Shown piece after piece: positions 1 through 64,000 of a stretch of 64,000 nucleotides of DNA. The DNA comes from Myxococcota bacterium (GTDB taxonomy: Bacteria; Myxococcota_A; UBA796; UBA2385). Where the stretch lies: assembly GCA_044344255.1 (NCBI GenBank), contig JBIJDH010000016.1:64001-128000 (forward strand), given 5' to 3'. Every line of letters begins with the position of its first letter. Position 1 is the first letter of the stretch. Position numbers and translations under genes: made by a program. The notes under the pieces were generated by a model. The model was not told where the DNA came from, made no database searches, and worked only from the letters and a program-made list of their open reading frames with translations.

Positions 1-14
1 GGGCGCAGCCTTGG

Positions 15-419
15 TTGGGCAACCTCCGCGAGCTTCGGCAGCGGGTTCGGAGGGCCTACATCCTCTCGGCGACGGAAGGGGAGCCGATGGTGAGGTTGGA
101 GCTCCAGGCCTTCGGTGCCATGTGGGCGCCCCCTGCTCCGCCTTCGGGGCTCGTCGCGGCCCTCCAGCAGGCGGCGGTGGCCTGGGTAGACCTCGCGGAG
201 CGCAACATGCTCCTTGGAGCTCCGTCGATGGATCTCGACGAGGCCAAGGTGTTGCGCGCTTACATTCTCGACGAGGCGCGCGGCCGCATGGGGCTTGAGG
301 AAGCGTTCCGACTCCTGGGGGAGCATGCGCTCGTCGAGAGCCGCAACCACCACCAAACGGCGCGTCGTGAGGCAGCCCGGCGTGTGGAGTTCGAGGCCCA
401 CTTGCGCGATCGCGGATGA
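15..419 (+). CDS. hypothetical protein, probably the 3' end of a gene starting before the window
   Basis: Frame is open back to the window start; helical-looking sequence; no recognisable motif. Confidence 0.45.
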   Translation: MGNLRELRQRVRRAYILSATEGEPMVRLELQAFGAMWAPPAPPSGLVAALQQAAVAWVDLAERNMLLGAPSMDLDEAKVLRAYILDEARGRMGLEEAFRLLGEHALVESRNHHQTARREAARRVEFEAHLRDRG

Positions 420-463
420 GTTGGGGGGAGATGACCCCATCCATCCCGACTCATCCCCCCGCC

Positions 464-1747
464 TCAGTACCAGACGCTCCCCGTGCCCAAGGCCAGCCCG
501 AGGCCCCGCATCGCGTGCGCAGAGTCGCCCACCACGTCGAGGTAGAGCTGCTCGTCGCCCTTACGGAGGGCCTCCATGTTGTTGAAGACCTGCCGTTGGT
601 GCAGCGCCTGCACGGTAAGCACGATCTGCTGGGCGGCGCCGATGAGCATCTTCTGCTGGGCTTCGTCGGGGGTGAAGAGGCCCATGGCGGCCATCTTCTC
701 CATGCTCTCGAGGAAGTGACCGGTGAACTTGAGCCGCTGGACCAGCAGGCGCACCTCCTGGTCGGGGGCCTTCTTCGCCGCCTCGTCGTAGAGGATGAGC
801 TCCTTCGGGAGGCGGTAGAACCAGACGGGGATCTGCTGCAGCAGCGCGGACCGGGCCTTGGGCGTGCTCCTCCCGCGGGCGACCGCATAGGCCGCGCCCT
901 GCAGGATGTGGGCGCCGCCGCAGGTGTACTTGAAGATGCCCTGGCCCTTCTTCTCGAAGTCGGCGCCGGAGCTCATGGCGTCGGCGATGACCTTGTCTTC
1001 GGAGACGAGCACGGTCACGCCGAAGGTGGCGAGGTCGTCGAGGCGCATCGGCGTGCCGTCGAGGGCGCGCCACTCGAGGGGGCCGGGCGGGGCCCAGGCG
1101 CTGAGCGCCGAGAGGGCCCACGGCGTGTCATTCGGCGAGTCGAAGGAGGAGTGGTTCTTGTCGGGGACGAGGTAGCTGCCGAGCAGGACCCCCCGATAGA
1201 GATCGGCCACCGGGTGGGGCCGGCCCTTCACGAGGACGAGCTTGTTCGGGTCGACGCCGAGCTCGGTGAGCTGCTTGAGGATGAGCGCGGAGTGCGGCTC
1301 GATGCGGACCTCCCCGCGGCTCCGCGGGAAGGAGACGAGGGTGTGGCCGCCTGCGGTGAGCTCCTCGGCATACTGCGAGAAGAGCCAGTCGACCGCCGGC
1401 TCGCCGTTGGTGAGCTTGAAGTCCTTGCCGCGGGCGAGGATGCCGTGGGTGACCGCCCAGGGGTTGGCGGGGTCACCCCCGTAGCGGTCGACCACGCCAG
1501 CGAGCAGCTCGAGGACCTTGTCGTAGAGCGGATCGGCGGGGATCGGCTTCGGGGAGCGCCCCTCACGGGCGGCGGGCACGGGCTTGAGCTGGTCGATGTT
1601 CTCGGCGGACCACACCCGCGCGACCGCCGGCGCCACGGGCGGCGGAGCGACCGGCGCAGCGGTGGGCGGCGGAGGCTGCGCGGGAGCAGGGGTGGTCGGC
1701 GCCTCCCCGCCGCAGGCGAGCAGCAGCGCGAGGAGGGCGCCGCTCAT
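464..1747 (-). CDS. hypothetical lipoprotein
   Basis: Lipobox-like LLLAC, Pro/Ala linker, strong GC3 bias; 4-bp ATGA overlap with the upstream gene. Confidence 0.75.
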   Translation of the reverse strand: MSGALLALLLACGGEAPTTPAPAQPPPPTAAPVAPPPVAPAVARVWSAENIDQLKPVPAAREGRSPKPIPADPLYDKVLELLAGVVDRYGGDPANPWAVTHGILARGKDFKLTNGEPAVDWLFSQYAEELTAGGHTLVSFPRSRGEVRIEPHSALILKQLTELGVDPNKLVLVKGRPHPVADLYRGVLLGSYLVPDKNHSSFDSPNDTPWALSALSAWAPPGPLEWRALDGTPMRLDDLATFGVTVLVSEDKVIADAMSSGADFEKKGQGIFKYTCGGAHILQGAAYAVARGRSTPKARSALLQQIPVWFYRLPKELILYDEAAKKAPDQEVRLLVQRLKFTGHFLESMEKMAAMGLFTPDEAQQKMLIGAAQQIVLTVQALHQRQVFNNMEALRKGDEQLYLDVVGDSAHAMRGLGLALGTGSVWY

Positions 1748-3576
1748 TCTTCTTCTTCGCCGCCCTTCTTCTTCTTGTCCTTCTTCTTGGTCTCTCCGCC
1801 GCCCTCGGCCTTCGCCTTCTCGGCGGCGGCGGCCTCCTGGTCGAGCTTCTCCTGGAGGACGTCGATGCGCTCGATGCGGTCATCGGAGCACATGTAGAGG
1901 ATGCCCTGGCGCACCGCGATGCGGGGGTGCTTGAGCTGGCGGTCGGAGAGGTGGAGCTTGAACTCCAGCTTCCCGGGCTTCTTGAACTTGAAGACGTCGC
2001 CGTTGTCGGTGAAGACCCAGAGCGCCCCCGACTCGTCGAGGGTGATGTCCATGTCCTCGAAGCCCTCGCCGAGGACGGACTTGTCGATCACCACGCCTTG
2101 GCGGAAGCCGTCGAGGGCGTATTCGATGACCTTGTTGCCGAAGGTGAACAGGAACTTGTTGCCGTCCAGCACCTCGACGGCGTTCGGCGTGCCGTCCTTG
2201 ATCTCGAAGCGGACGACCTCCTCGGAGTCAGTCGTGTAGCCGACCGCCTCGTCGCCCACGAAGGCGTAGACCCGCTTCTTGTCAGGGACGTAGGCCACGT
2301 AGGCCGTGCCGCCGAGGTTGGGCTCGGAGGCGTTCTCGGTGCCCACCTTCCAGGAGATCCGCTGACGGCCTTGGATGTCGAAGATCTGGACGCGGCTCTG
2401 GGCGTCGATGCCGACGAGGCCGTCGCCCTCCTTCTCGGGGATGAGGTCGATGTCGAGGGCGTTCATCCACTGGCCCGGGCCCTCTCCGGAGGGGGAGCCG
2501 GTGACGTACCACTTGCGGCCCTTCTCGAACCAGACGTCGGTGATGTCGGCTTTGCCACCGCCCCAGACCTTGTCTGGGCGCCCCGTCTCTTCAAAACGCT
2601 GGACGCGGTTGTTGCCGATGTCGGCGGCGTAGACGTTGCCCTCGCGATCGATCTCGAGGTTGATCGGCTCGCCGAAGCCCTGGAGCGCCCCGGGCTCCCA
2701 GCCGGTCTGGCCCCAGTAGGGCACGTTGGCGCTGCCGCCGCCGATGAGCTCGGCGTAGGCCTGGAAGATCTCGACCATCTCCATCAGGGCCTCGTGGTCC
2801 TTGCCGGTGGCGCGCAAGGCGGCGAGCTCGAGGCTGGGGATGGCGTTGGCGTCTTTCAGCTTGCGGAGGGCCTTCTGGGCGCGCTCCGACGAGCGGATGG
2901 CCTGGGCCCGGTAGCCGTCTTTGATGAGCGACTTGACCTTGGGGCGGACGAAGGCGGGGCCGTTCTCGACGGCGTCCGTGAGCATCTTCCAGGCCTTCTC
3001 GTCCTCCCCGTTGCTCGTCTTGAACTTCTCGTAGGCGGCGTCGAGCTCGTTGTTGTACTTGTCGAGGGCGGTGGCGGCCTCTTTGCTGGCGAGCCACTTG
3101 TCGAGGCCAGTGGCGTCGTCGTTGTCGGGAAAGTTGACCGCGACCTCGGTGATGAAGAGCTCGGCGAACACGATGCCGTCGTAGGTCTCGTCGACGACGA
3201 ACCGCACCTTGCGGCCGGTGACATCGACCGGAATGTCGACCCGCTGCATCTGGTCTTGGAGCCGCACGGGCTTGCCCTGCACGACGCCGTCGACCAAGAC
3301 CCGCACGGTCTTCGGGCGACTGTACTCTTTGTAACTCTTGCTGCCCTGGCTGAGGTTGCCTGGCCAGAGGGCGACGTTCTTGAGCTTGGTGGGCTTGCCG
3401 AGGTCAAGCTCCAGCCACTCCCCGTCAGCGCTGCCCGCCTTGGCCTCTCCCCAGGCGGTGTCCAGGAGCCCATCTACCGCCAGCTCAGCGGGGTGCTTGC
3501 CGGCCGCGTCGGTGAGGACGCTCGAGGCGGTCACCGACGCCATCGCGGTGGACAGCAGGAGGAGAAGCGAGGTCAT
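1744..3576 (-). CDS. secreted discoidin (F5/8 type C)-like domain plus NHL/beta-propeller protein
   Basis: Signal peptide MTSLLLLLSTAMA; AVDGLLDTAW...GEWLELDLG discoidin-like motif; NHL-like GNVYAADIGNNRVQRF; start moved to ATG 3576. Confidence 0.75.
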   Translation of the reverse strand: MTSLLLLLSTAMASVTASSVLTDAAGKHPAELAVDGLLDTAWGEAKAGSADGEWLELDLGKPTKLKNVALWPGNLSQGSKSYKEYSRPKTVRVLVDGVVQGKPVRLQDQMQRVDIPVDVTGRKVRFVVDETYDGIVFAELFITEVAVNFPDNDDATGLDKWLASKEAATALDKYNNELDAAYEKFKTSNGEDEKAWKMLTDAVENGPAFVRPKVKSLIKDGYRAQAIRSSERAQKALRKLKDANAIPSLELAALRATGKDHEALMEMVEIFQAYAELIGGGSANVPYWGQTGWEPGALQGFGEPINLEIDREGNVYAADIGNNRVQRFEETGRPDKVWGGGKADITDVWFEKGRKWYVTGSPSGEGPGQWMNALDIDLIPEKEGDGLVGIDAQSRVQIFDIQGRQRISWKVGTENASEPNLGGTAYVAYVPDKKRVYAFVGDEAVGYTTDSEEVVRFEIKDGTPNAVEVLDGNKFLFTFGNKVIEYALDGFRQGVVIDKSVLGEGFEDMDITLDESGALWVFTDNGDVFKFKKPGKLEFKLHLSDRQLKHPRIAVRQGILYMCSDDRIERIDVLQEKLDQEAAAAEKAKAEGGGETKKKDKKKKGGEEEE

Positions 3577-3637
3577 GCCGGAGCCCCAGGGGTGGTGTTG
3601 GTATGCCGTGATAGCTCCCTCGCGGGAGGTTCTCCAC

Positions 3638-4705
3638 ATGCGGAAGAGCCCACGGGGCAGCGGTTGGCTTCCCCTTTACAACTCGCCGCGGCTCCCCGCC
3701 GCTCTCGCCGCGTGGATCTCCGCGCTCGGGCTCAGCGGGCTGTGGCGGGAGGGGAGGGCCGCGGCGCCGGTCACCCCGCAGGTCGACCTCCACCTCGACA
3801 CCCCCACCCAGCTCTTCTTGCGCCGCCTCCCGCTCGACGCCCCCGCCGGGCTCGAGGCGGGGCTCTCTGCGCTCCGGGCCGGGGGGACGAACCTGCCCGT
3901 GATGGTGCTCTGGCCGGGGGACCGCGGCGATCCGAAGACCCGCACCTTTGACCTCTTGAAGACGATGGAGGGGGAGATCGCGCGCCTGCCCGACGTCGTG
4001 CTCGTGCGCAGCCCGACGGAGGCCCGCGCCGCAGTCGCCGCCGGCCAGACGGGCGTGCTGCTCTCGATCGAGGGGGCCCAGGGGCTCGGCGAGGGGGAGG
4101 GCTGGACGAGCGCCTTGGCCGAGCTCCACAGCCGGGGGCTGTCGCTCCTCGGACTCACCTGGAGCCACAGCAACCGCTTCGCCGGCTCCTCGGGCGACCA
4201 GGGCGGCGGGCTCACCGGCGAGGGGAAGGTCCTCGTGGAGGACGCGCGCCGGATGCGGATCGTCGTCGATGTCTCCCACGCGAGCCGCCTCGCGACGATG
4301 GAGGTCTGCGCCAATTCGAGCGTGCCGGTCATCGCCTCCCACTCCGATGCTCACGGCGTCACGGCGGCCAACCGGAACCTCACCGACCCCGAGATCGCCT
4401 GCATCTGCAAGACCGGTGGGGTGATCGGCCTCAACTTCCACGCCACCTTCGTGGGCCCTGGGGCGAACGCCGCCAAGGTGGCTGACCACGCCGACCACAT
4501 CGCGGGCGTGGGCGGTCGGGCCTGCCTCGCGATCGGCAGTGACTTTGACGGTTACATCAAGAAGCCCGCCGACCTGCGCACGGAGGCCGATCTGCCGGTC
4601 TTGCTGGCCGAGCTCCGGTCCCGTGGCTGGACCGAGGCCGAGCTCGACGGGCTGCGGGGCGGCAACTTCTTGCGGGCCTGGGAGGCGGTCGTGGCGGTGC
4701 GCTGA
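3638..4705 (+). CDS. membrane dipeptidase (peptidase M19 family)
   Basis: DLHLDT, LSIEG, LTW, DVSH, ASHS, GSDFDG motifs; start uncertain. Confidence 0.85.
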   Translation: MRKSPRGSGWLPLYNSPRLPAALAAWISALGLSGLWREGRAAAPVTPQVDLHLDTPTQLFLRRLPLDAPAGLEAGLSALRAGGTNLPVMVLWPGDRGDPKTRTFDLLKTMEGEIARLPDVVLVRSPTEARAAVAAGQTGVLLSIEGAQGLGEGEGWTSALAELHSRGLSLLGLTWSHSNRFAGSSGDQGGGLTGEGKVLVEDARRMRIVVDVSHASRLATMEVCANSSVPVIASHSDAHGVTAANRNLTDPEIACICKTGGVIGLNFHATFVGPGANAAKVADHADHIAGVGGRACLAIGSDFDGYIKKPADLRTEADLPVLLAELRSRGWTEAELDGLRGGNFLRAWEAVVAVR

Positions 4706-4758
4706 CGGGCGCCCCTCCGATGGGTGGCCTGGGCCTCCGGGGTGGCCTGGGCGCGCCC

Positions 4759-5346
4759 TCAGACCTGCTCGACCCCGCGGACCTCGGGGATCTCTTCGAC
4801 CAGCAGGCGCTCGATGCCCATGCGCAGCGTCGTCAGCGCGGAGGGGCAGGTGCCGCAGGCGCCGATGAGCTTGAGCTGGACGAGGCCGTCTTCAAAGCCC
4901 ACGAAGGTGACGTCACCGCCGTCTTGCGCGATGGCCGGCCGGATCTCGGAGTCAATCAGCTCCATGATCCGCCGCTCGACCTCGGAGAAGCTCCGGGCGA
5001 TGCGCCGAAGCTCGATGTCGAGCACCGCCATCTCGCCAGAGTCGAGGAACTGACGGATCTTGTGCTTGATCGAGGGCACCAGCGCCGGCCACTCGACCTC
5101 GGGGTGCTTGCGGATGGTCACAAAGCGGGGGGCGATGAGGACGAGCTCGATGCCGGTCAGCGTGAGCAGGACCTCGGCCAGCGGCGCGTTCCCGGTGTCC
5201 TCGAGGCGGGCGTACTCAAAGGTGCCGGTGGGCACCAGGGCCTCGGTCACCTTGAACATGAGCGCGTCAGGGTTCGGGGTCGGGACCGTGTCGACGTTGA
5301 TGTGATCGAACTCGGTGGAGATCGGGCCGTGGGCGGTGCTGTGCAT
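4759..5346 (-). CDS. nfuA: NifU/Nfu family Fe-S cluster carrier (Nfu_N plus NifU domains)
   Basis: TPNPDALMF N-domain; IRPAIAQDGGD and GACGTCPS (CxxC). Confidence 0.9.
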   Translation of the reverse strand: MHSTAHGPISTEFDHINVDTVPTPNPDALMFKVTEALVPTGTFEYARLEDTGNAPLAEVLLTLTGIELVLIAPRFVTIRKHPEVEWPALVPSIKHKIRQFLDSGEMAVLDIELRRIARSFSEVERRIMELIDSEIRPAIAQDGGDVTFVGFEDGLVQLKLIGACGTCPSALTTLRMGIERLLVEEIPEVRGVEQV

Positions 5347-5439
5347 GGTGGGGCCCGCCTAACCGGCGCCGCGTGCTGGTCGAGTCGAGGCGGTTAGGTG
5401 GGACGCCCTTTCAAAAGACGCACCCCCGAGGAGCCCACG

Positions 5440-6594
<1,155 letters not shown>

Positions 6595-6645
6595 GCCACG
6601 CGCGTCGGGGCGGAGGGCCGGCCCGCTCGCCCCGCGCCCTCGGGG

Positions 6646-7656
6646 GTGTCTGTGAAGGTCCTCGTCACCGGGGGCACCGGCTTCGTCGGCGCCAACGTCG
6701 TCCGTCAGCTGCTCGCCCGCGGTGATGAGGTCCTCTGCCTCGTCCGGAAGCCGAATTTCGCGCTGGAGGGGCTCCCGATCCAGACCGTGCAGGCGCCCCT
6801 CGACGAGAAGCCGGACAGCGTCGACGCCCTCGCCCGGGTGCTCGACGGGGTCGAGGGCATCTACCACGTGGCCGGCATCTTCGATCCCGGCCCCGGCGGC
6901 GTCGATCGGATGCGGGAGGTGCACGTCTATGCCACCCGCGCCTTGCTGCGCGCCGCCGACAAGGCCGGCGTGCGGCGGATGGTGCTCTGCTCGTCCAGCA
7001 TCACCGTCGGCTGGGGCCCCTTGGACCGGCCCGGGGATGAGGACAGCCCGCTCGACCCCGCCGTGTACGGGGCCCAGGGCGCGCTCCGGGCCTACCACGA
7101 CACGAAGAAGCAGTCCGAAGAGCTGGGGGCCTCCTGGCCCGGCCCCACCGAGGTGGTCACGGTCAACCCGGACTACATCCTCGGCGCCTGGGACATGAAG
7201 CCGACCAGCGGTCAGCTCATCGTTTCGATGGCCCAGCAGCGCTGGGTGCCCGTCTACCCGCGGGGCGGGAAGTGTTTTCAGCATGTGGGGGACTGCGCCC
7301 TCGGCCACATCTACGCGATGGAGCGGGGGCAGCCGGGGCGGCGGTACCTCCTCGGCAATGAGAACCTCAGCTACGCGGCGTTCATGGGCATCGTCGCCGA
7401 GGTGGTGGGCAAGCCGAGGCCGCGCATCCCCGTGCCCAACGTCGGCGTCGCGCTGGCGGGGCGGGCGGGGGCCTTCCTCAGCCGTCTGGACCCGCACAAG
7501 TTCGCGGGCCTCGACGGGGACGTGCTCCGCTCGATGCAGCAGGAGCGATACCGGACCGGCCGTCGGGCCGTCACCGAGCTCGGCGTGCCCGAGACCCCGG
7601 TGCGCGTGGCGGTGGAGGAGGCCTACCGGTGGTTCTGCGATCACGGCTACTGCTGA
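6646..7656 (+). CDS. NAD-dependent epimerase/dehydratase (extended SDR, dihydroflavonol-reductase/HpnA-like)
   Basis: VTGGTGFVG, YHDTK (YxxxK), GRRYLLGNENL. Confidence 0.9.
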   Translation: MSVKVLVTGGTGFVGANVVRQLLARGDEVLCLVRKPNFALEGLPIQTVQAPLDEKPDSVDALARVLDGVEGIYHVAGIFDPGPGGVDRMREVHVYATRALLRAADKAGVRRMVLCSSSITVGWGPLDRPGDEDSPLDPAVYGAQGALRAYHDTKKQSEELGASWPGPTEVVTVNPDYILGAWDMKPTSGQLIVSMAQQRWVPVYPRGGKCFQHVGDCALGHIYAMERGQPGRRYLLGNENLSYAAFMGIVAEVVGKPRPRIPVPNVGVALAGRAGAFLSRLDPHKFAGLDGDVLRSMQQERYRTGRRAVTELGVPETPVRVAVEEAYRWFCDHGYC

Positions 7657-7664
7657 GTCGCCGC

Positions 7665-8372
7665 GTGTGGCGGCTCGGGCTCGGGCTCGTCGGCCTCAGC
7701 GGCTGCAAGGCGGAGTCCCTCGGCGTGGAGCTCGCGCGCGGCGGACCTGATCAGATCAGCGGGGAGGACCTCCAGCGGGACGTCTGGCTGCTCATGGGCC
7801 CCGTCGCCGCGAGCCGCGCCCCGGGCAGCCCCGGCAACGCCGAGGCGGCGGGCCGCTTCGAGGAGCGTCTGCAGCAGATGCACACGCTGCCGGCCTTCGG
7901 GCAGAGCTACCGCCGGTCGCTCGGGCAGGGCTGGCTGGTCTGCGGACAGAAGGACGGGCGCAGTGACCGGGGGCTGCTCTTCTTCGCCGAGGACGGCGGC
8001 GCCGGCGTGCGCGGCGGGGCGCTGCCGGTGGCGAGCCTGATCTCGCTCGCCAAGGCCGCGGACATCCTTGAGCCGCCCTCGCACACGCTGCTCTTTTGCG
8101 GGGCCTTCGGGCCGGGCGGCCTCGACGCCTACGCGCTCCAGCCGGCCTTCCCGCTGGCGAAGACGCTGCAGATCGCCGAGGTGGGCCCCCTCGGCGACTC
8201 GGACGTCACCGGGAGCCCCGAGGCCCCGCTCGGCGGGGCGCCGAGGCAGCGTTACTCCACGGGGCCACGTCCGGGGGACGGTGGCCCAGAGGACCGGGCG
8301 GAGGCGGTAGACTTTCGGAGGGTCTCTGACCAGCTCCGCGAGGTGTGGTTGGCCGTGGGACGGGCGGGCTGA
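7665..8372 (+). CDS. hypothetical lipoprotein, possibly a degenerate M28 peptidase-like fragment
   Basis: LSGC lipobox; DLQRDVWLL...SRAPGSPGNAEAA resembles an M28 N-terminus, but no metal ligands are recognisable. Confidence 0.5.
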   Translation: MWRLGLGLVGLSGCKAESLGVELARGGPDQISGEDLQRDVWLLMGPVAASRAPGSPGNAEAAGRFEERLQQMHTLPAFGQSYRRSLGQGWLVCGQKDGRSDRGLLFFAEDGGAGVRGGALPVASLISLAKAADILEPPSHTLLFCGAFGPGGLDAYALQPAFPLAKTLQIAEVGPLGDSDVTGSPEAPLGGAPRQRYSTGPRPGDGGPEDRAEAVDFRRVSDQLREVWLAVGRAG

Positions 8373-8379
8373 GGGCCGC

Positions 8380-8745
8380 TCAGCGCTTGTCCTTGTCCTC
8401 CGGCGGCCAGGCCGGGTCTCCCGCCGCGGTGTGCACCCGCTCCTCTACGGCGGCGAGCCCAGCCTGCAGCTTGGTGTTGCGCTCATCGATCTGCTGCATC
8501 AAGGCGCGCATCTTGGCGATCTCCGCCTCGCGGGTGGAGGTGCCGGCCGTGACCTGGCGGCGGGACTCGTCGATCAGGCTCGTGAGCTCGGCGGAGAGGC
8601 GCTCGATCTCCGCCGCCTCCTTCGCCAGCTCGCCCACCTGGGCAGCCTCCTGGGCCGAGGCGGAGCCGGGGGTGGCGGGGGCGTCGCTGCCCACGGAGCA
8701 AGCCACGGAGAGCAGCGAGGAGAGGAGCAGGGGGACGAGCAGCAT
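8380..8745 (-). CDS. small coiled-coil lipoprotein
   Basis: LSVAC lipobox followed by heptad-rich helices. Confidence 0.7.
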   Translation of the reverse strand: MLLVPLLLSSLLSVACSVGSDAPATPGSASAQEAAQVGELAKEAAEIERLSAELTSLIDESRRQVTAGTSTREAEIAKMRALMQQIDERNTKLQAGLAAVEERVHTAAGDPAWPPEDKDKR

Positions 8746-8820
8746 GGCGGCACGTTATCTCCGCCCGCCGCCGGCCGGGAGGTCGGCCTGGACCGACCCC
8801 GCGCTGAACGGAGCCGCCCC

Positions 8821-9657
8821 GTGACCGACCCCCGCGCCGCCGCGACGGACCGCTCTGCCGACTGTTCACGCTGTATCGGCTTGTGTTGTGTGGCCCCCGC
8901 CTTCTCCCGCTCGGCGGACTTCGCCCTCGACAAGCCGGCCGGCCGGCCCTGCCCGAAGCTCGGCCTCGATCACCGCTGCACCATCCACGAGCGCCTGCGG
9001 GCCTCGGGCTTCTCCGGCTGCGTGGCCTACGACTGCTTCGGAGCAGGGCAGCGCGTGACCGAGGGGCCCGGCGCCGGCCTCGACTGGCGGCGCTCGGCGG
9101 CGGAGGGGCTCCGGCTCTTCGAGGTCTTTCACGCGATGCGCGGGCTGCACGAGCTGCGCTGGCACCTCGAAGAGGCCCTGACCGTCGATGTAGGCGACGA
9201 CGGGCTCGCCAGCCGCGCCGCGCTCGAGGCGGCCGCCGCGGAGGTGGAGGGAGCGGCCTGTGGCTCGGTCGAGGCGCTGCTCGCCCTTGATGTCCAGCCC
9301 CTCCGCCAGCGGGTGAGCGCGCTGCTGCAGCGTTACAGCGCGGCCCGTCGGGGGCCTGTGCCGGGGCCGGATCGGAGCCGGGCCTCCCTCCTCGGCGCGC
9401 GGCTGAGGCGGGCCGATCTGCGCGGGGCCAGCCTCTTCGCGGCCTGCCTCGTGGGCGCCGACCTTCGCGGGGCGGACCTGCGGGGGGCCGACCTTCGCGG
9501 GGCGGATCTGCGGGGGGCCGACCTGGCGGGCGCCGATCTGCGGGGCGCCCTGTTCCTTACGCAGAGCCAGCTCGAGTCTGCCCGTGGAGACCGGGCGACC
9601 CGGCTCCCCGAGGCGCGCCGCCCACCCGCCGCCTGGCTCGGCCCCGAGGCGCGATAG
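8821..9657 (+). CDS. pentapeptide repeat protein with N-terminal Cys cluster
   Basis: CSRCIGLCC...PCPKL..C..H..GC..YDCFGAG; tandem ADLRG pentapeptides; GTG start at 8821. Confidence 0.9.
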   Translation: MTDPRAAATDRSADCSRCIGLCCVAPAFSRSADFALDKPAGRPCPKLGLDHRCTIHERLRASGFSGCVAYDCFGAGQRVTEGPGAGLDWRRSAAEGLRLFEVFHAMRGLHELRWHLEEALTVDVGDDGLASRAALEAAAAEVEGAACGSVEALLALDVQPLRQRVSALLQRYSAARRGPVPGPDRSRASLLGARLRRADLRGASLFAACLVGADLRGADLRGADLRGADLRGADLAGADLRGALFLTQSQLESARGDRATRLPEARRPPAAWLGPEAR

Positions 9658-9715
9658 GCCGCCGCAGGCTACGATGCGGGCCCCGAATCGGGCCCCGCGC
9701 CCGCCTGGAGAGCCG

Positions 9716-11296
9716 ATGAACACGCGCCCCCTGATGCTGCTGGTCCTGCTCGCCTGCGGAGGGTCGGCCGACGGGACGAAGTCGGGCAGCGATGGCACCG
9801 ATGGCACCGATGGCACCGACGGTGCCGATGGGGCCGATGGGGCCGACGGCGCCGACGGCGGGTCCGACTCTGGCGAAGAGCTCCCCACCCCAGTCACCCT
9901 CGCCCCCGGGGAGGTCGGCGATCTGGCCGTCTTCGCCGATGGGAGCGTCGGGGTCGAGCTCACCGAGCCCGGCGAGTACATCGTCATCCTCGTGTCCCAA
10001 GCGGAGGGCATGGGAGACCTCTACGGCTACGGCGCCGCGGCCGCGGCCGCGGCGGTCCACACCCCCTCCGATCCGCTGCCGCTGCCCCCCTCCGCCGACC
10101 GGCCGCCCAGCAGCGCCCTCGTCGCGGAGGGGGACACCCGCACCTTCTCGGTCTGGAACGGCAGCGCGAGCGTCGAGATCGAGGCCGTCGCGACGCAGGT
10201 CACAGACCTCGTCGTCTTCTGGGAAGATCAGACCACCCCGAACGAGATCGGCGCGGTCGATCCCGAGGTGGTGGCCGGCGTCATCGACAACTTCACCCAG
10301 ATCGTCGTGCCGCGGGAGCGCCAGATCTTCGGTGAAGAGTCAGACGTAGACGAAGACGCACGTATCCATATGCTGCTCAGCTACACGGTGAACCAGTACG
10401 GTGTGGTCGCCTACGTGACCTCGTGTGACATCGGCGCCACCGTCGGCTGTGGCGGCTCGGGCAACGACGGGGAGATCATCTACATGGGGGTCCCCGACCC
10501 CGAGAGCTCCTACAGCACGGCCTCGGCGATCTCGGAGCTCGTGGCCCACGAGCTCAACCACCTCATCTACGGCTGGCACAAGTACATCGTCCAGGAGCGG
10601 CCGAACGAGCGGGAGAACATCTACCTCACCGAGGGGATGAGCGCGCTCGCCCAAGACCTGACCGGTTACAATAATGGGAATCAGTACGTCTGGGCGGCCG
10701 CGATCGACGCCACCGAGTACCTCGGCCCCGACGCCAGCATCGACAGCGTAAGCGTGAACGACTTTCTCCGCGGCGAGACCTACTACGACGCCGATCGGGA
10801 CGGCTCGCTGCGCGGGGGCGCCTACCTCTACCTCCGCTACCTCTTCGAGCAGGCGGGGGGGATGACCGTCGGCAGCGACGGCACCCTCACCGACGCCGGC
10901 GGGATGGCCTGGCTGCATGACTGGTTCGACCAGGCGGCGCTCGGCGAAGAGACCGTGCTCGCCACCACCGGCCGCGAGATCGCCGACATCAACCTCGACT
11001 GGTACACGGCGCTGGTCGTGACCGGTCGGGTGGAGAACAGCAACCCGGCCTGGAACTTCGAGGCGCGGGTGGCCGATCCGATCACCGGCTACGAGTTCGG
11101 CGTCGATCCCTACGAGCGCATCCACGGATGGCTGAAGCTGAACGGCCCCCTCGTCCAGGAGCTCGACGCCGCCGACGGCTCGATCCGGGCCGGGGGCGTC
11201 GAGTACCTCTCGGTCAGCCTGTCCGAGGGCGGCGTCCTGGAGATCCCCGTCGACCCGGACGCCGCCGCGGTGGCCCGCGTGCTCCGCGTGGAGTGA
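9716..11296 (+). CDS. zinc metallopeptidase-like lipoprotein (HEXXH..E, M30/hyicolysin-like)
   Basis: LLAC lipobox; AHELNHLI followed by LTEGMS. Confidence 0.75.
   Translation: MNTRPLMLLVLLACGGSADGTKSGSDGTDGTDGTDGADGADGADGADGGSDSGEELPTPVTLAPGEVGDLAVFADGSVGVELTEPGEYIVILVSQAEGMGDLYGYGAAAAAAAVHTPSDPLPLPPSADRPPSSALVAEGDTRTFSVWNGSASVEIEAVATQVTDLVVFWEDQTTPNEIGAVDPEVVAGVIDNFTQIVVPRERQIFGEESDVDEDARIHMLLSYTVNQYGVVAYVTSCDIGATVGCGGSGNDGEIIYMGVPDPESSYSTASAISELVAHELNHLIYGWHKYIVQERPNERENIYLTEGMSALAQDLTGYNNGNQYVWAAAIDATEYLGPDASIDSVSVNDFLRGETYYDADRDGSLRGGAYLYLRYLFEQAGGMTVGSDGTLTDAGGMAWLHDWFDQAALGEETVLATTGREIADINLDWYTALVVTGRVENSNPAWNFEARVADPITGYEFGVDPYERIHGWLKLNGPLVQELDAADGSIRAGGVEYLSVSLSEGGVLEIPVDPDAAAVARVLRVE
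9791..9859 (+). repeat. 9-bp coding tandem repeat encoding a (DGT/DGA)n linker
   Basis: gatggcacc x3 followed by gacggtgcc/gatggggcc variants. Confidence 0.85.
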
Positions 11297-11306
11297 AGGC
11301 CCGCGC

Positions 11307-13901
11307 TCAGTCCTCGCGCCAGCGGAGGAGGCGGAGGCCGTTGAAGACCACCACGAGGGTGCTGCCCTCGTGGAGGACCACGGCCTCGCTGATCTCCACC
11401 CAGCCCATCACGCTGGCCAGCACGAGCAGCGCGCTCACGCCGATCGCGATGCTCAAGTTCTGACGCACCACGCGCCGCGTGGCCTGGGCGAGCGAGACGG
11501 CGAAGGGCAACCGGCTGAGGTTGTCGGCCATCAGCACCACGTCGGCCGTCTCGAGGGCGACGTCGGAGCCTGCGCCGCCGAGGCTGATGCCGACGGTCGC
11601 GGTGGCCAGGGCGGGGGCGTCGTTCACGCCGTCGCCCACCATCGCCACGCCGCCGCTGCGGGCGAGCTCGCGCACGGCGAGGAGCTTCTCTTCGGGAAGG
11701 AGCGGGGCCCGCACATCGTCGATGCCCACCTTGGCGGCGACGCTCCTCGCCACGATCTCGTGGTCGCCCGAGAGCATCACGACCCGTCGGATGCCGAGGC
11801 CGTGTAAGGCCCGGACGGTGTCCGCCGACTCGCCGCGCAGCGTGTCGGCGACGCCGATGACGCCCAACACCTCGACCCCGGCGGCCACGATCATCGCAGT
11901 GCGGCCGGCCCGCTGCTCGGCCTCGAGCGCGGCGAGCACCACGGGCGGCGGCGGTGGGGCGGCGCCTTCGGCCTGGAAGAGCGCGGGGTTCCCGATCCAC
12001 ACGGGCACCCCGTCGACGACGGCCCGGAGGCCCTTGCCGTGGAGGGCGACGAGGTCTTCGGCGTGGCCGAGCGGGAGCCCGCGGGCGGCGGCCGCGGCGA
12101 CGACCGCCCGGGCGAGCGGGTGCCCGGAGAGGCCCTCCGCGGCGGCGGCGGTGGCGAGGAGCCGCGCCTCCGAGACGCCGGGGGCGGGCACCACGCCCTG
12201 CACGGTGGGCTTGTTCTCGGTGAGGGTGCCCGTCTTGTCGAAGGCGACGACGCGGAGCTTGCCGAGGGCGTCGAGGTGGGTGCCCCCCTTGACCAACACG
12301 CCGCCGCGGGCCGCCCGCGCCACGGCCGACAGCACCGCGGCGGGCGTGGAGATGGCGAGCGCGCAGGGCGAAGCGGCGACGAGCAGCGAGAGGCCCCGCA
12401 GCACGGAGTCCTGGAGGGGGTGTCCGGAGGCCAGCAGGCCGAGCGTGAACAGGGGGGCGCCGACGAGCACGATCGGCACGAAGATCCGCTCCACCCGGGT
12501 GGCAAAGCGTTGGGCCGGCCCCTTACGGGCCTCGGCGGCGGTGACGAGGTCGACCAGCCGCGCCAGCGTGGACGAGGAGGCGGCGCGGGTGACGCCCACC
12601 TCGAGCGTGCCCTCCTGGTTGACGGTGCCGGCGTAGACGGTCTCCCCCTTCGACTTCGGCACGGGGACGGACTCTCCGGTGACGGCGGACTGATCCACCG
12701 AGCTCTGCCCGTCCTTGACGACACCGTCGAGGGCGATCCGATCTCCGGGGCGCACCACCAGCGTGGCCCCCGGGGAGACCTCAGCCACCGGCACCTCGAC
12801 GATGTCGCCGCCCCGCCGCACCCGCGCCGTCTCGGGTCGCAGGCGGGCCAGGGCCTCGACGGCGGTGCGGGCGCGGTCGGTCGCCCGGTGCTCGAGGGCG
12901 TGGCCGAAGCTGAAGAGGAAGAGCAGGAAGGCGCCTTCGAACCAGGCACCGAGGGCCGCCGCGCCGACCGCGGCGAGCACCATCAGGGACTCGATGTCCG
13001 CCTTGCCCGCCCGCAGCGCGCCGATGGCCCCTCGAGTGGCCTGATAGCCGCCGGTGAGCAGGGCGAGCACGTAGAGCCCGTTGAGCGGCCAGCCCGGCGC
13101 GACGAGCCCCGACCACTCGAGCCCGAGGCCGACCGCGATCGAGGCGCCGGAGATGGCCACGAGGGCGCTGGCGCTGCGCGGCGAGAGGCCCCCGCCGTGG
13201 GCGTGCATCGAGCAGGCGTGCCCGGCCGAGGGCTCCTCGAGGCTGTAGCCAATGGCAGACACCCGCTTCTCGATCGCTCGCTCGCTCGTGAGCTCGGCGT
13301 CGTACTCGACCACGAGTCGCTCGGCGGCGTAGGCCACCTCGCCGGTGAGCACCCCCTCCATGCGGCTCAGCGCGTGCTCGATGAGCTCGCCGCACTGGGG
13401 GCTGTCCATCCCCACCACGAACCACGTCTTCAGGCGGAACTGGAGGGCGGTCTGCTTGCACACCCGCTCGAGCACCGGGACGAGGCCCTCGGGGCTGTAG
13501 ACGGCTGGATCGTAGACGACCTCGAGCTCCCGCTCGGCGCCGGCGCGTACGCTCACCCCGAGCAGCCCCGGCGTGCGGAGCAGGTTGCGGCGGAGCTCCG
13601 CGAAGCGGCCGGCCTCATCGGTCTCGCCGGGCAGCACATCATCGAGGCGGAGCTGGACCGCGGGCCGGCCGTCGGCGGCGGGCTCGAAGGAGGGGGCGCG
13701 CGGCGGTCGCGCGGGGTCGTGTCCGTGCCCGTGTCCGTGCCCGTGCCCGTGGTCGTGCCCGTGCCCGTGGTCGTGCCCGCAGCCGGCGGCTTGGGTGTAG
13801 CCGATCTTGGCGGGCTGCGCGGAGACCTTGAAGCCCCCGAGGGCCTGGATGTCGACCTTCGCCCCCGTCGGGCGGAGGGAGAGCTTGGGCGACGCGGCCA
13901 T
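11307..13901 (-). CDS. heavy-metal P1B-type ATPase (P1B-4 signature; Zn/Co/Cd/Fe-type) with His-rich N-terminus
   Basis: TGES, SPC, DKTGT, HP, GDGVND, HEGST; N-terminal GHDHGHGH tract and HMA-like GMDSPQC. Confidence 0.95.
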   Translation of the reverse strand: MAASPKLSLRPTGAKVDIQALGGFKVSAQPAKIGYTQAAGCGHDHGHGHDHGHGHGHGHGHDPARPPRAPSFEPAADGRPAVQLRLDDVLPGETDEAGRFAELRRNLLRTPGLLGVSVRAGAERELEVVYDPAVYSPEGLVPVLERVCKQTALQFRLKTWFVVGMDSPQCGELIEHALSRMEGVLTGEVAYAAERLVVEYDAELTSERAIEKRVSAIGYSLEEPSAGHACSMHAHGGGLSPRSASALVAISGASIAVGLGLEWSGLVAPGWPLNGLYVLALLTGGYQATRGAIGALRAGKADIESLMVLAAVGAAALGAWFEGAFLLFLFSFGHALEHRATDRARTAVEALARLRPETARVRRGGDIVEVPVAEVSPGATLVVRPGDRIALDGVVKDGQSSVDQSAVTGESVPVPKSKGETVYAGTVNQEGTLEVGVTRAASSSTLARLVDLVTAAEARKGPAQRFATRVERIFVPIVLVGAPLFTLGLLASGHPLQDSVLRGLSLLVAASPCALAISTPAAVLSAVARAARGGVLVKGGTHLDALGKLRVVAFDKTGTLTENKPTVQGVVPAPGVSEARLLATAAAAEGLSGHPLARAVVAAAAARGLPLGHAEDLVALHGKGLRAVVDGVPVWIGNPALFQAEGAAPPPPPVVLAALEAEQRAGRTAMIVAAGVEVLGVIGVADTLRGESADTVRALHGLGIRRVVMLSGDHEIVARSVAAKVGIDDVRAPLLPEEKLLAVRELARSGGVAMVGDGVNDAPALATATVGISLGGAGSDVALETADVVLMADNLSRLPFAVSLAQATRRVVRQNLSIAIGVSALLVLASVMGWVEISEAVVLHEGSTLVVVFNGLRLLRWRED

Positions 13902-13961
13902 CGGGGCTCCTGAGGCTGTGCGAGGGGAGGCGGTGGGTCGACTCGGGCCGCTACAGCGGGC

Positions 13962-15005
13962 TCAGTGGCCGTGGCGGTCGCGCTTTCGCGGGGCCCAGGC
14001 CGGGGCTGGCGGGGGCTCGGCGGCGTGGTCGCCGTCCTCGGCGTGGTCCTCACCCTCCTCGTGGTCTTCGTCTTCGTCGTGGTCTTCGTCGGGGAGGGGC
14101 TGCGTGTATCGCTCTCCGTTCACCTCGAGGGTGAAGGCGGTCGCCCCTTCGGGCAGGTCGAACTCGAGCACCGCGGGGAGCCGCTCTTCGTAGCGCATCA
14201 CCACCGTGCCCTTGTCGTCGAGAACGAGGCCCGAGCCGGCGACGGTCATGGTGCCATCGACGAGGACGGCGACCAGATCGGCCATCTCCTCCATGCGGTC
14301 GGCCACGCGGTGGCACCACAGGTGGCCCACCCCCGGGTACTCATCGTGACAGATGGCCTCCATCTGCTCTTCGTCCACCTTGGCGCCGACGCCCACGAGG
14401 ACGAAGTTCACGCGCGGCATCCGCCCGCTCGTCATCTCCCGCGCCACCTGGGCCGAGTAGGCCTTGACGTCGTCGGGGTCATAGAGCTGAGAGTCGGTGA
14501 TGAAGACGGCGAGGCCCTGTCGGGCTCCCTTCGGCACGTTGTCGCGGAAGTAGGTGATGAAGTCGCGGATGGCGGGGAGCAGCACCGTCCCCTTCCCGTA
14601 GGCCTTCGGCCCGGGGAACTTGTAGGTCGCGGCCTCGGGGGCGGTGAGCTCGCCCAAGACCTCGAGCTGGGCGCCGTCGCCGGTGGCCCAGTAGGCCGTC
14701 CGCACCTTGCTGTTCCGGTCTTTCCCAGCGAGGTACTCGAGCATCCAGCGCATCTGCGGCTCGACGGCGTTCTTCACGCCGCCGAGCTTGGCGAGCACCC
14801 CCCGAGGCCCGTACTCGGGCTCCATGCTGGCCGAGCCGTCCATGTACAGCGCGACGTCGAGCCCCTCCACGTTGGGATCGTGGAGGAGGGTGGCCACGAC
14901 GTGGTTGCCCTTCCGATGCACATCGGAGAAGGGGCGGACGATGACCTCATGTTTGTGCGACAAGGCGCGCCTCGGGCTCGGTGGGAGGCTCAGGGGGGAG
15001 CTCAC
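13962..15005 (-). CDS. vWA domain protein, paralogue 2, with His/Asp/Glu-rich tail
   Basis: MIDAS DGSAS, FITD, VLVGVG; tail DEDHDEDEDHEEGEDHAEDGDH. Confidence 0.8.
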   Translation of the reverse strand: MSSPLSLPPSPRRALSHKHEVIVRPFSDVHRKGNHVVATLLHDPNVEGLDVALYMDGSASMEPEYGPRGVLAKLGGVKNAVEPQMRWMLEYLAGKDRNSKVRTAYWATGDGAQLEVLGELTAPEAATYKFPGPKAYGKGTVLLPAIRDFITYFRDNVPKGARQGLAVFITDSQLYDPDDVKAYSAQVAREMTSGRMPRVNFVLVGVGAKVDEEQMEAICHDEYPGVGHLWCHRVADRMEEMADLVAVLVDGTMTVAGSGLVLDDKGTVVMRYEERLPAVLEFDLPEGATAFTLEVNGERYTQPLPDEDHDEDEDHEEGEDHAEDGDHAAEPPPAPAWAPRKRDRHGH

Positions 15006-15062
15006 GGGGGGAGTTCACGGGCGGAAGTTCGAGGTAGAGGAGACTGACGCGGGCGAGGCCGA

Positions 15063-16028
15063 TCAGTGGTGGTCTTCGTCCTCGTCTTCGTCGTCGTGGT
15101 GCCGCTCGGAGGGCAGGGGCTGAGTGTAACGCTGACCGCCCACCTCGAGCGTGAAGCTCTTCGTGTCGTCGGTGATCGGGAACTCGAGCACGGCGGGGAG
15201 GCGGCCCTCGTAACGACGGAGGACGTTGCCCTTGTCGTCGTAGATGGTGCCGCCGTCTCCGACGGTCATCGTCTCGTCGACCAGCACGGCCACGAGCTCG
15301 GCGAGCTGCTTGATCTCTTCGGCGATGCGGTGGCACCAGAGGTGGCCGACCCCGGGGTACTCCTCGTGGCAGACCTCCTCGAGCTGCTCCTCGTTGACCT
15401 GGTCTCCCACGCCGACGAGGATGAAGTTCACGCGGGGGAGCTTCCCAGAGGCGATCTGGGCGGCCACCTGGGCGGAGAGCTCCTTGACGCCGTCGGCGTC
15501 GTGGAGCTGGCCGTCGGTGATGAAGACCGCGCAGCCCTGGCGCGCGCCGGTCGCGACCTGGCCTCGGAAGTAGGACAGGAAGTCCTTGATCGCGGGCACG
15601 AGGCGGGTCTGGTTGCCGTACTTCTTCGGGCCGGTGAATTGGTAGGTCTTGCCCTGCTCACCGGTCATCTCGTCGATCATCTCGACCTCGGCGCCGCCCG
15701 TGCCGGTCGCCCAGTAGGCGACCCGCAGCTTGCCGTTGCGGTCCTTGTTGGCGAGGTAGTCGAGCATCCAGCGGGCCTGCGGCTCGACCTGGTTGGGGCG
15801 GACCTCAGTGGTGGGGGCCTGCCCGATGCCGAAGAGGCCCCAGAGCAGCCCGCCGCCGCGGCTGACGACCTCCCGCTCGTACTCGTCCTTCATGCTCCCC
15901 GAACCGTCCAGGTAGAGCGCCATGTCGAGGCCCTCCACAGTGGGGTCGTGCAAGAGCACGGCGCGGACGTGGTCGCCTTCGACGTGCAGATCAGAGAAGG
16001 GCTCTACGGGGCGTTCATGGTCGGACAT
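15063..16028 (-). CDS. vWA domain protein, paralogue 1, with His/Asp/Glu-rich tail
   Basis: MIDAS DGSGS, FITDG; tail RHHDDEDEDEDHH; AGGAG RBS. Confidence 0.85.
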   Translation of the reverse strand: MSDHERPVEPFSDLHVEGDHVRAVLLHDPTVEGLDMALYLDGSGSMKDEYEREVVSRGGGLLWGLFGIGQAPTTEVRPNQVEPQARWMLDYLANKDRNGKLRVAYWATGTGGAEVEMIDEMTGEQGKTYQFTGPKKYGNQTRLVPAIKDFLSYFRGQVATGARQGCAVFITDGQLHDADGVKELSAQVAAQIASGKLPRVNFILVGVGDQVNEEQLEEVCHEEYPGVGHLWCHRIAEEIKQLAELVAVLVDETMTVGDGGTIYDDKGNVLRRYEGRLPAVLEFPITDDTKSFTLEVGGQRYTQPLPSERHHDDEDEDEDHH

Positions 16029-16080
16029 TGACAGCTCCTGGGGGAAGGGTGGGCGGGCCTCGAGGGCGGCCCCGAGCGGG

Positions 16081-17352
16081 TCACTTGAAGTCCTTCATCC
16101 AGTCGGGAGGCGCGCCGCCGGCCCGATTGGGAGACGAGGGCTTATCCGGCTTTGGTTTCGGGCTCGCTTTCGGCGACTTGGCGCGCGGGGCCCCACCGCC
16201 GAAGTCGCGCATCCAGTCTTGGGGATCGGCCGGTCCACCCACACCTCCCGCAGCGGGCGGCTTCGGGGCGGCGACCGCGGGGGGCGCGGAAGGCGCGGAG
16301 GGGCGCGGGATCCGAGGGGCGGCGGGTGTGGCGGCGTTCACGGGGACCGTGGCGGCCGGGGCCGACCGCGCCCCTCCAACGCGCGTGGCGAGGGCGCGGG
16401 CGCGGTCGTCGGCGGCGGAGGCCGGGAGGGCCGCGAGCGCCGCCTGGACGAGGGCGCGGAACTCGTCCCAGCCTTCGGCTTGGCGCGGCAGGGCCCGGGC
16501 CTCGACGTCGCGCAGCAGCGAGGAGAGGAAGCCGGTGGCGGCGTGCTGGCCGCGCCGGACGAGGCGGGTGCCCTCGACGGCCCAGCCCACCTGGGACAGC
16601 TCCGCCACAGCGGCGGCCTGATCGACCACCGGCAGGATCTGCTTCAGCAGCGGGTGCTCGCGGACGAGGGGGTGGTCCTTCGGCGTGTCCTTCTCGAGGG
16701 CCTTGCGGGCGGCCTCGAGGAGGACGGAGGCCACGTCGGAGCAGCCGAGCTCATTGACGAGCTCGGTGGGGCAGAGCTCGGGGGAGGGGAGCTGCGGGAA
16801 GGCGAGGAGGATCCCCTCTCCTTGGGCGATCACCTCGGGGCGGTCTGCGGCGAGCAGGGCGCTGATGCAGCGGTGGCCCTCGGCGGTGGGCGCCTCTTCG
16901 GGGGTGGCGCGAAAGGCGAGGTCGGAGCCCTCGACCAGGGCCCGCAGCAGCGCGTGGCGGGGGAGGCTGAGCTGACCGCGGGCGACCACCGGGGCCTCGC
17001 TCGGGAAGGGGCCGGTGAGCGTGGCGAGGAGGGCCACGGGCTCGAGGAGATCGGCCATGTGGCCGCGCGGCTCGTCGACCCCGTCGAGCTCGCAGAGCCA
17101 GAGGGCGTCGGTGCGGAGGCGCAGCGGAGGACGCCCCTGCGAGAGCTCGTGGCGAGACACCTGGCGGCGGAGGGCGCTCGGCAGGGACGCGGGGGCTTGG
17201 AGGCGGAGCCCGCCCGCGACGCCGCGGACCACCGCCCACTCCGTGACCACGCCGAGGCCGTCCTCGAGCTCGATGATCGCCGCGACGTGGCCCGGTACGA
17301 GGGTCGTGGGGGCTGGAGCTTCGGTGGTGGCGACGAAGTAACGAGGGAGCAC
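16081..17352 (-). CDS. hypothetical protein with Pro/Ala linker and twice-repeated C-terminal DWMxDF motif
   Basis: GTG at 17352 preceded by GGAG; QDWMRDF and PDWMKDF near the C-terminus. Confidence 0.65.
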   Translation of the reverse strand: MLPRYFVATTEAPAPTTLVPGHVAAIIELEDGLGVVTEWAVVRGVAGGLRLQAPASLPSALRRQVSRHELSQGRPPLRLRTDALWLCELDGVDEPRGHMADLLEPVALLATLTGPFPSEAPVVARGQLSLPRHALLRALVEGSDLAFRATPEEAPTAEGHRCISALLAADRPEVIAQGEGILLAFPQLPSPELCPTELVNELGCSDVASVLLEAARKALEKDTPKDHPLVREHPLLKQILPVVDQAAAVAELSQVGWAVEGTRLVRRGQHAATGFLSSLLRDVEARALPRQAEGWDEFRALVQAALAALPASAADDRARALATRVGGARSAPAATVPVNAATPAAPRIPRPSAPSAPPAVAAPKPPAAGGVGGPADPQDWMRDFGGGAPRAKSPKASPKPKPDKPSSPNRAGGAPPDWMKDFK

Positions 17353-17375
17353 AGCCGCTCCAGGCGGGGTGGGCG

Positions 17376-17416
17376 AAAGTATCGAGCGCCCCTGGTCTGT
17401 CAAGTGGTCTGTCAAG
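17376..17416 (-). promoter_or_regulatory. sigma70-like promoter (TTGACA-N16-TACTTT) inside a 12-bp direct repeat
   Basis: Minus strand reads CTTGACAGACCA CTTGACAGACCA GGGGCGCTCGA TACTTT, upstream of the hypothetical-vWA-vWA-ATPase run. Confidence 0.5.
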
Positions 17417-17475
17417 GCGCCCGAACCGAGCTCCCCTCCCGTTGAAGCGGGCGCTGATCCGTGCCTGCCGGGCCG

Positions 17476-20010
17476 CTACAGCCGAGGATCGACCGGCTCG
17501 CTCTCGAGGGCCAGCACGCCGAAGGCGGCGGCGTGGACCCGCGCCAGCGGCTCGCCCTCGACGAAGCGGTGCAGCCCCTCGAGGCCGAGGAGGAATTCCT
17601 GCATCGCGAGGCGGCGCTTCCCGCCGAGACCGCGGCTCTTGAGGCGAGGGAGCTGGTTCGGCAGCGTATACTCGGGACCGTAGATGATGCGCAGATACTC
17701 CCGCCCGCGGCACTTCACCGCCGGCTGCACGAAGCCCTTCGGGCCGCGGTGGAGGAAGGCCTTGGGCTTGACGACCATGCCCTCTCCCCCTGCCGCGGTC
17801 ATCTCCTCCCACCAAGCGATGGCGCTGGCCACGGCGGCCTCATCGGCGAGCTGCACCGCCCTCCAGCGGGTGGGGAAGAGCGGGCCCGGGCGGGCGTCGC
17901 AGAGGCGGCTCGCCATCTCCATGTGCCAGGCGTGGTCCTTCCGGTCGTGGACCGCCCCCTCGCTGGCCAGCAGGTGAAAGGGCGCGAGCCGGAGGTCGAA
18001 CACGGACGAGACGGGCCAACAGTATCGCCTCCAGGCGGCCCGGTACCCCTCCACGGCCTGCAGGCGGGCCCGGGTCTGCTCCATCAGGGCGCCCACCTCC
18101 CGCCCCGCTCCCGCCGCCTGCGAGAGCGCCTCCACGGCGGCGCCGAGGGCCAGCGCGGCGGAGGTGCCGACGGGGGCGTACTGCTGGCGGAGGAGATCCT
18201 GGGCCTTCGCTGACCAGGGCATGAGCTCGCAGTCGAGGCACAGCCAGTCGGTGCGGAGCTCTGTCCAGAGCCCCGCCGCCTCGGCCGCCGCGCGCACCTC
18301 CTCGAGGAGGGCGGCCTCGAGGGCCCCGTCGTTGAAGAAGGGCCGGCCCGTGCGGGAGAGGATCCGGCCGCTCCCCGCCTCGACGCCGAAGCGGCGCCGG
18401 GCCGCGGCCTCATCGCGACAGACGACGACCACGGCGCGGCTCCCCATGTGCTTCTCTTCGCAGACCACCTCGTCGACCCCCTGGTCTCGGTAGTAGGAGA
18501 AGGCCTCCTCCGGGCGCTCGAGCCAGCCCTCTTTGCGGCTGGTCGCGCAGGGTGACATGGTGGGGGGGAGGTAGATGAGCCAACGGGGATCGGCGGAGAA
18601 GCGGCTCATCACCTCGAGGGCGGCGGCCGCCTCATCCTCGGGGACCGCCACCACGGGGCCCATGCGGGTGATGATGTGCTGGCGGCCGACCAGCGGCTCG
18701 AGGTCGAGCGCGGCGGCCGCTCGGAGGGGAGCCGGGGCCCGCGCCCCCGCCTGCAGGGGCCGGCTGGGCGCGTAATATTCGCGGGCCGCCTGCACGCTCC
18801 GGAGCTCCCGCTCGGGGTACCGCAGCGCGGTCAGCTTGCCGCCGAAGACACAGCCGGTGTCGACACAGACGGTGTTGTTGAGGTAGGCCGGCTCGGGCAT
18901 CGGCGTGTGCCCATAGACCACCAGCGCCTTCCCGCGGTAATTCACCGACCAGTCCTGTCGAACGGGGAGGCCGTATTCGTCAATCTCGCCGGTGGTGTCC
19001 CCGTAGAGGCAGAAGTCGCGGACGCGCCCCGAGGTGCGGCCCTGGTGCTGCGCCTTGATCCCGGCGTGGGCGACGGCGAGATCACCGCCGTCGAGCATGT
19101 AGTGGCTCACGAGGCCGCCGAGGAATTGGCGGACCTCATCCCGAAAGGCCGGGGTCTCCTGGGCGAGCTGGTCGAGCGACTCCTTCAGCCCGTGGTTGAC
19201 CTTCACTTCACGGCCGGACAGGGCCTTCACGAGCTTCACGTCGTGGTTCCCTGAGACACAGAGGGCCTCACCGGCAGCCACCATCCCCATCACCCGGCGC
19301 AGGACCGCCGGGACGGCGGGGCCGCGATCGACGAGGTCGCCGAGGAAGACGGCGCGTCGGCCCGCGGGGTGGCGCCGCAGGCCGCCCTCGCCCTCGGCGT
19401 AGCCCAGGCCCTCGAGCAGGGCCTCGAGCTCGTCGGCGCAGCCGTGGACATCGCCGATGATGTCGAAGGGGCCTCGCTCGTCGCGGCGGTTGACCCAGAG
19501 TCTCTCCCGCTCGATCTCCAGCGTGTCGGCCTCTTCGGGGCTGCGGAGGACGGTCACATAACGGACACCCTCCCGCTCCAGCTCCCGCAGCGAGCGGCGA
19601 AGGTTGGCGGTCTGGGCGTGGATGGCGCGGGGGCCGACTGTGCGGTCCGGGCGGGCGGCGTCGCGGTCAATGCAGACCTGGGGATCGACCGCGAGCACGA
19701 TCGCTGCGACGAAGACGTGCTGCCGGCGCGCGATCTCGAGGAGGGGCCGCCGCGCCTCGGGCTGGACGTTGGTGGCGTCGATCACCGTGAGGCGGCCGCC
19801 CTTCAGGCGCTCCTCGGTGATGTGATTGAGCAGCGCGAAGGCGGCGGGGGTGATGAGCTGGTCATTCGGGTCATCGGCCAGCATCTCGCGACAGGCGTCG
19901 CTCGACACGACCTCGGAGGCCTTGAAGAGGCGCCGCGCGAGGGTCGATTTTCCGGCGCCGGAGGGCCCGACGAGGAGGACGAGGCAGAGCTCGGGGAGGT
20001 TCAGGCGCAT
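17476..20010 (-). CDS. pnkp: bacterial polynucleotide kinase-phosphatase-ligase (Pnkp)
   Basis: Kinase GPSGAGKS; metallophosphoesterase GDVHG/GDLVDRG/GNHD/GHT; ligase motif EEKHMGSR; downstream of hen1. Confidence 0.95.
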   Translation of the reverse strand: MRLNLPELCLVLLVGPSGAGKSTLARRLFKASEVVSSDACREMLADDPNDQLITPAAFALLNHITEERLKGGRLTVIDATNVQPEARRPLLEIARRQHVFVAAIVLAVDPQVCIDRDAARPDRTVGPRAIHAQTANLRRSLRELEREGVRYVTVLRSPEEADTLEIERERLWVNRRDERGPFDIIGDVHGCADELEALLEGLGYAEGEGGLRRHPAGRRAVFLGDLVDRGPAVPAVLRRVMGMVAAGEALCVSGNHDVKLVKALSGREVKVNHGLKESLDQLAQETPAFRDEVRQFLGGLVSHYMLDGGDLAVAHAGIKAQHQGRTSGRVRDFCLYGDTTGEIDEYGLPVRQDWSVNYRGKALVVYGHTPMPEPAYLNNTVCVDTGCVFGGKLTALRYPERELRSVQAAREYYAPSRPLQAGARAPAPLRAAAALDLEPLVGRQHIITRMGPVVAVPEDEAAAALEVMSRFSADPRWLIYLPPTMSPCATSRKEGWLERPEEAFSYYRDQGVDEVVCEEKHMGSRAVVVVCRDEAAARRRFGVEAGSGRILSRTGRPFFNDGALEAALLEEVRAAAEAAGLWTELRTDWLCLDCELMPWSAKAQDLLRQQYAPVGTSAALALGAAVEALSQAAGAGREVGALMEQTRARLQAVEGYRAAWRRYCWPVSSVFDLRLAPFHLLASEGAVHDRKDHAWHMEMASRLCDARPGPLFPTRWRAVQLADEAAVASAIAWWEEMTAAGGEGMVVKPKAFLHRGPKGFVQPAVKCRGREYLRIIYGPEYTLPNQLPRLKSRGLGGKRRLAMQEFLLGLEGLHRFVEGEPLARVHAAAFGVLALESEPVDPRL

Positions 20011-21407
20011 CGGGTGAACACCGCCATCTGGGTCGGGGCGCCGAGCTCGGGGTGGGCCTCACCGATGCCGGAGTGGGCGACGGTGTAGCCGTGCTCCGCG
20101 CAGCGCCCTTCACACCAGGCCTGGAACTCGGCGCGGGTCCACTCGAAGCGGTGGTCTCCGTGGCGGAGCGTGCCCGGAGGGAGGCCGGCGAAGAGCGTGT
20201 TGTACTCGACGTTGGGCGTGGTGAGGAGGATCGTGGGCGGGCGGAGCGCCCCGAAGATCGCGGCAGAGAGGGAGGGGAGCCAGAAGGGCTCGAGGTGCTC
20301 GATCACCTCGACCATCACGAGGGCGTCGGCCCCCTCGAGGCGGGGGTCCCGATAGGGCGCGGAGCCTTGGAGCAGGCGCAGGCGGCCCGGCTCCCGGTCC
20401 TCGATCCGCTCGAGATCGAGGCGCCGGGCCGTGATCTGGAGCGTGCGCACCGAGACGTCGACGCCGGTGAGCCGCGTGAAACGAGGCTCCTGGACCAGGG
20501 CCTTGAGGAGCTTGCCCTCGCCGCAGCCCATGTCGATGACCGATCGGGCGCCGGCGGCCAGGAGCGCCTCCCTCACGGCGGCGATGCGCCGCTGGTCGAG
20601 CGAGAGGGGGCGCTCCATCGCCGACTCGCCTCGACCCCGCTCGATCTCCTCGGCCTCGGGATCGGCCTCCACCACGCCCTCTCCGGCGAGGCGGGACAGG
20701 ACCTCGCGCGAGAGGCTCCGCGCCGCCTTGCCGAGGAAGCGCTCGGTGATGAGCGTGCGCTCGGGGTGGTGCTCCAGCCAGCCCTGGCCGTGCCGGAGCA
20801 GCTTCTCGGCCTCCTCGCGGTCGACCCAGTAGTGTTTCTCGGCGTCGAGGACGGGGATCAGCACATAGAGGTGGTTGAGCAGGGCCGAGAGGCGGACGGT
20901 GGCCGACAGGGTGACCTTGGCCACCCGCGCCGCCCCCCAGTCGGGGCGGGTCTCGTCGAGGGCGGGGGCCTCGATCTGCAGCGTGTAGCCGAGCGGGGCG
21001 AAGAGGCGCTCGATCAGCGCTGGCCCGCCTCGACAGGGCAGGGCGGCGAGGGTGGCCACGAGCGGGATGGGCGTCGCGGCGAGGGTGGGTCGCTCTTTAC
21101 ACTCGCCGCTCATCGCGTTTCGGAGGACCTGCGCCATCGCCACCGCGAAGAAGCTGGAGGCGACATAGGGCCGATCATTGACATACTGCTGCAGCGCGAA
21201 ACCCTCACCCTCGTCTCGGCGGACGAGGCCGACGGGATCGATGTCGAGCAGGAGGGCCGCGGTGCAGCGCTCGGGGGTGGCCTCTGGATAAAATACGGTA
21301 GCAACGCCCCAGTTCAGGTCCCAGCTCTGTACGCGATCGGGGTGCTTGTAGAGCAGGTAGCCGAGGTCTGTGGCGGGTGTGTGGGTGGTGGTCAGCGTGA
21401 GCAGCAT
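20001..21407 (-). CDS. hen1: 3'-terminal RNA ribose 2'-O-methyltransferase Hen1
   Basis: N-terminus MLLTLTTTHTPATDLGYLLYKHP; SAM motif DMGCGEG; EVIEH; HRFEW. Confidence 0.95.
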   Translation of the reverse strand: MLLTLTTTHTPATDLGYLLYKHPDRVQSWDLNWGVATVFYPEATPERCTAALLLDIDPVGLVRRDEGEGFALQQYVNDRPYVASSFFAVAMAQVLRNAMSGECKERPTLAATPIPLVATLAALPCRGGPALIERLFAPLGYTLQIEAPALDETRPDWGAARVAKVTLSATVRLSALLNHLYVLIPVLDAEKHYWVDREEAEKLLRHGQGWLEHHPERTLITERFLGKAARSLSREVLSRLAGEGVVEADPEAEEIERGRGESAMERPLSLDQRRIAAVREALLAAGARSVIDMGCGEGKLLKALVQEPRFTRLTGVDVSVRTLQITARRLDLERIEDREPGRLRLLQGSAPYRDPRLEGADALVMVEVIEHLEPFWLPSLSAAIFGALRPPTILLTTPNVEYNTLFAGLPPGTLRHGDHRFEWTRAEFQAWCEGRCAEHGYTVAHSGIGEAHPELGAPTQMAVFTRCA

Positions 21408-21416
21408 CGCGGTGGC

Positions 21417-22478
21417 CTAACTCGGGCCCGCTCCGAGGCGCCGCAACATCCGAAAGTGGCTCCGCAGCGCGGCGGGGAAGCTGCCGCTGTGGAGGTAGGG
21501 GAGGCCGTGCTCGCGGGCGCAGGCGGCGACGATCGGCGCCAGGCGCGGCAGGTGGATGTGGCAGACATGAGGGAGCAAATGGTGCTCGATCTGGTGGTTG
21601 AGGCCGCCGGTCATCCAGGTGGACAGCGGGGTCGCCCCGAAGTTGGCCGTGGTGTGGAGCTGGTGATCCGACCAGGCGTAGGGGAGTCTCCCCTCCGAGC
21701 CCTCGGGATAGGCGACCCCCTCGACGCAGTGGGCCATCTGAAAGATCACCGCCAGCGTGACCCCCGCGCCGACGAGGCTCGCCGCATAGCCTGCGAGCGC
21801 GACGCCGACGCCGTGATCGGTGAGCAGGAGCGGGGCCACGACGAAGAGGCCGATGTGGAGCAGCTTGCCGCACAGGAGCTCGCAGCGCGCGGAGAGGGAG
21901 GCCGCGGCTCCGGTGATGGGGTCTCTCCAGGTGATCTGTTCGAGGTCCTTTCGATAGACCCAGTTGACGACCACGAGCGCATAGAGAAAGGGGGCGTAGA
22001 GGTGCTGGAGTCGGTGCCAGGGCCTGCGGGCTCCCGGGTGAAAGGCGAGCAGCGGCCCGGGATCGAGATCGGCGTCCGCGCCGGGCACGTTGGTCCAGCT
22101 GTGGTGGAGCCCATTGTGAGAGACCCGCCAGTTTCGCGAGGAGCAGCCGACCACGTCAAAGGTCCACGAGAAGAGCGTGTTGACCCAGCGGCGGCGCGAC
22201 AGGGCCCCGTGAACGGCGTCGTGGCCGACGTTGAGGGTCATCAGGGCCGCGGAGGCGCCGGTCAGGAGCCCCATCCCGAGCCAGGGCAGGGTCGGCAGGG
22301 GGAGGGCCAGCCAGAGGGTCCACATCAGGGCGAAGGTGCCGATCCAGGCTGCGATCTTCACCATCATCGCGCCGTTTGCGGTGGTGGGCTCCCCGCGCTC
22401 GGCGAAGTGGCGCTCCACCCGCGCGCGCAGGTCGGCGTGAAAGGCGGAGTGGGGGGCGAAGCGGGGGCGGGCGCTCAT
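21417..22478 (-). CDS. membrane fatty acid desaturase
   Basis: His boxes HDAVH, HNGLHH and QIEHH; ATGA overlap with the upstream acyltransferase. Confidence 0.9.
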   Translation of the reverse strand: MSARPRFAPHSAFHADLRARVERHFAERGEPTTANGAMMVKIAAWIGTFALMWTLWLALPLPTLPWLGMGLLTGASAALMTLNVGHDAVHGALSRRRWVNTLFSWTFDVVGCSSRNWRVSHNGLHHSWTNVPGADADLDPGPLLAFHPGARRPWHRLQHLYAPFLYALVVVNWVYRKDLEQITWRDPITGAAASLSARCELLCGKLLHIGLFVVAPLLLTDHGVGVALAGYAASLVGAGVTLAVIFQMAHCVEGVAYPEGSEGRLPYAWSDHQLHTTANFGATPLSTWMTGGLNHQIEHHLLPHVCHIHLPRLAPIVAACAREHGLPYLHSGSFPAALRSHFRMLRRLGAGPS

Positions 22479-23221
22479 GGGGCCTCGAGCGGTGGGGCGG
22501 CGGGGGCGGTGGCGGCGGTGGGGGCGCTCCGGAGGGCCTCGAGGCGCTCTCGGACCCGCTCCCGCAGCGCCTCCCGGCCCTCGGGCGTGTCGGGGCAAGG
22601 CGGGATGGCCTCTCCGACGCGGAGCTCCACTCTCCCCTGGCGACAGAGGGCTCGCCCGGGCGGCATGAGCTCAAACATGCCCACCACGGCGACGGGAACG
22701 ATGGGCACGCCCGCTCCCGCCGCGATGTGAAAGACCCCCTTTTTCAGCGGGCCCAGCCGCCCGTCCTTGGAGCGGGTGCCCTCCGGATAGACCACCACGC
22801 TCGTCCCGGCGCGGAGGCGCTCCACTACCGTCGCGCAGGCCTGCTTGGCGGCGGCGGGGTCGTCCCGTCGGATGAAGATCTGCCCCCAGTATCGAGCGGC
22901 GCGGCCATAGACCGGGTACCGCTGCGTCTCGGCCTTCTCGAGCCCGATGGTGCGCCCCGGGAGCAGGGAGAGGGCGAGGAAGTGATCAAAGAGCCCTTGG
23001 TGGCTCGACATGTAGAGGGTCGGGCGGTCGGCCGAGAGGCGCTCGCCGCCCACGAGCACGGCCTCGATCCCGAGGGCCTTGAAGAAGCGGCGGGTGAGGT
23101 CGATGACCCGCGGCGTGAGCTCCGCCGGGCTGTTGAAGCGGCTGGCGACGATGAACCAGAGCAGGAGGCGGGCGAGCGCGAGGTAACCGAGCCCGTTGCG
23201 GAGGAGGCCCGGCCGGCTCAT
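22475..23221 (-). CDS. 1-acyl-sn-glycerol-3-phosphate acyltransferase (PlsC/LPLAT family)
   Basis: SHQGLFD (HxxxxD), FIRR, YPEGTRS, PIVPV. Confidence 0.9.
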   Translation of the reverse strand: MSRPGLLRNGLGYLALARLLLWFIVASRFNSPAELTPRVIDLTRRFFKALGIEAVLVGGERLSADRPTLYMSSHQGLFDHFLALSLLPGRTIGLEKAETQRYPVYGRAARYWGQIFIRRDDPAAAKQACATVVERLRAGTSVVVYPEGTRSKDGRLGPLKKGVFHIAAGAGVPIVPVAVVGMFELMPPGRALCRQGRVELRVGEAIPPCPDTPEGREALRERVRERLEALRSAPTAATAPAAPPLEAP

Positions 23222-26200
23222 CGGGGGCCCCCGAAGCCTTCGATCGCCGCGAAGAGGGCCTCCACGACGGCGTCAACGTGGGGTGGGCGCAGCGTGTCGA
23301 AGTGGCCGCCGGGGATAGGCAGCACGCGCCCGAAGCGCGACTGGTGGTGGTTGACACAGGACGCCGTCGCGAGGAGGGCGGAGGGCCCCGAGAAGGTGTG
23401 CGAGGGGCGATGTGCGGCGCTCAGGCGCGCGTTCTCCAGCCACTGGCGCACCTCCTGGCCGACGGCGGCCTGGAGCTCGCGATCGGCGATCGAGGCCACC
23501 GCCGCCTCGATCGAGAGCGGACCGCGGCGCAGCAGGGCCAGCATCTCCCGGGTGTCGGCGGCGGGCAGGCGCTCGCGACAGACCGTGAGCAGCACGCCGA
23601 GCTCCGGGCCGTAGGGGCTGGCCGCGATCTCGGCGGGCTCTTCGTGGAGCTCGTCGATGGCGATGAAGCCGAGCACCGACCGCCCGGCCGCCTCGAGCTG
23701 CTCGGCCATCTCGCGGGCGACGGTGCCGCCGAAGCTGTAGCCGCCGAGGAGGAGGGGGCCCGCCGTGGCCTCCGCGGGCAGGGCGGCGATGTAGCGGGCG
23801 GCGAGCTCCCCTACCGAGGCCGCGGGGGCGAGCTGCTGGAGGCCGAAGAGGGAGCCTTGCCAGCGGTGGGCGAGGTCGAGGTAGCAGGAGAGGCCGCCGC
23901 CTGCGGGGTGCACGAGGATGAGCGGCGGCCCGCCGGACTCGCCTCCTCGGTGTAGGGTGACGAGGGCGGGATCGGGCAGCCGGGCGTCCGGGCGGGCGCG
24001 CACCCAGGCCGAGAGCGCGCGGACCGTCTTGTGCTCGGCGAGGGCGGTGACCGGCAGGTCGACCCCGAGGCGCTCGCGGAGGAGGTTGACGAGGTCGAGG
24101 GCCTCGATCGAGTCGAGGTCGACCTGCTCACCCACCGGGCGATCGGGATCGAGCTCCTTGCGGGTCACCTCGAAGAGGGCGAACAAGATGAGAGCCTCGA
24201 CCCCGGCGCTGTTCCCGCCGAGGGTCCCGCCAAGGGGCCCGCCGATGGGCCCGCCGATGGGAGGGCCGGCGGCGACCTCGGCCGCGGACTCGCCGGCGAC
24301 CCGCTCGACCACCAGGAGCGCGCCCTCCCGGTACCGCCGCGCGCACTCCCGTCGGCGCACCTTGCCGCTCGTGGTCTTGGGCAGCGAGCGCGGCTCGAGG
24401 AGCGAGAGCTCGGCCACCCGCACGCCCTCCGCCTTCATCACCTCGCGGCGCACCGCGGCGGCGATGCTGTCGGCCTCTCCGCGGGACAGGCGCCTCTCGC
24501 GGAGCTCGGCGACGAGCACCAAGCGCTCCCCCTCGGGGCCCTCGACGACGAAGGCGGCCGAGCAGCCCGGACGCAGCGCCTTGTGGGCGCCCTCTGCCGC
24601 CCGCTCTACGTCCACGGGGGCGATGTTGCGGCCGCGGAGGATGATGAGGTCCTTCGCGCGGCCGGTGATGAAGAGCTCGCCGTGGTGGAGGAAGCCGAGG
24701 TCTCCGGTGCGGAGGTAGGTCTCGCCCTCGCCTTCGCCCTCGCCTTCGATGCGCGCAGCGAAGGTGGCGGCGGACTCTTCGGGGCGCCCCCAGTAGCCGA
24801 GGGCGCGGCTGGGGCTCGACACCCAGATCTCTCCCACCTCATCGGGATCGGCGCGGTGGCGGGTCTCGGGGTGGATGATGGCGACCCGCACCGACTCGGG
24901 GGGCTTGCCGCAGCCGACCACCCGGGTGGTGCCGAAGCGGATGCGGCCCTCGAGCTGGAGGGCCACCTTGTCGAGGTGGAAGAGCCGGCTCCCGTTCATC
25001 GTGACGGCGACGACGTGCTCGGCGAGGCCGTAGGCCGGCTGGAAGGCGGCGGGGTCGAGGCCGGTGCTGGCGAAGGTGTGGGTGAAGTCCCGCACGGTCT
25101 CCCAGCTCACGGGCTCTCCCGCGCTCATCACCTGGCGGAGGGCGCTCCAGTCCCAACGGGCGCGCTGCTCGGGGGTGGAGCGCCGCGCGAGCAGGCGGTA
25201 GCCGAAGTCGGGGGAGGCGGTGGCGGTGGCCTTGTAGCGGTGGAGCATCTCCCCCCAGGAGGAGGGGTCGGCTAGGAAGGTGAGGGGAGAGGTGAAGACA
25301 TAGTGGGCGCCGCTGTAGAGCGCGTTGAAGATGCCGCCGATCAGCCCGAGGTCGTGGTACTGCGGCACCCAGCAGACGCCGACGGTGTCCCCGTCGATCT
25401 GCAGCGCCTGCGCCGCCACCCGAAGCTGGTGCATCAGGTTGCCGTGGCTGATCATCACCCCTTTGGGGTCAGCGGTGGAGCCGGACGTGAACTGGAGGAA
25501 GGCGAGGTCGTCGGGGCCGGGGTTCCAGGCGGGAAGGGGGCCCGAGGCGACGGCCGGCAGGTCGTCTGTGGTGTGCCAGGCGAGGTCCTTCGGCCACTTG
25601 AACAGAGAGAGCGGTGAGAAGATCGTGCCCACCTGGGTCATCCGCCGGTAGGGCCGCGTGCTGAGCGCGTGGCGGGCCCCGCTGGCGGTGGCGATGCTCC
25701 GGATCTTGTCGAGGTCGTACTTCAGGTTCGAGGGATCGGGCGGGTAGATGGGGACGGGCACGACCCCGGCGATGAGGCAGCCGAGCAGGCCGAGCACGAA
25801 GTCGACGCCCGGGAGGTAGACGAGGAGGGCCCGATCGCCCGGCGAGAGGCCCCAGCGGCCGCGCAGCGCCTCGGCGATGGCGCGCGACCGCTCCCAGACC
25901 TCGCCGTGGCGGAGGGCGGCCTCGGGCTCGAGCTTGGGGCCGAGGAAGGTGAGGGCGGGCCGCGTGCCGGCGACCTGGGCCTGATAAACGAGCACGTCGA
26001 GGATCGTGTGGCGCTCGCCCCAGGGCACCCGCGCCCCCGGCCGGTCCAGAGTGTAAGGCTGGACGACGGGGTACTCCTGGAGCCCGGCCATCACGCGGTT
26101 GGCGGCTTGGAGGCCGGTGACGACGGCGTCTTCGTGCAGGGTGAAGGCCCGGAGCCAGCTCCCGCAGAGGGTGGTCGAGCGCAGCCCCTGGCGGGCCTCG

Positions 26201-29200
26201 ATCTGACGCCGCAGGCGCACCACCTCGGGGGTCACCTTCACGTGCTCCATCGCCACCCGCCGCCCGCCCTTGGGCTGGAGGTCGCGGTTGTAGGCGTAGG
26301 TGGAGAACACGTCTGTCTGTCTGTCTTTGTTACACAGCGCCCACTTCGTGAAGTGAAAGGCCCGCTCGCGGCCGTGCACCTCGCCCTCGTCGGGGACGAT
26401 GGTGTTGCCGTGCGCCCAGCCAGCCCGATCGCGCGGCATCAGGCGGGGGTCCCTGTGGACCACGGCGGTGTCTACCGTGTGTTGAAAAGCGCCGAGCAGC
26501 GCGCGCTCTTCGGGGTCGACCGTGGCCCCCAAGACCTCGAGCGCCCGATGCGGGGCGACCGCGAGGATGAGCTCGTCCCAGTCCGCCTCCCGGCGGGGGT
26601 GCGCGGGCGCCCCCTCCCGCTCGGTCACGGGCTCCAACGAGAGGCGCACCCCGCGGGCGTCTCTCCGGAGGGCGGTGGCCCGGGTGCCGGTGTGAAACTC
26701 GACGCCGAGCTCGCTGAGGCGCTGGCGGAAACGGTCGATGTAGGCGCCGGAGCCCCGCTTCGCGCGGAGGACGGGCTCTCGGCCGGCGAGCACGACGGGG
26801 AGGTAACAATACCGGACGAGCTCCCGAATCGGGTAATCGAGGTAATAGTCGGCCGGGTGACCGACGAAGACGAAGATCATCGATCCGAGGAACCAGTAGT
26901 GGATGAAGGCCTCGGAGAAGCCCATCCGCTCGAAGTAGGCGCGGGCCGTGACGAAGTCGAGCTGCTCGTCCTCGAGCACGGCCCAGGGGTCGAAGCGGGC
27001 GGCCTCCTCGAGCACCGAGCGGTGGACGGTGATGTCCTCGATCCGGCGCCACCGCCGCTTACCGTCGAGCGAGAAGAAGGTCTCGGCCTCCTTGAAGCTC
27101 CCGAGCGCCTCGGTCTCGACGCCGAGCGTGTCCATCAATCGCAGCACGTTCGGATAGGCGCCGCCGGTGAAGGAGCCGAAGCCGGGGTCGACCGAGTGGC
27201 CGTCCTCGAGCTCGACGGACTGGGCGTGGCCGCCGAGGCGCGGCTTGTGTTCGATGACGGTGACGGCGTGGCCGTGCGTCGCGAGGGCGAGGGCCGCGGT
27301 GAGTCCGGAGGCGCCGCCGCCCACGATGGCCACCCGCCTCGGAGCGGCGCGCGGTGGAAAGAGGCGCGCGGTCGCCTGGTTGAGCTGATTTCGGAGGGCG
27401 GGTGAGCTGTCGTACACCGCGCGACGGGAGCGGTTCACGGCGCCCATCGGCGCGTGGGCCTGCGGGACATGGAAGAGGTGAAAGGAGAGCTGCTCGTCCC
27501 GCGCCCGGTCTTCGGGGGCGTTGATGGCCTGCGGGGGGATGTGCAGCGTCGCCACCACGCGCTCGGGGCCGGTCCATTGCACGCGCGGGTCTTCGATGGG
27601 GTCGCGGACGGGGTCGGTCTGCGGCTGGATGAGGAGGTCGAAGAGGACGTCGGAGGTCGCGCCGCGGAGGGCGGCCTCGAGCCGGCTCCGGAGGAAGCGG
27701 GGCTCGGACTCGTCCACCTTGACGGTGGCGCCCGGGGGCAGCGGGCGAGGCCGGAGGCGGTATTTCACGGCCCGGCCGGGGCCATAGCGGTAGGGGGTCT
27801 GGCTGTAGTAGGAGGCCGCGAGGAGATCGGGCACCACGAGCTCTTCGGCGTAGCGCAGCAGGTGCTCGAGCTTCATGAAGTCGAGGTCTTGTGGCACCAC
27901 GTCCCGCCCACGCCGCGTGGACAGGATGGGGACCACGTTGAGCAGGAGGTCTGCCAGCGTGTGGGTGGCGGCCTCCTCACCCCGGACGGGCGGCGCCTCG
28001 AGCAGCTTGAGGCCGACGCCGCGCACGTCGGGGTCGCGATCGTGGAACCAGCCGAGCTGCGGCTTGCCGAGGCTCGAGAAGCGCAGCAGGGCAGGGTAGG
28101 CGCGGCCGGGCTCGGCGAAGAGGCCCACCTGGAGCTCCTCTTCGAGGTCGGGGCGCACGACGAGGCGGGCGGAGACGACGCCGTGGGTCTTCGGGTGGCT
28201 GCCCCGGAGGGCCTTGCCGGCGAGGGGGGCCTCTGGCGCGCGGAAGTCGCGGATCTTCTTGTCGTACTGCTCGACGATGTGTCGACTGTCCTTGGCCTCC
28301 ACGCCGCGGTCGCGCTCGGCCTCCCGGGCGAGGCGGTGCTCGGTGAGCACGTCGTCGATGAAGGACTCGATCTGGGCGGCGACGACGGCGGGCGCGGCCT
28401 CGGCGACCCCCTGATCGGCCTCGGGCCAGCGCTCCACCCGAGGGTGGGGCAGGAAGCGGCGGAGGAGGCCAGGGTCAGCCGCCTCGGCCGGGACGCCGCG
28501 CGCGCCGGTGTAGAGCCAGAAGGTCGGTGTCTCGACCATCGGCACGGCGCCACCTTCGCGGGGCAAGACCATGTGTCGGGGGGCCCCCTCGCGGATCGCC
28601 GCCACCCGGCGGCCAAAGGCGGTCGGGCGGTCGACGTCCTGGGCGGTGAAGCGGCCCGGGGCCTCGGACCAGCTGAAGTTCTCCGCGTAGAGACGATGGA
28701 CGCGCTCCGCGTGGTCGCCCTCCTGCAGCGCGCGCGTCACGGCCAGGGCGCGGTCGGCGGCCCCTCGGTCGGCGGCCCAGAAGCTGGAGAGCAGGGCCTC
28801 GGCCTCGGGATCTCGGGCGGCGGCGCGACGGGGGAGGCTCGGATCGAGGAGATCGGCGACGTAGGCGGTGGCCTCGGCGAGGCGGACGGAGAGGCCCCGA
28901 TCAGCGGTGAAGCAGCCGGGGTGCAGGCTGTTGACGGCGAAGAGGGCACGGAGCGCCGCCGGGTCAGCGGCGGCGAGGCGGAGGGCGACCTCACCGCCAA
29001 AGCCGAGGCCGACCGCGACGGCCCGCTCGCGGGTCACCGCCCGGAGGATCGCCGCGCCGCGCTGGGCGAGGTCACTGAGGCGTGCGGAGCGGCCGGGGGC
29101 GTCGAGGCGGGGGACGAACAGCACGAAGAAGCGCGCCGCCAGGGCCTCGGCGAGGCCCCTCCCGAAGCCCTCCGGCTCGGGCGGGAGGCTGATCAGCAGC

Positions 29201-29352
29201 AGGGGCGGGGCCGCACGGTCTCCCAGCGGGTGGACCCGGCAACCCTCCACCTCGATCGGGGGGAGCTCCAGCGGGGCATTCGCGTCGATGCGCTCGGTGA
29301 TCGCCGTCCGCCCTTCTTCGAACTGCTGTTCATCGAGCTTTTTGTCGGACAT
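23218..29352 (-). CDS. multidomain lipid-modifying enzyme: alpha/beta-hydrolase-like, catalase-like heme domain, FAD oxidoreductase, fatty acyl-AMP ligase, ACP, thioesterase
   Basis: GLGFGG elbow; RGSHPKTHG...RFSS...RRAVY; GGGASG...LGGHA...HEDAV; QFTSGST, YHDLGLIG, YGLAE, RTGDLG, PKTTSGK; LDSI; HPAGG, GYSFG, GGH. Confidence 0.85.
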   Translation of the reverse strand: MSDKKLDEQQFEEGRTAITERIDANAPLELPPIEVEGCRVHPLGDRAAPPLLLISLPPEPEGFGRGLAEALAARFFVLFVPRLDAPGRSARLSDLAQRGAAILRAVTRERAVAVGLGFGGEVALRLAAADPAALRALFAVNSLHPGCFTADRGLSVRLAEATAYVADLLDPSLPRRAAARDPEAEALLSSFWAADRGAADRALAVTRALQEGDHAERVHRLYAENFSWSEAPGRFTAQDVDRPTAFGRRVAAIREGAPRHMVLPREGGAVPMVETPTFWLYTGARGVPAEAADPGLLRRFLPHPRVERWPEADQGVAEAAPAVVAAQIESFIDDVLTEHRLAREAERDRGVEAKDSRHIVEQYDKKIRDFRAPEAPLAGKALRGSHPKTHGVVSARLVVRPDLEEELQVGLFAEPGRAYPALLRFSSLGKPQLGWFHDRDPDVRGVGLKLLEAPPVRGEEAATHTLADLLLNVVPILSTRRGRDVVPQDLDFMKLEHLLRYAEELVVPDLLAASYYSQTPYRYGPGRAVKYRLRPRPLPPGATVKVDESEPRFLRSRLEAALRGATSDVLFDLLIQPQTDPVRDPIEDPRVQWTGPERVVATLHIPPQAINAPEDRARDEQLSFHLFHVPQAHAPMGAVNRSRRAVYDSSPALRNQLNQATARLFPPRAAPRRVAIVGGGASGLTAALALATHGHAVTVIEHKPRLGGHAQSVELEDGHSVDPGFGSFTGGAYPNVLRLMDTLGVETEALGSFKEAETFFSLDGKRRWRRIEDITVHRSVLEEAARFDPWAVLEDEQLDFVTARAYFERMGFSEAFIHYWFLGSMIFVFVGHPADYYLDYPIRELVRYCYLPVVLAGREPVLRAKRGSGAYIDRFRQRLSELGVEFHTGTRATALRRDARGVRLSLEPVTEREGAPAHPRREADWDELILAVAPHRALEVLGATVDPEERALLGAFQHTVDTAVVHRDPRLMPRDRAGWAHGNTIVPDEGEVHGRERAFHFTKWALCNKDRQTDVFSTYAYNRDLQPKGGRRVAMEHVKVTPEVVRLRRQIEARQGLRSTTLCGSWLRAFTLHEDAVVTGLQAANRVMAGLQEYPVVQPYTLDRPGARVPWGERHTILDVLVYQAQVAGTRPALTFLGPKLEPEAALRHGEVWERSRAIAEALRGRWGLSPGDRALLVYLPGVDFVLGLLGCLIAGVVPVPIYPPDPSNLKYDLDKIRSIATASGARHALSTRPYRRMTQVGTIFSPLSLFKWPKDLAWHTTDDLPAVASGPLPAWNPGPDDLAFLQFTSGSTADPKGVMISHGNLMHQLRVAAQALQIDGDTVGVCWVPQYHDLGLIGGIFNALYSGAHYVFTSPLTFLADPSSWGEMLHRYKATATASPDFGYRLLARRSTPEQRARWDWSALRQVMSAGEPVSWETVRDFTHTFASTGLDPAAFQPAYGLAEHVVAVTMNGSRLFHLDKVALQLEGRIRFGTTRVVGCGKPPESVRVAIIHPETRHRADPDEVGEIWVSSPSRALGYWGRPEESAATFAARIEGEGEGEGETYLRTGDLGFLHHGELFITGRAKDLIILRGRNIAPVDVERAAEGAHKALRPGCSAAFVVEGPEGERLVLVAELRERRLSRGEADSIAAAVRREVMKAEGVRVAELSLLEPRSLPKTTSGKVRRRECARRYREGALLVVERVAGESAAEVAAGPPIGGPIGGPLGGTLGGNSAGVEALILFALFEVTRKELDPDRPVGEQVDLDSIEALDLVNLLRERLGVDLPVTALAEHKTVRALSAWVRARPDARLPDPALVTLHRGGESGGPPLILVHPAGGGLSCYLDLAHRWQGSLFGLQQLAPAASVGELAARYIAALPAEATAGPLLLGGYSFGGTVAREMAEQLEAAGRSVLGFIAIDELHEEPAEIAASPYGPELGVLLTVCRERLPAADTREMLALLRRGPLSIEAAVASIADRELQAAVGQEVRQWLENARLSAAHRPSHTFSGPSALLATASCVNHHQSRFGRVLPIPGGHFDTLRPPHVDAVVEALFAAIEGFGGPR

Positions 29353-29555
29353 GCGGGGGCCTCTTCGACGGACGTTCAGCACGATGACACGGCGGAGCGG
29401 CGCTCGCGAGAGGATCTCACCCTCCAGGGATATGCCACAGCGCCCCGGATTATCATCCTCGCCGGTCCGCGCCGCGCCGGTCCGCGCTGCTGCGTCCTGC
29501 GCGGGAGGTCCGGTGGGGGGCTCATCGGTGGGTGTGTCTTCGTGGGAACGGGGGG

Positions 29556-32057
29556 TTGACGGTGAGCTCTGTCTTGGAAGTCCTCTCGGCGGTGTCGAGC
29601 CGAGCCTTGCTTTGGGGCCTGATCCCGCGGGGAATGGGCCTCGGCTACCTGCTCTGTTTCCTCCCGCTGTTCCCCCAGCTCTTGCCTTGGATCGGCGCCC
29701 GGGGGGTGATGCCGGCCGCAGACCTCCAGGCGGCGCTCCGGCGCGACACCCCCTGGCTCGGACGCCTCCGGCACAACCCGAGCTTGCTCTGGCTGGCAGA
29801 CTCCGACCGTGCCCTCCAGGGATGGCTGGCGCTCGGCGTCCTCGGCGCCAGCCTCGGGGTGGTCGGGGGCCTCTCGGGGCGGGTGGGCCTCGGGCTGGCC
29901 TTCCTCGTACATCTGAGCTTCAAGCGCGCCGCGCGGATGTACTACCCCTGGGACAACCTCCTCGCTGAGCTCGGCTTCTTGGCCCTCTTCTTGCCGACGG
30001 TGCCGCTGCTGCCTGCCCTCTCCGCGAGTGCGCTCCCTTCGCCCCTGCTCATCTTCGCCTTCCATTGGCTGTTGTTCCGGGTGGTCTTCGGCTTCGGGAA
30101 GACCAAGTTCTACGGGGTCACCCGGCAGGACTGGCTATACCTAAGGTATTTCCTGCTCAACATCCCCATCGTCACCAGAGTGGGGTGGTGGGCCAGCCGC
30201 CTGCCCGATCCGTTCATCCTGCTCGGACTCGTGTCGGTGGGGGTGGTGGAGCTCCTGGCGCCGCCCTTCCTGCTCTTCCCCGGGGCGGGCCGCCTGCTCG
30301 CCGCCGCCGCCATCGTCGCGCAGATGGGCGTCATTCAGGCGACGGGCAACTTCGGATATTTCAATGTGCTCTGTCTGGTGCTCTGCGCCGCCTGCCTCGA
30401 CACGGGCTCGAGCCTGCTCGACGCCGCCCAGGGCGGCCTGCTGTTCGAGCCCGAGCATCTGCCCTTCACCCTCGCCTTCGCCGTGATCTTCCCGGTGTCC
30501 GTGGCCGCGCTGGCCTTCAACAACTGGTTCAATTGTGCCTGGACGGAGTGGCCGGGCTTCCAGCGCCTTCGGCTGGGGCCCATCCGGGCCTGGGTCGCGC
30601 TCTGCCGGTGGGTCGAGCCCCTCCAGGTGGTGCACAGCTACGGCGTCTTCCGGGCCAGCCCGGCCCCGCCCGTCCGCTGGGTGACCACCGTGGAGGGTCG
30701 GATGTCCCCCACGGAGCCCTGGCGGCCCTTTCGCTGGCGTTGGACCCAGACCGACGCCCGGAGCACGCCCCGCTTCGTGGCCCCGCACCACCCCCGCCTC
30801 GACCACCTCTCCTTCTACGATGGGGTGGGCGTCGATGGCACGGGCTGGTTCCACGTCGTGAGCTTCGCCGATCCCTATCGGTTCAGCCGCGCGAGCCTGC
30901 TGGATCTCACGATGCACCGCCTCCAGGAGCCGGCCTCACCCGTCCGGCGCCTCTTCGCTGACGATCCCTTCGGCGGCCAGCCCCCCGCCGAGGTGCGGGC
31001 GGGCCTGTACCGCTTCTCTCCCACCACGCCGGCGCGCTTGCGAGAGACGGGCCAATACTGGGACGTCGCCCCCGTCGGCGATCACCTCCCGCCCTCCACC
31101 GGCGACTCCACGCTCTTCGCCGAGGCCAACCCGCCGCCGGAGCTGTGGCACTGGGAGGCGGTGCGCTGGCGCGGTCGGGCGCGAGTGGTCGCGGGGCTGT
31201 CCGCTGAAGCGGCCGCGCGCTTCTGGGAGGTGCTCCTGCCCTTCGTCCGCGAGCAGGCCGCCCTGGCTGGAGGAGGGGGGGAGCCCTACACCTGGGGTAC
31301 CCTCCCCACGGTGGCCCTGGCGCTGCGACAGCGCTTCAGCCGGGAGGAGCTGCGGGCCTTCGAGCTCAGCCATGGGCGCCTGCTCGTCGCCCAGCTCAGC
31401 CGCTTGGACGCCGTCTTCCGTCAGCCCGCGCGCCATTTCCTCCGCGACGTGGTGGGCATCGGCGTCGCCTCCGCGCCCGCCCCCTCGCCCGATCCGACGA
31501 CCGAGGCCGAGGCCTGCCTCCAGGCCCTCGCCGCCTGGCCCTTTGGCGGGCTGCGCAGCTCGTTCCGGCAAGGGATGGCGGTGTCCTGGTGCATGCTCCG
31601 AGAGGGGGAGGCTGGCTGGGCGGCCCTCTCGGGCCACCGCTTCGAGGCGGGAGCGCCCATCCCCACCTTCGCGCCCACCCCGCGCCTCGGCGCAGGCGGG
31701 ATGGCGGGGGTCGCCGCGGCGCTCGGGGTGGACGTGCCCCGCCTCGCCGCGCTCGGGGCCTCGCTCCGTGTGCCGGCGGGCATGTTTCTCCAGGGCGTGC
31801 TCGACTATGACACCCTCGCCCGCACGAGCGCCCGCATCGCGGTGCTCTACTCCTCCGATGACAGCTACAGCCCCGTGCCCACTGGCCTCGTGCCGGGCAG
31901 CTTTGACCTCGCCTGGGAGCTCCGGGCGAACCCGCTGCCCCCCATCCTGGGCTACGGCGCGGCGGCGCGGCGGGCGCCCGCCCTGGTGCCGCCGCGGATG
32001 CGCTTCGGCGAGGATGGTCGCTGGCGAGAGGCAGACAGCGGACGCCTGGTCCCCTGA
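29556..32057 (+). CDS. lipase maturation factor (LMF) family membrane protein with long C-terminal extension
   Basis: IGARGVMPA, YPWDNLLAELGFL, FRVVFGFG, TGNFGYFN, SYGVF, FVAPHHPRLD; start uncertain. Confidence 0.85.
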   Translation: MTVSSVLEVLSAVSSRALLWGLIPRGMGLGYLLCFLPLFPQLLPWIGARGVMPAADLQAALRRDTPWLGRLRHNPSLLWLADSDRALQGWLALGVLGASLGVVGGLSGRVGLGLAFLVHLSFKRAARMYYPWDNLLAELGFLALFLPTVPLLPALSASALPSPLLIFAFHWLLFRVVFGFGKTKFYGVTRQDWLYLRYFLLNIPIVTRVGWWASRLPDPFILLGLVSVGVVELLAPPFLLFPGAGRLLAAAAIVAQMGVIQATGNFGYFNVLCLVLCAACLDTGSSLLDAAQGGLLFEPEHLPFTLAFAVIFPVSVAALAFNNWFNCAWTEWPGFQRLRLGPIRAWVALCRWVEPLQVVHSYGVFRASPAPPVRWVTTVEGRMSPTEPWRPFRWRWTQTDARSTPRFVAPHHPRLDHLSFYDGVGVDGTGWFHVVSFADPYRFSRASLLDLTMHRLQEPASPVRRLFADDPFGGQPPAEVRAGLYRFSPTTPARLRETGQYWDVAPVGDHLPPSTGDSTLFAEANPPPELWHWEAVRWRGRARVVAGLSAEAAARFWEVLLPFVREQAALAGGGGEPYTWGTLPTVALALRQRFSREELRAFELSHGRLLVAQLSRLDAVFRQPARHFLRDVVGIGVASAPAPSPDPTTEAEACLQALAAWPFGGLRSSFRQGMAVSWCMLREGEAGWAALSGHRFEAGAPIPTFAPTPRLGAGGMAGVAAALGVDVPRLAALGASLRVPAGMFLQGVLDYDTLARTSARIAVLYSSDDSYSPVPTGLVPGSFDLAWELRANPLPPILGYGAAARRAPALVPPRMRFGEDGRWREADSGRLVP

Positions 32058-32122
32058 GCGTCGCTCGGCGGAGTAGGTGGGCTTGGTCGGTGGTCGCGTT
32101 CAATCTGGCTGTTGAGGTGCGC

Positions 32123-33280
32123 GTGTCTGAGAAGGTGTACGACATTGTCTTTGAGGGCGGCGGCGCCCGTGGCGTGGTCCACCTCGGCGCCATCCGCGCC
32201 TTCGAAGAGGCCGGCCTGCTACCGGGGCGGGTGGTCGCGACGTCCGCTGGCGCGATCGGCGCGGCGCTGCTGGCCGCCGGCTACGACTCCCACGCCTTCG
32301 AGGCGGCCTTGTTCGCCGAGGTGCGGCCCGGGGTGACGGCCTTCGCAACCTTCCTCGATCCCATCGAGCAGCTCACCGACGAGCAGGTGGAGGCGAGCGC
32401 GGTCTTCCGGGCCCTCGATGAGTTCGACATGCCCTTCATCGGGGCGGACGCTGAGCGTCGGCTCGACCTCCGGGTCGCGAAGGCGATCGTGAACAGTCCG
32501 GGTCTGCGTCATTACACCAGCCTCAATGAGTGGGGCGGCGTCTGCGCGGGGGAGGGCATCTTCCAAAACGTCCAGCGCTGGCTCGCCCAGGCGCCGGGCG
32601 GCCGGGATTACTCCCAGGCGACCCTCGGCGAGCTCTACGCCGCTACCGGGCGCCACCTCACCGTCGTCGCCACCGACGTCACCGTGGGGCGGATGCTCGC
32701 CCTCAACCACGTCACCGCGCCCGACGTCCCGGTGGCCTGGGCGGTGCGGATGTCCGTCGCCATCCCCTTCGTCTACCAGGAGGTGCGGTGGCGGTCCGCC
32801 TGGGGGCAGTACCTCGGCCAGGAGCTGGCGGGCAACGTCGTCGTAGACGGGGGCGCGCTGTCGAACTTCCCGCTCGGCCTCGTGCTCGGCCGCGGCCCGG
32901 ACATCGAGCGCATCATGGGCCCGGTGCCCCCCGGCGAGCCGCGGGCGGTCGGCCTCGACATCATGCCCTCGATGGAGGTGGACGAAGACACGCTGATCGA
33001 GGACGCCACCGTCGAGCTCGCCCGGCGCAACCCCAAGAAGGGCCTCGTGTCCTCGCCGATCATCGATCGCGGGCTCGCCCTGATCGCCGCGATGATGAAC
33101 GCCCGTGACCGCGAGTCCAAGGACGCCCATCGGGCCTCGATCGTCCGCTTGCCGGCCGCTGGCTTCAGCGTCACGGACTTCGACATGAACAAGGTGGACC
33201 GCGAGCGGCTGATCGCCGCCGGACACCGGGCGATGAGCGCCTGGCTGCGGGAGCGGGGGCTCGACGGCGCAGCGGACTGA
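32123..33280 (+). CDS. patatin-like phospholipase
   Basis: GGGARG oxyanion loop, ATSAG nucleophile elbow, VDGG; GAGGT RBS before GTG 32123. Confidence 0.9.
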   Translation: MSEKVYDIVFEGGGARGVVHLGAIRAFEEAGLLPGRVVATSAGAIGAALLAAGYDSHAFEAALFAEVRPGVTAFATFLDPIEQLTDEQVEASAVFRALDEFDMPFIGADAERRLDLRVAKAIVNSPGLRHYTSLNEWGGVCAGEGIFQNVQRWLAQAPGGRDYSQATLGELYAATGRHLTVVATDVTVGRMLALNHVTAPDVPVAWAVRMSVAIPFVYQEVRWRSAWGQYLGQELAGNVVVDGGALSNFPLGLVLGRGPDIERIMGPVPPGEPRAVGLDIMPSMEVDEDTLIEDATVELARRNPKKGLVSSPIIDRGLALIAAMMNARDRESKDAHRASIVRLPAAGFSVTDFDMNKVDRERLIAAGHRAMSAWLRERGLDGAAD

Positions 33281-33318
33281 ACACGGCGAGCCTGAACGCG
33301 GCGAGCCTGAACGCGGCG
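33277..33318. repeat. 15-bp tandem repeat (2.8 copies) between convergent genes
   Basis: CTGAACACGGCGAGC CTGAACGCGGCGAGC CTGAACGCGGCG. Confidence 0.85.
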
Positions 33319-33319
33319 C

Positions 33320-35494
33320 TCAGGGCGTCGGGCACTCGCTGAGCCCGGCGATCCACCCCTCCACCAAGGCGACCGCCTCGTCATGCACCACCGAGGTGGC
33401 GAGGGGCGGCATGCGGTAGGCGCCGAGGTCGGCGAGGCGGAGCGCGAGCAGGCTCGTCTCGGGGGAGCCGGGATCGACGAGCAGCGCCCCGTCGACGCCG
33501 AGGTCGCCGTTGCTGGGCGCCTGTCCGCAGAGGGCGGGGTCGGCGGTGGTCCAGCGGAGGTCCATCGCGCTGAGCCCGCTGTCGGCGCGGTGGCAGTAGG
33601 AGCAGTTGCTGTGCAGGTAAGAGCGGACCCGGCGCTCCTCGGTGTCGGCGCCGGCGAGCGGGTCGGGGAGGGGATCGGCGGAGGGGCTGGGGCTGGCGGT
33701 GAAGAGCCCCTGCCCGTCGAGCCAGGCGAGCTGACCGACCGTGCTGCCGTCCTCGAGGGTGACGTCGCGGTCGAGCTGATCGGTCTCCAGGCCGAGGGTG
33801 CGGCCGGCGAAGTCGGTGTGGCAGGTGAGGCAGTCCGAGGAGGCCGGCCAGGTCCATTGGCCGCCGTCGGCGACGGTCTCCGTCTTGCCGCCGGGGACAT
33901 AGGTGGCGTCGGTGCCCTCGGCGTTCCAGGCATAGGAGTAGCCGGCCCACTCGCCGTCGGTGTGGCGCACGAGGAGGCGGGTCTCGAGGCGCTGGCCGCC
34001 ACGGGTGAACTCCTTCATCACCACCGAGCCCACCGGGAGGTCCCAGTCGCCGTCCTCGCCGATGGTGATCTGGCCGCCCTCGGGGAGCGCGAACCAGCGC
34101 TGCTTCTCGGCCCCGTCCGACCAGAGGGGCGAGTTGAGCGCGTAGGGCACGAGGTTGCCGGCGGGCTCCGTCGCGTCGGCGGCCTCGACGCAGCCGGTGG
34201 CGGTGAGCGTGGCGGGGAAGGCGGAGGTGGTGGGCTCACCGACGGGCACGATCTTCTGGATCACGCCGTTGAAGCCGACGATGTAGACCTCGCCGTCCGC
34301 GCCCTGGCTGAAGCTCGCGATGCGCACGCCGGCGTCGTCGATGAGCAGCTCCGCCTCGGGGAGGCCGGTCACCTCGTCGTACACGATGCCCCAGACGTGG
34401 CGCGTGACGTAGTCGCCGAAGAGGTAGGTGCCCTCGAGGCTGGGGATGGTCGCGCCGCGGTAGACGTAGCCGCCGGAGATGGAGACGCCGTCGGAGTGCG
34501 GGTACTCGACGATGGGCTCGATGAGGCCCAGGCCCTCGCAGGCGGCCCCGTCGTAGCAGTGGCTCGCCTCCATCATGTTCCAGCCGTAGTTGCCGCCGAG
34601 CTCGACGATGTCGACCTCCTCGTAGCGGTCCTGCCCGACGTCGCCGACCCAGAGGGTGCCGGTGGCGGAGTCGAAGCTGAAGCGCCAGGGGTTGCGGAGG
34701 CCCCAGGCGAAGACCTCGGGGGCCCCCGAGACGCCGTCGGCGAAGGGGTTGTCAGCGGGGATGGCGTAGGGCTCGCCGTCGGCGCCGCTGTGGTCGACGT
34801 CGATGCGCAGCATCTTAGCGAGCAGGTTGTGGGTGTCCTGGCCGGCCTCGAGGGGGTCTCCGGCGGAGCCTCCGTCGCCCATGCCGATGTAGAGGTAGCC
34901 GTCGGGCCCGAACTCGATCATCCCGCCGTTGTGGTTCTCGTAGGGCTGCTCGATGGTGAGCAGGATCTCCTCGGAGTCGGGGTCGAAGGTCAAGCCGCCG
35001 TCGGGGCTCGTGAAGCGCGAGATGACCGTGTGGCGCCCGCCGTCGGTGGAGGTGTAATCCACGAAGGCCTCGCCGTTCGTCGCGAAGTCGGGGTGGAAGG
35101 TGAAGCCGAGCAGGCCCATCTCGTTGTAGGTGATGTCGACCCGATCGGTGATGTCGAGCGCCTCGCTCATCGTCTCGGCGGCGGGATCGTTGTCGAAGCG
35201 CTGCAAGCGGCCGTCTTTCTCGACGGCGTACCAAGCGCTGTCGTCGCCGGGCGCCTGCTGGAGGAGCACGGGCTCGGAGAAGCGCAGCGCAGGGAAGGCC
35301 TCCTCGACGGTGACCTCGCCGGCCGCAGGCGGGCGCTCCGGCGCGCGGCAGACCGCGGCGGGCCCGGCGCCGGAGTCTGTGCCGCCGTCGCTGCCATCGA
35401 CGCCGTCGCTGCCCTCTCCCCCGCCGTCGGCGGCGTCGCCGCCCTTGTCTTTGCAGGCGAGGCTGAAGAGGGCGAGCAGGGCGAAGTGGCGCAT
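33320..35494 (-). CDS. PQQ-dependent sugar dehydrogenase (GSDH) beta-propeller fused to a diheme cytochrome c domain, lipoprotein
   Basis: GLLGFTFHPDF, HNGG..FGPDGYLYIGMGDGG, GLRNPWR; two CxxCH motifs (CLTCH, CSYCH); LWSDGAEKQR. Confidence 0.9.
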   Translation of the reverse strand: MRHFALLALFSLACKDKGGDAADGGGEGSDGVDGSDGGTDSGAGPAAVCRAPERPPAAGEVTVEEAFPALRFSEPVLLQQAPGDDSAWYAVEKDGRLQRFDNDPAAETMSEALDITDRVDITYNEMGLLGFTFHPDFATNGEAFVDYTSTDGGRHTVISRFTSPDGGLTFDPDSEEILLTIEQPYENHNGGMIEFGPDGYLYIGMGDGGSAGDPLEAGQDTHNLLAKMLRIDVDHSGADGEPYAIPADNPFADGVSGAPEVFAWGLRNPWRFSFDSATGTLWVGDVGQDRYEEVDIVELGGNYGWNMMEASHCYDGAACEGLGLIEPIVEYPHSDGVSISGGYVYRGATIPSLEGTYLFGDYVTRHVWGIVYDEVTGLPEAELLIDDAGVRIASFSQGADGEVYIVGFNGVIQKIVPVGEPTTSAFPATLTATGCVEAADATEPAGNLVPYALNSPLWSDGAEKQRWFALPEGGQITIGEDGDWDLPVGSVVMKEFTRGGQRLETRLLVRHTDGEWAGYSYAWNAEGTDATYVPGGKTETVADGGQWTWPASSDCLTCHTDFAGRTLGLETDQLDRDVTLEDGSTVGQLAWLDGQGLFTASPSPSADPLPDPLAGADTEERRVRSYLHSNCSYCHRADSGLSAMDLRWTTADPALCGQAPSNGDLGVDGALLVDPGSPETSLLALRLADLGAYRMPPLATSVVHDEAVALVEGWIAGLSECPTP

Positions 35495-35520
35495 CGAGGA
35501 GGCTCCGGGGTGCGCCGGCC

Positions 35521-36072
35521 CTATCGCATCCCCGACAGGGTGAGCAGCCCGCGCAGCTCGACGGCGGGGGAGGGGCCGTCGGGGTCGAGCATCCGGTGGA
35601 CGAGGCCGCCGAGGATGAGGCTCATCATCATCGAGGCGAGGCGGGGGTCGGAGGGCCCGAACTGTTCGGCCAGGGCGCGCTCGTACTCCTGTACCGTGAG
35701 CTGGAGCGCGCGGCGGGGCTCGGCCTCGGGCTGCTGGAGGTGGAAGTCGAGCGCGATGCGCAGCGCGCTCTGGAGGGTCTCGCCGTGGGCCTCGACGAAG
35801 CGGGCGAGGTGATCGATGCGCTCGGGCAGCGTGGCCTCCGGGCGCAGGGCCTCGGTGGCCTGGTGGATGTCGCGGCGGGCGATCCAGGCCAGCATCGCCT
35901 GGAAGAGCTCGGTCTTCCCGGTGAAGTAGTGGTAGAGCGTGCCGGTGGAGACGCCGAGGGCCGTGGCGATGGCCCGCATGGTGAGCGTGGCGTAGCCGTG
36001 GCGGGCGAAGAGCTCGAAGCAGCGCGCGAGGATCTCGTCGCGCCGCTCCTCATGGTCTACGATGCGGGGCAT
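35521..36072 (-). CDS. TetR/AcrR family transcriptional regulator
   Basis: MPRIVDHEERR...TMRAIATALGVSTGTLYHYF helix-turn-helix. Confidence 0.95.
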   Translation of the reverse strand: MPRIVDHEERRDEILARCFELFARHGYATLTMRAIATALGVSTGTLYHYFTGKTELFQAMLAWIARRDIHQATEALRPEATLPERIDHLARFVEAHGETLQSALRIALDFHLQQPEAEPRRALQLTVQEYERALAEQFGPSDPRLASMMMSLILGGLVHRMLDPDGPSPAVELRGLLTLSGMR

Positions 36073-36081
36073 GGCGCGCCG

Positions 36082-37155
36082 CTAACGCGCCGGGTTGGGC
36101 TCCGCGTCGAGCGGCCGCGAGGGCCCTCCGCGTAGCGCGGCGTCGACGCGGGGGTCCATCACGGCGAACCAGGCCGGCGGGCAGAGGGCGAGCAGGATCA
36201 TGCCGGGGTAGCCGGTGGGCAGCTCGGGGGCCTCGGGGAAGTGGCGGAGCTGGTGGTAAGGCCGCGTCGGGTGGGCGTGGTGGTCGGCGTGGCGAGTGAG
36301 GTCAAAGAGGAGGATCCGGCCGAGCGGGCGGTTCGAATTCCACGAGTGGACGGGCTCGACCTTGGGGTATCGGCCGCTCGCGTCCTTCTCGCGGCGCAGC
36401 CCGTAGTGTTCCACGTAGTTGATCACCTCGAGGAGGCCGATCGCCACTGCGCTCGCGGCGATCCAGCCCAGCAGCGCCGCCGGCCCGAGCAGGCCGCCGA
36501 CGAGGGCCAGGGCCGCCCCCTGCAGGAGGTGGAGCCGGAGCATCAGGTTGCGCGGCTGGAGCGCAGGGAAGCGGGCGGTGGGGAAGCGGCGGGCCTCGAT
36601 GGCCCAGGCGCTGCGGTAGCCGCCGATCAGGGAGCGCAGCACGAATGCGTAGACGACCTCGCCCTTGCCCGCCGAGGCGGGGTCCTCCGGGGTGGCCACC
36701 CGCGCGTGGTGGCCGCGGTTGTGCTCGATGAAGAAGTGGGCGTAGTTCGTGCTCAGGTAGAGGAGGAGGGCGGTGCGCTGGTGCCAGCGGCTCGTGCGGT
36801 GGCCGAGCTCATGGCCGAGGTTGATCGCGATCCCTGCGAGGGTGATGCCGGTAGAGACCGACGCTCCGACCGCCTCCACCGCGCTCCACTGCCCGACCCT
36901 CATCCCCCACAGATAGGCGCCGAGCACCGCGAAGTGGAGGGGGATGAGCGCGTACAGCAGCAGATCGTAGGCCAGGGCCTCCCGCGGGCTGCGCGGCGCC
37001 GGCTGCACCTCGCTGCCGCGGAAGAGGTGCTCGGCCAAGGGGATGAAGCCGAAGACGAAGAGGGGCGCCGCGAACTGGGCGACTCCGCCGACCCTCAGGC
37101 CGACGAGGGCGAGGATCGGCAGGACGAAGGCGAAGGTGTAGGCGAGGAGGGGCAT
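36082..37155 (-). CDS. alkB: alkane 1-monooxygenase
   Basis: HELGHR, EHNRGHH, NYVEHYG, HADHH; start at ATG 37155. Confidence 0.92.
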   Translation of the reverse strand: MPLLAYTFAFVLPILALVGLRVGGVAQFAAPLFVFGFIPLAEHLFRGSEVQPAPRSPREALAYDLLLYALIPLHFAVLGAYLWGMRVGQWSAVEAVGASVSTGITLAGIAINLGHELGHRTSRWHQRTALLLYLSTNYAHFFIEHNRGHHARVATPEDPASAGKGEVVYAFVLRSLIGGYRSAWAIEARRFPTARFPALQPRNLMLRLHLLQGAALALVGGLLGPAALLGWIAASAVAIGLLEVINYVEHYGLRREKDASGRYPKVEPVHSWNSNRPLGRILLFDLTRHADHHAHPTRPYHQLRHFPEAPELPTGYPGMILLALCPPAWFAVMDPRVDAALRGGPSRPLDAEPNPAR

Positions 37156-37202
37156 GGCTGCTCCGCAGGGCCGTCCGAGGGCGCGCGCCCGAAACGATAT
37201 CG

Positions 37203-37245
37203 AACGTGCGTTATGAAATATGCGCTGGCCGGCGACGGATGTCAA
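37203..37245 (-). promoter_or_regulatory. sigma70-like promoter of alkB-tetR with adjacent palindromic operator
   Basis: Minus-strand TTGACA (37245-37240), N17, CATATT (37222-37217); AACG-TG-CGTT at 37203-37212. Confidence 0.6.
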
Positions 37246-37270
37246 GGCGCCGCCGCGATAGGGCCGGCGG

Positions 37271-38680
37271 ATGCGTCCTCCGCGTCGAAGTCTGCTCGGT
37301 CGGCTCGGCCTCGTGGCCCTCGTAGGGGCCGTCCTGGGCGCCCTGGGGCTGGTCGGCCCGCTCCGCGCGCCCGTGACGGGCTGGCTCTACCGGCGCGGCC
37401 ACATCGCGGCCTCCCCCGAGGGGGACGGCCTCATCTTCGTCGTGCTCGACACCGTCCGGGCCGATCACACCTCGCTCTGCGGCTATGGCCGCCCCACGAC
37501 GCCCACGCTCGACGCCCTGGCCGCCGCCGGCGCCCGCTACACCTGTCGGGCCTACGCGCCGGGCTCGTGGACCCTGCCGAGCCACGCCTCCTACTTCACC
37601 GGCGAGGCCGTGCTCGAGCACGGCGCGCACGAGCTGCCGGCGGTCAACATTGACCTCTCGGGGGCCGGTGTGCCCGCCGACCACCTCTCGCCCCGCAAGG
37701 TCACCGTCGCCGAGACCCTCGCCGGCCGCGGCTACCAGACCCTCGCCCTCTCCGAGAACCCGGTCGTGGGCGACGCCCTCGGCCTCCGCCAGGGCTTTCG
37801 GACGATGCGCAGCGCCCGTCGTTTCGGGGAGCTCACGGGGGCCCACACGGTGGAGACCCTGCGGGGCCTGCTCCAGGACGAGCTCGACCCCACCGGCGGC
37901 CCCCTCTTCCTCTTCCTCAACCTCGCGAGCGCGCACCAGCCCTGGGAGGCCGTGCCAGACGAGGTCCCCTGGCTCCCCACCCGCGCGCGTCTCGGCTGGG
38001 ACAGCCGTCCCGGCGGGCGCTGGGCCCGCTTCCTCACCGGGAAGATGGGCGCCGACGAGGCCGCCCACCTCCTCGGCTGGGTCACCGACGGCTACGACTG
38101 GGGGGTCACCCGCGCCGATGACACCCTCAGCCGGGCGCTCACCGTGGTCCAGGGGTCCGGCTTCTGCCCCAAAGGCTGTCGGGTGATCGTCACCTCTGAT
38201 CACGGCGAGCTCCTCGGTGAGCACGACCTCATCGACCACGGCTTCTACCTCTACGAGGAGAACAACCGGGTCTTCCTGCTCGACTCGGCGGGCGGCGAGC
38301 CCTTCCCGGAGCCGATCAACGCGATGGTGGTGGCCTCGCTCCTCCGCGATGGGGCGCTCCCCGATCCGCTGCCCGCCGTCGAGGCCGTCGCCTGGCCCCA
38401 CGCGCGCCGCGCCCACCACAGCGAGGGGGCCGCCTTCAACTCGCGCTCGGCGGCCCTCTGGGACGGGCCGGAGAAGTGGATGTGGATGGACGGGCAGGCC
38501 CGAACCACCGACCTCCGCCTCGACCCCGGGGAGGCCGCAGGAGCGCCCCTCGGCGCCGCCGAGATCCCCGCGGGGCTCTCGGTGCTCGTCGAGGGCGTGC
38601 TCGGCGTGCGGGCCCGCGGAGAGGCCGCGGGGGACGCCGCCGCCGAGGAGGCGCTGCGGGCCGCGGGCTACCTCGAGTGA
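37271..38680 (+). CDS. sulfatase-like hydrolase/transferase (alkaline phosphatase superfamily)
   Basis: LDTVRAD, WTLPSHASYFTG, TSDHGE, DHG. Confidence 0.85.
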   Translation: MRPPRRSLLGRLGLVALVGAVLGALGLVGPLRAPVTGWLYRRGHIAASPEGDGLIFVVLDTVRADHTSLCGYGRPTTPTLDALAAAGARYTCRAYAPGSWTLPSHASYFTGEAVLEHGAHELPAVNIDLSGAGVPADHLSPRKVTVAETLAGRGYQTLALSENPVVGDALGLRQGFRTMRSARRFGELTGAHTVETLRGLLQDELDPTGGPLFLFLNLASAHQPWEAVPDEVPWLPTRARLGWDSRPGGRWARFLTGKMGADEAAHLLGWVTDGYDWGVTRADDTLSRALTVVQGSGFCPKGCRVIVTSDHGELLGEHDLIDHGFYLYEENNRVFLLDSAGGEPFPEPINAMVVASLLRDGALPDPLPAVEAVAWPHARRAHHSEGAAFNSRSAALWDGPEKWMWMDGQARTTDLRLDPGEAAGAPLGAAEIPAGLSVLVEGVLGVRARGEAAGDAAAEEALRAAGYLE

Positions 38681-38740
38681 CGGCGGGCGAGACGCCGGGG
38701 CCTCGTGGGTTATCGGCTCCTGCGCAGAGGTCGATCACCC

Positions 38741-39655
38741 ATGTCCATCTGGCTCCTCCTGGCCTGCGCAGGCTCCCCCGCCGAGCCCCCGGCGAGGGTG
38801 CCCGCCCCGGTCCCGGCCCCGGTCTCCGCCCCGGAGGCGCCTTCGGCCCCCTCGGCTGCGAAGGGCGGTCTCCCCGCTACGCAGCCCCTCGACGGCGTCT
38901 GCGAGGCCTCGGCCATCGTCTGGGACGGGGCCCGCTTCATCGTGGCCGACAACGAGCAGAAGAAGCGCCTCTTCACCTACGACGCTGCGCTCCAGCCGAC
39001 CGGCGACCTCCCGCTCAGCGAGAAGATCGAGGACATCGAGGCCCTCACCCTGCTGGCCGACGGATCCCTCCTCATCGTGGGCAGCCAGTCGAACAACAGC
39101 AAGGGCGTGAAGCAGCCGGAGCGGCAGCGCCTCGGCCAGTGGTCGGCGGGGCAGCTCCGCACCTGGAGCCCGGACTTCGGCGCCTGCGCTCCGTGTGAGG
39201 CCGCCCGCGCGAGCGCGCCCGAGGCCGGCGGGCTCAACGTCGAGGGGGCGGCCCGCCTCGGCGAGGTGGTCTGGCTCGGGCTCCGCTCGCCGCTGGTGGA
39301 TGGGAAGGCTCTGCTGCTGCGGATGTCCGCCGATCTGGGGCGGGCGGAGCAGGTGGTCCAGGTCGATCTCGGCGGCCGCGGCGTGCGGGACCTCATCGCC
39401 GTGGACAGCGGCCTGCTCGTCGTGGCCGGCCCGGCCGACGCGGCGGAGCAGGAGCACCGGCTGTTCACGTTCGATCCCCGGCAGGCCACGGGCGAGGCCC
39501 GCCTGCTCGAGCAGCGCCTGCCCCCCTCCACCGAGGGGCTCGTCCGCGGCGGCGACGGCCGGCTCGTCTTCCTCACCGACGGCGCCGAGGGGGAGCAGCC
39601 GAGCGGGCCCTGTCGACAGCCTTCCACCTGGGGCCATCTGCCGAACCTGCCTTGA
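38741..39655 (+). CDS. lipoprotein, DUF3616-like beta-propeller
   Basis: LLLAC lipobox; CEASA, VADNE, DIEA, GLNVEG, LGLRSP, LGGRGVRD. Confidence 0.7.
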   Translation: MSIWLLLACAGSPAEPPARVPAPVPAPVSAPEAPSAPSAAKGGLPATQPLDGVCEASAIVWDGARFIVADNEQKKRLFTYDAALQPTGDLPLSEKIEDIEALTLLADGSLLIVGSQSNNSKGVKQPERQRLGQWSAGQLRTWSPDFGACAPCEAARASAPEAGGLNVEGAARLGEVVWLGLRSPLVDGKALLLRMSADLGRAEQVVQVDLGGRGVRDLIAVDSGLLVVAGPADAAEQEHRLFTFDPRQATGEARLLEQRLPPSTEGLVRGGDGRLVFLTDGAEGEQPSGPCRQPSTWGHLPNLP

Positions 39656-39703
39656 TCTTCGGGCCCTTCTCCGATACCGTTGGGCCCAGTGAGGGGTGAA
39701 ACC

Positions 39704-40525
39704 ATGCCGCCAGGTCCCGGGCAGAGCCGCGCGCCGTCTACGAGTCAGCAGACCGCGCCGACAACGGGGACGCAGTCGGGGCCGAGCACCTCCACTGCGA
39801 CGAGCACCAGCCGGGCGCCCACCCTCGCCTCGAACGGTGACCGCGCCAGCCAGCTCGCCTCCGCGATCCCCACCGCCGAGCTCAGCCTCGACAGCATCGC
39901 CTCCACCTCGATCGGCCCGATCGACACCGGGGCCGCGGTCATCACGGGCTCGCTCAAGCTCGGCGGCAAGCTCACCGCCAAGCCTGCAGGCAGCACCAAC
40001 CCGGTCACCGTCTCCAGCGGCGGGGCCGAGGTCTCGGGGACGGCCACGGGGCCGGGCGGCACCAGCGTCGAGGGCAGCGCCAGCTCGAGCGGAGACATGT
40101 CCGCCAAGCTCTCCTCGACGCTCAACGGCATCACCAGCTCCACCGAGCTCAAGCTCGGCGATCCGCCCTCCGTCACCTTCGGAGCCGCCGGTGAGTTCGG
40201 CAGCGTGAAGACCACCCTCTCGGGCAACACGGTCACCTACACCTGCACCTCGAAGGCCATCCAGAAGACGATCAACGGCGTCGAGGTGAGCGGCACGCTC
40301 TCCTACACGCTCTCGCTCACGATCACGCCGAAGCCGCAGAACGCCCCATGGTACGTGCGGGCCTGGGACGCCGTCACCGAGGCCCTCTCCGACTTCGCCA
40401 ATTGGCTGGCCGACCACAAGACCGAGATCCTCGTCGGCACCGTGGTCGCCGTGGTCGTGGTCGGGGCGGTGGTGCTCACGGGGGGTGCGGCGGCGCCGGC
40501 CCTGGCCCCGGCCCTCGCGAGCTGA
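39704..40525 (+). CDS. hypothetical Ser/Thr/Gly-rich protein with hydrophobic C-terminal helix
   Basis: Strong GC3 bias; low-complexity N-terminus, beta-rich core, C-terminal ILVGTVVAVVVVGAVVLTGGAAAP. Confidence 0.7.
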   Translation: MPPGPGQSRAPSTSQQTAPTTGTQSGPSTSTATSTSRAPTLASNGDRASQLASAIPTAELSLDSIASTSIGPIDTGAAVITGSLKLGGKLTAKPAGSTNPVTVSSGGAEVSGTATGPGGTSVEGSASSSGDMSAKLSSTLNGITSSTELKLGDPPSVTFGAAGEFGSVKTTLSGNTVTYTCTSKAIQKTINGVEVSGTLSYTLSLTITPKPQNAPWYVRAWDAVTEALSDFANWLADHKTEILVGTVVAVVVVGAVVLTGGAAAPALAPALAS

Positions 40526-40932
40526 TGGCGGAGTCCCCGCGCCCCGGCCTCATCCGCGCCATCGGCCTCCTCGGCCCGGTGGTGATCGCGGCGCAGCTCT
40601 GGGCCTGCTCGGCCACCGCCGCCCTCCTCGAGGGCTTTCCGGGCGGAGACGCCCTCGCCGCGGCCACCGTCTGGCAGCCGGCCTGGCCGCACCTCGTCGG
40701 GGCCGCGCTGCTCACTGCGGCCTTGCTGCTCGGTCGCTCGGGCTCCTTCCCCTGGCTCGGGCTCCTTGGGCTGCCGCTCGTCGCGCAGGGCGCCTCTGGC
40801 CTGCTCTCGCGGGGTGAGGGGGTGACCGGGCCCGTGCTCTGGGCCGCCTGGTTGGCGGGCGGCGCGCGCCTCCTCTGGGGCCTCTGCCTGATCGGAGCGG
40901 CCTACCAGGCGCTCCGCGATCGTCCCCGTTGA
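40525..40932 (+). CDS. small multi-pass membrane protein
   Basis: TGATG 1-bp overlap with the upstream gene; about four hydrophobic segments. Confidence 0.6.
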   Translation: MAESPRPGLIRAIGLLGPVVIAAQLWACSATAALLEGFPGGDALAAATVWQPAWPHLVGAALLTAALLLGRSGSFPWLGLLGLPLVAQGASGLLSRGEGVTGPVLWAAWLAGGARLLWGLCLIGAAYQALRDRPR

Positions 40933-41711
40933 CGCCGGCAGACTGCCTCGCCGCCGGGCAGGCCGCCCTCCGCGCCCGCCGCCTCCCGAACGGGAGCTGG
41001 CCCTACCGCGAGGGGCAGCGGGGGCAGGTCGAGCCTACCCTCCTCGCCGCGGCCGCCGGGGAGCCCCTCGCCGAGGCCTGGCTGGCCGGACAGCGCCGCT
41101 CCTGGCCGATGTTGCTGCTCCCCGCGGTCGCCATGGCGCAGGCGCCTGCGCTCTCGGGCCCAGTGGTCGACTGGATCCTCTCAGCCACGAGCGAGATCGT
41201 GCCCGGCGTGGAGGACTTCGACGCCACCCTCCCCGGGTGGGGCTGGGTGGCCGACACCGCCCCCTGGGTCGAGCCCACCGCGGCCGCCGTGCTGAGCCTC
41301 GCGCGGGCGGGCGGGGCGGCGCTGCGGGTGGGGGAGGGGCGGGCGCTGCTGCGGGATCGCCAGTGTGCCGATGGCGGCTGGAATTACGGCAACCCGGCCG
41401 CCTTCGGCGTCCCCCTCGACAGCGAGCCCGGCTCGACCGCCTGGGCCTGCATGGCCCTCGGCGCCGACCCCGCCGCCGCCCTCGGGCGGGCCTGGCTCCG
41501 CGCGCAGGCGGATTGGCCGGGGAGCCGCGGTTCGGCCCTCGCGGCGCTGGCGCTGCTCGCCGCCGGGGAGGACGCCGCCGCCGCCCTCAACGCCCTCTGC
41601 GCGGCCTGGACCGCCCGCGGGCTCCCCGAGCGCAGCGACACGCTGGCCCTCGGCCTCGCCGCCCTGCTCACCGCGGAGGGGGCCCCCCATCCCTTCTTCA
41701 CCGCCCCCTGA
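40929..41711 (+). CDS. prenyltransferase/squalene oxidase (QW-type) repeat protein
   Basis: RLPNGSW, GWGWVADTAPWVEPT, RQCADGGWNYGN. Confidence 0.8.
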   Translation: MTPADCLAAGQAALRARRLPNGSWPYREGQRGQVEPTLLAAAAGEPLAEAWLAGQRRSWPMLLLPAVAMAQAPALSGPVVDWILSATSEIVPGVEDFDATLPGWGWVADTAPWVEPTAAAVLSLARAGGAALRVGEGRALLRDRQCADGGWNYGNPAAFGVPLDSEPGSTAWACMALGADPAAALGRAWLRAQADWPGSRGSALAALALLAAGEDAAAALNALCAAWTARGLPERSDTLALGLAALLTAEGAPHPFFTAP

Positions 41712-41751
41712 GGGCCGCGGCCCCTCGCGCCGCTGGCTGGGCAAGGTCGCC

Positions 41752-42690
41752 GTGGGGGCGGTCGGCGGCCTCGCCGTGGGCGGGCTCACGCTCGGAGCCC
41801 TCGAGCTGCGGCAGGCGCCAGCGCGGGTCGTGGCCCTCCGCGTCCGGGCCTACGACGATGAGCTGCACCTGCGGCTCGAGGAGGCGATCCGCGGCTTCCC
41901 GCGAGCCCTCGCGAAGCTCCGCGGCGGCCGGGTGCTGCTCAAGCCGAACCTCGTCGAGTTCCGCTCCACTCACCCCGTGAACACCGAGCCCGCCTTCGTC
42001 GTCGCCGCCGCGGAGGCCATGCGGCGCCTGGGCGCCCGCGAGGTGGTGGTGGGGGAGGGCCCCGGCCATGTGCGGGACACCGAGGCCCTGCTCGAGCTCT
42101 CCGGCCTCGGCGTCGCGCTCCGGGAGGCGCGCACCCCCTTCATCGACCTCAACCTCGACGAGGTGGTCGACGTCGCCCTGCCGCTCGGGCTCACCCGCCG
42201 GCGCACCCTGCCGGTCGCCCGGAGCGTCGCCGCCGCCGATCTCGTGGTCTCGCTGCCCCGCATGAAGACCCACCACCTCTGCGGGGTGACGCTCTCGCTC
42301 AAGAACATGCTGGGCGTGGTGCCGGGGGTGGAGGTGGGCTGGCCCAAGAACCCGCTGCACTGGCTCGGCATCGAGGCCTGCGTCACCGAGCTGTGGGCGG
42401 CCCTCCGCCCCGGCCTCGCGCTCGTAGACGGGCGGGTCGGGATGGAGGGCGACGGCCCGATCCTCGGAGCGCCGATCGAGCACGGCCTCGTGCTCGTCAG
42501 CGACGATCTGCCGGCCATCGACGCCTTCGCCGCGCGCTGCATGGGGATCGATCCCCGGCGGGTGGGCCACCTCGTCCAAGTGACGAAGGCGGGCGGCACC
42601 ACGTCGCGCTATCGGATCGAGGCCGCAGGCGACGACGCGCCCCGGCTGGCCTATGCTCTGCCCTCCCACCTCTCCCTGCTCGCAGGTTGA
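41752..42690 (+). CDS. DUF362 domain protein
   Basis: VLLKPNLV, VNTEP, VGEGPG, PRMKTHH..VTLSLKN, GMEGDGP; start codon uncertain. Confidence 0.85.
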   Translation: MGAVGGLAVGGLTLGALELRQAPARVVALRVRAYDDELHLRLEEAIRGFPRALAKLRGGRVLLKPNLVEFRSTHPVNTEPAFVVAAAEAMRRLGAREVVVGEGPGHVRDTEALLELSGLGVALREARTPFIDLNLDEVVDVALPLGLTRRRTLPVARSVAAADLVVSLPRMKTHHLCGVTLSLKNMLGVVPGVEVGWPKNPLHWLGIEACVTELWAALRPGLALVDGRVGMEGDGPILGAPIEHGLVLVSDDLPAIDAFAARCMGIDPRRVGHLVQVTKAGGTTSRYRIEAAGDDAPRLAYALPSHLSLLAG

Positions 42691-42693
42691 CCC

Positions 42694-43215
42694 GTGCGCG
42701 CGGTCCCGGTCCTCACCCGCATCCTCCTCGTCGCCTTGCTCTCCGCTTCGGCGATGGCGAAGCTGCTGGAGTTCCCGCCGCTGGTCGCCCTCTTCGGCCT
42801 CGCCGGCCTCTCGGGGGCGGTGGTGCTGGTGAGCGGCTTGTTGCAGGTGCTGGCGGTGGGGATGTTGATCCCCGATCGAACCGTCCGCCTCGGCGCCGCC
42901 CTCGGCGCGGCCCTCTGCGGGCTGGGGGCGCGCGTGGCGGTCGCGTCCCCCGAGGGGCTGCTGGGCGGGGTCGTGCAGGTGGGAGGGGTCGGGCTGGCGC
43001 TGCTGATCATCGCCTGGCCCGCTCCGGGGCCCCGGCCTGCGCCCCCCGAGCCGCCGCGCGTCCCGATTGACCCCCAGGCCCTCCAAGGCCAGGTCACGCT
43101 GCGGCGGGGGCGACAGGGGACCGACGCCTCCCCGCCGACCCCCTGGGGGGCGAGCATGGCCCGCTCTGTGGACAGGGATAGAGACCCCGAAGACGAAGGC
43201 GAGGGAGAGCGCTGA
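42694..43215 (+). CDS. hypothetical membrane protein (DoxX-like N-terminus)
   Basis: Four hydrophobic segments; RILLVALLSASAMAKL. Confidence 0.55.
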   Translation: MRAVPVLTRILLVALLSASAMAKLLEFPPLVALFGLAGLSGAVVLVSGLLQVLAVGMLIPDRTVRLGAALGAALCGLGARVAVASPEGLLGGVVQVGGVGLALLIIAWPAPGPRPAPPEPPRVPIDPQALQGQVTLRRGRQGTDASPPTPWGASMARSVDRDRDPEDEGEGER

Positions 43216-43851
43216 GTGACCCACCCGATTGACGCCCAGGGCCTGAGCGGCCCCGATGCCTATCGCCTCCTCATCTCGCTCATCGCGCCGCGGCCGATCG
43301 CCTGGGTGGGTACGCGCTCCGCAGCCGGGCAGGACAACCTCGCCCCTTTCTCCTTCTTCATGGGGGTGACCGGCCGACCGCCCACCCTCGCCCTCTCGGT
43401 GGCGCGGGGGCGACAGGGCGGCCTCAAGGACACCGCGCGTAACATCCTCGAGACAGGCGTCTTCACCGTCTCGACGGTCCCCTATTCGATGCGGGAGGCG
43501 ATGAACCAGAGCTCGGCGCCCTATCCGCCCGAGGTCAGTGAGCTCGAGGCCGCGGGGCTGGGCGTGATCGAGGGGGTCCGGGTGAACGCGCCCCGGCCCG
43601 CGGGGGCGCCGACCGTGATGGAGTGCCGCCTCGTGCACAGCCACGACCTCGGCTCGGCCCACCTCCTCGTCGGTGAGGTGCTCGTCTTTCACATCGAGGA
43701 GCGCGTCCTCCGCGTGGGAGAGGGCGGTCCCACCGTAGACACCCTCGGCCTCGACCTCATCAGCCGCCTCGGCGGCCCCGACTACACCCGAGTGACCGAG
43801 GCCTTCACCCTGCCGAGCCCGCAGGTCACTCCCCCCAAGACCGGCGGATGA
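43216..43851 (+). CDS. flavin reductase family protein (DIM6/NTAB)
   Basis: PRPIAWVGT, NLAPFSFF, KDTARNI, MECR, RLGG. Confidence 0.92.
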   Translation: MTHPIDAQGLSGPDAYRLLISLIAPRPIAWVGTRSAAGQDNLAPFSFFMGVTGRPPTLALSVARGRQGGLKDTARNILETGVFTVSTVPYSMREAMNQSSAPYPPEVSELEAAGLGVIEGVRVNAPRPAGAPTVMECRLVHSHDLGSAHLLVGEVLVFHIEERVLRVGEGGPTVDTLGLDLISRLGGPDYTRVTEAFTLPSPQVTPPKTGG

Positions 43852-44639
43852 GGGCCCCCACGCGCGTCGCCCTGTCGGCGCTGCTGCTCGGCGCCTGCGG
43901 CCCCCGCACCGACGCCGAGCGGTACCGCGCCGCCCTCGTCGAGGCCGACGCCTATGCGCCCGCCGCGGACCTGTGCGGCGCCATCGGCGACCGGGGCGCG
44001 CGCGGCGACTGCCTCATCGCCGTGATGGAGCGCTTCCAGCGCCTCGAGGTCGCCGACTGCGACGCCATCCGCGACGGCCTCTGGCACGACGAGTGTGTCT
44101 TCGCCCTCGCCGAGCGCGCTCGCGCCCACGGCGACCTCGACCGCGGCCTCGAGCTCTGCCTCCAGGGCCGCTTCGCCCGCTCCTGCTCCTGGCACCTCCT
44201 CCAGGACGAGGTGGAGGCCTCCCTCGAAGACCCGCCGAAGGCCGCAGAGCTCCGTATCGCCTCCTTCGCGCACGCCCGCCGCATCCCCGACGCCGCCGTC
44301 CAGTTCTGGATGATCCGCTTCCGCGAGCGGTCCGCCGCCGGCCACCCCCTGGACGAGGTGGACTGCGAGGGCCTGAAGGACAGCCGGAGCTGCGAGGCCG
44401 CCGTCATCGGCTACGTGCGCCAGATCCTCGACGCCGTCGGCAACGCCAACCGCGAGCAGACCTGCAACGCCGCCCGCGGCGAGCGGGTGAAGGTGGGGCA
44501 GGCCCCCGCCTGGGCATCGGGTCCGGTCGCGCTGCGCGCCGAGGACGACTGGGTGCGCATGCGCTGCGCCGAGGGGGCCAAGCGCCTGCCCGGGGACGAG
44601 CCGCCGATGCCGCCGCCGCGCAGGCCACAGGGCGGCTGA
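43848..44639 (+). CDS. Cys-rich hypothetical lipoprotein
   Basis: LGAC lipobox; repeated C-x(7-9)-C helical units. Confidence 0.7.
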   Translation: MRAPTRVALSALLLGACGPRTDAERYRAALVEADAYAPAADLCGAIGDRGARGDCLIAVMERFQRLEVADCDAIRDGLWHDECVFALAERARAHGDLDRGLELCLQGRFARSCSWHLLQDEVEASLEDPPKAAELRIASFAHARRIPDAAVQFWMIRFRERSAAGHPLDEVDCEGLKDSRSCEAAVIGYVRQILDAVGNANREQTCNAARGERVKVGQAPAWASGPVALRAEDDWVRMRCAEGAKRLPGDEPPMPPPRRPQGG

Positions 44640-44685
44640 GGCGGGCCGCCGAGTCCGGCCTGGGTGGCGCGCGGCGCGCCCTCGA

Positions 44686-45141
44686 TCAGGCCCGCCGATA
44701 CCGGGTCGTCATGAAGTGGCTCCAGGAGCCGTCCGCGCCCTGGACGAAGGCGCGGAGGGTCCGCTCGTCGTCGCTCAAGTGCTCAATCTCGTCGCGGTAC
44801 AAGGACAGGGTGCCGTCCCCGGAGAAGCTCGGCCCGGTGGCATAGAGGCGGAGCAGGTCGCCCTCCCGCTCCCCGTCGTAGACCCACTGGTGCGTCATCA
44901 TCGTGCCGATCCAGGTGCCGACGAAGCGCCCCGTGCGGGTGTCAAAGCCGAGCGTCATCAGCGTGACGCCGTACGCACCTTGACCGGCACCCTGCACCCA
45001 GATCTCGCCGATGCCCCGAACGGTCTCCGTGCCAGACATCGGCGGGTGGTCCTCGTGGCCGGGCACGGGCTCGGAGGCCCAGGTCCAATCGCCGAGGAGG
45101 CGGGCGAGCCAGCGGTGTTCAGAGGTCGGGTTCACGGTCAT
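44686..45141 (-). CDS. DUF1579 domain protein
   Basis: PTSEHRWLARLLGDW, LGFD...RFVGTWI, GPSF. Confidence 0.85.
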   Translation of the reverse strand: MTVNPTSEHRWLARLLGDWTWASEPVPGHEDHPPMSGTETVRGIGEIWVQGAGQGAYGVTLMTLGFDTRTGRFVGTWIGTMMTHQWVYDGEREGDLLRLYATGPSFSGDGTLSLYRDEIEHLSDDERTLRAFVQGADGSWSHFMTTRYRRA

Positions 45142-45284
45142 GGTGCGGCGCTCGGGGTGGAGGGTGTGGGCGGTGGATTATCCTGCTCGATCGGGCCGGC
45201 CAGCGAGCCGGGCGCGCGCGCTTCGGTGGGGGCGGAGCTCGGTGGGAGTGAGGTGGGCGGGGGATGGGCTCCGCGGGTGTCAGG

Positions 45285-45313
45285 GTGTTCTCCGCTCAGG
45301 CGGGGATGTTCCA
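45285..45313 (+). repeat. solitary type I-E CRISPR-repeat-like unit (no array)
   Basis: GTGTTCTCCGCTCAGGCGGGGATGTTCCA; 7-bp stem TCTCCGC/GCGGGGA with 4-nt loop, same layout as the E. coli I-E repeat GTGTTCCCCGCGCCAGCGGGGATAAACCG. Confidence 0.6.
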
Positions 45314-45409
45314 GACGTAGCTTGGTTGGACTGCGCCATCATCGGCGCCGCCTTTGCAAGACACCGAACAGAAGCGCTGTCCTGACCGACGGACTACTCG
45401 CCCGGGGGG

Positions 45410-45450
45410 CATCGGGCGGAGTTCGGGCTTTCAGCCGACAGCGCCCGATG
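45410..45450. other. intergenic stem-loop
   Basis: Perfect 9-bp inverted repeat CATCGGGCG/CGCCCGATG enclosing an inner TCGG(G)CT-TTC-AGCCGA hairpin. Confidence 0.55.
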
Positions 45451-45741
45451 GACCCGGACGCACGCTGTCCTCGTGGTGCCGGTGGACGCCATTGCAGCTC
45501 TCGACCAATTCGAAGCAGCGGAGATCTTCGCCGCCTGCGCTGTGGAGCCGATCGACGGCTGCGCGGTGGACACTTCAGTGCCTGGTGCCGCGCCGCGGCC
45601 TTCTGAACACGGCGAAATTGCACTGACCTCCTCTACCTCCGCGCGTCCGCGTGAGCCGGGCTCCATGAATTCAGCCGAACCTGTCGCAGGCTGCTCGGGT
45701 CAAGACCTCGACGTGGTGGTCGTGGACTTGCGGAGGGGCAC

Positions 45742-46482
45742 CTACTTCCCGAGCCCGTTCTTCCACGCAAGGACGAACTTGATCATCTCGGGGGTCGCGC
45801 GGTCGATCGCCTCAACGACGGGCGCGTTCTTATCCGAGATCCCGCTCCACTCCTCCCGTGTATGGTTGAAGATGGCGTGGTTGGCGAAGGCGAAGTTCGC
45901 TAATCGAAGATAGTTTATTAACTTCCTGAGCTCGTCGGGCGCCCCTGTCAGGGCCGGGAGCAGTGGCACCAGCATCTTCGTGATCGACCTCCGTGCGTTC
46001 ACCGGGGACCCGAAGACGTCACGGACTGACTCGATCCGTGCGAAGAACTGCGAGGCGATCGTCATTGACCCCGCCTTGCACCCGACGAGCACTACGGTGC
46101 GGGGCTGGAAGCGGGCCACGAGTTTGGGGAACTCTGACCACGAAATGGCCTTGTCGGACCCTACGCGGATCACCTCTTCGTTCGAGTGCGCGATGATGAT
46201 GATCGTTGAGAACGGCCGGTCAAGTGCGCCGAGCTGCGCTTCAAGATCCGCAATCGTCGTCGCCTCCACACTTCTTACTTCTGCGCTGCCCGCGAGCGTC
46301 AGCTTCGACGTCAACGCGAGAGTGCCCGCCGTCGCCAGCCCATCCTTCCGGAGCTTCTCGGTGTCGCACTGGATGATCAACAGCGCGGGGCGTTGAACTT
46401 CCGCGGACTCCTCCGCGCTGGAGGGATGAAGATCACCGCTGCTGCGCCGCGGCTGCGAGGAGCTCAATGTAGACCTGAACAT
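45742..46482 (-). CDS. hypothetical protein with caspase/CHAT-like His-Cys dyad
   Basis: Hydrophobic strand then IAHSN; later VVLVGCKAG; atypical codon usage; start uncertain. Confidence 0.55.
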   Translation of the reverse strand: MFRSTLSSSQPRRSSGDLHPSSAEESAEVQRPALLIIQCDTEKLRKDGLATAGTLALTSKLTLAGSAEVRSVEATTIADLEAQLGALDRPFSTIIIIAHSNEEVIRVGSDKAISWSEFPKLVARFQPRTVVLVGCKAGSMTIASQFFARIESVRDVFGSPVNARRSITKMLVPLLPALTGAPDELRKLINYLRLANFAFANHAIFNHTREEWSGISDKNAPVVEAIDRATPEMIKFVLAWKNGLGK

Positions 46483-46551
46483 GACCGACTCCGGTTTGAC
46501 TTGCCCTCAGTAGGATCCGGTCGCAGGACGGCAAGGGGGCTGAGGAGAGAG

Positions 46552-46568
46552 CGGTCACTTTTTGACCG
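46552..46568. promoter_or_regulatory. palindromic operator-like site between divergent genes
   Basis: CGGTCA-CTTTT-TGACCG. Confidence 0.45.
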
Positions 46569-46628
46569 ACCTTCGGAAATGGCCTGACGATACCGGTCGA
46601 CCTGAATAGGGTGGCGTCGGAGGTCACG

Positions 46629-47585
46629 ATGGCCATAGTCGATCTTTTCTCGAAGAAGATGAAGCGCCTGAGGGGCGAAATCCCCGACGTCTACCGGTAC
46701 GACGATCTTCCCCCTGAGCTTAGAGTTCAGATCATCCACATCTGGCGGGCGACGCTCGGGCACCACGTTGAGGCAACCCAAAGTGGCGAGTACTCATCAA
46801 CCACGTGCTGGCAGTTCGTGGTAGAGGCGCTACGGAGGGAGCGCGGTACGTTCCAGCTCATTAAGGAGCGAAGGTACAACACGCATGATGAAAACGAAGT
46901 CGCTCAATACTTTCTGGAGGAGGTGGATGTTGAGAAGGCTCTGGATGTGATTGGTATCGTATTTGGTGTCATTTTGGAATCTGCCAATAGATTGAATAGC
47001 GTACAGTATTATGAACGTCGTGGCGAGTTGAAGCAGAAGCCCGATGACGCTGTCACTGAGCTCAACGCCAGATTCAAGGAACACGGTGTCGGCTACCAGC
47101 TCGAGAACGGTCAGATCGTCCGCGTGGACTCTCAGCTCCTCCACGCAAATGTCGTCAAGCCCGCCCTCGCCCTGCTAAGCGACCCGTCGTTCGCGGGCCC
47201 GAACGACGAATTTCTGGGTGCGTACGACCATCACAGACACGGCCGGCAAGAGGAGTGCCTCGTGGATTGCCTGAAGGCGTTCGAGTCCACAATGAAGGTC
47301 ATCTGCGACCAGCGAGGATGGACCTATGACAAGAACAGGGACACGGTCTCGAAGCTAATCGAGATCGTCTTCAACGGAGGACTCATCGCCCCCCACGTCC
47401 AGAGCGAATTTACGGCCCTTCGGGGCATTCTGGAGAGCGGTTTGCCTCCTACACGGAATCGGAACGCGGGGCACGGACAGGGGGCGACGGTGCGGACGGT
47501 GCCGGCCCACATAGCGACCTACGCCCTCCACACGACGGCGGCGAATATCCTCTTTCTCGTGGAGTCGCACAAGGCGATGCCGTAG
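46629..47585 (+). CDS. AbiJ-like abortive infection protein (STM4504/CBY_0614-type N-terminus plus C-terminal HEPN)
   Basis: DLFSKK...DVYRYDDLPPELRVQIIHIW; ELNARFKEHGVGY; KAFESTMKVIC; HEPN-like RNRNAGHG; GGAGG RBS; AT-richer codons. Confidence 0.85.
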   Translation: MAIVDLFSKKMKRLRGEIPDVYRYDDLPPELRVQIIHIWRATLGHHVEATQSGEYSSTTCWQFVVEALRRERGTFQLIKERRYNTHDENEVAQYFLEEVDVEKALDVIGIVFGVILESANRLNSVQYYERRGELKQKPDDAVTELNARFKEHGVGYQLENGQIVRVDSQLLHANVVKPALALLSDPSFAGPNDEFLGAYDHHRHGRQEECLVDCLKAFESTMKVICDQRGWTYDKNRDTVSKLIEIVFNGGLIAPHVQSEFTALRGILESGLPPTRNRNAGHGQGATVRTVPAHIATYALHTTAANILFLVESHKAMP

Positions 47586-47977
47586 GACGGGTTAGAATCT
47601 GAGTCACAAGCGGGGTAAGACCCCCCAAGAGAGCACCGCCCACATCGCGCCACACCGCGCGGAGCCGTCGCCATCCTCCGGTGGCCACACCGCCTTCGGC
47701 CAGGAGCCAGCGGGGGCAGGACTCTCCAACTAACATCTCCAAGCCGCATTCCCGCCCCATGCGTGGCCCGCGTTCCGCGCTTCGACCTCCCCCGGGCGCC
47801 CGCTGCCACGCCATAAGCCTTGGTGCCCACCACGACGCGTTCTTCGTCGATGACGCGACTCGCCGCCTGCGCCGCGACACCTCGCGCCGTTACCTGGCCG
47901 CGGGCCCACGCGTCCTCGCTTGGGGTCGATCCTCCCCATCGGATAGGGGGTCGGCCCCCTTCCTCGGAGCGTCTCCC

Positions 47978-48643
47978 ATGTTCGGATCGACCCTACTGGC
48001 CCTCGTCCTCGGTGGCCTCGTGTGCGGGGTTCTTGGCGTGGTGGTGGTGGCCATCGTCGTGGGGTTGGTCGTCTCGATGCGTCGCCGCTCCAGGGTACAA
48101 GCCCGAATGATCGAGGCGATGTCGCAGGCCCAGGCGGGGGCACAGGCTCCGGCCCCGGCGGAGAGCCCGCAAGTCGCAGACCAGCGCGTCCCGCTGCGAC
48201 GCTTCGGGCAATGCGCGGTCTTCATCATCACGGGGGACCAGGACTATGGCTACTTCCCCGCCGCGGCCCCACAACGAATGTTGAGCGGCTCCTGGGGCAT
48301 CACCGATGAAGGCGGCGCCCGGGCCCAGATCGAGGCGATGCTCAAGGGTCCGTCCGGAGCCGGCGGGGTGGCCTTCGACCAGGTGCGCGCCATTCACCTC
48401 TCCCGAGCGGCGGCGGGGGCCCTGTTCATCACCCAGGACGAGAGCTGGGAGCACGTCGCCCAGGCCGCGCGCCGCTTGCAGGGTCGTTACCAGAGCTGGA
48501 ACGCGCTCGGCGACGCTTATCTTGAGGGCAAGAACCGCTGGCTCTCTGAGCGGAGCCTCGACACAAATGACGGAACCGAGGCGAAGGTGGAGCGATTGAG
48601 GCGAGAGGTCTGGCCGACCTTTCCGATAGACTCGCTGCTTTAA
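47978..48643 (+). CDS. membrane-anchored DUF1266-like protein
   Basis: N-terminal TM; SWGITD, AFDQVRA...ESW...RYQSW...YLEG. Confidence 0.7.
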   Translation: MFGSTLLALVLGGLVCGVLGVVVVAIVVGLVVSMRRRSRVQARMIEAMSQAQAGAQAPAPAESPQVADQRVPLRRFGQCAVFIITGDQDYGYFPAAAPQRMLSGSWGITDEGGARAQIEAMLKGPSGAGGVAFDQVRAIHLSRAAAGALFITQDESWEHVAQAARRLQGRYQSWNALGDAYLEGKNRWLSERSLDTNDGTEAKVERLRREVWPTFPIDSLL

Positions 48644-48737
48644 TCAGCTCCATCCGCCGTTCCGTTTCTCCCACTCCCTTGTTGGGACTCCACGGCGAGT
48701 CTGCAAGCGCTCCACCGCAGCCACCGCGCTCCCCGAG

Positions 48738-51485
48738 TCAGCCCCCGCCCTTCGGACCGCCGCGCCCCCGCCGCTCGCGGAGGATGGCCTCGGCCTGTCG
48801 GCGGAGCTCGGGGAAGCTGGGGCGCAGGTCGCGGTTGGCGAGGGCCTCTCCGGTCGCGCGGATGACGAGCTCCTCTCGGGGGCCCACGGGCGGGTCCTGC
48901 TGCTGGGCGTCGAGCCAGGCGGAGAGGTGGCCGCGGACGGGCACGCGGCTGCGGGAGACGGCGTCTTGCAGCAGGCGCCAGGTGCCGCCGGCGGGCTGGT
49001 AGCGCTGGGGCGCCTCGCCGCTGAGGCGGAGGACTGGCCCCCAGCCGAGGAAGGAGGGCTCGATCCGTCGCAGGTTCTGCGCGATCGACAGCCAGACCTC
49101 GTAGGTGGGCTGACCGAGGACCTGCGGGCGATGGAGGGTGAGCGCGAGGGCGGGCCAGGTCTCTCGCAGGGGCTCGTCGGCGGGCGGGAGGCGGGCGGGG
49201 ATGGAGGCGACGAATTCACCGGCGACCACGCTCGCCTCGAAGCCCTGGAGCTGGAGGTGGGCCACCCGGGAGCGGTGCGGCGCGGCCGGGAGCCCTGCGG
49301 GGCTCGGCGAGCTCTCGGCGCCGCCGCGGGCGACGGGGTCCCAGTCGAAGAGCTCGTCACAGAGCACGAGCAGCGCCGCGACGGGGTCGAGGACGCTGTC
49401 GATGACCTGCGTGGTGACGCCGTGCAGCAGCACCGCGCGGAGGGCCGGCAGCAGGATGTCCTTCGGGGTGTCGGGCACCTCGCGGGCCATTCGCGCGAGG
49501 TACCAGGCGCCGAGCAGCGCGTGGTCGGGCGCGCCCTCGGTCACCTGTCGGTCTATCCAGGACCGCATCTCGGCGTCGCGCGTGGGGTGGAGGAGCTCGT
49601 AGGGGTCGAGCTCCTCGGCGCAGCGGCGGGCCACGGAGCGGCCGGTAGCGCGGAGGGCCTGGTCGATCTCGGTGACCGTGGCCTCGACAGAGCGATCCCC
49701 GTGGATGAAGGGGGGCCCCGGCAGCCGATAGTGCGGAAACAGTCGCATGCCGACGTCGTGGAAGAGGGCGGTGAGCGCGAAGGTCTGTCGGAGCTGATAG
49801 ACCGCGTGCTCTCCTGGGGCGTGGCCGGTGCGGGAAGCCAGCGCCTCGGCGAGGGTCCTGGGCGCGTCCTCCGCCGTCTCTTCGCGGGGCGCAGCCTCCC
49901 AGCGCAGGCGGAGCTCCATCAGGAACTCGCCGACCATGTAGACGTCGAGCACGTGCTGGAGGTGCCCCGTGCTGAAGATGTGGCCCTCCGCGCCATCGGA
50001 GCGGCCGATCTCGTCGATGATGACGCCGAGGTCGAGCGCGCGCGGGAGGCCGACCATGACGGTGGCGTGGTGCTCCACGAGGGCAGACAGGGCCTGTCGG
50101 AGGGTGCTCTGCGGCTGAAGGAAGGCCCAGGGGAGGTCGGCGGGGCGGAGGGCGTCGCCGCGGGGGCCGCTCTCCAGCCAGCGGGTGTGGTCCTCCAGCC
50201 GCAGGCACTCGCGCAAGGCATAAGCGAGGTCGCCCTGGAGGCGCCGCTTCCCGCCGGCCCCGCGGACCAGCCCACCGGCGCTCGGGTGGAGGACGAGGCG
50301 GGAGACGAACCAGAGGCGGAGCCAGCTCCGGAGGCGCTCCCCGTCGGCGCACCAGGCCTCCACCAGCACCCGCGGCAGAGCGTGAGCGGTCTCGGCGCGG
50401 GCGAGCGCCCAGGCGTGCTCCGCGGCCTCGGCGTCGGCGCGGCCCTCGGCGGCGCGCTGGACCCATTGGTGGGTCTGGGTCCAGCGGGCGAGCAGGGACA
50501 GGCGGCCAGCTCCCTCGTCTATCCCTGTCGGTTCGAGCTCTCCCACCGCGGCCTGGAGCATCCGGGAGAGCTCGAGGGGGAGGTAGGAGACGCCGACCCC
50601 GTCGGTCTCCCGCGCCGCCTCGGCGTACGCGCGCACGGCCTGTCGGGCGGCGCGCACCTCCTCGACCTCGCGGTCCTCTCGGCCGGTGCCATAGACGAGG
50701 TTCAGCACCCATCGGGTGAGCACGTCGAGGATCACCCGCAGCTCTCCCGCGATCACGCTGTGCCCCTCTCGGGTGGCTTGCTGCTCGAGGGTCACCGCCC
50801 GCTCGAAGAGCGCGCGGGCCTCGTCGACGAGGCGGGCGAGGCGGGGCTCCATCTCCCGCCGCTCCTCGACGGGGCGCTGGGCCTCGCTCGTGAGGGCGCG
50901 CACCTCTCCTTCGAGCTCCGCCTTGGAGCGCGCGGCCGCGACGCGCCGCCCGCGGACGTCCTGTCGGACGTGGCCCTTGGTGAGCTGGAAGATCTGCTTC
51001 CAGCCAGTCCGATAGGACTGGACCATGCTCGCGAGGTGGGTGTATCGCACCTCGTCGGCCTCCTTCGGCTCGCCGAGCTGGAGGATGAGCAGGTCTTTCC
51101 CTTGTCTGTCTACTTCCCCGTAGATCACGACGAGCGAGCTCTGTCCCTCGGGGCTGAGCGTCACCCTGCCATCGAAGTAGCCGCCGCCCTGGGAGAGGCG
51201 GTCGAGGATGGTGTCGAGCGTCTCCTCCAAGGGCGGCAGGGCGTTGGGCTCGGGGTTGTGGGCCTCGTCGCGGAGGTGGACGCCGCGCTCCACCCGCCCG
51301 TAGGGGCCGCTCTCGTGGCGCCAGAGCACGCGGACCGCGCGGGCGGTGAAGACGCGGCTGACCGCCATCGCGAGGTGGTGCTCGACGCTGTCTTCCTCTC
51401 CCTCGGCGGCGTTCCCCGCCTCGGAGAGGCGCTTGACGACGTGGCCGGTGAGGAGGGCGAGGGTCTCCTCGGCGGGCTCGCTCAT
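48738..51485 (-). CDS. large HD-domain (metal-dependent phosphohydrolase-like) protein
   Basis: GHLQHVLDVYMVG, ALFHDVG, DHALLGA, LLHG, LLVLCDEL; ATGA overlap with the receiver gene. Confidence 0.7.
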   Translation of the reverse strand: MSEPAEETLALLTGHVVKRLSEAGNAAEGEEDSVEHHLAMAVSRVFTARAVRVLWRHESGPYGRVERGVHLRDEAHNPEPNALPPLEETLDTILDRLSQGGGYFDGRVTLSPEGQSSLVVIYGEVDRQGKDLLILQLGEPKEADEVRYTHLASMVQSYRTGWKQIFQLTKGHVRQDVRGRRVAAARSKAELEGEVRALTSEAQRPVEERREMEPRLARLVDEARALFERAVTLEQQATREGHSVIAGELRVILDVLTRWVLNLVYGTGREDREVEEVRAARQAVRAYAEAARETDGVGVSYLPLELSRMLQAAVGELEPTGIDEGAGRLSLLARWTQTHQWVQRAAEGRADAEAAEHAWALARAETAHALPRVLVEAWCADGERLRSWLRLWFVSRLVLHPSAGGLVRGAGGKRRLQGDLAYALRECLRLEDHTRWLESGPRGDALRPADLPWAFLQPQSTLRQALSALVEHHATVMVGLPRALDLGVIIDEIGRSDGAEGHIFSTGHLQHVLDVYMVGEFLMELRLRWEAAPREETAEDAPRTLAEALASRTGHAPGEHAVYQLRQTFALTALFHDVGMRLFPHYRLPGPPFIHGDRSVEATVTEIDQALRATGRSVARRCAEELDPYELLHPTRDAEMRSWIDRQVTEGAPDHALLGAWYLARMAREVPDTPKDILLPALRAVLLHGVTTQVIDSVLDPVAALLVLCDELFDWDPVARGGAESSPSPAGLPAAPHRSRVAHLQLQGFEASVVAGEFVASIPARLPPADEPLRETWPALALTLHRPQVLGQPTYEVWLSIAQNLRRIEPSFLGWGPVLRLSGEAPQRYQPAGGTWRLLQDAVSRSRVPVRGHLSAWLDAQQQDPPVGPREELVIRATGEALANRDLRPSFPELRRQAEAILRERRGRGGPKGGG

Positions 51486-52003
51486 GGCGTGGGCCCCCCG
51501 CGGCGGTCGACCGCGTGCCGGGCCCGCTCGAGGAAGTCGGTGAGGTCTGTGAGGGCGACCGGCTTCTCCACCAGCCGCTGGTCGGCGTCCGCGTCGCTGG
51601 CGCGCCGGATGGCCTGTTCGACCAGCGTGTCGAAGTAACCAGAGACGATCGCCACGGGCAACACCCGGTTCTCCGGCAGGGGCGGCGTGGAGAAGAAGGG
51701 CTGTGACAGGGCGTTGTCGGCGAAGGGCATCTGTGGCGGCGGCTCACCCCTGCGCAGCCACCACAGCAGCGTGGCCCCGCCCCACACCCGCGGCTGGGGC
51801 TCATTCGTGACGCCGCTGCCCTTTCGGTAGGGGAACATCTGATCGAGGAGCATCGCGTCGAAGCGGCGCGCCGAGAGCAGGCCGGCGGCCTCGGTGATGT
51901 CACGGGCCCAGGTCACCGCCCAGCCGCGGCGGCGGAGCTCCTCGATCTCGTAGCTGAAGCGGTCCGAGCCGTCGTCGTCGGCCCAGAGGAGCTGCTCAGG
52001 CAT
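51482..52003 (-). CDS. stand-alone response regulator receiver with internal insertion
   Basis: LLWADDD, LLDQMFP (phosphoacceptor Asp), IVSG, EKPV. Confidence 0.75.
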   Translation of the reverse strand: MPEQLLWADDDGSDRFSYEIEELRRRGWAVTWARDITEAAGLLSARRFDAMLLDQMFPYRKGSGVTNEPQPRVWGGATLLWWLRRGEPPPQMPFADNALSQPFFSTPPLPENRVLPVAIVSGYFDTLVEQAIRRASDADADQRLVEKPVALTDLTDFLERARHAVDRRGGPTP

Positions 52004-55000
52004 GACGCGCCTTCCATCCGTGAGGGAGGGTGAGGGTGAAGGTGACCTTGTAGGGGGTGCGGTCATCGGGTGCGCCCGGGCGGTGCGACGCGATCTCGCA
52101 GGTGTGAGAGAGCGTGCCGCCGTGCGCCAGGGCGATGGCGCGGGACAGGAAGAGGCCGATTCCCTCTCCGGGGATGGCCCGCACGGGATCACGGCGGTCG
52201 ACCCGCTGTCCGGGCTCGTAGATGGCCTCGGCGGACTCATTCGGGATCTCGGCGCCGATGTCAGTCACCCGGATGCGCGCGGCGCGCTCGTTGTTACGGA
52301 CGTCGACCGTGACCTCGCGATGGTGGAAGGCGTACTTCCGCGCGTTGTCGAGCAGGTTGGAGAGGGCGAGGTCGATCATCGGGCCGTCAAAGCGGAAGGT
52401 GAGGTCACCTGGCGGCACATCGACGCTGACCTCGATGCCGCGGGTGTGGAAGGCCTCTCGGTATCGGTCTACGCAGCGCAAGACGAGCTTGCGGAGCGAC
52501 TCGTCTCTCGGGCGTACGTCGAGGGTCCGGCTCTGTCGGAGCGTGGCGTAAGAGCGCTGCGTGTCCCGCCAGAGGCGCAAGATCTCGGTCTCCTCGGCGA
52601 TGCGCCCGACGAGCTTCGGCACCTCGACGTTCTTGAGCTCACTCGACGACATGATCTGAGCGAGGCGCTTCGCGCTGGAGGTGAGGCCCTGGACCGGCCC
52701 GAGCACGGCGTGTCGAAAGAGGCCCTCTTGAAAGCGAGCCTCATCCGCGATGATCTCGCTGTGCAGGAGGATGCTCACCTCGCGGGCCGCCTCCTGGACG
52801 GTGCCGTGGTCGAGCGGACGGAAGGGGTGCCCGTCGAGCACGAAGAGGTGGCCGCCGAGCTGGGGCCGGCCGTGGAGGCGGAGCGGCATCCCGAGCCCTG
52901 CGGGGGAGGGTCTATCCGGGAGGTGCGCGCCGACGTCCCACTCCACCACCTGGCCCTTCTGCGCCTGAGAGAGCGCGTAGAGGCGGTCGAGCGCGGGGAG
53001 GGCGGCCGGGGCGCGGAGCAGGGCCTGGCCGTCATGGGTGGTGGCGATGAGGGCCACCGTGGCCCCCGGCCGGCGCAGATACCGGCGGACCCAGGGCTGG
53101 AGGTCGCGGATCGTGGCCTCGCCGAGCTCGGCGCCGGTGAAGCCGGTGAGCCCGTGGGAGATCTGGTTGAGCGCGTCCTGGAGGCGCTGGCGGAGCACCC
53201 GCGCCGCCTCCGAGGCCGCCCGGCGGGCCACGGCCTCGACGAGGCGCGCGTGCTCCTCGGTGAGGAAGGGGCCGTTCGTGGGGGTGACCACCTTGAGGAC
53301 GCCGAGGCTGTGGCCCTGGTGGAGGAGGGGGGTGGTGAGGACGGACCGGACGGGGTGGGTCCAGCCTGCGCGCCGCCGCAGCGCCTCGAGCCCCTCGTGG
53401 TTGAGCTGGCGGGTGAGGGGGTCGCGGCTGTCGGAGGCGTCGATGATGCGCAGCGACTCCCCGCGCTCCATCGCCGCGCGAGAGAGGCCGGGAGAGCCCG
53501 GGAGCGGGCTCAGCGTCGCCCGCTGGGTCGCAGGGGCCCAGGCGGTGATGGTGAGATCGTCTCGGTCGCCAAAGTAGACGATGACCACGCTGGTGCCGAC
53601 GGCGTCCTGCAGGCGCTCGGCGGCTGTCTCCAACACCTCCTCTGGGCTGCCGCCGCGGGCCGCGACCTCGCCCACCGTGTCGACCGCCCACTGGATGAAG
53701 GAGCCGAGGTGATTGGGGAGCAGGCTCCCCGAGTAGGTGATGAAAGACTGGACGTAACGGTCCCGAAAGGCGCCGGAGAAGGTGTGACCGAGGCCGCGCA
53801 CCCCCTCCGGGCAGAGGGTGAGGATCACGCCCCGAACGGGATCTCCGGGGCGATCCCTCAGCCAGCCGCTGAGGGTGGGCACGAGGGCGCCGCGGGCGCT
53901 GGGGGCCCCGTCGGGGCCGCCGTAGGCCCGGTCGGGCAGGGTGGGCGGGGAGGTGGGCTGGTCGCCGAGGAAGGCGTCGAGGATGGCCTGTCCCCAGCCC
54001 GCCGGGTCGGACCCGGCCTCGACGTTGAGCTGGCGGGCCCAGGCGATGTCGCGGTTCTCGGGGAGGCTGCGAGACCAGGAGGCCCGATAGAGGAAGTGGC
54101 CCACCCGCTCCTGATCATGATGGAGCGTGATGGCGTGGTGACAGGCGGAGAGGGAGATGACCGCCTCGAGCACGTCGTGCAGGGCGTCCATCGGCCGGCG
54201 GTCGGCGCTCAGCTTGCGGGCGAGGGCCCCCATCGCGCGGTTCTCGGCCTCGATGTGGTGCAGCGCCATCACCCGCACGCAGGCCGCGGAGACGTGGTCG
54301 GCGAAGAGGCGCAGCGAGTCGATGTCGAAGGTGGTGTCGAAGCCCTCTCCCGCCCGTCGCCACACGGCGAGCACCCCGGCCGCCCGCCCCTCGTGGTGGA
54401 GGGGCACGAAGATCTGGTGCCGCTCGTCGTCGGGGACAGGCTCCTCCCAATACTGGCCGGAGGGGCGAACCTGGAGGGGCAGCCACTGGCCTTGGTCTCC
54501 CACCCAGGTGGGGTCAGGGTCGCCGGGGTGGTTCGGGTGGCGGGCGATGGCCCAGTGATCGTGGGCCAGCACCCAGTCGGCGAGGCCCTTCTGGGCGTCG
54601 AGCGGGAGCACCCGGCTCTCCTTTCGCCCCATCCCCGTCCGATAGACCTGCTGGATCCCGGGCTCGCCGTCGCGCGAGGTGCGGAGGAAGACCTTGGCGC
54701 CGTCGGCGGAGAGCTGCCGGGCGATGACCTGGGCCACCTGCTCGAGGGCCTCCCGCGGATCGGCGGCGCGGGCCAGGGTGGCGCTGATCTGGACCACCGC
54801 CTCGCTGTCGGAGGCCCGGCGGGCGAGCTGGATGGCGAGGCGGAGGTCATCGGACAGGCGCCCCACATCGTGGACGCCGTCCTCGGAGGCGGGGGCGCTG
54901 TCGAAGGTGGCCATCACCCAGGCGATGGCGCGGATGGGCTCGTTGGTGTGCAAGGGAGCCCGGGGCACCACGCGGGTGATCACGGCGGTGAGCCCCTCGA

Positions 55001-56186
55001 TGAGGTCGCTCAGCACGCGCTCGCCGCCGCCTTCGGTGGTCCAGCCCTCGTCCATGACGGCGGGGAGCTGGGGGGGCGGCCGAGGCGCGTGTTCGGTGAT
55101 CCCCGTCCAGCTTGGCTCGGTCTCGCCGGGGACACAGAGGCCGACCCACAGATCGACGAGGCCGGGGCTGCGGGCATAGAGCTGGATGCTCTGTGTCAAG
55201 AAGGGAGACAGCGCCGCCTGGAGCCCCCGAGGCTGTCGGCTCGCCTCGGGGAGCCGAGAGAAGTCCATCAGGGCCTCGATCGTGGCGCGGTGCTCGGCCT
55301 CGATCCGATGCCGGTCCGGGCGGCGGGCCCAGGCCGCCCCGGCCACCCGGGCCAGGGCGGCGAGCTCATCGAGCTCGGGGGCGGTGGGGAGGAAGGGCTC
55401 CCGCCAATAGAGGTTGAGGACCGCGGGCTCCTCGGCGGTGCCCGAATGACCGAAGGCAACCGGGATGGACAGGGCCCCCCGATAGAGCTGACCCATGGGA
55501 TAGGGTGTGATCGAGGGCGCCCGCCGCCCGTCGGGGACCACCACCGTCTCCGCCCGCTCGATCGTGAGCCTCGACAGGTTCGCCGGCGGGTTCCATTCGT
55601 GGGCCGTGGGGTCCCAGCGCTGGGGCCGGATCCCGCGCTCTCCGGGCACGAGGACCAGAAACTCCGTGTCGTCCTGAGGGAGCAGCGCCGCGAGGCTGAG
55701 ATCGGCCCCCAGCAGCTCCTGGGCGACTCGGGCCACCTGGAGGAGCACAGACTCTGGAGACTGACCGAGAGACTGCTGCACCCCGAGCTGGGCGGCGCGC
55801 GAGGGGCGGAGAGGCTCCTCGGCGAGGCGCCGGAGGGCCTCGGCGATCGGGGGGAGCATCCAGGCGTCGAAGGGGCGGCGCCACCAGGACAGGCCGCCGC
55901 ACTGCCGGATCAGGGCGCCGATGCCGGTGGGCGGTGGATCCTCCCCGACGAGCACCGTGCTCGCGCGGGTCACGGCGGCGCCCATCCCCTGGAGCAGGGA
56001 GACCCCCTCCGCCCAGCGCTCCCCCACCCAGACGAAGACCCCCTGGTGAATGCCCACCCGGTCCCGCAGCACGAGCGAGAGGTCAATGTCATCGACCCGC
56101 CAGGCGGCGGAGAGGAGGGCGTGGTGGACCTCCGGCGGCGGCGTGGCCCCTGGGAGCGCGGTCAGTCGGGCGATGGGGATCTTCAT
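51996..56186 (-). CDS. cytoplasmic multi-GAF sensor histidine kinase
   Basis: H-box FRHAVLGPVQGL, N-box LSNLLDNARKY, VTDIG, GEGIGL; several GAF-like segments (LSIPV..VLNL, VPL..GVLAV, TPL..GVLKV). Confidence 0.85.
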   Translation of the reverse strand: MKIPIARLTALPGATPPPEVHHALLSAAWRVDDIDLSLVLRDRVGIHQGVFVWVGERWAEGVSLLQGMGAAVTRASTVLVGEDPPPTGIGALIRQCGGLSWWRRPFDAWMLPPIAEALRRLAEEPLRPSRAAQLGVQQSLGQSPESVLLQVARVAQELLGADLSLAALLPQDDTEFLVLVPGERGIRPQRWDPTAHEWNPPANLSRLTIERAETVVVPDGRRAPSITPYPMGQLYRGALSIPVAFGHSGTAEEPAVLNLYWREPFLPTAPELDELAALARVAGAAWARRPDRHRIEAEHRATIEALMDFSRLPEASRQPRGLQAALSPFLTQSIQLYARSPGLVDLWVGLCVPGETEPSWTGITEHAPRPPPQLPAVMDEGWTTEGGGERVLSDLIEGLTAVITRVVPRAPLHTNEPIRAIAWVMATFDSAPASEDGVHDVGRLSDDLRLAIQLARRASDSEAVVQISATLARAADPREALEQVAQVIARQLSADGAKVFLRTSRDGEPGIQQVYRTGMGRKESRVLPLDAQKGLADWVLAHDHWAIARHPNHPGDPDPTWVGDQGQWLPLQVRPSGQYWEEPVPDDERHQIFVPLHHEGRAAGVLAVWRRAGEGFDTTFDIDSLRLFADHVSAACVRVMALHHIEAENRAMGALARKLSADRRPMDALHDVLEAVISLSACHHAITLHHDQERVGHFLYRASWSRSLPENRDIAWARQLNVEAGSDPAGWGQAILDAFLGDQPTSPPTLPDRAYGGPDGAPSARGALVPTLSGWLRDRPGDPVRGVILTLCPEGVRGLGHTFSGAFRDRYVQSFITYSGSLLPNHLGSFIQWAVDTVGEVAARGGSPEEVLETAAERLQDAVGTSVVIVYFGDRDDLTITAWAPATQRATLSPLPGSPGLSRAAMERGESLRIIDASDSRDPLTRQLNHEGLEALRRRAGWTHPVRSVLTTPLLHQGHSLGVLKVVTPTNGPFLTEEHARLVEAVARRAASEAARVLRQRLQDALNQISHGLTGFTGAELGEATIRDLQPWVRRYLRRPGATVALIATTHDGQALLRAPAALPALDRLYALSQAQKGQVVEWDVGAHLPDRPSPAGLGMPLRLHGRPQLGGHLFVLDGHPFRPLDHGTVQEAAREVSILLHSEIIADEARFQEGLFRHAVLGPVQGLTSSAKRLAQIMSSSELKNVEVPKLVGRIAEETEILRLWRDTQRSYATLRQSRTLDVRPRDESLRKLVLRCVDRYREAFHTRGIEVSVDVPPGDLTFRFDGPMIDLALSNLLDNARKYAFHHREVTVDVRNNERAARIRVTDIGAEIPNESAEAIYEPGQRVDRRDPVRAIPGEGIGLFLSRAIALAHGGTLSHTCEIASHRPGAPDDRTPYKVTFTLTLPHGWKARHA

Positions 56187-56192
56187 TCGGGT

Positions 56193-57608
56193 TCAGAGAC
56201 CCCAGCGACGGAGGCGCTCGTCGGCCCTCCGGAGGAGCGTGACGCGGCTCGGCGCCCCGGCGAAGACCTTGGTCACCAGCCACTCGCGGGCCCCGCGCTG
56301 GCGCAGGAGCTCGGCCACGTCGGGGCCGGGGGCCTCCGCGGCGCCCTTGGCGGACTGACCGACCCGCTCCCAATAGCTGTCCTCGTGCAGGACCATCAGC
56401 CGCCGCAGGGCCGGCCAGCGCTCGGTGGCGGCGATCCACTCGGCGAGCACGCTGTTGTCGGCCGCCGTGGGGCCCGCCCGCAGGGCGCCCTCGCCGGCTT
56501 CGAAGCGGCGCACGAGGCCGAAGCGGTCAATGCACCTGCGCATCAGGCGGGGGTTGGCGAAGACCGGCTGGACGAGGACGTCGGTGAGCGAGTGGAGCTC
56601 ATTCGGGTCCCGCTGCCGGGCGTCGGGGACGGCGTGGGAGAAGAAGCGGGAGACGAGCGAGGTGGCCTCGTCGCGGGCCGGCCCGGGGACCGCGAAGGCC
56701 AAGGGGAACATCTTCTCGAGGTAGCGGTTGCCGTCGTACCCATCGAGGCCGTGGAACTTGCGGGTGATGGCCAGCGTGAGGAGCTGGCGGTCCATCGCGA
56801 CCACGAAGTGGCAGGGCAGGTGGGCCCCATGGGCGAGCAGGGCGCGGATCTGGTCGAGCAGGCGCACTGCCTGGTCGGGGTCACAGCGGTCGAGGTCGTC
56901 GATGAAGACCACCGGCAGGCGATCGACGGCGGGGGCGGCCCCTTCGGGTGGGGTCCGCGCCCAACCCTCCTCGAGCAGGCGGCCGAGCTGCGACCGGAGC
57001 TGGTCCATCGGGTCGCCCTGCGGCGGCCCCTCGACCCGCGCGCCCTGCTCCGACATCTCGGTGAGGTTCTTGACCGTGAGCCCGCTGACCATCGCCGTCA
57101 CTGCCTGGGTGGCGGCGCCCGTGGCGGCCCCCGTGACCGGCCCGCCGAGGAGCCCGCCGAGCAGGCCGGCCAGCGTGGGGGCCCCGCGCAGGGCGGCGTG
57201 GGTGGCGAGGTTGAGGATCCGCGCCCCGAGGCTCTGCATGTCCTGGCGCTGGTGGAGCTCAGCGGGGAGCGCGTCCCAGACGGCCCGCACGAGGGCCGGG
57301 AGGAGCACGCCCTCCCCCTCGTGGCGCCAGGCGTCGAACCAGATCGTGCGCGAGGTGGCGCCCGGCCGGGGATCGGCGGCGTCAAGGAAGTGCTGGATCC
57401 CCTTGAGCAGCGTGGTCTTGCCGGTGCCCCAGTCGCCCGTGATCAGGATCGGGAAGTCGGGCCCGCGGCCGCGCGCCTGGCCGTGGCGGGGGATGTCGTC
57501 CATCAAGGCCGCGATGTTGTGCGCCAGATCGTAGAGGCCGCGCCAGGGGGGCTTGGCCTCGGCGGGCCAGGTGACCTGGTCGCCGCCGAGCAGGATGCGG
57601 TGGGTCAT
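56193..57608 (-). CDS. KAP family P-loop NTPase
   Basis: Walker A GDWGTGKT, WFDAW, Walker B VVFIDDLDRC, YLEKMF, NPR; Gly-rich hydrophobic insert between the Walker motifs. Confidence 0.92.
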   Translation of the reverse strand: MTHRILLGGDQVTWPAEAKPPWRGLYDLAHNIAALMDDIPRHGQARGRGPDFPILITGDWGTGKTTLLKGIQHFLDAADPRPGATSRTIWFDAWRHEGEGVLLPALVRAVWDALPAELHQRQDMQSLGARILNLATHAALRGAPTLAGLLGGLLGGPVTGAATGAATQAVTAMVSGLTVKNLTEMSEQGARVEGPPQGDPMDQLRSQLGRLLEEGWARTPPEGAAPAVDRLPVVFIDDLDRCDPDQAVRLLDQIRALLAHGAHLPCHFVVAMDRQLLTLAITRKFHGLDGYDGNRYLEKMFPLAFAVPGPARDEATSLVSRFFSHAVPDARQRDPNELHSLTDVLVQPVFANPRLMRRCIDRFGLVRRFEAGEGALRAGPTAADNSVLAEWIAATERWPALRRLMVLHEDSYWERVGQSAKGAAEAPGPDVAELLRQRGAREWLVTKVFAGAPSRVTLLRRADERLRRWGL

Positions 57609-57897
57609 TGGGGACCTCGGGGATGCGTCACCATGCCGGCAGTGTAGCCCGGGCGCCTGATTCGGGGCGGTCAGTCCTTGACCGGCCGGTCGCATGGCCG
57701 GGCGGGGGAGCGCTCGGAGCGGCGCGCTGCGGCAGAGGCGCCGCCTCTCCCCGAGAGGCGCGGACCTTGGCCGGGTGGAGTGGCCCTCTCGGGCGCCTCG
57801 GCGACGATCAAGCCCCCGTCGATGTCCATCGGTCCCGTGGCACGCCGCTTTGGGTGGCATGGGGCTTGCTTTCTGGGCCGAGCGCGCTGGAGTCAAG

Positions 57898-59409
57898 ATG
57901 TCTCGTCACGTCGGGGACAGGCTGTTCCCGGTTGTCCTCTGCCTCCTCATGGCCTGTCGGGTCTCCCCCTCCACGCCCTTCGGGGAATCCAACGACGGGG
58001 CGGCGGACAGCGCGGACCCCGCCTCCGAGGAGGGCACGGCGTCGGTGGTGGGGGCTTCGCCCATCGTGGTCTTCTGGTTTATCGACACCCTCAGCGAGGC
58101 GGTGGCGACAGACGGGGACTGGTGCGAGCGGCTGCAGACCATCGCGGGCCGGCATGGGGGGCGATTCGACTGTCGATCCGGGGGCGTCTCCCCCAGCAGC
58201 TGGACAGGGGAGTCGCACCTGCGCACGCTCTGGCCAGAGGCCATGAGCGCGCCTCTGTCGGGTGAGCTCTGGGCGCCTTGCGACAAGGCCTCCGCCCCGC
58301 GGACCATCGCCGAGGCGACAGGGGGAGGCTACTTCATCGGCATGGACAACCCGATGCTCGACCAGGTGATCGGGACAAACGAGTGTTCAGATGGGCAGAG
58401 CGGCTGGGTGCAGGGGGCCGACCGGTGGTCGGTGAGCCCCGTGGAGACGGACCTCTCCGACCTCCTGGTGATGCCGGAGCGGGAGCGGCCCTGGTGGGTC
58501 GCGGTGGACGCGCTGCTCGCGAGCACAGCGACCGGTGCGCCGGGCGTGGCGGTGCTCAATGACTTCGAGGCGGGTGGGCACAGCCCGCACTGCTGGTTCG
58601 ATCCGGGGGCCCCCCTGTGTGTGGAGCTGTGGGAGATCGCGGTCGAGGAGGTGCTGGTCTCTCCCGATGCCGATCCGGCTTTGGCCTTCGCCGATCCCGC
58701 GCTCTGGGTGTCCCTGCATCCGTTCCTGGTGGAGCGCTGGGGCGACGGAGAGGCGCTGCGGGAGAGGGAGCTCGCGTTGCAGCAGATGGGGTCGGACTGG
58801 TTTCGCCTCCGGCGCACCGAGGAGAGGCTGGTGGCCCTGTTCGCCCCGCTCGAAGACCAAGGCCGCCTCGATGACCTCGTCTTGATCATCACCGCGGACC
58901 ATGGAGAGTCCCCCTGTATCCCCTCGGCCCTGTCAGACTCCCTCGACTGCGGACATGGGGGGCTGCCGAGTGAGTGGACCACGCAGGTCCCCACCTTCAT
59001 CTGGCCCGAGGCGGAGGGGAAACGGTGGGCCGAGCAGGGATGGGTGGGAGACGCGGTCCATCCTTGGTCCACCTCGAACCTCGCCTGGGCGGCCACCCGC
59101 GCGGCCGGGGTGGAGGTGCCGGAGAGCTGGGGCGAGCCGACGCCGGTGGGCCAGGCGGCCTCCTGGACCTGTTGGAGCGGCGCGCTGTCTCGGGTTGTGC
59201 CCTCCGGGGTCGCCGTCTCGGGGGACCGCTCGCTTCGTTGTATCGGTGAACGTTGCGCCACCTTCGACTGGACCGCCGTACGGGACGTGGGGGACCACGC
59301 GATGGCGGTGGACGACCTCCCCGACGAGCTCGTCGGCTGGGTGACGGGTGGAACTGGGACCCGGAATGGAGTGGAGGAGCGGTGCGGTCCGGGGAGATCG
59401 GAGCCTTGA
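57898..59409 (+). CDS. divergent alkaline-phosphatase-superfamily (sulfatase-like) lipoprotein
   Basis: LMAC lipobox; FIDTLS, SSWTGESH, ITADHGE, CGHG. Confidence 0.6.
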   Translation: MSRHVGDRLFPVVLCLLMACRVSPSTPFGESNDGAADSADPASEEGTASVVGASPIVVFWFIDTLSEAVATDGDWCERLQTIAGRHGGRFDCRSGGVSPSSWTGESHLRTLWPEAMSAPLSGELWAPCDKASAPRTIAEATGGGYFIGMDNPMLDQVIGTNECSDGQSGWVQGADRWSVSPVETDLSDLLVMPERERPWWVAVDALLASTATGAPGVAVLNDFEAGGHSPHCWFDPGAPLCVELWEIAVEEVLVSPDADPALAFADPALWVSLHPFLVERWGDGEALRERELALQQMGSDWFRLRRTEERLVALFAPLEDQGRLDDLVLIITADHGESPCIPSALSDSLDCGHGGLPSEWTTQVPTFIWPEAEGKRWAEQGWVGDAVHPWSTSNLAWAATRAAGVEVPESWGEPTPVGQAASWTCWSGALSRVVPSGVAVSGDRSLRCIGERCATFDWTAVRDVGDHAMAVDDLPDELVGWVTGGTGTRNGVEERCGPGRSEP

Positions 59410-59506
59410 CGGGGCGCCGACGCTCCGACGGCCGCCCGCGGAGGGGTGCAGGGGGCTGACGACTCCTCCACATCGGCTAAGAGAGGCCTCCCCTCGGAGC
59501 CCCCTG

Positions 59507-60055
59507 ATGTCCAGCCTGTCCAAGTTCACGAGCTTCGCCAAGTCGATCGTCACCAAGCCGGAGGGCGGCCCCGTGAGTGGCCTCGCCAGCGCGCAGATGA
59601 AGCGGCTCGACGGCACCCCGCTCGCGGCCGAGGTCTGGAAGGGCCAGGTGGTGCTCTTCGTCAACGTGGCGAGCCGCTGTGGCCTCACCCCTCAATACGG
59701 CGGCTTGCAGACCCTCCAGGAGCGCTTCGGCGGTCGCGGCTTCGTGGTGGTGGGGACACCCTGCAACCAATTCCTCGGCCAGGAGCCGGGCAGCGCCGAG
59801 GAGATCGGCACCTTCTGCTCGGCCACGTATGGCGTCGACTTCCCCCTCCTCGAGAAGGCCGACGTCAACGGCACCCACCGGAGCCCGCTCTACCGGTACC
59901 TGGTCGACAGCCCGAAGGGCGGCGGCGCCCGCATCGGCTGGAACTTCGAGAAGTTCCTCGTCGGGCGAGACGGCGCGGTGCTCGCCCGCTTCAGCCCGAA
60001 GACCGAGCCGCTGGAGGCCGAGGTGGTGGCGGCGATCGAGGCGGCGCTGGGCTGA
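59507..60055 (+). CDS. glutathione peroxidase (Cys-type)
   Basis: NVASRCGLT, PCNQF..QEPG, WNFEKFL. Confidence 0.95.
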   Translation: MSSLSKFTSFAKSIVTKPEGGPVSGLASAQMKRLDGTPLAAEVWKGQVVLFVNVASRCGLTPQYGGLQTLQERFGGRGFVVVGTPCNQFLGQEPGSAEEIGTFCSATYGVDFPLLEKADVNGTHRSPLYRYLVDSPKGGGARIGWNFEKFLVGRDGAVLARFSPKTEPLEAEVVAAIEAALG

Positions 60056-60079
60056 CCTGCGGAGAATCTCGCGGGGTGA

Positions 60080-60106
60080 GTCCAGGTCTCGGGCGGGGCC
60101 GCGTTG
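60080..60106 (+). promoter_or_regulatory. putative ECF-sigma promoter upstream of the sigma gene (autoregulatory copy)
   Basis: GTCCAGGTCT-N12-CGTTG; the same motif with identical spacing recurs at 61885-61911. Confidence 0.65.
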
Positions 60107-60149
60107 TCTGTCATGATCTGCCCGCGACCCGCCGCCCCCAGGACCCCCG

Positions 60150-60722
60150 TTGACCGCCCCCACCGATGAAGAGCTGCTGAGACGCTTCGGCCGCGGCGAC
60201 GACCGGGCCTTTGAGCTGCTCGTCGAACGATACGGCGGCCCGCTCAAGGGCTACGCTACGCGCATGCTCAAGAACGCCGAGCAGGGCGAAGAGATCTACG
60301 TGGAGACCTTCCTCCGTGTCGCGCGCGACCGCGGCAAGTGGGAGGCCCGCGGCACGGTGCGCGGCTACCTCTTCACCATCGCCCACCGCGCCTGCCTCGA
60401 TCGCCTGCGCCGTCGAAAGACCGAGCTCGCCGGCCTCGACAACGCCGTCACCTTCCTCGTCGAGCCCGCCGTGCGCCCGAACCCCGAGGCCCAGGCCCTG
60501 CTCGGCGAGCGGGCGGCGCAGCTCGAGGTGGCCCTCGGCCGGCTCCCCCCCGAGCACCGGCAGGTGCTGCTGATGCGCACCATCCACGGCCTCTCCGCCG
60601 CGGAGACCGCCGCAGCCACGGGCCTCTCCGAAGATCAAGTCAATTCCCAGCTCTCCTACGCGCGCAAGAAGCTGCGCGAAGAGCTCGACGTGGCCCCGCA
60701 GGCCAGCCGGAGGGTGCGATGA
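60150..60722 (+). CDS. ECF RNA polymerase sigma factor
   Basis: DEELL...GDDRAFELLVERY region 2; YLFTIAHRACLDRLRRR; region 4 LPPEHR...GLSAAETA. Confidence 0.95.
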   Translation: MTAPTDEELLRRFGRGDDRAFELLVERYGGPLKGYATRMLKNAEQGEEIYVETFLRVARDRGKWEARGTVRGYLFTIAHRACLDRLRRRKTELAGLDNAVTFLVEPAVRPNPEAQALLGERAAQLEVALGRLPPEHRQVLLMRTIHGLSAAETAAATGLSEDQVNSQLSYARKKLREELDVAPQASRRVR

Positions 60723-61858
60723 GCCCCGACGAACGCCAGTCCCTTGACGATGACCTCGTGCTGCTCGGCCTCCCCGAAGGGGCGGCCCCCATCACCTCCG
60801 CCGCCGGGATCCTCGATCGCGCGGGCCCGGCCGTGGTCGTCGGCTGGGCGGGCTGGAAGCTGGCGGCGATGCTGGCCGTGACCAGCACCGCCAGCGTCGG
60901 CGGCGGCGCGGCGCTGCATCACCTCTGGTCGGGCGATCCGGAGCCCGCTGCGATCGAGCGCGTCGTCGAGCGCGTCGTCGAGCGCCGCGTCGAGGTGCCG
61001 GTCGAGCGGGTGGTGGAGCGCGTGGTCGAGGTGCCGGTCGAGCGGGTGGTGGAGCGTGTGGTAGAGCGTGTGGTGCGCGTGCCGGTCGAGCGGATCGTCT
61101 ATCGGGACGCCCCCGGCGGTGGCGACGCGGTCTTCCCTGCTGGGGCCGGCGGAGGTGTCGAGGCCGGGGCTCCGCTCGAGGGGCCGGCGATGGGGCCGGT
61201 CGACCTGGCGGCCCTCGATCGCGCCCTCGACAAGGCGTCTCGGCCCGTCGTGCCGGAGCCCGAGGGGCCCCCGGCGTCGCCCCTGGCGGCGGGGGAGGCG
61301 ACGCCCCCGGAGGAGGCCCCCTCGACCGATCCCGCCCTCGACGCGGCGCGCCGCTCGCTCCGCCTCAAGGGGCAGGTGGCCGCGGGGACCACGATCGTCG
61401 GCGCGGGCCCGCTCGACAACCGCACCCTGCTCACCGCCGGCCTCCGCCTGCAAGGCGCCAGCGCCTGGTCCCCCTTCGCGGGGCTCTACGCCGAGACCCG
61501 CATGCACCCGGGAGAGAGCCAGATGTACGTCGAGCCTGGGCTCGTGGGCGAGCTCGGCCTGCTCTGGCAGGGCCGTCACGTCGGCTTCGACCTCGGCTGG
61601 GGCCTCGGGGTGGGCAGCTACCTCCGCCAGGACGAGGCGAAGAAGGGGCCGATGATGGGGACCGGCCCGAAGGACACGGTCGCCGCCGACGCCCTGCACC
61701 GGGAGGTCGAGCTCTTGAACGGCCCCACCCTCGGCCTCCGCCTCGGCGCCGACGGCCTCGCCCGCGTCGCCGCCCGCGCCCTGTCCACCGGCCCGGACGA
61801 TCACAACGTCATGCTCACGGCCGGGGTCGAAATTCCACTCAAGAATTTTTCCAGGTAG
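60719..61858 (+). CDS. putative anti-sigma or membrane-anchored protein with VERVVE repeats
   Basis: ATGA overlap with the sigma gene; TM segment; repeat stalk; C-terminal amphipathic beta strands. Confidence 0.65.
   Translation: MSPDERQSLDDDLVLLGLPEGAAPITSAAGILDRAGPAVVVGWAGWKLAAMLAVTSTASVGGGAALHHLWSGDPEPAAIERVVERVVERRVEVPVERVVERVVEVPVERVVERVVERVVRVPVERIVYRDAPGGGDAVFPAGAGGGVEAGAPLEGPAMGPVDLAALDRALDKASRPVVPEPEGPPASPLAAGEATPPEEAPSTDPALDAARRSLRLKGQVAAGTTIVGAGPLDNRTLLTAGLRLQGASAWSPFAGLYAETRMHPGESQMYVEPGLVGELGLLWQGRHVGFDLGWGLGVGSYLRQDEAKKGPMMGTGPKDTVAADALHREVELLNGPTLGLRLGADGLARVAARALSTGPDDHNVMLTAGVEIPLKNFSR
60954..61100 (+). repeat. coding repeat (VER/VVE/VPVE)n
   Basis: IERVVERVVERRVEVPVERVVERVVEVPVERVVERVVERVVRVPVERIV. 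Confidence 0.85.
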
Positions 61859-61911
61859 TTTTCCAGATCGTGGTCCAGATTCTTGTCCAGGTCTGAGACC
61901 CCCGCCCGTTG
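61846..61911 (+). promoter_or_regulatory. putative ECF target promoter preceded by 12-bp-period TCCAG repeats
   Basis: TCCAG at 61850, 61862, 61874 and 61886; the last copy is part of GTCCAGGTCT-N12-CGTTG. Confidence 0.65.
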
Positions 61912-62031
61912 ATGTGGATGTGAGCACGCAGGGCGACGGCGCCGCGGGCTCACCCCCAGCGCCCGATCCCATCGGCGCGCTCCGGTCCAACCCCGAGGTC
62001 TATCGACCTCTCCCCCCGTCGGAGGCACTCC

Positions 62032-62847
62032 ATGCGTCTGTCGCTCGTATCCCTGTCCCTGTTGACCGCTTGCTCTCTGTTCGGTGAGCAGGACGCCGAG
62101 ACGGCCATCCTGATGACCGCCATCTCCGGTGAGGAGGAGTACAGCACCGCCCGCTCCGACGGCCCGCCCGATCCCTTCCGCCCCGAGCTCGGCCGCGAGT
62201 GCGACGCCAGCGGCGAGTTCGACCGTATCTTCGGCCTCTTCGATGAAGACTCCGACAAGGCCCTCAACCGGACCGAGCGCGGCGACGTGAAGGACGAGCT
62301 CGGCTCCATGGTGGGACAGGGTGGGGACAGCGAAGGCGGCGGGATGGGGCACCACGGCCAGGAGGGCGGCCCGCCGCCCCCGCTGATGGATCTGCTCACC
62401 CTCGTCTACGACCTCGATGATGACGGCGCCTTCAGCGAGAGCGAGCGGGCCACCATCTTGGATGACTTCACGGTGCGCTGCGAGTCGATCCAGGCGATGC
62501 TGCTCGAGAGCTTCGACGCCGACGGCGACGGCGCCCTCTCCGAGGCCGAGCTCGACACCGCCCGCGAGGCCCTCGACGCGCTCCGCGAGGAGCACGGCCA
62601 CGACATGGACGGCGCCTGCCCCGAGGGTGAGGGCGGCGAAGGCGGCCACCGCGGGCCCCCGGAAGGCCCCCCCGAGGGCCTCTCCCCCCTGGCCCAGGAG
62701 TTCGACGCCGACGGCGACGGTGAGCTCTCGGACAGCGAGCACGAGACGCTCCGCAGCGTGATGCGCGAGCGGATCCGCACCGGCGCCCCGCCCTCCGAGG
62801 ACGCTCCTCCCCCGATGCCGGGCGCCGAAGAGGCGAGCGAGGAGTAG
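62032..62847 (+). CDS. EF-hand calcium-binding lipoprotein
   Basis: LTAC lipobox; loops DEDSDKALNRTE, DLDDDGAFSESE, DADGDGALSEAE, DADGDGELSDSE; GGAGG RBS. Confidence 0.85.
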   Translation: MRLSLVSLSLLTACSLFGEQDAETAILMTAISGEEEYSTARSDGPPDPFRPELGRECDASGEFDRIFGLFDEDSDKALNRTERGDVKDELGSMVGQGGDSEGGGMGHHGQEGGPPPPLMDLLTLVYDLDDDGAFSESERATILDDFTVRCESIQAMLLESFDADGDGALSEAELDTAREALDALREEHGHDMDGACPEGEGGEGGHRGPPEGPPEGLSPLAQEFDADGDGELSDSEHETLRSVMRERIRTGAPPSEDAPPPMPGAEEASEE

Positions 62848-62878
62848 CGCGGCCGAGCTCAGCGGCGAACAGAAGCGA

Positions 62879-64000
62879 TCAGCGGGGGTCGGGCCGGGGT
62901 CGGGCGCGGCGGGAGAGGAGCGCGAGCCCGAGCCCTAGCCCGACGGTCGCCCAGCCGCGGGGCGGTGGCGCGCCGCTGCAGCCGCAGCCCGCCTTATCCG
63001 CGTCGTCGGCGGCGGCCCCCGGGGGCGGGTCGGCGGAGTCTTCCACCGGCCCGGGGCTGTCGGTCTCACCCGGCCCCGCGCCGCTGTCCGTCGGCTCCTC
63101 CTCGCCGCCCCCGGTGTCTGTGGCGCCGGTGTCTGCGTCGGCGAGGGCGTAGGTGAGCGTGAGCTCGTCGAGCTCCACCTGGCCGGTCGCGGTGAGGGTG
63201 AGGGCGTCGGCGGTCGCGAGCGGCGTCTCCAGGACGGGGCCGCCGTCCACCTGCGCGCGGAGCACGGCGCCGTCCCAGCGCAGCGAGAGGGTGAGCGCCT
63301 GTCCGGGGAGGGGCGCCGAGCGGGCGTGGGCGATCACCTCGTCGTCCACCGCGTAGTCATAGGCGTTGAACCAGAGGTGATAGGTGTTGCCCTCGAGGTG
63401 GACGCTCGGGGCCTGGATATAACCGCTGCTCCAGTCGGCCCAGCCCTTGGACAGCACCGGCTCCGGCCAGTCGGCCCAGGTCTGGAGATCGGCGAGCTCT
63501 GCGACCGAATAGCAGAACACGTCGGCGCAATTCCACCACTGCTCGACGCCGTAGACGGTCTCGACCATCCCGCCGCCCTGGAGGCGGGTCTCGTCCTCGG
63601 TGATCGCGCCGTGCTTCTCCCAGGTCCAGCCGTCTGCGCTCGTGGCGTAGCCGGTGGGCCCGTAGTGTTGTTCAGGGTCTGTGCCGTTGTAGAGCATGTG
63701 CCAGAGGCCGGCGCTGTCGAGCAGCACGTCTGGCATCCGGAGGCTGCCGCTGTCGAACTCGCCGTCTGCGCCGCGGTCGAGCACCACCCCCTCCGGGCTC
63801 CACGCGTATCCATCGGCGCTCGTGGCGTGGCAGATGCGGTTGCCGACGTCGTTCTGGTAGCAGGCGTAATACATGTGCCAGACGCCGTCGGGGCCGACGG
63901 TGACGGTGGGCATGTGGACGTGGATGCCGTCGACGCTGCTGCGGTCGTAGTCGATCGTGAGCACCGGGTTGCCGGGATAATCTGTCCAGGTCACCCCGTC
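62879..64000 (-). CDS. five-bladed beta-propeller glycoside-hydrolase-like protein (GH32/43/130-like) with MYXO-CTERM-like tail; 5' end lies outside the window
   Basis: Repeated NPVL..P.V..WHMYY..ATSADG.W blades; C-terminal GCGC + TM + RRAR. Confidence 0.75.
   Translation of the reverse strand, partial: DGVTWTDYPGNPVLTIDYDRSSVDGIHVHMPTVTVGPDGVWHMYYACYQNDVGNRICHATSADGYAWSPEGVVLDRGADGEFDSGSLRMPDVLLDSAGLWHMLYNGTDPEQHYGPTGYATSADGWTWEKHGAITEDETRLQGGGMVETVYGVEQWWNCADVFCYSVAELADLQTWADWPEPVLSKGWADWSSGYIQAPSVHLEGNTYHLWFNAYDYAVDDEVIAHARSAPLPGQALTLSLRWDGAVLRAQVDGGPVLETPLATADALTLTATGQVELDELTLTYALADADTGATDTGGGEEEPTDSGAGPGETDSPGPVEDSADPPPGAAADDADKAGCGCSGAPPPRGWATVGLGLGLALLSRRARPRPDPR

Follow-up and report, generated by a model that had tools for sequence, protein, structure and literature searches.

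The locus described here raises the question of what a single bacterial protein does that joins a hydrolase-fold domain, a catalase-related haem domain, a flavin domain, a fatty acyl-AMP ligase (FAAL), an acyl carrier domain (ACP) and a thioesterase (TE), and whether such a fusion is real. The gene lies in a 64,000-nucleotide stretch of contig JBIJDH010000016.1 from a Myxococcota bacterium (assembly GCA_044344255.1), hereafter called the window. It forms one uninterrupted ORF (23218-29382, minus strand), which encodes 2054 aa when begun at an in-frame GTG at 29382 and has a GC3 of 0.90, similar to that of other genes in the window. An ATG at 29352 lies 10 codons inside this frame and is preceded, 8 nt upstream, by AAGAGG. 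Because of this upstream motif and the length of the database copy of the protein (P0002 in our protein collection), which has 2044 aa, 23218-29352 is the likely coding sequence, likewise of 2044 aa. Residue numbers given below are counted from the GTG start (2054-aa version), and the coordinates of all six domains refer to the minus strand. Among the 120 best matches of a housekeeping acyl-CoA dehydrogenase, 11 bear an organism name (5 Myxococcota, 1 Myxococcales, 2 'Deltaproteobacteria' and 3 Alphaproteobacteria), which places the source loosely.

As the draft genome comprises 83 contigs, the fusion might be an artefact of assembly or gene calling that joins separate genes. This explanation is refuted. 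The 2054 codons contain no stop, the domain order is common to 20 full-length homologues of 1864-2303 aa from several sources and phyla, and every domain junction is spanned with zero differences by contigs of four independent sequencing runs on lake or freshwater samples (four studies), none of them flagged as a possible source of the assembly. A few discordant joins in the read-contig mapping had sides of 21-22 letters and were taken as chance joins involving other organisms or repeats. Identity to the homologues is 44-53% over residues 1-680. Pfam detects AMP-binding, PP-binding, Thioesterase and Amino_oxidase in all 20 and Abhydrolase_1 in 18; three homologues (P0009, P0015 and P0019) carry an extra C-terminal Acyltransferase domain. 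In all 21 aligned fusions, the haem, FAD, ACP and TE domains keep their catalytic residues unchanged. The shared order, the invariant residues and the junction-spanning contigs together indicate a genuine fusion that is under selection. A preliminary description of the locus had placed six domains in this one ORF and had named an assembly artefact among the outcomes that would refute it; the domains and their limits are borne out by Pfam, NCBIfam, profile and fold searches, and the fusion stands. The motifs it had named are all present in the translation: RGSH (393-396), RRAVY (653-657), GGGASG (688-693), HED (1083-1085), LDS (1756-1758) and GYSFG (1881-1885).

The C-terminal half of the protein appears to be devoted to the loading and release of acyl chains. 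The ligase domain (24316-26010, residues ~1125-1689) matches Pfam AMP-binding at 1134-1531 (E 1.7e-58), and its best whole-domain NCBIfam matches are FAAL models over 1125-1689, all under their cut-offs. The top solved chains are FAALs as well, namely 7r7e (E 3e-109, end to end), 3kxw, FadD23 and FadD32. In the alignment with 7r7e, the segment from the YGLAE motif to the following Gly-rich stretch is interrupted by small gaps only; PMC8460268 gives a FAAL-specific insertion and a blocked CoA pocket as marks of the class. Judged by the NCBIfam and PDB matches, the ligase domain resembles FAALs more than acyl-CoA ligases, as the preliminary description had assumed. It is followed by the acyl carrier domain (24001-24201; Pfam PP-binding 1739-1794, E 4.8e-10), whose putative phosphopantetheine attachment site, Ser1758 of the LDS motif, is invariant in 21/21 fusions, and by the thioesterase domain (23248-23925; Pfam Thioesterase 1820-2045, E 1.2e-21). 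Ser1883 (in GYSFG), Asp1910 and His2027, equally invariant in 21/21, are assigned from motifs as the putative catalytic triad of a type I thioesterase (PF00975).

What may happen to a loaded chain is suggested by the flavin domain (26074-27336, residues ~683-1103). It has the amine-oxidase fold (Pfam Amino_oxidase 692-917, E 5.2e-21; NAD_binding_8 686-753, E 8.8e-16), and glycines G688, G690 and G693 of the GxGxxG Rossmann motif are invariant in the aligned fusions. BLASTP aligned it at full length with an FAD oxidoreductase whose gene lies in an rpoE-chrR/FAD/DUF1365/CFA-synthase operon (30% identity, E 1e-36, 127 bits). Among 110 plasmid records matching the domain, 102 cover at least 80% of it, and the two records inspected (H3 and H1) both harbour the FAD/DUF1365/CFA-synthase operon beside rpoE-chrR. 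The best solved relative, matching over the whole length, is LkcE (PDB 6f7v; 63.7 bits, E 1.6e-16). By its likeness to proteins in the ufaD position the domain is of the UfaD type, an assignment made solely through these ufaD-position proteins. This full-length likeness also upholds the earlier idea of a COG2907-like flavoprotein that modifies acyl chains, COG2907 being presumably the 'predicted NAD/FAD-binding protein' family. According to PMC7380195, UfaD is a proven fatty-acyl desaturase of the furan-fatty-acid pathway and its substrate is phospholipid-bound chains. UfaO (DUF1365, PF07103) was not found in the present genome, which is 95% complete, and a search of the genome for a UfaM-type methylase gave two marginal CMAS matches and no clear candidate. 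Lack of UfaO in turn leaves room for the neighbouring haem domain in the role of UfaO.

The haem domain (27379-28290, residues ~365-668) found no match in Pfam, NCBIfam or a single-sequence phmmer search of the PDB. Its family profile, in contrast, detected 3e4w (E 1.2e-20), catalases (1e-12 to 1e-8) and the coral allene oxide synthase (AOS) 1u5u (E 1.3e-9). An AlphaFold2 (AF2) model (pLDDT 87.7, pTM 0.89) gave the same picture, with 3e4y (E 3e-15) and 3e4w leading the Foldseek matches, followed by 1u5u (E 1e-12). Its fold is the catalase core of about 330 aa, as in haemoproteins of the cAOS/MAP-2744c type, and the additional domains of true catalases are lacking. BLASTP matched it (E 2e-24) to the N-terminal part of P0023, a further lipoxygenase fusion of the catalase-related domain, and its 26 near multi-domain relatives include three lipoxygenase fusions, three patatin fusions and one fusion with an animal haem peroxidase. 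The predicted distal His396, which the profile alignment sets on the catalase distal His, and the predicted proximal residues Arg653 and Tyr657 are invariant in 21/21 fusions; in the wider catalase-related family, His, Arg and Tyr occupy these ligand positions in 80/82, 81/82 and 81/82 sequences, respectively. From profile and model, the domain belongs with the small catalase relatives that handle hydroperoxides and not with true catalases, in line with the catalase-like assignment and the small-catalase background of the preliminary description. The distal pocket of the fusions has a signature of its own, GSH...LLN-x-x-PILST. The residue preceding the distal His is Ser, whereas true catalases have Val. 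An Asn at the catalase distal-Asn position, which we take to be two residues before the conserved Pro, is absent; this column holds Val here and Ser, Thr, Ala or Val across the fusions, and an invariant Asn482 is located one residue before it. Since the pocket thus differs both from catalases and from the wider family, AOS-like chemistry cannot be read from the sequence.

Comparison with other proteins shows that the haem-flavin pair recurs. The order catalase-related-FAD-C-FAD occurs in P0039, P0177 and P0178, whereas in P0181, P0182 and P0183, which also carry FAAL and ACP domains, a P450 directly precedes the FAD domain. Actinomycetes encode a catalase-related-FAD-ACP-TE-P450 protein, with a FAAL and a PfaC-like PUFA synthase encoded next to it. 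The catalase-like part of this protein was detected by hhalign only (96.7%, E 3e-10), in an alignment whose inspected part does not include the distal-His region. Considered as close relatives, the actinomycete loci were rejected: only the FAAL and part of the ACP-TE region match (tblastn, E 1e-8). In a Micromonospora relative, OsmC, a peroxiredoxin-type domain, stands in the place of the catalase-like domain, which fits disposal of peroxide as well as its productive use. Since P450s accompany this kind of flavin domain in other giant proteins and PUFA synthases lie beside it in actinomycetes, the flavin unit is broader than one genome, and it is open to testing in culturable strains of Amycolatopsis, Lentzea and Micromonospora.

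These arrangements bear on the idea that the flavin domain alone shapes the product, a fatty acid that is desaturated or conjugated and nothing more, and that the haem domain merely removes the H2O2 left by the flavin. Amine-oxidase-fold flavoproteins are commonly reoxidised with O2, the haem domain always sits next to the flavin domain, and one lineage replaces the haem domain with OsmC, all of which would suit a scavenger. However, P450s, which do not scavenge H2O2, take the same slot elsewhere, and both the Ser before the distal His and the grouping with hydroperoxide-handling small relatives set the domain apart from true catalases. We regard a mere clean-up role as quite unlikely.

Does the N-terminal domain (28363-29250, residues ~45-340) add a hydrolytic step? 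Its Pfam match to Abhydrolase_1 (105-163, E 0.008) is below the cut-off. The AF2 model (pLDDT 90.0) reveals an alpha/beta-hydrolase fold with a cap, for which Foldseek returned the epoxide hydrolases 8agn and 5ng7 and fluoroacetate dehalogenases as best matches (E ~1e-12). The nucleophile elbow reads G-x-G-F-G-G, and at the nucleophile position 20/21 fusions have Gly and 1/21 has Ala, never Asp or Ser; at the catalytic-His position, this protein has Ala, whereas 19/21 aligned fusions have His and one has a gap. Hence the domain is probably non-catalytic in this protein, and of the 'hydrolase-like' label it had been given, the fold holds and a working hydrolase does not.

The stop codon of the six-domain gene overlaps in an ATGA with the start of a PlsC/LPLAT-type acyltransferase gene (22475-23221, minus strand; Pfam Acyltransferase, E 4.7e-27), whose product carries the motifs HQGLFD (HX4D) and EGTR (within YPEGTRS), and the stop of the latter gene overlaps, again in an ATGA, with the start of a membrane fatty-acid desaturase gene (21417-22478, minus strand; FA_desaturase, E 5.1e-31; His boxes HDAVH, HNGLHH and HQIEHH). 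Related loci were recovered with an alignment query, as a single-protein query gave no relative. An acyltransferase homologue lies directly downstream of the six-domain gene in loci L011 and L012, and a FAAL-ACP-acyltransferase gene takes this position in L017. Co-expression with both enzymes had been proposed before; the acyltransferase is a conserved partner, fused to the protein in three homologues, but the desaturase is not, being present in 0/7 related loci (tblastn, E 1e-8). Divergently upstream lies a gene for an LMF1-like membrane protein (29532-32057, plus strand; Pfam LMF1, E 4.8e-25; LMF1_C, E 6.4e-14) with a conserved C-terminal extension of ~320 aa; its Atlas record begins at residue 26, i.e. 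at 29607. A homologue with 46-48% identity over the whole length is found in the same divergent position in 5/5 related loci that hold upstream DNA, and the homologues in L012, L013 and L017 likewise have both LMF1 and LMF1_C domains. This most conserved partner had been overlooked in the preliminary description. We predict that it acts as the partner at the membrane, and its conserved pairing with the six-domain gene provides a testable link for bacterial LMF1-like proteins, a literature search on bacterial lipase maturation factor gene clusters having returned nothing relevant.

The combination of an acyl-ACP synthetase with a PlsC-type acyltransferase is known from E. coli Aas, and the locus might accordingly serve repair or remodelling of membrane lipids in an Aas-like cycle with in-line clean-up: a phospholipase would free peroxidised chains, the ligase would recapture them on the ACP, the haem domain would serve as a peroxidase for fatty-acid hydroperoxides and the acyltransferase would re-esterify the lysolipid. 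FAAL-ACP plus a PlsC-type acyltransferase follows the logic of lysophospholipid re-acylation, and the FAAL-ACP-acyltransferase gene of L017 and OsmC in the haem domain's place in Micromonospora would fit such a cycle, as would a patatin gene located two genes upstream in the window and the patatin fusions in 3/26 near relatives of the haem domain. Yet patatin is missing from 7/7 related loci (tblastn, E 1e-8), it is hard to see what a flavin domain of the desaturase type would do in repair, P450s fill the haem position in other variants, and the thioesterase would undo the recapture. Repair is in our view an unlikely function.

Alternatively, the protein could be the starter module of a larger pathway derived from PKS, NRPS or PUFA synthases, passing an oxidised acyl starter to synthases encoded elsewhere. 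The genome does encode many KS-bearing proteins; condensation domains are present in the flavin-FAAL-ACP relatives P0181, P0183 and P0039; and a PfaC-like synthase adjoins relatives of the flavin-FAAL-ACP unit in Amycolatopsis, Lentzea and Micromonospora. However, the neighbouring genes scanned contain no KS or C domain, and neither is among the 16 Pfam families listed for the protein itself, as had been stated earlier. Moreover, the six-domain protein has its own thioesterase, and its conserved partners are a lipid acyltransferase and the LMF1-like membrane protein rather than synthases. We consider a starter role improbable.

The reading that we favour, at a probability of about one half, is that the six-domain protein tailors a long-chain fatty acid on its own, as a self-contained line. 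In favour are the genuine and conserved fusion, the small catalase-related haem domain, the UfaD-type flavin domain, the recurrence of the haem-flavin pair and the ATGA overlaps of the three genes; the genome also encodes a lipoxygenase and PfaC-like PUFA synthases at other sites. The FAAL would adenylate a free fatty acid and load it onto the enzyme's own phosphopantetheine arm. The flavin domain would then dehydrogenate the tethered chain with O2, much as UfaD makes a conjugated diene, and the adjacent haem domain would oxygenate or rearrange this chain at the expense of a peroxide, which could be an acyl hydroperoxide or the H2O2 that the flavin gives off. The product would be hydrolysed by the thioesterase or moved to a lysolipid by the translationally coupled PlsC-type acyltransferase; it is likely to be a fatty acid that has become oxygenated or conjugated by a route so far undescribed. 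Substrate, order of steps, chemistry and product are what we infer, next to the observed domain identities, catalytic residues and conservation of the fusion and its partners. Several observations speak against a tailoring line. UfaD, according to PMC7380195, works on phospholipid-bound chains and not on a carrier protein. The distal haem pocket departs from those of catalases and of the wider family, and the OsmC domain of the Micromonospora relative fits mere disposal of peroxide equally well. No lipoxygenase able to supply a hydroperoxide is present as a domain of the protein or as an adjacent gene. Thioesterase and acyltransferase are both kept, even in the fused forms, without an explanation, and neither of the neighbouring genes for a desaturase and a patatin is conserved.

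A more specific possibility, which we put forward tentatively and consider doubtful, is a lipoxygenase-independent, carrier-bound route to an oxylipin or furan-type fatty acid, in which flavin and haem domains would form a fixed redox pair, peroxide from the flavin would feed the haem and the LMF1-like protein would help the product into membrane lipids. If true, this would give the LMF1 family its first prokaryotic role. Lipoxygenases are the partners with which catalase-related haemoproteins have been known to occur. The present one is joined instead to a flavin desaturase and to a unit that loads fatty acids, which suggests that lipids are oxidised while bound to a carrier protein, a chemistry so far undescribed. 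Literature searches, with the supplementary architecture figures of PMC8460268 and PMC12820801 outside their scope, found no description of the six-domain enzyme, no paper joining catalase-related proteins with fatty acyl-AMP ligases and nothing relevant on the actinomycete combination of PUFA synthase, P450, thioesterase and amine oxidase.

Among known systems, the UfaD/UfaO pathway of Rhodobacter (Cereibacter) sphaeroides resembles our proposal in that, in the account given by PMC7380195, desaturation is followed by O2-dependent oxygenation of the chain. There, however, the chain is phospholipid-bound and the partner is a DUF1365 protein, whereas here the flavin domain is adjoined by a catalase-related haem domain and fused to FAAL-ACP, so that the chain would be carrier-bound. 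LkcE, the lankacidin amide oxidase/cyclase (6f7v), acts on an amide instead of a fatty acyl chain and is the more distant relative of the flavin domain (63.7 bits versus 127 bits for the ufaD-position proteins). With the 33-kDa protein of M. avium paratuberculosis (3e4w/3e4y) and coral AOS (1u5u, 3dy5), the haem domain shares the core fold, the distal His and the proximal Arg-x3-Tyr. Members of that family are commonly fused to lipid-oxidising proteins, as exemplified by the catalase-related/lipoxygenase fusions AOS-LOX and HPL-LOX of corals (PMC5617202), but the partner here is a flavoprotein with FAAL-ACP-TE and not a lipoxygenase. FAALs fused or adjacent to a lysophospholipid acyltransferase are on record (PMC12820801, PMC8460268); unlike the present protein, these systems and E. 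coli Aas have no oxidative domains and no thioesterase. Finally, the preliminary description had mentioned loosely similar flavoprotein-FAAL-ACP-catalase fusions of plants with a different domain order, and such plant fusions are real: a 2021 eLife article (PMC8460268) reports plant proteins of uncharacterised function in which a FAAL-like domain has HemY on one side and a catalase or amino-acid-oxidase domain on the other. No plant protein was among the homologues of the six-domain protein or in the search for its relatives. Compared by description only, the plant proteins combine the same three kinds of domain in one chain, in the order HemY-FAAL-catalase as opposed to catalase-like-FAD-FAAL-ACP-TE here. 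The six-domain protein could thus offer a bacterial handle on these uncharacterised plant HemY-FAAL-catalase proteins.

Translation of the GC-rich window (~72% G+C) revealed a single stop-free ORF on the minus strand (23218..29382; 2054 codons from GTG), whose GC3 of 0.90 equals that of the adjoining genes. An ATG at 29352, ten codons inside this ORF, follows the sequence AAGAGG at a distance of 8 nt, and the copy of the enzyme in the searched protein collection (P0002) comprises 2044 aa. The CDS was therefore taken as 23218-29352, which agrees with the upper limit proposed in the preliminary description; residue numbers used here run from the GTG. Pfam assigned Amino_oxidase/NAD_binding_8 (residues 686-917), AMP-binding (1134-1531), PP-binding (1739-1794) and Thioesterase (1820-2045), and FAAL models occupied the top NCBIfam rows for residues 1125-1689. 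These four domains lie where the preliminary description had placed them, the six motifs it quoted are all present in the translation and Pfam detects neither a KS nor a condensation domain, as it had likewise stated.

The fusion is not restricted to the window. When residues 1-680 were used as query against proteins of comparable length, 20 full-length relatives were retrieved (P0003-P0022; 1864-2303 aa; 44-53% identity over the query), as well as one lipoxygenase-bearing protein. AMP-binding, PP-binding, Thioesterase and Amino_oxidase are present in all 20 relatives and Abhydrolase_1 in 18, while three carry an additional C-terminal Acyltransferase, which in P0009 is located after the thioesterase. 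Within named genomes, the multi-domain gene was found at seven loci, being full length in Ilumatobacteraceae (L012), Terriglobia (L013) and Pyrinomonadaceae (L015, L017) and cut by contig ends in Vicinamibacterales (L011) and further Pyrinomonadaceae (L014, L016). In addition, DNA almost letter-identical to window positions 22400-29700 occurs in 20 runs of lake and freshwater metagenomes from 17 studies, three of these runs being a possible source of the assembly; the organism thus seems widespread in such waters. Contigs from four runs not flagged as source (X4, X9, X11 and X13) span every domain junction with 0 differences: X13 record 9 bridges the acyltransferase/TE/ACP/FAAL junctions, X4 record 20 and X9 record 29 bridge FAAL/FAD and FAD/haem, and X13 record 15, X9 record 30, X11 record 7 and X4 record 22 bridge the haem/N-terminal junction. 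Together with the 20 full-length relatives, these contigs rule out an assembly artefact. Of 40 related genomes (same family or order), none yielded a match across all 680 query residues, six of them possessing stand-alone catalase-like ORFs, and the haem-flavin pair gave no match at E 1e-40 in a phylum-wide sample of 400 additional genomes (two candidates scored per genome). The window's genome is probably that of a Myxococcota member; among the 120 best matches to a housekeeping dehydrogenase, 11 bear the name of an organism, eight of these being Myxococcota, Myxococcales or 'Deltaproteobacteria'. Judged from the genomes searched the gene is rare in its own lineage, which may point to horizontal acquisition.

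The stop codon of the six-domain gene shares the sequence ATGA with the start codon of a PlsC-type acyltransferase gene (22475..23221, minus strand; HX4D and EGTR motifs), and a second ATGA joins the stop of this acyltransferase gene to the start codon of a membrane desaturase gene with three intact His boxes (21417..22478, minus strand). Divergently upstream, at ~180-250 bp, an 841-aa LMF1-like membrane protein is encoded (29532..32057, plus strand). Its gene occupies the same position in all five related loci holding upstream DNA, and the corresponding proteins are 46-48% identical over their whole length, including a C-terminal extension of ~320 aa. A PlsC-type gene directly follows the multi-domain gene in L011 and L012, its place being taken in L017 by a FAAL-ACP-acyltransferase gene; an ORF of L015 equals the latter gene in length. 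The desaturase, patatin, Hen1, Pnkp, GSDH, TetR and second desaturase genes recur in none of the seven related loci. Thus, the conserved set consists of the LMF1-like protein and the six-domain enzyme, often joined by an acyltransferase.

Further features of the locus may be recorded here. The motif APHHPRLDH (residues 417-425) is invariant in the LMF1-like proteins of the window, L012, L013, L016 and L017, and the conserved extension of these proteins is absent from ordinary bacterial LMF1 proteins of ~470 aa; other bacterial LMF1 clusters are fused to DCC1-like thiol-disulfide oxidoreductases (Atlas). Directly downstream of the desaturase and on the same strand lies an RNA-repair pair, Pnkp (kinase/phosphatase/ligase, 844 aa) and Hen1 (468 aa; together 17476-21407, minus strand), which is probably a separate unit, since the seven related loci lack it. 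On the other side, the LMF1-like gene is followed by a patatin-like phospholipase gene (32090-33280, plus strand) and, somewhat beyond, by genes for a TetR regulator and a second membrane desaturase (35521-37386, minus strand); this lipid-themed neighbourhood is peculiar to the window's genome. More distant are genes for a KAP NTPase, a multi-GAF histidine kinase and a 1001-aa protein without Pfam family (48738-57905, minus strand), and a glutathione peroxidase gene, after which comes one for an ECF sigma factor (59345-60722, plus strand).

At the loading and release end of the enzyme, the FAAL domain aligned over its whole length with FAAL 7r7e (E 3e-109), and S1758 of the ACP as well as S1883, D1910 and H2027 of the thioesterase are invariant in the aligned fusions. 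The N-terminal domain, previously described as hydrolase-like, was modelled with a pLDDT of 90.0 and indeed has the fold of alpha/beta epoxide hydrolases and of fluoroacetate dehalogenases (E ~1e-12), but its catalytic positions do not bear out such an activity. The nucleophile elbow reads G-x-G-F-G-G, with Gly (20 of 21 fusions) or Ala (one) at the nucleophile position; the His after the last strand, present in 19 of 21, is Ala in the window's protein, where the GHVP of the family has become SLPP. We therefore regard the domain as catalytically inactive in the window's protein; it is perhaps a docking or binding module. The cap residues Y174 and Y232 are nearly invariant and may parallel the epoxide-polarising Tyr pair.

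The catalase-like stretch had no match in Pfam, NCBIfam or a single-sequence PDB search. It aligns with residues 222-554 of the lipoxygenase-bearing protein P0023 (31% identity, E 2e-24), and phmmer retrieved 2609 relatives at E 1e-3 from 1.84 billion representatives, most of them 330-380 aa long. A profile built from 82 of these matched the 33-kDa catalase-related protein of M. avium paratuberculosis (3e4w, E 1.2e-20), true catalases (E 1e-12 to 1e-8) and coral allene oxide synthase (AOS; 1u5u, E 1.3e-9); an AlphaFold model (pLDDT 87.7) matched the same three groups in the same order. In the profile alignment H396 corresponds to the catalase distal His and R653/Y657 to the proximal Arg/Tyr, all three being invariant in the 21 fusions and near-invariant in the wider family (80-81 of 82). 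Profile and model uphold the earlier assignment of this domain. The pocket of the fusions bears a distinctive signature, a Ser before the distal His, which we take to resemble the Thr at this site in coral AOS, and LLN-x-x-PILST where the wider family has D/N-x-PVFF. Among 26 longer near relatives, the partners were RoxA-like cytochrome c (five), lipoxygenase and patatin (three each), DyP peroxidase and SnoaL (two each), and, once each, an animal haem peroxidase, an NRPS-like protein with two FAD domains, a relative of the six-domain enzyme and an LsmAD/ankyrin protein; seven had no family as partner.

The flavin domain recurs in further giant proteins. P0176 and P0179 (domain scan) and P0180 (by its listed families) are FAD-FAAL-ACP-TE proteins lacking the two N-terminal domains. 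P0039, P0177 and P0178 (3030-3108 aa) have the order catalase-related-FAD-C-FAD and constitute another uncharacterised family with the haem-flavin pair; P0039 additionally contains PP-binding and a hexapeptide transferase. FAAL-P450-(cytochrome b5)-FAD-ACP-C is found in P0181 and P0183, and hydrolase-FAAL-P450-FAD-FSH1 in P0182. A haem domain directly precedes the flavin domain in the latter three groups. In the cultured actinomycetes Amycolatopsis xylanica (L024) and Lentzea tibetensis (L042) and in an actinomycete MAG (L021), a FAD-ACP-TE-P450 gene stands behind a FAAL gene, the N-terminal part of the Amycolatopsis protein matching the catalase-related profile (hhalign 96.7%). Micromonospora sp. 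CB01531 (L020), likewise cultured, shows the same gene order, with OsmC at the catalase-related position. No published account of this FAAL/catalase-related (or OsmC)-FAD-ACP-TE-P450 cluster was found. One main rival explanation holds that the haem domain merely disposes of H2O2 from the flavin; the OsmC variant speaks for peroxide handling as the shared theme, and the P450 variants speak for oxygenation. A peroxide-using oxygenase would fit both. Another main rival sees the assembly as a starter module that would serve a larger synthase. A PfaC-like PUFA synthase gene indeed lies just upstream of the FAAL gene in L024 and L042, and the Micromonospora genes also follow a PfaC-like gene. The window's genome encodes one whole PfaC-like synthase (G000:C58:76122-82481), pieces at the ends of contigs C4 and C41 that may represent a second one, and a lipoxygenase on another contig (G000:C17:61030-62109), which makes polyunsaturated substrates and their hydroperoxides plausible in the host cell.

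Taken together, the six-domain enzymes are a real, conserved and uncharacterised family, for which the constituent parts, the catalytic residues and the co-inheritance are directly observed. Their anatomy fits a line, its chemistry inferred, in which a free fatty acid would be activated and held on the carrier, desaturated by the flavin domain, oxygenated or rearranged by the haem domain, and finally released or handed to a lysolipid. The remaining main rival to this five-step line is a lipid-repair cycle. We found no report of a catalase-related domain linked to a FAAL, an arrangement that supplementary architecture figures of FAAL or UfaD papers may show.

Parts of the line have known counterparts. 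The top solved relative of the flavin domain is LkcE (E 1.6e-16, 63.7 bits, full length), and homologues carry the JGI name 'predicted NAD/FAD-binding protein'. By tblastn, 110 plasmid records matched, 102 covering at least 80% of the domain. In the two inspected, from Rhizobium daejeonense and Azospirillum oryzae, the match is the first gene of an operon (FAD-dependent oxidoreductase, DUF1365, CFA-synthase-family gene) adjoined by a divergent sigma-factor/ChrR pair; the Rhizobium protein aligns end to end (127 bits, 30% identity, E 1e-36). This layout equals that of the R. sphaeroides RSP1091-1087 operon, in which RSP1091 encodes UfaD and RSP1090 encodes UfaO, and in which the product increases when chrR is lost (PMC7380195). 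There, UfaD converts a 12t-monoene into a conjugated 10t,12t-diene on phospholipid-bound chains, and UfaO then inserts O2-derived oxygen and closes the furan ring. DUF1365 was not found in the window's genome, and CMAS matches there are marginal only. Other papers describe an Arabidopsis UfaM-UfaD-like fusion on lipid droplets (PMC10940516), FAALs in LPAT/AGPAT context (2026 survey, PMC12820801) and uncharacterised bacterial FAAL-acyltransferase fusions (eLife 2021, PMC8460268). The plant flavoprotein-FAAL-catalase fusions mentioned in the preliminary description are on record as well: the latter paper reports uncharacterised FAAL-like domains flanked by HemY and by catalase or amino-acid-oxidase domains. 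The six-domain enzymes unite known parts in a new combination.
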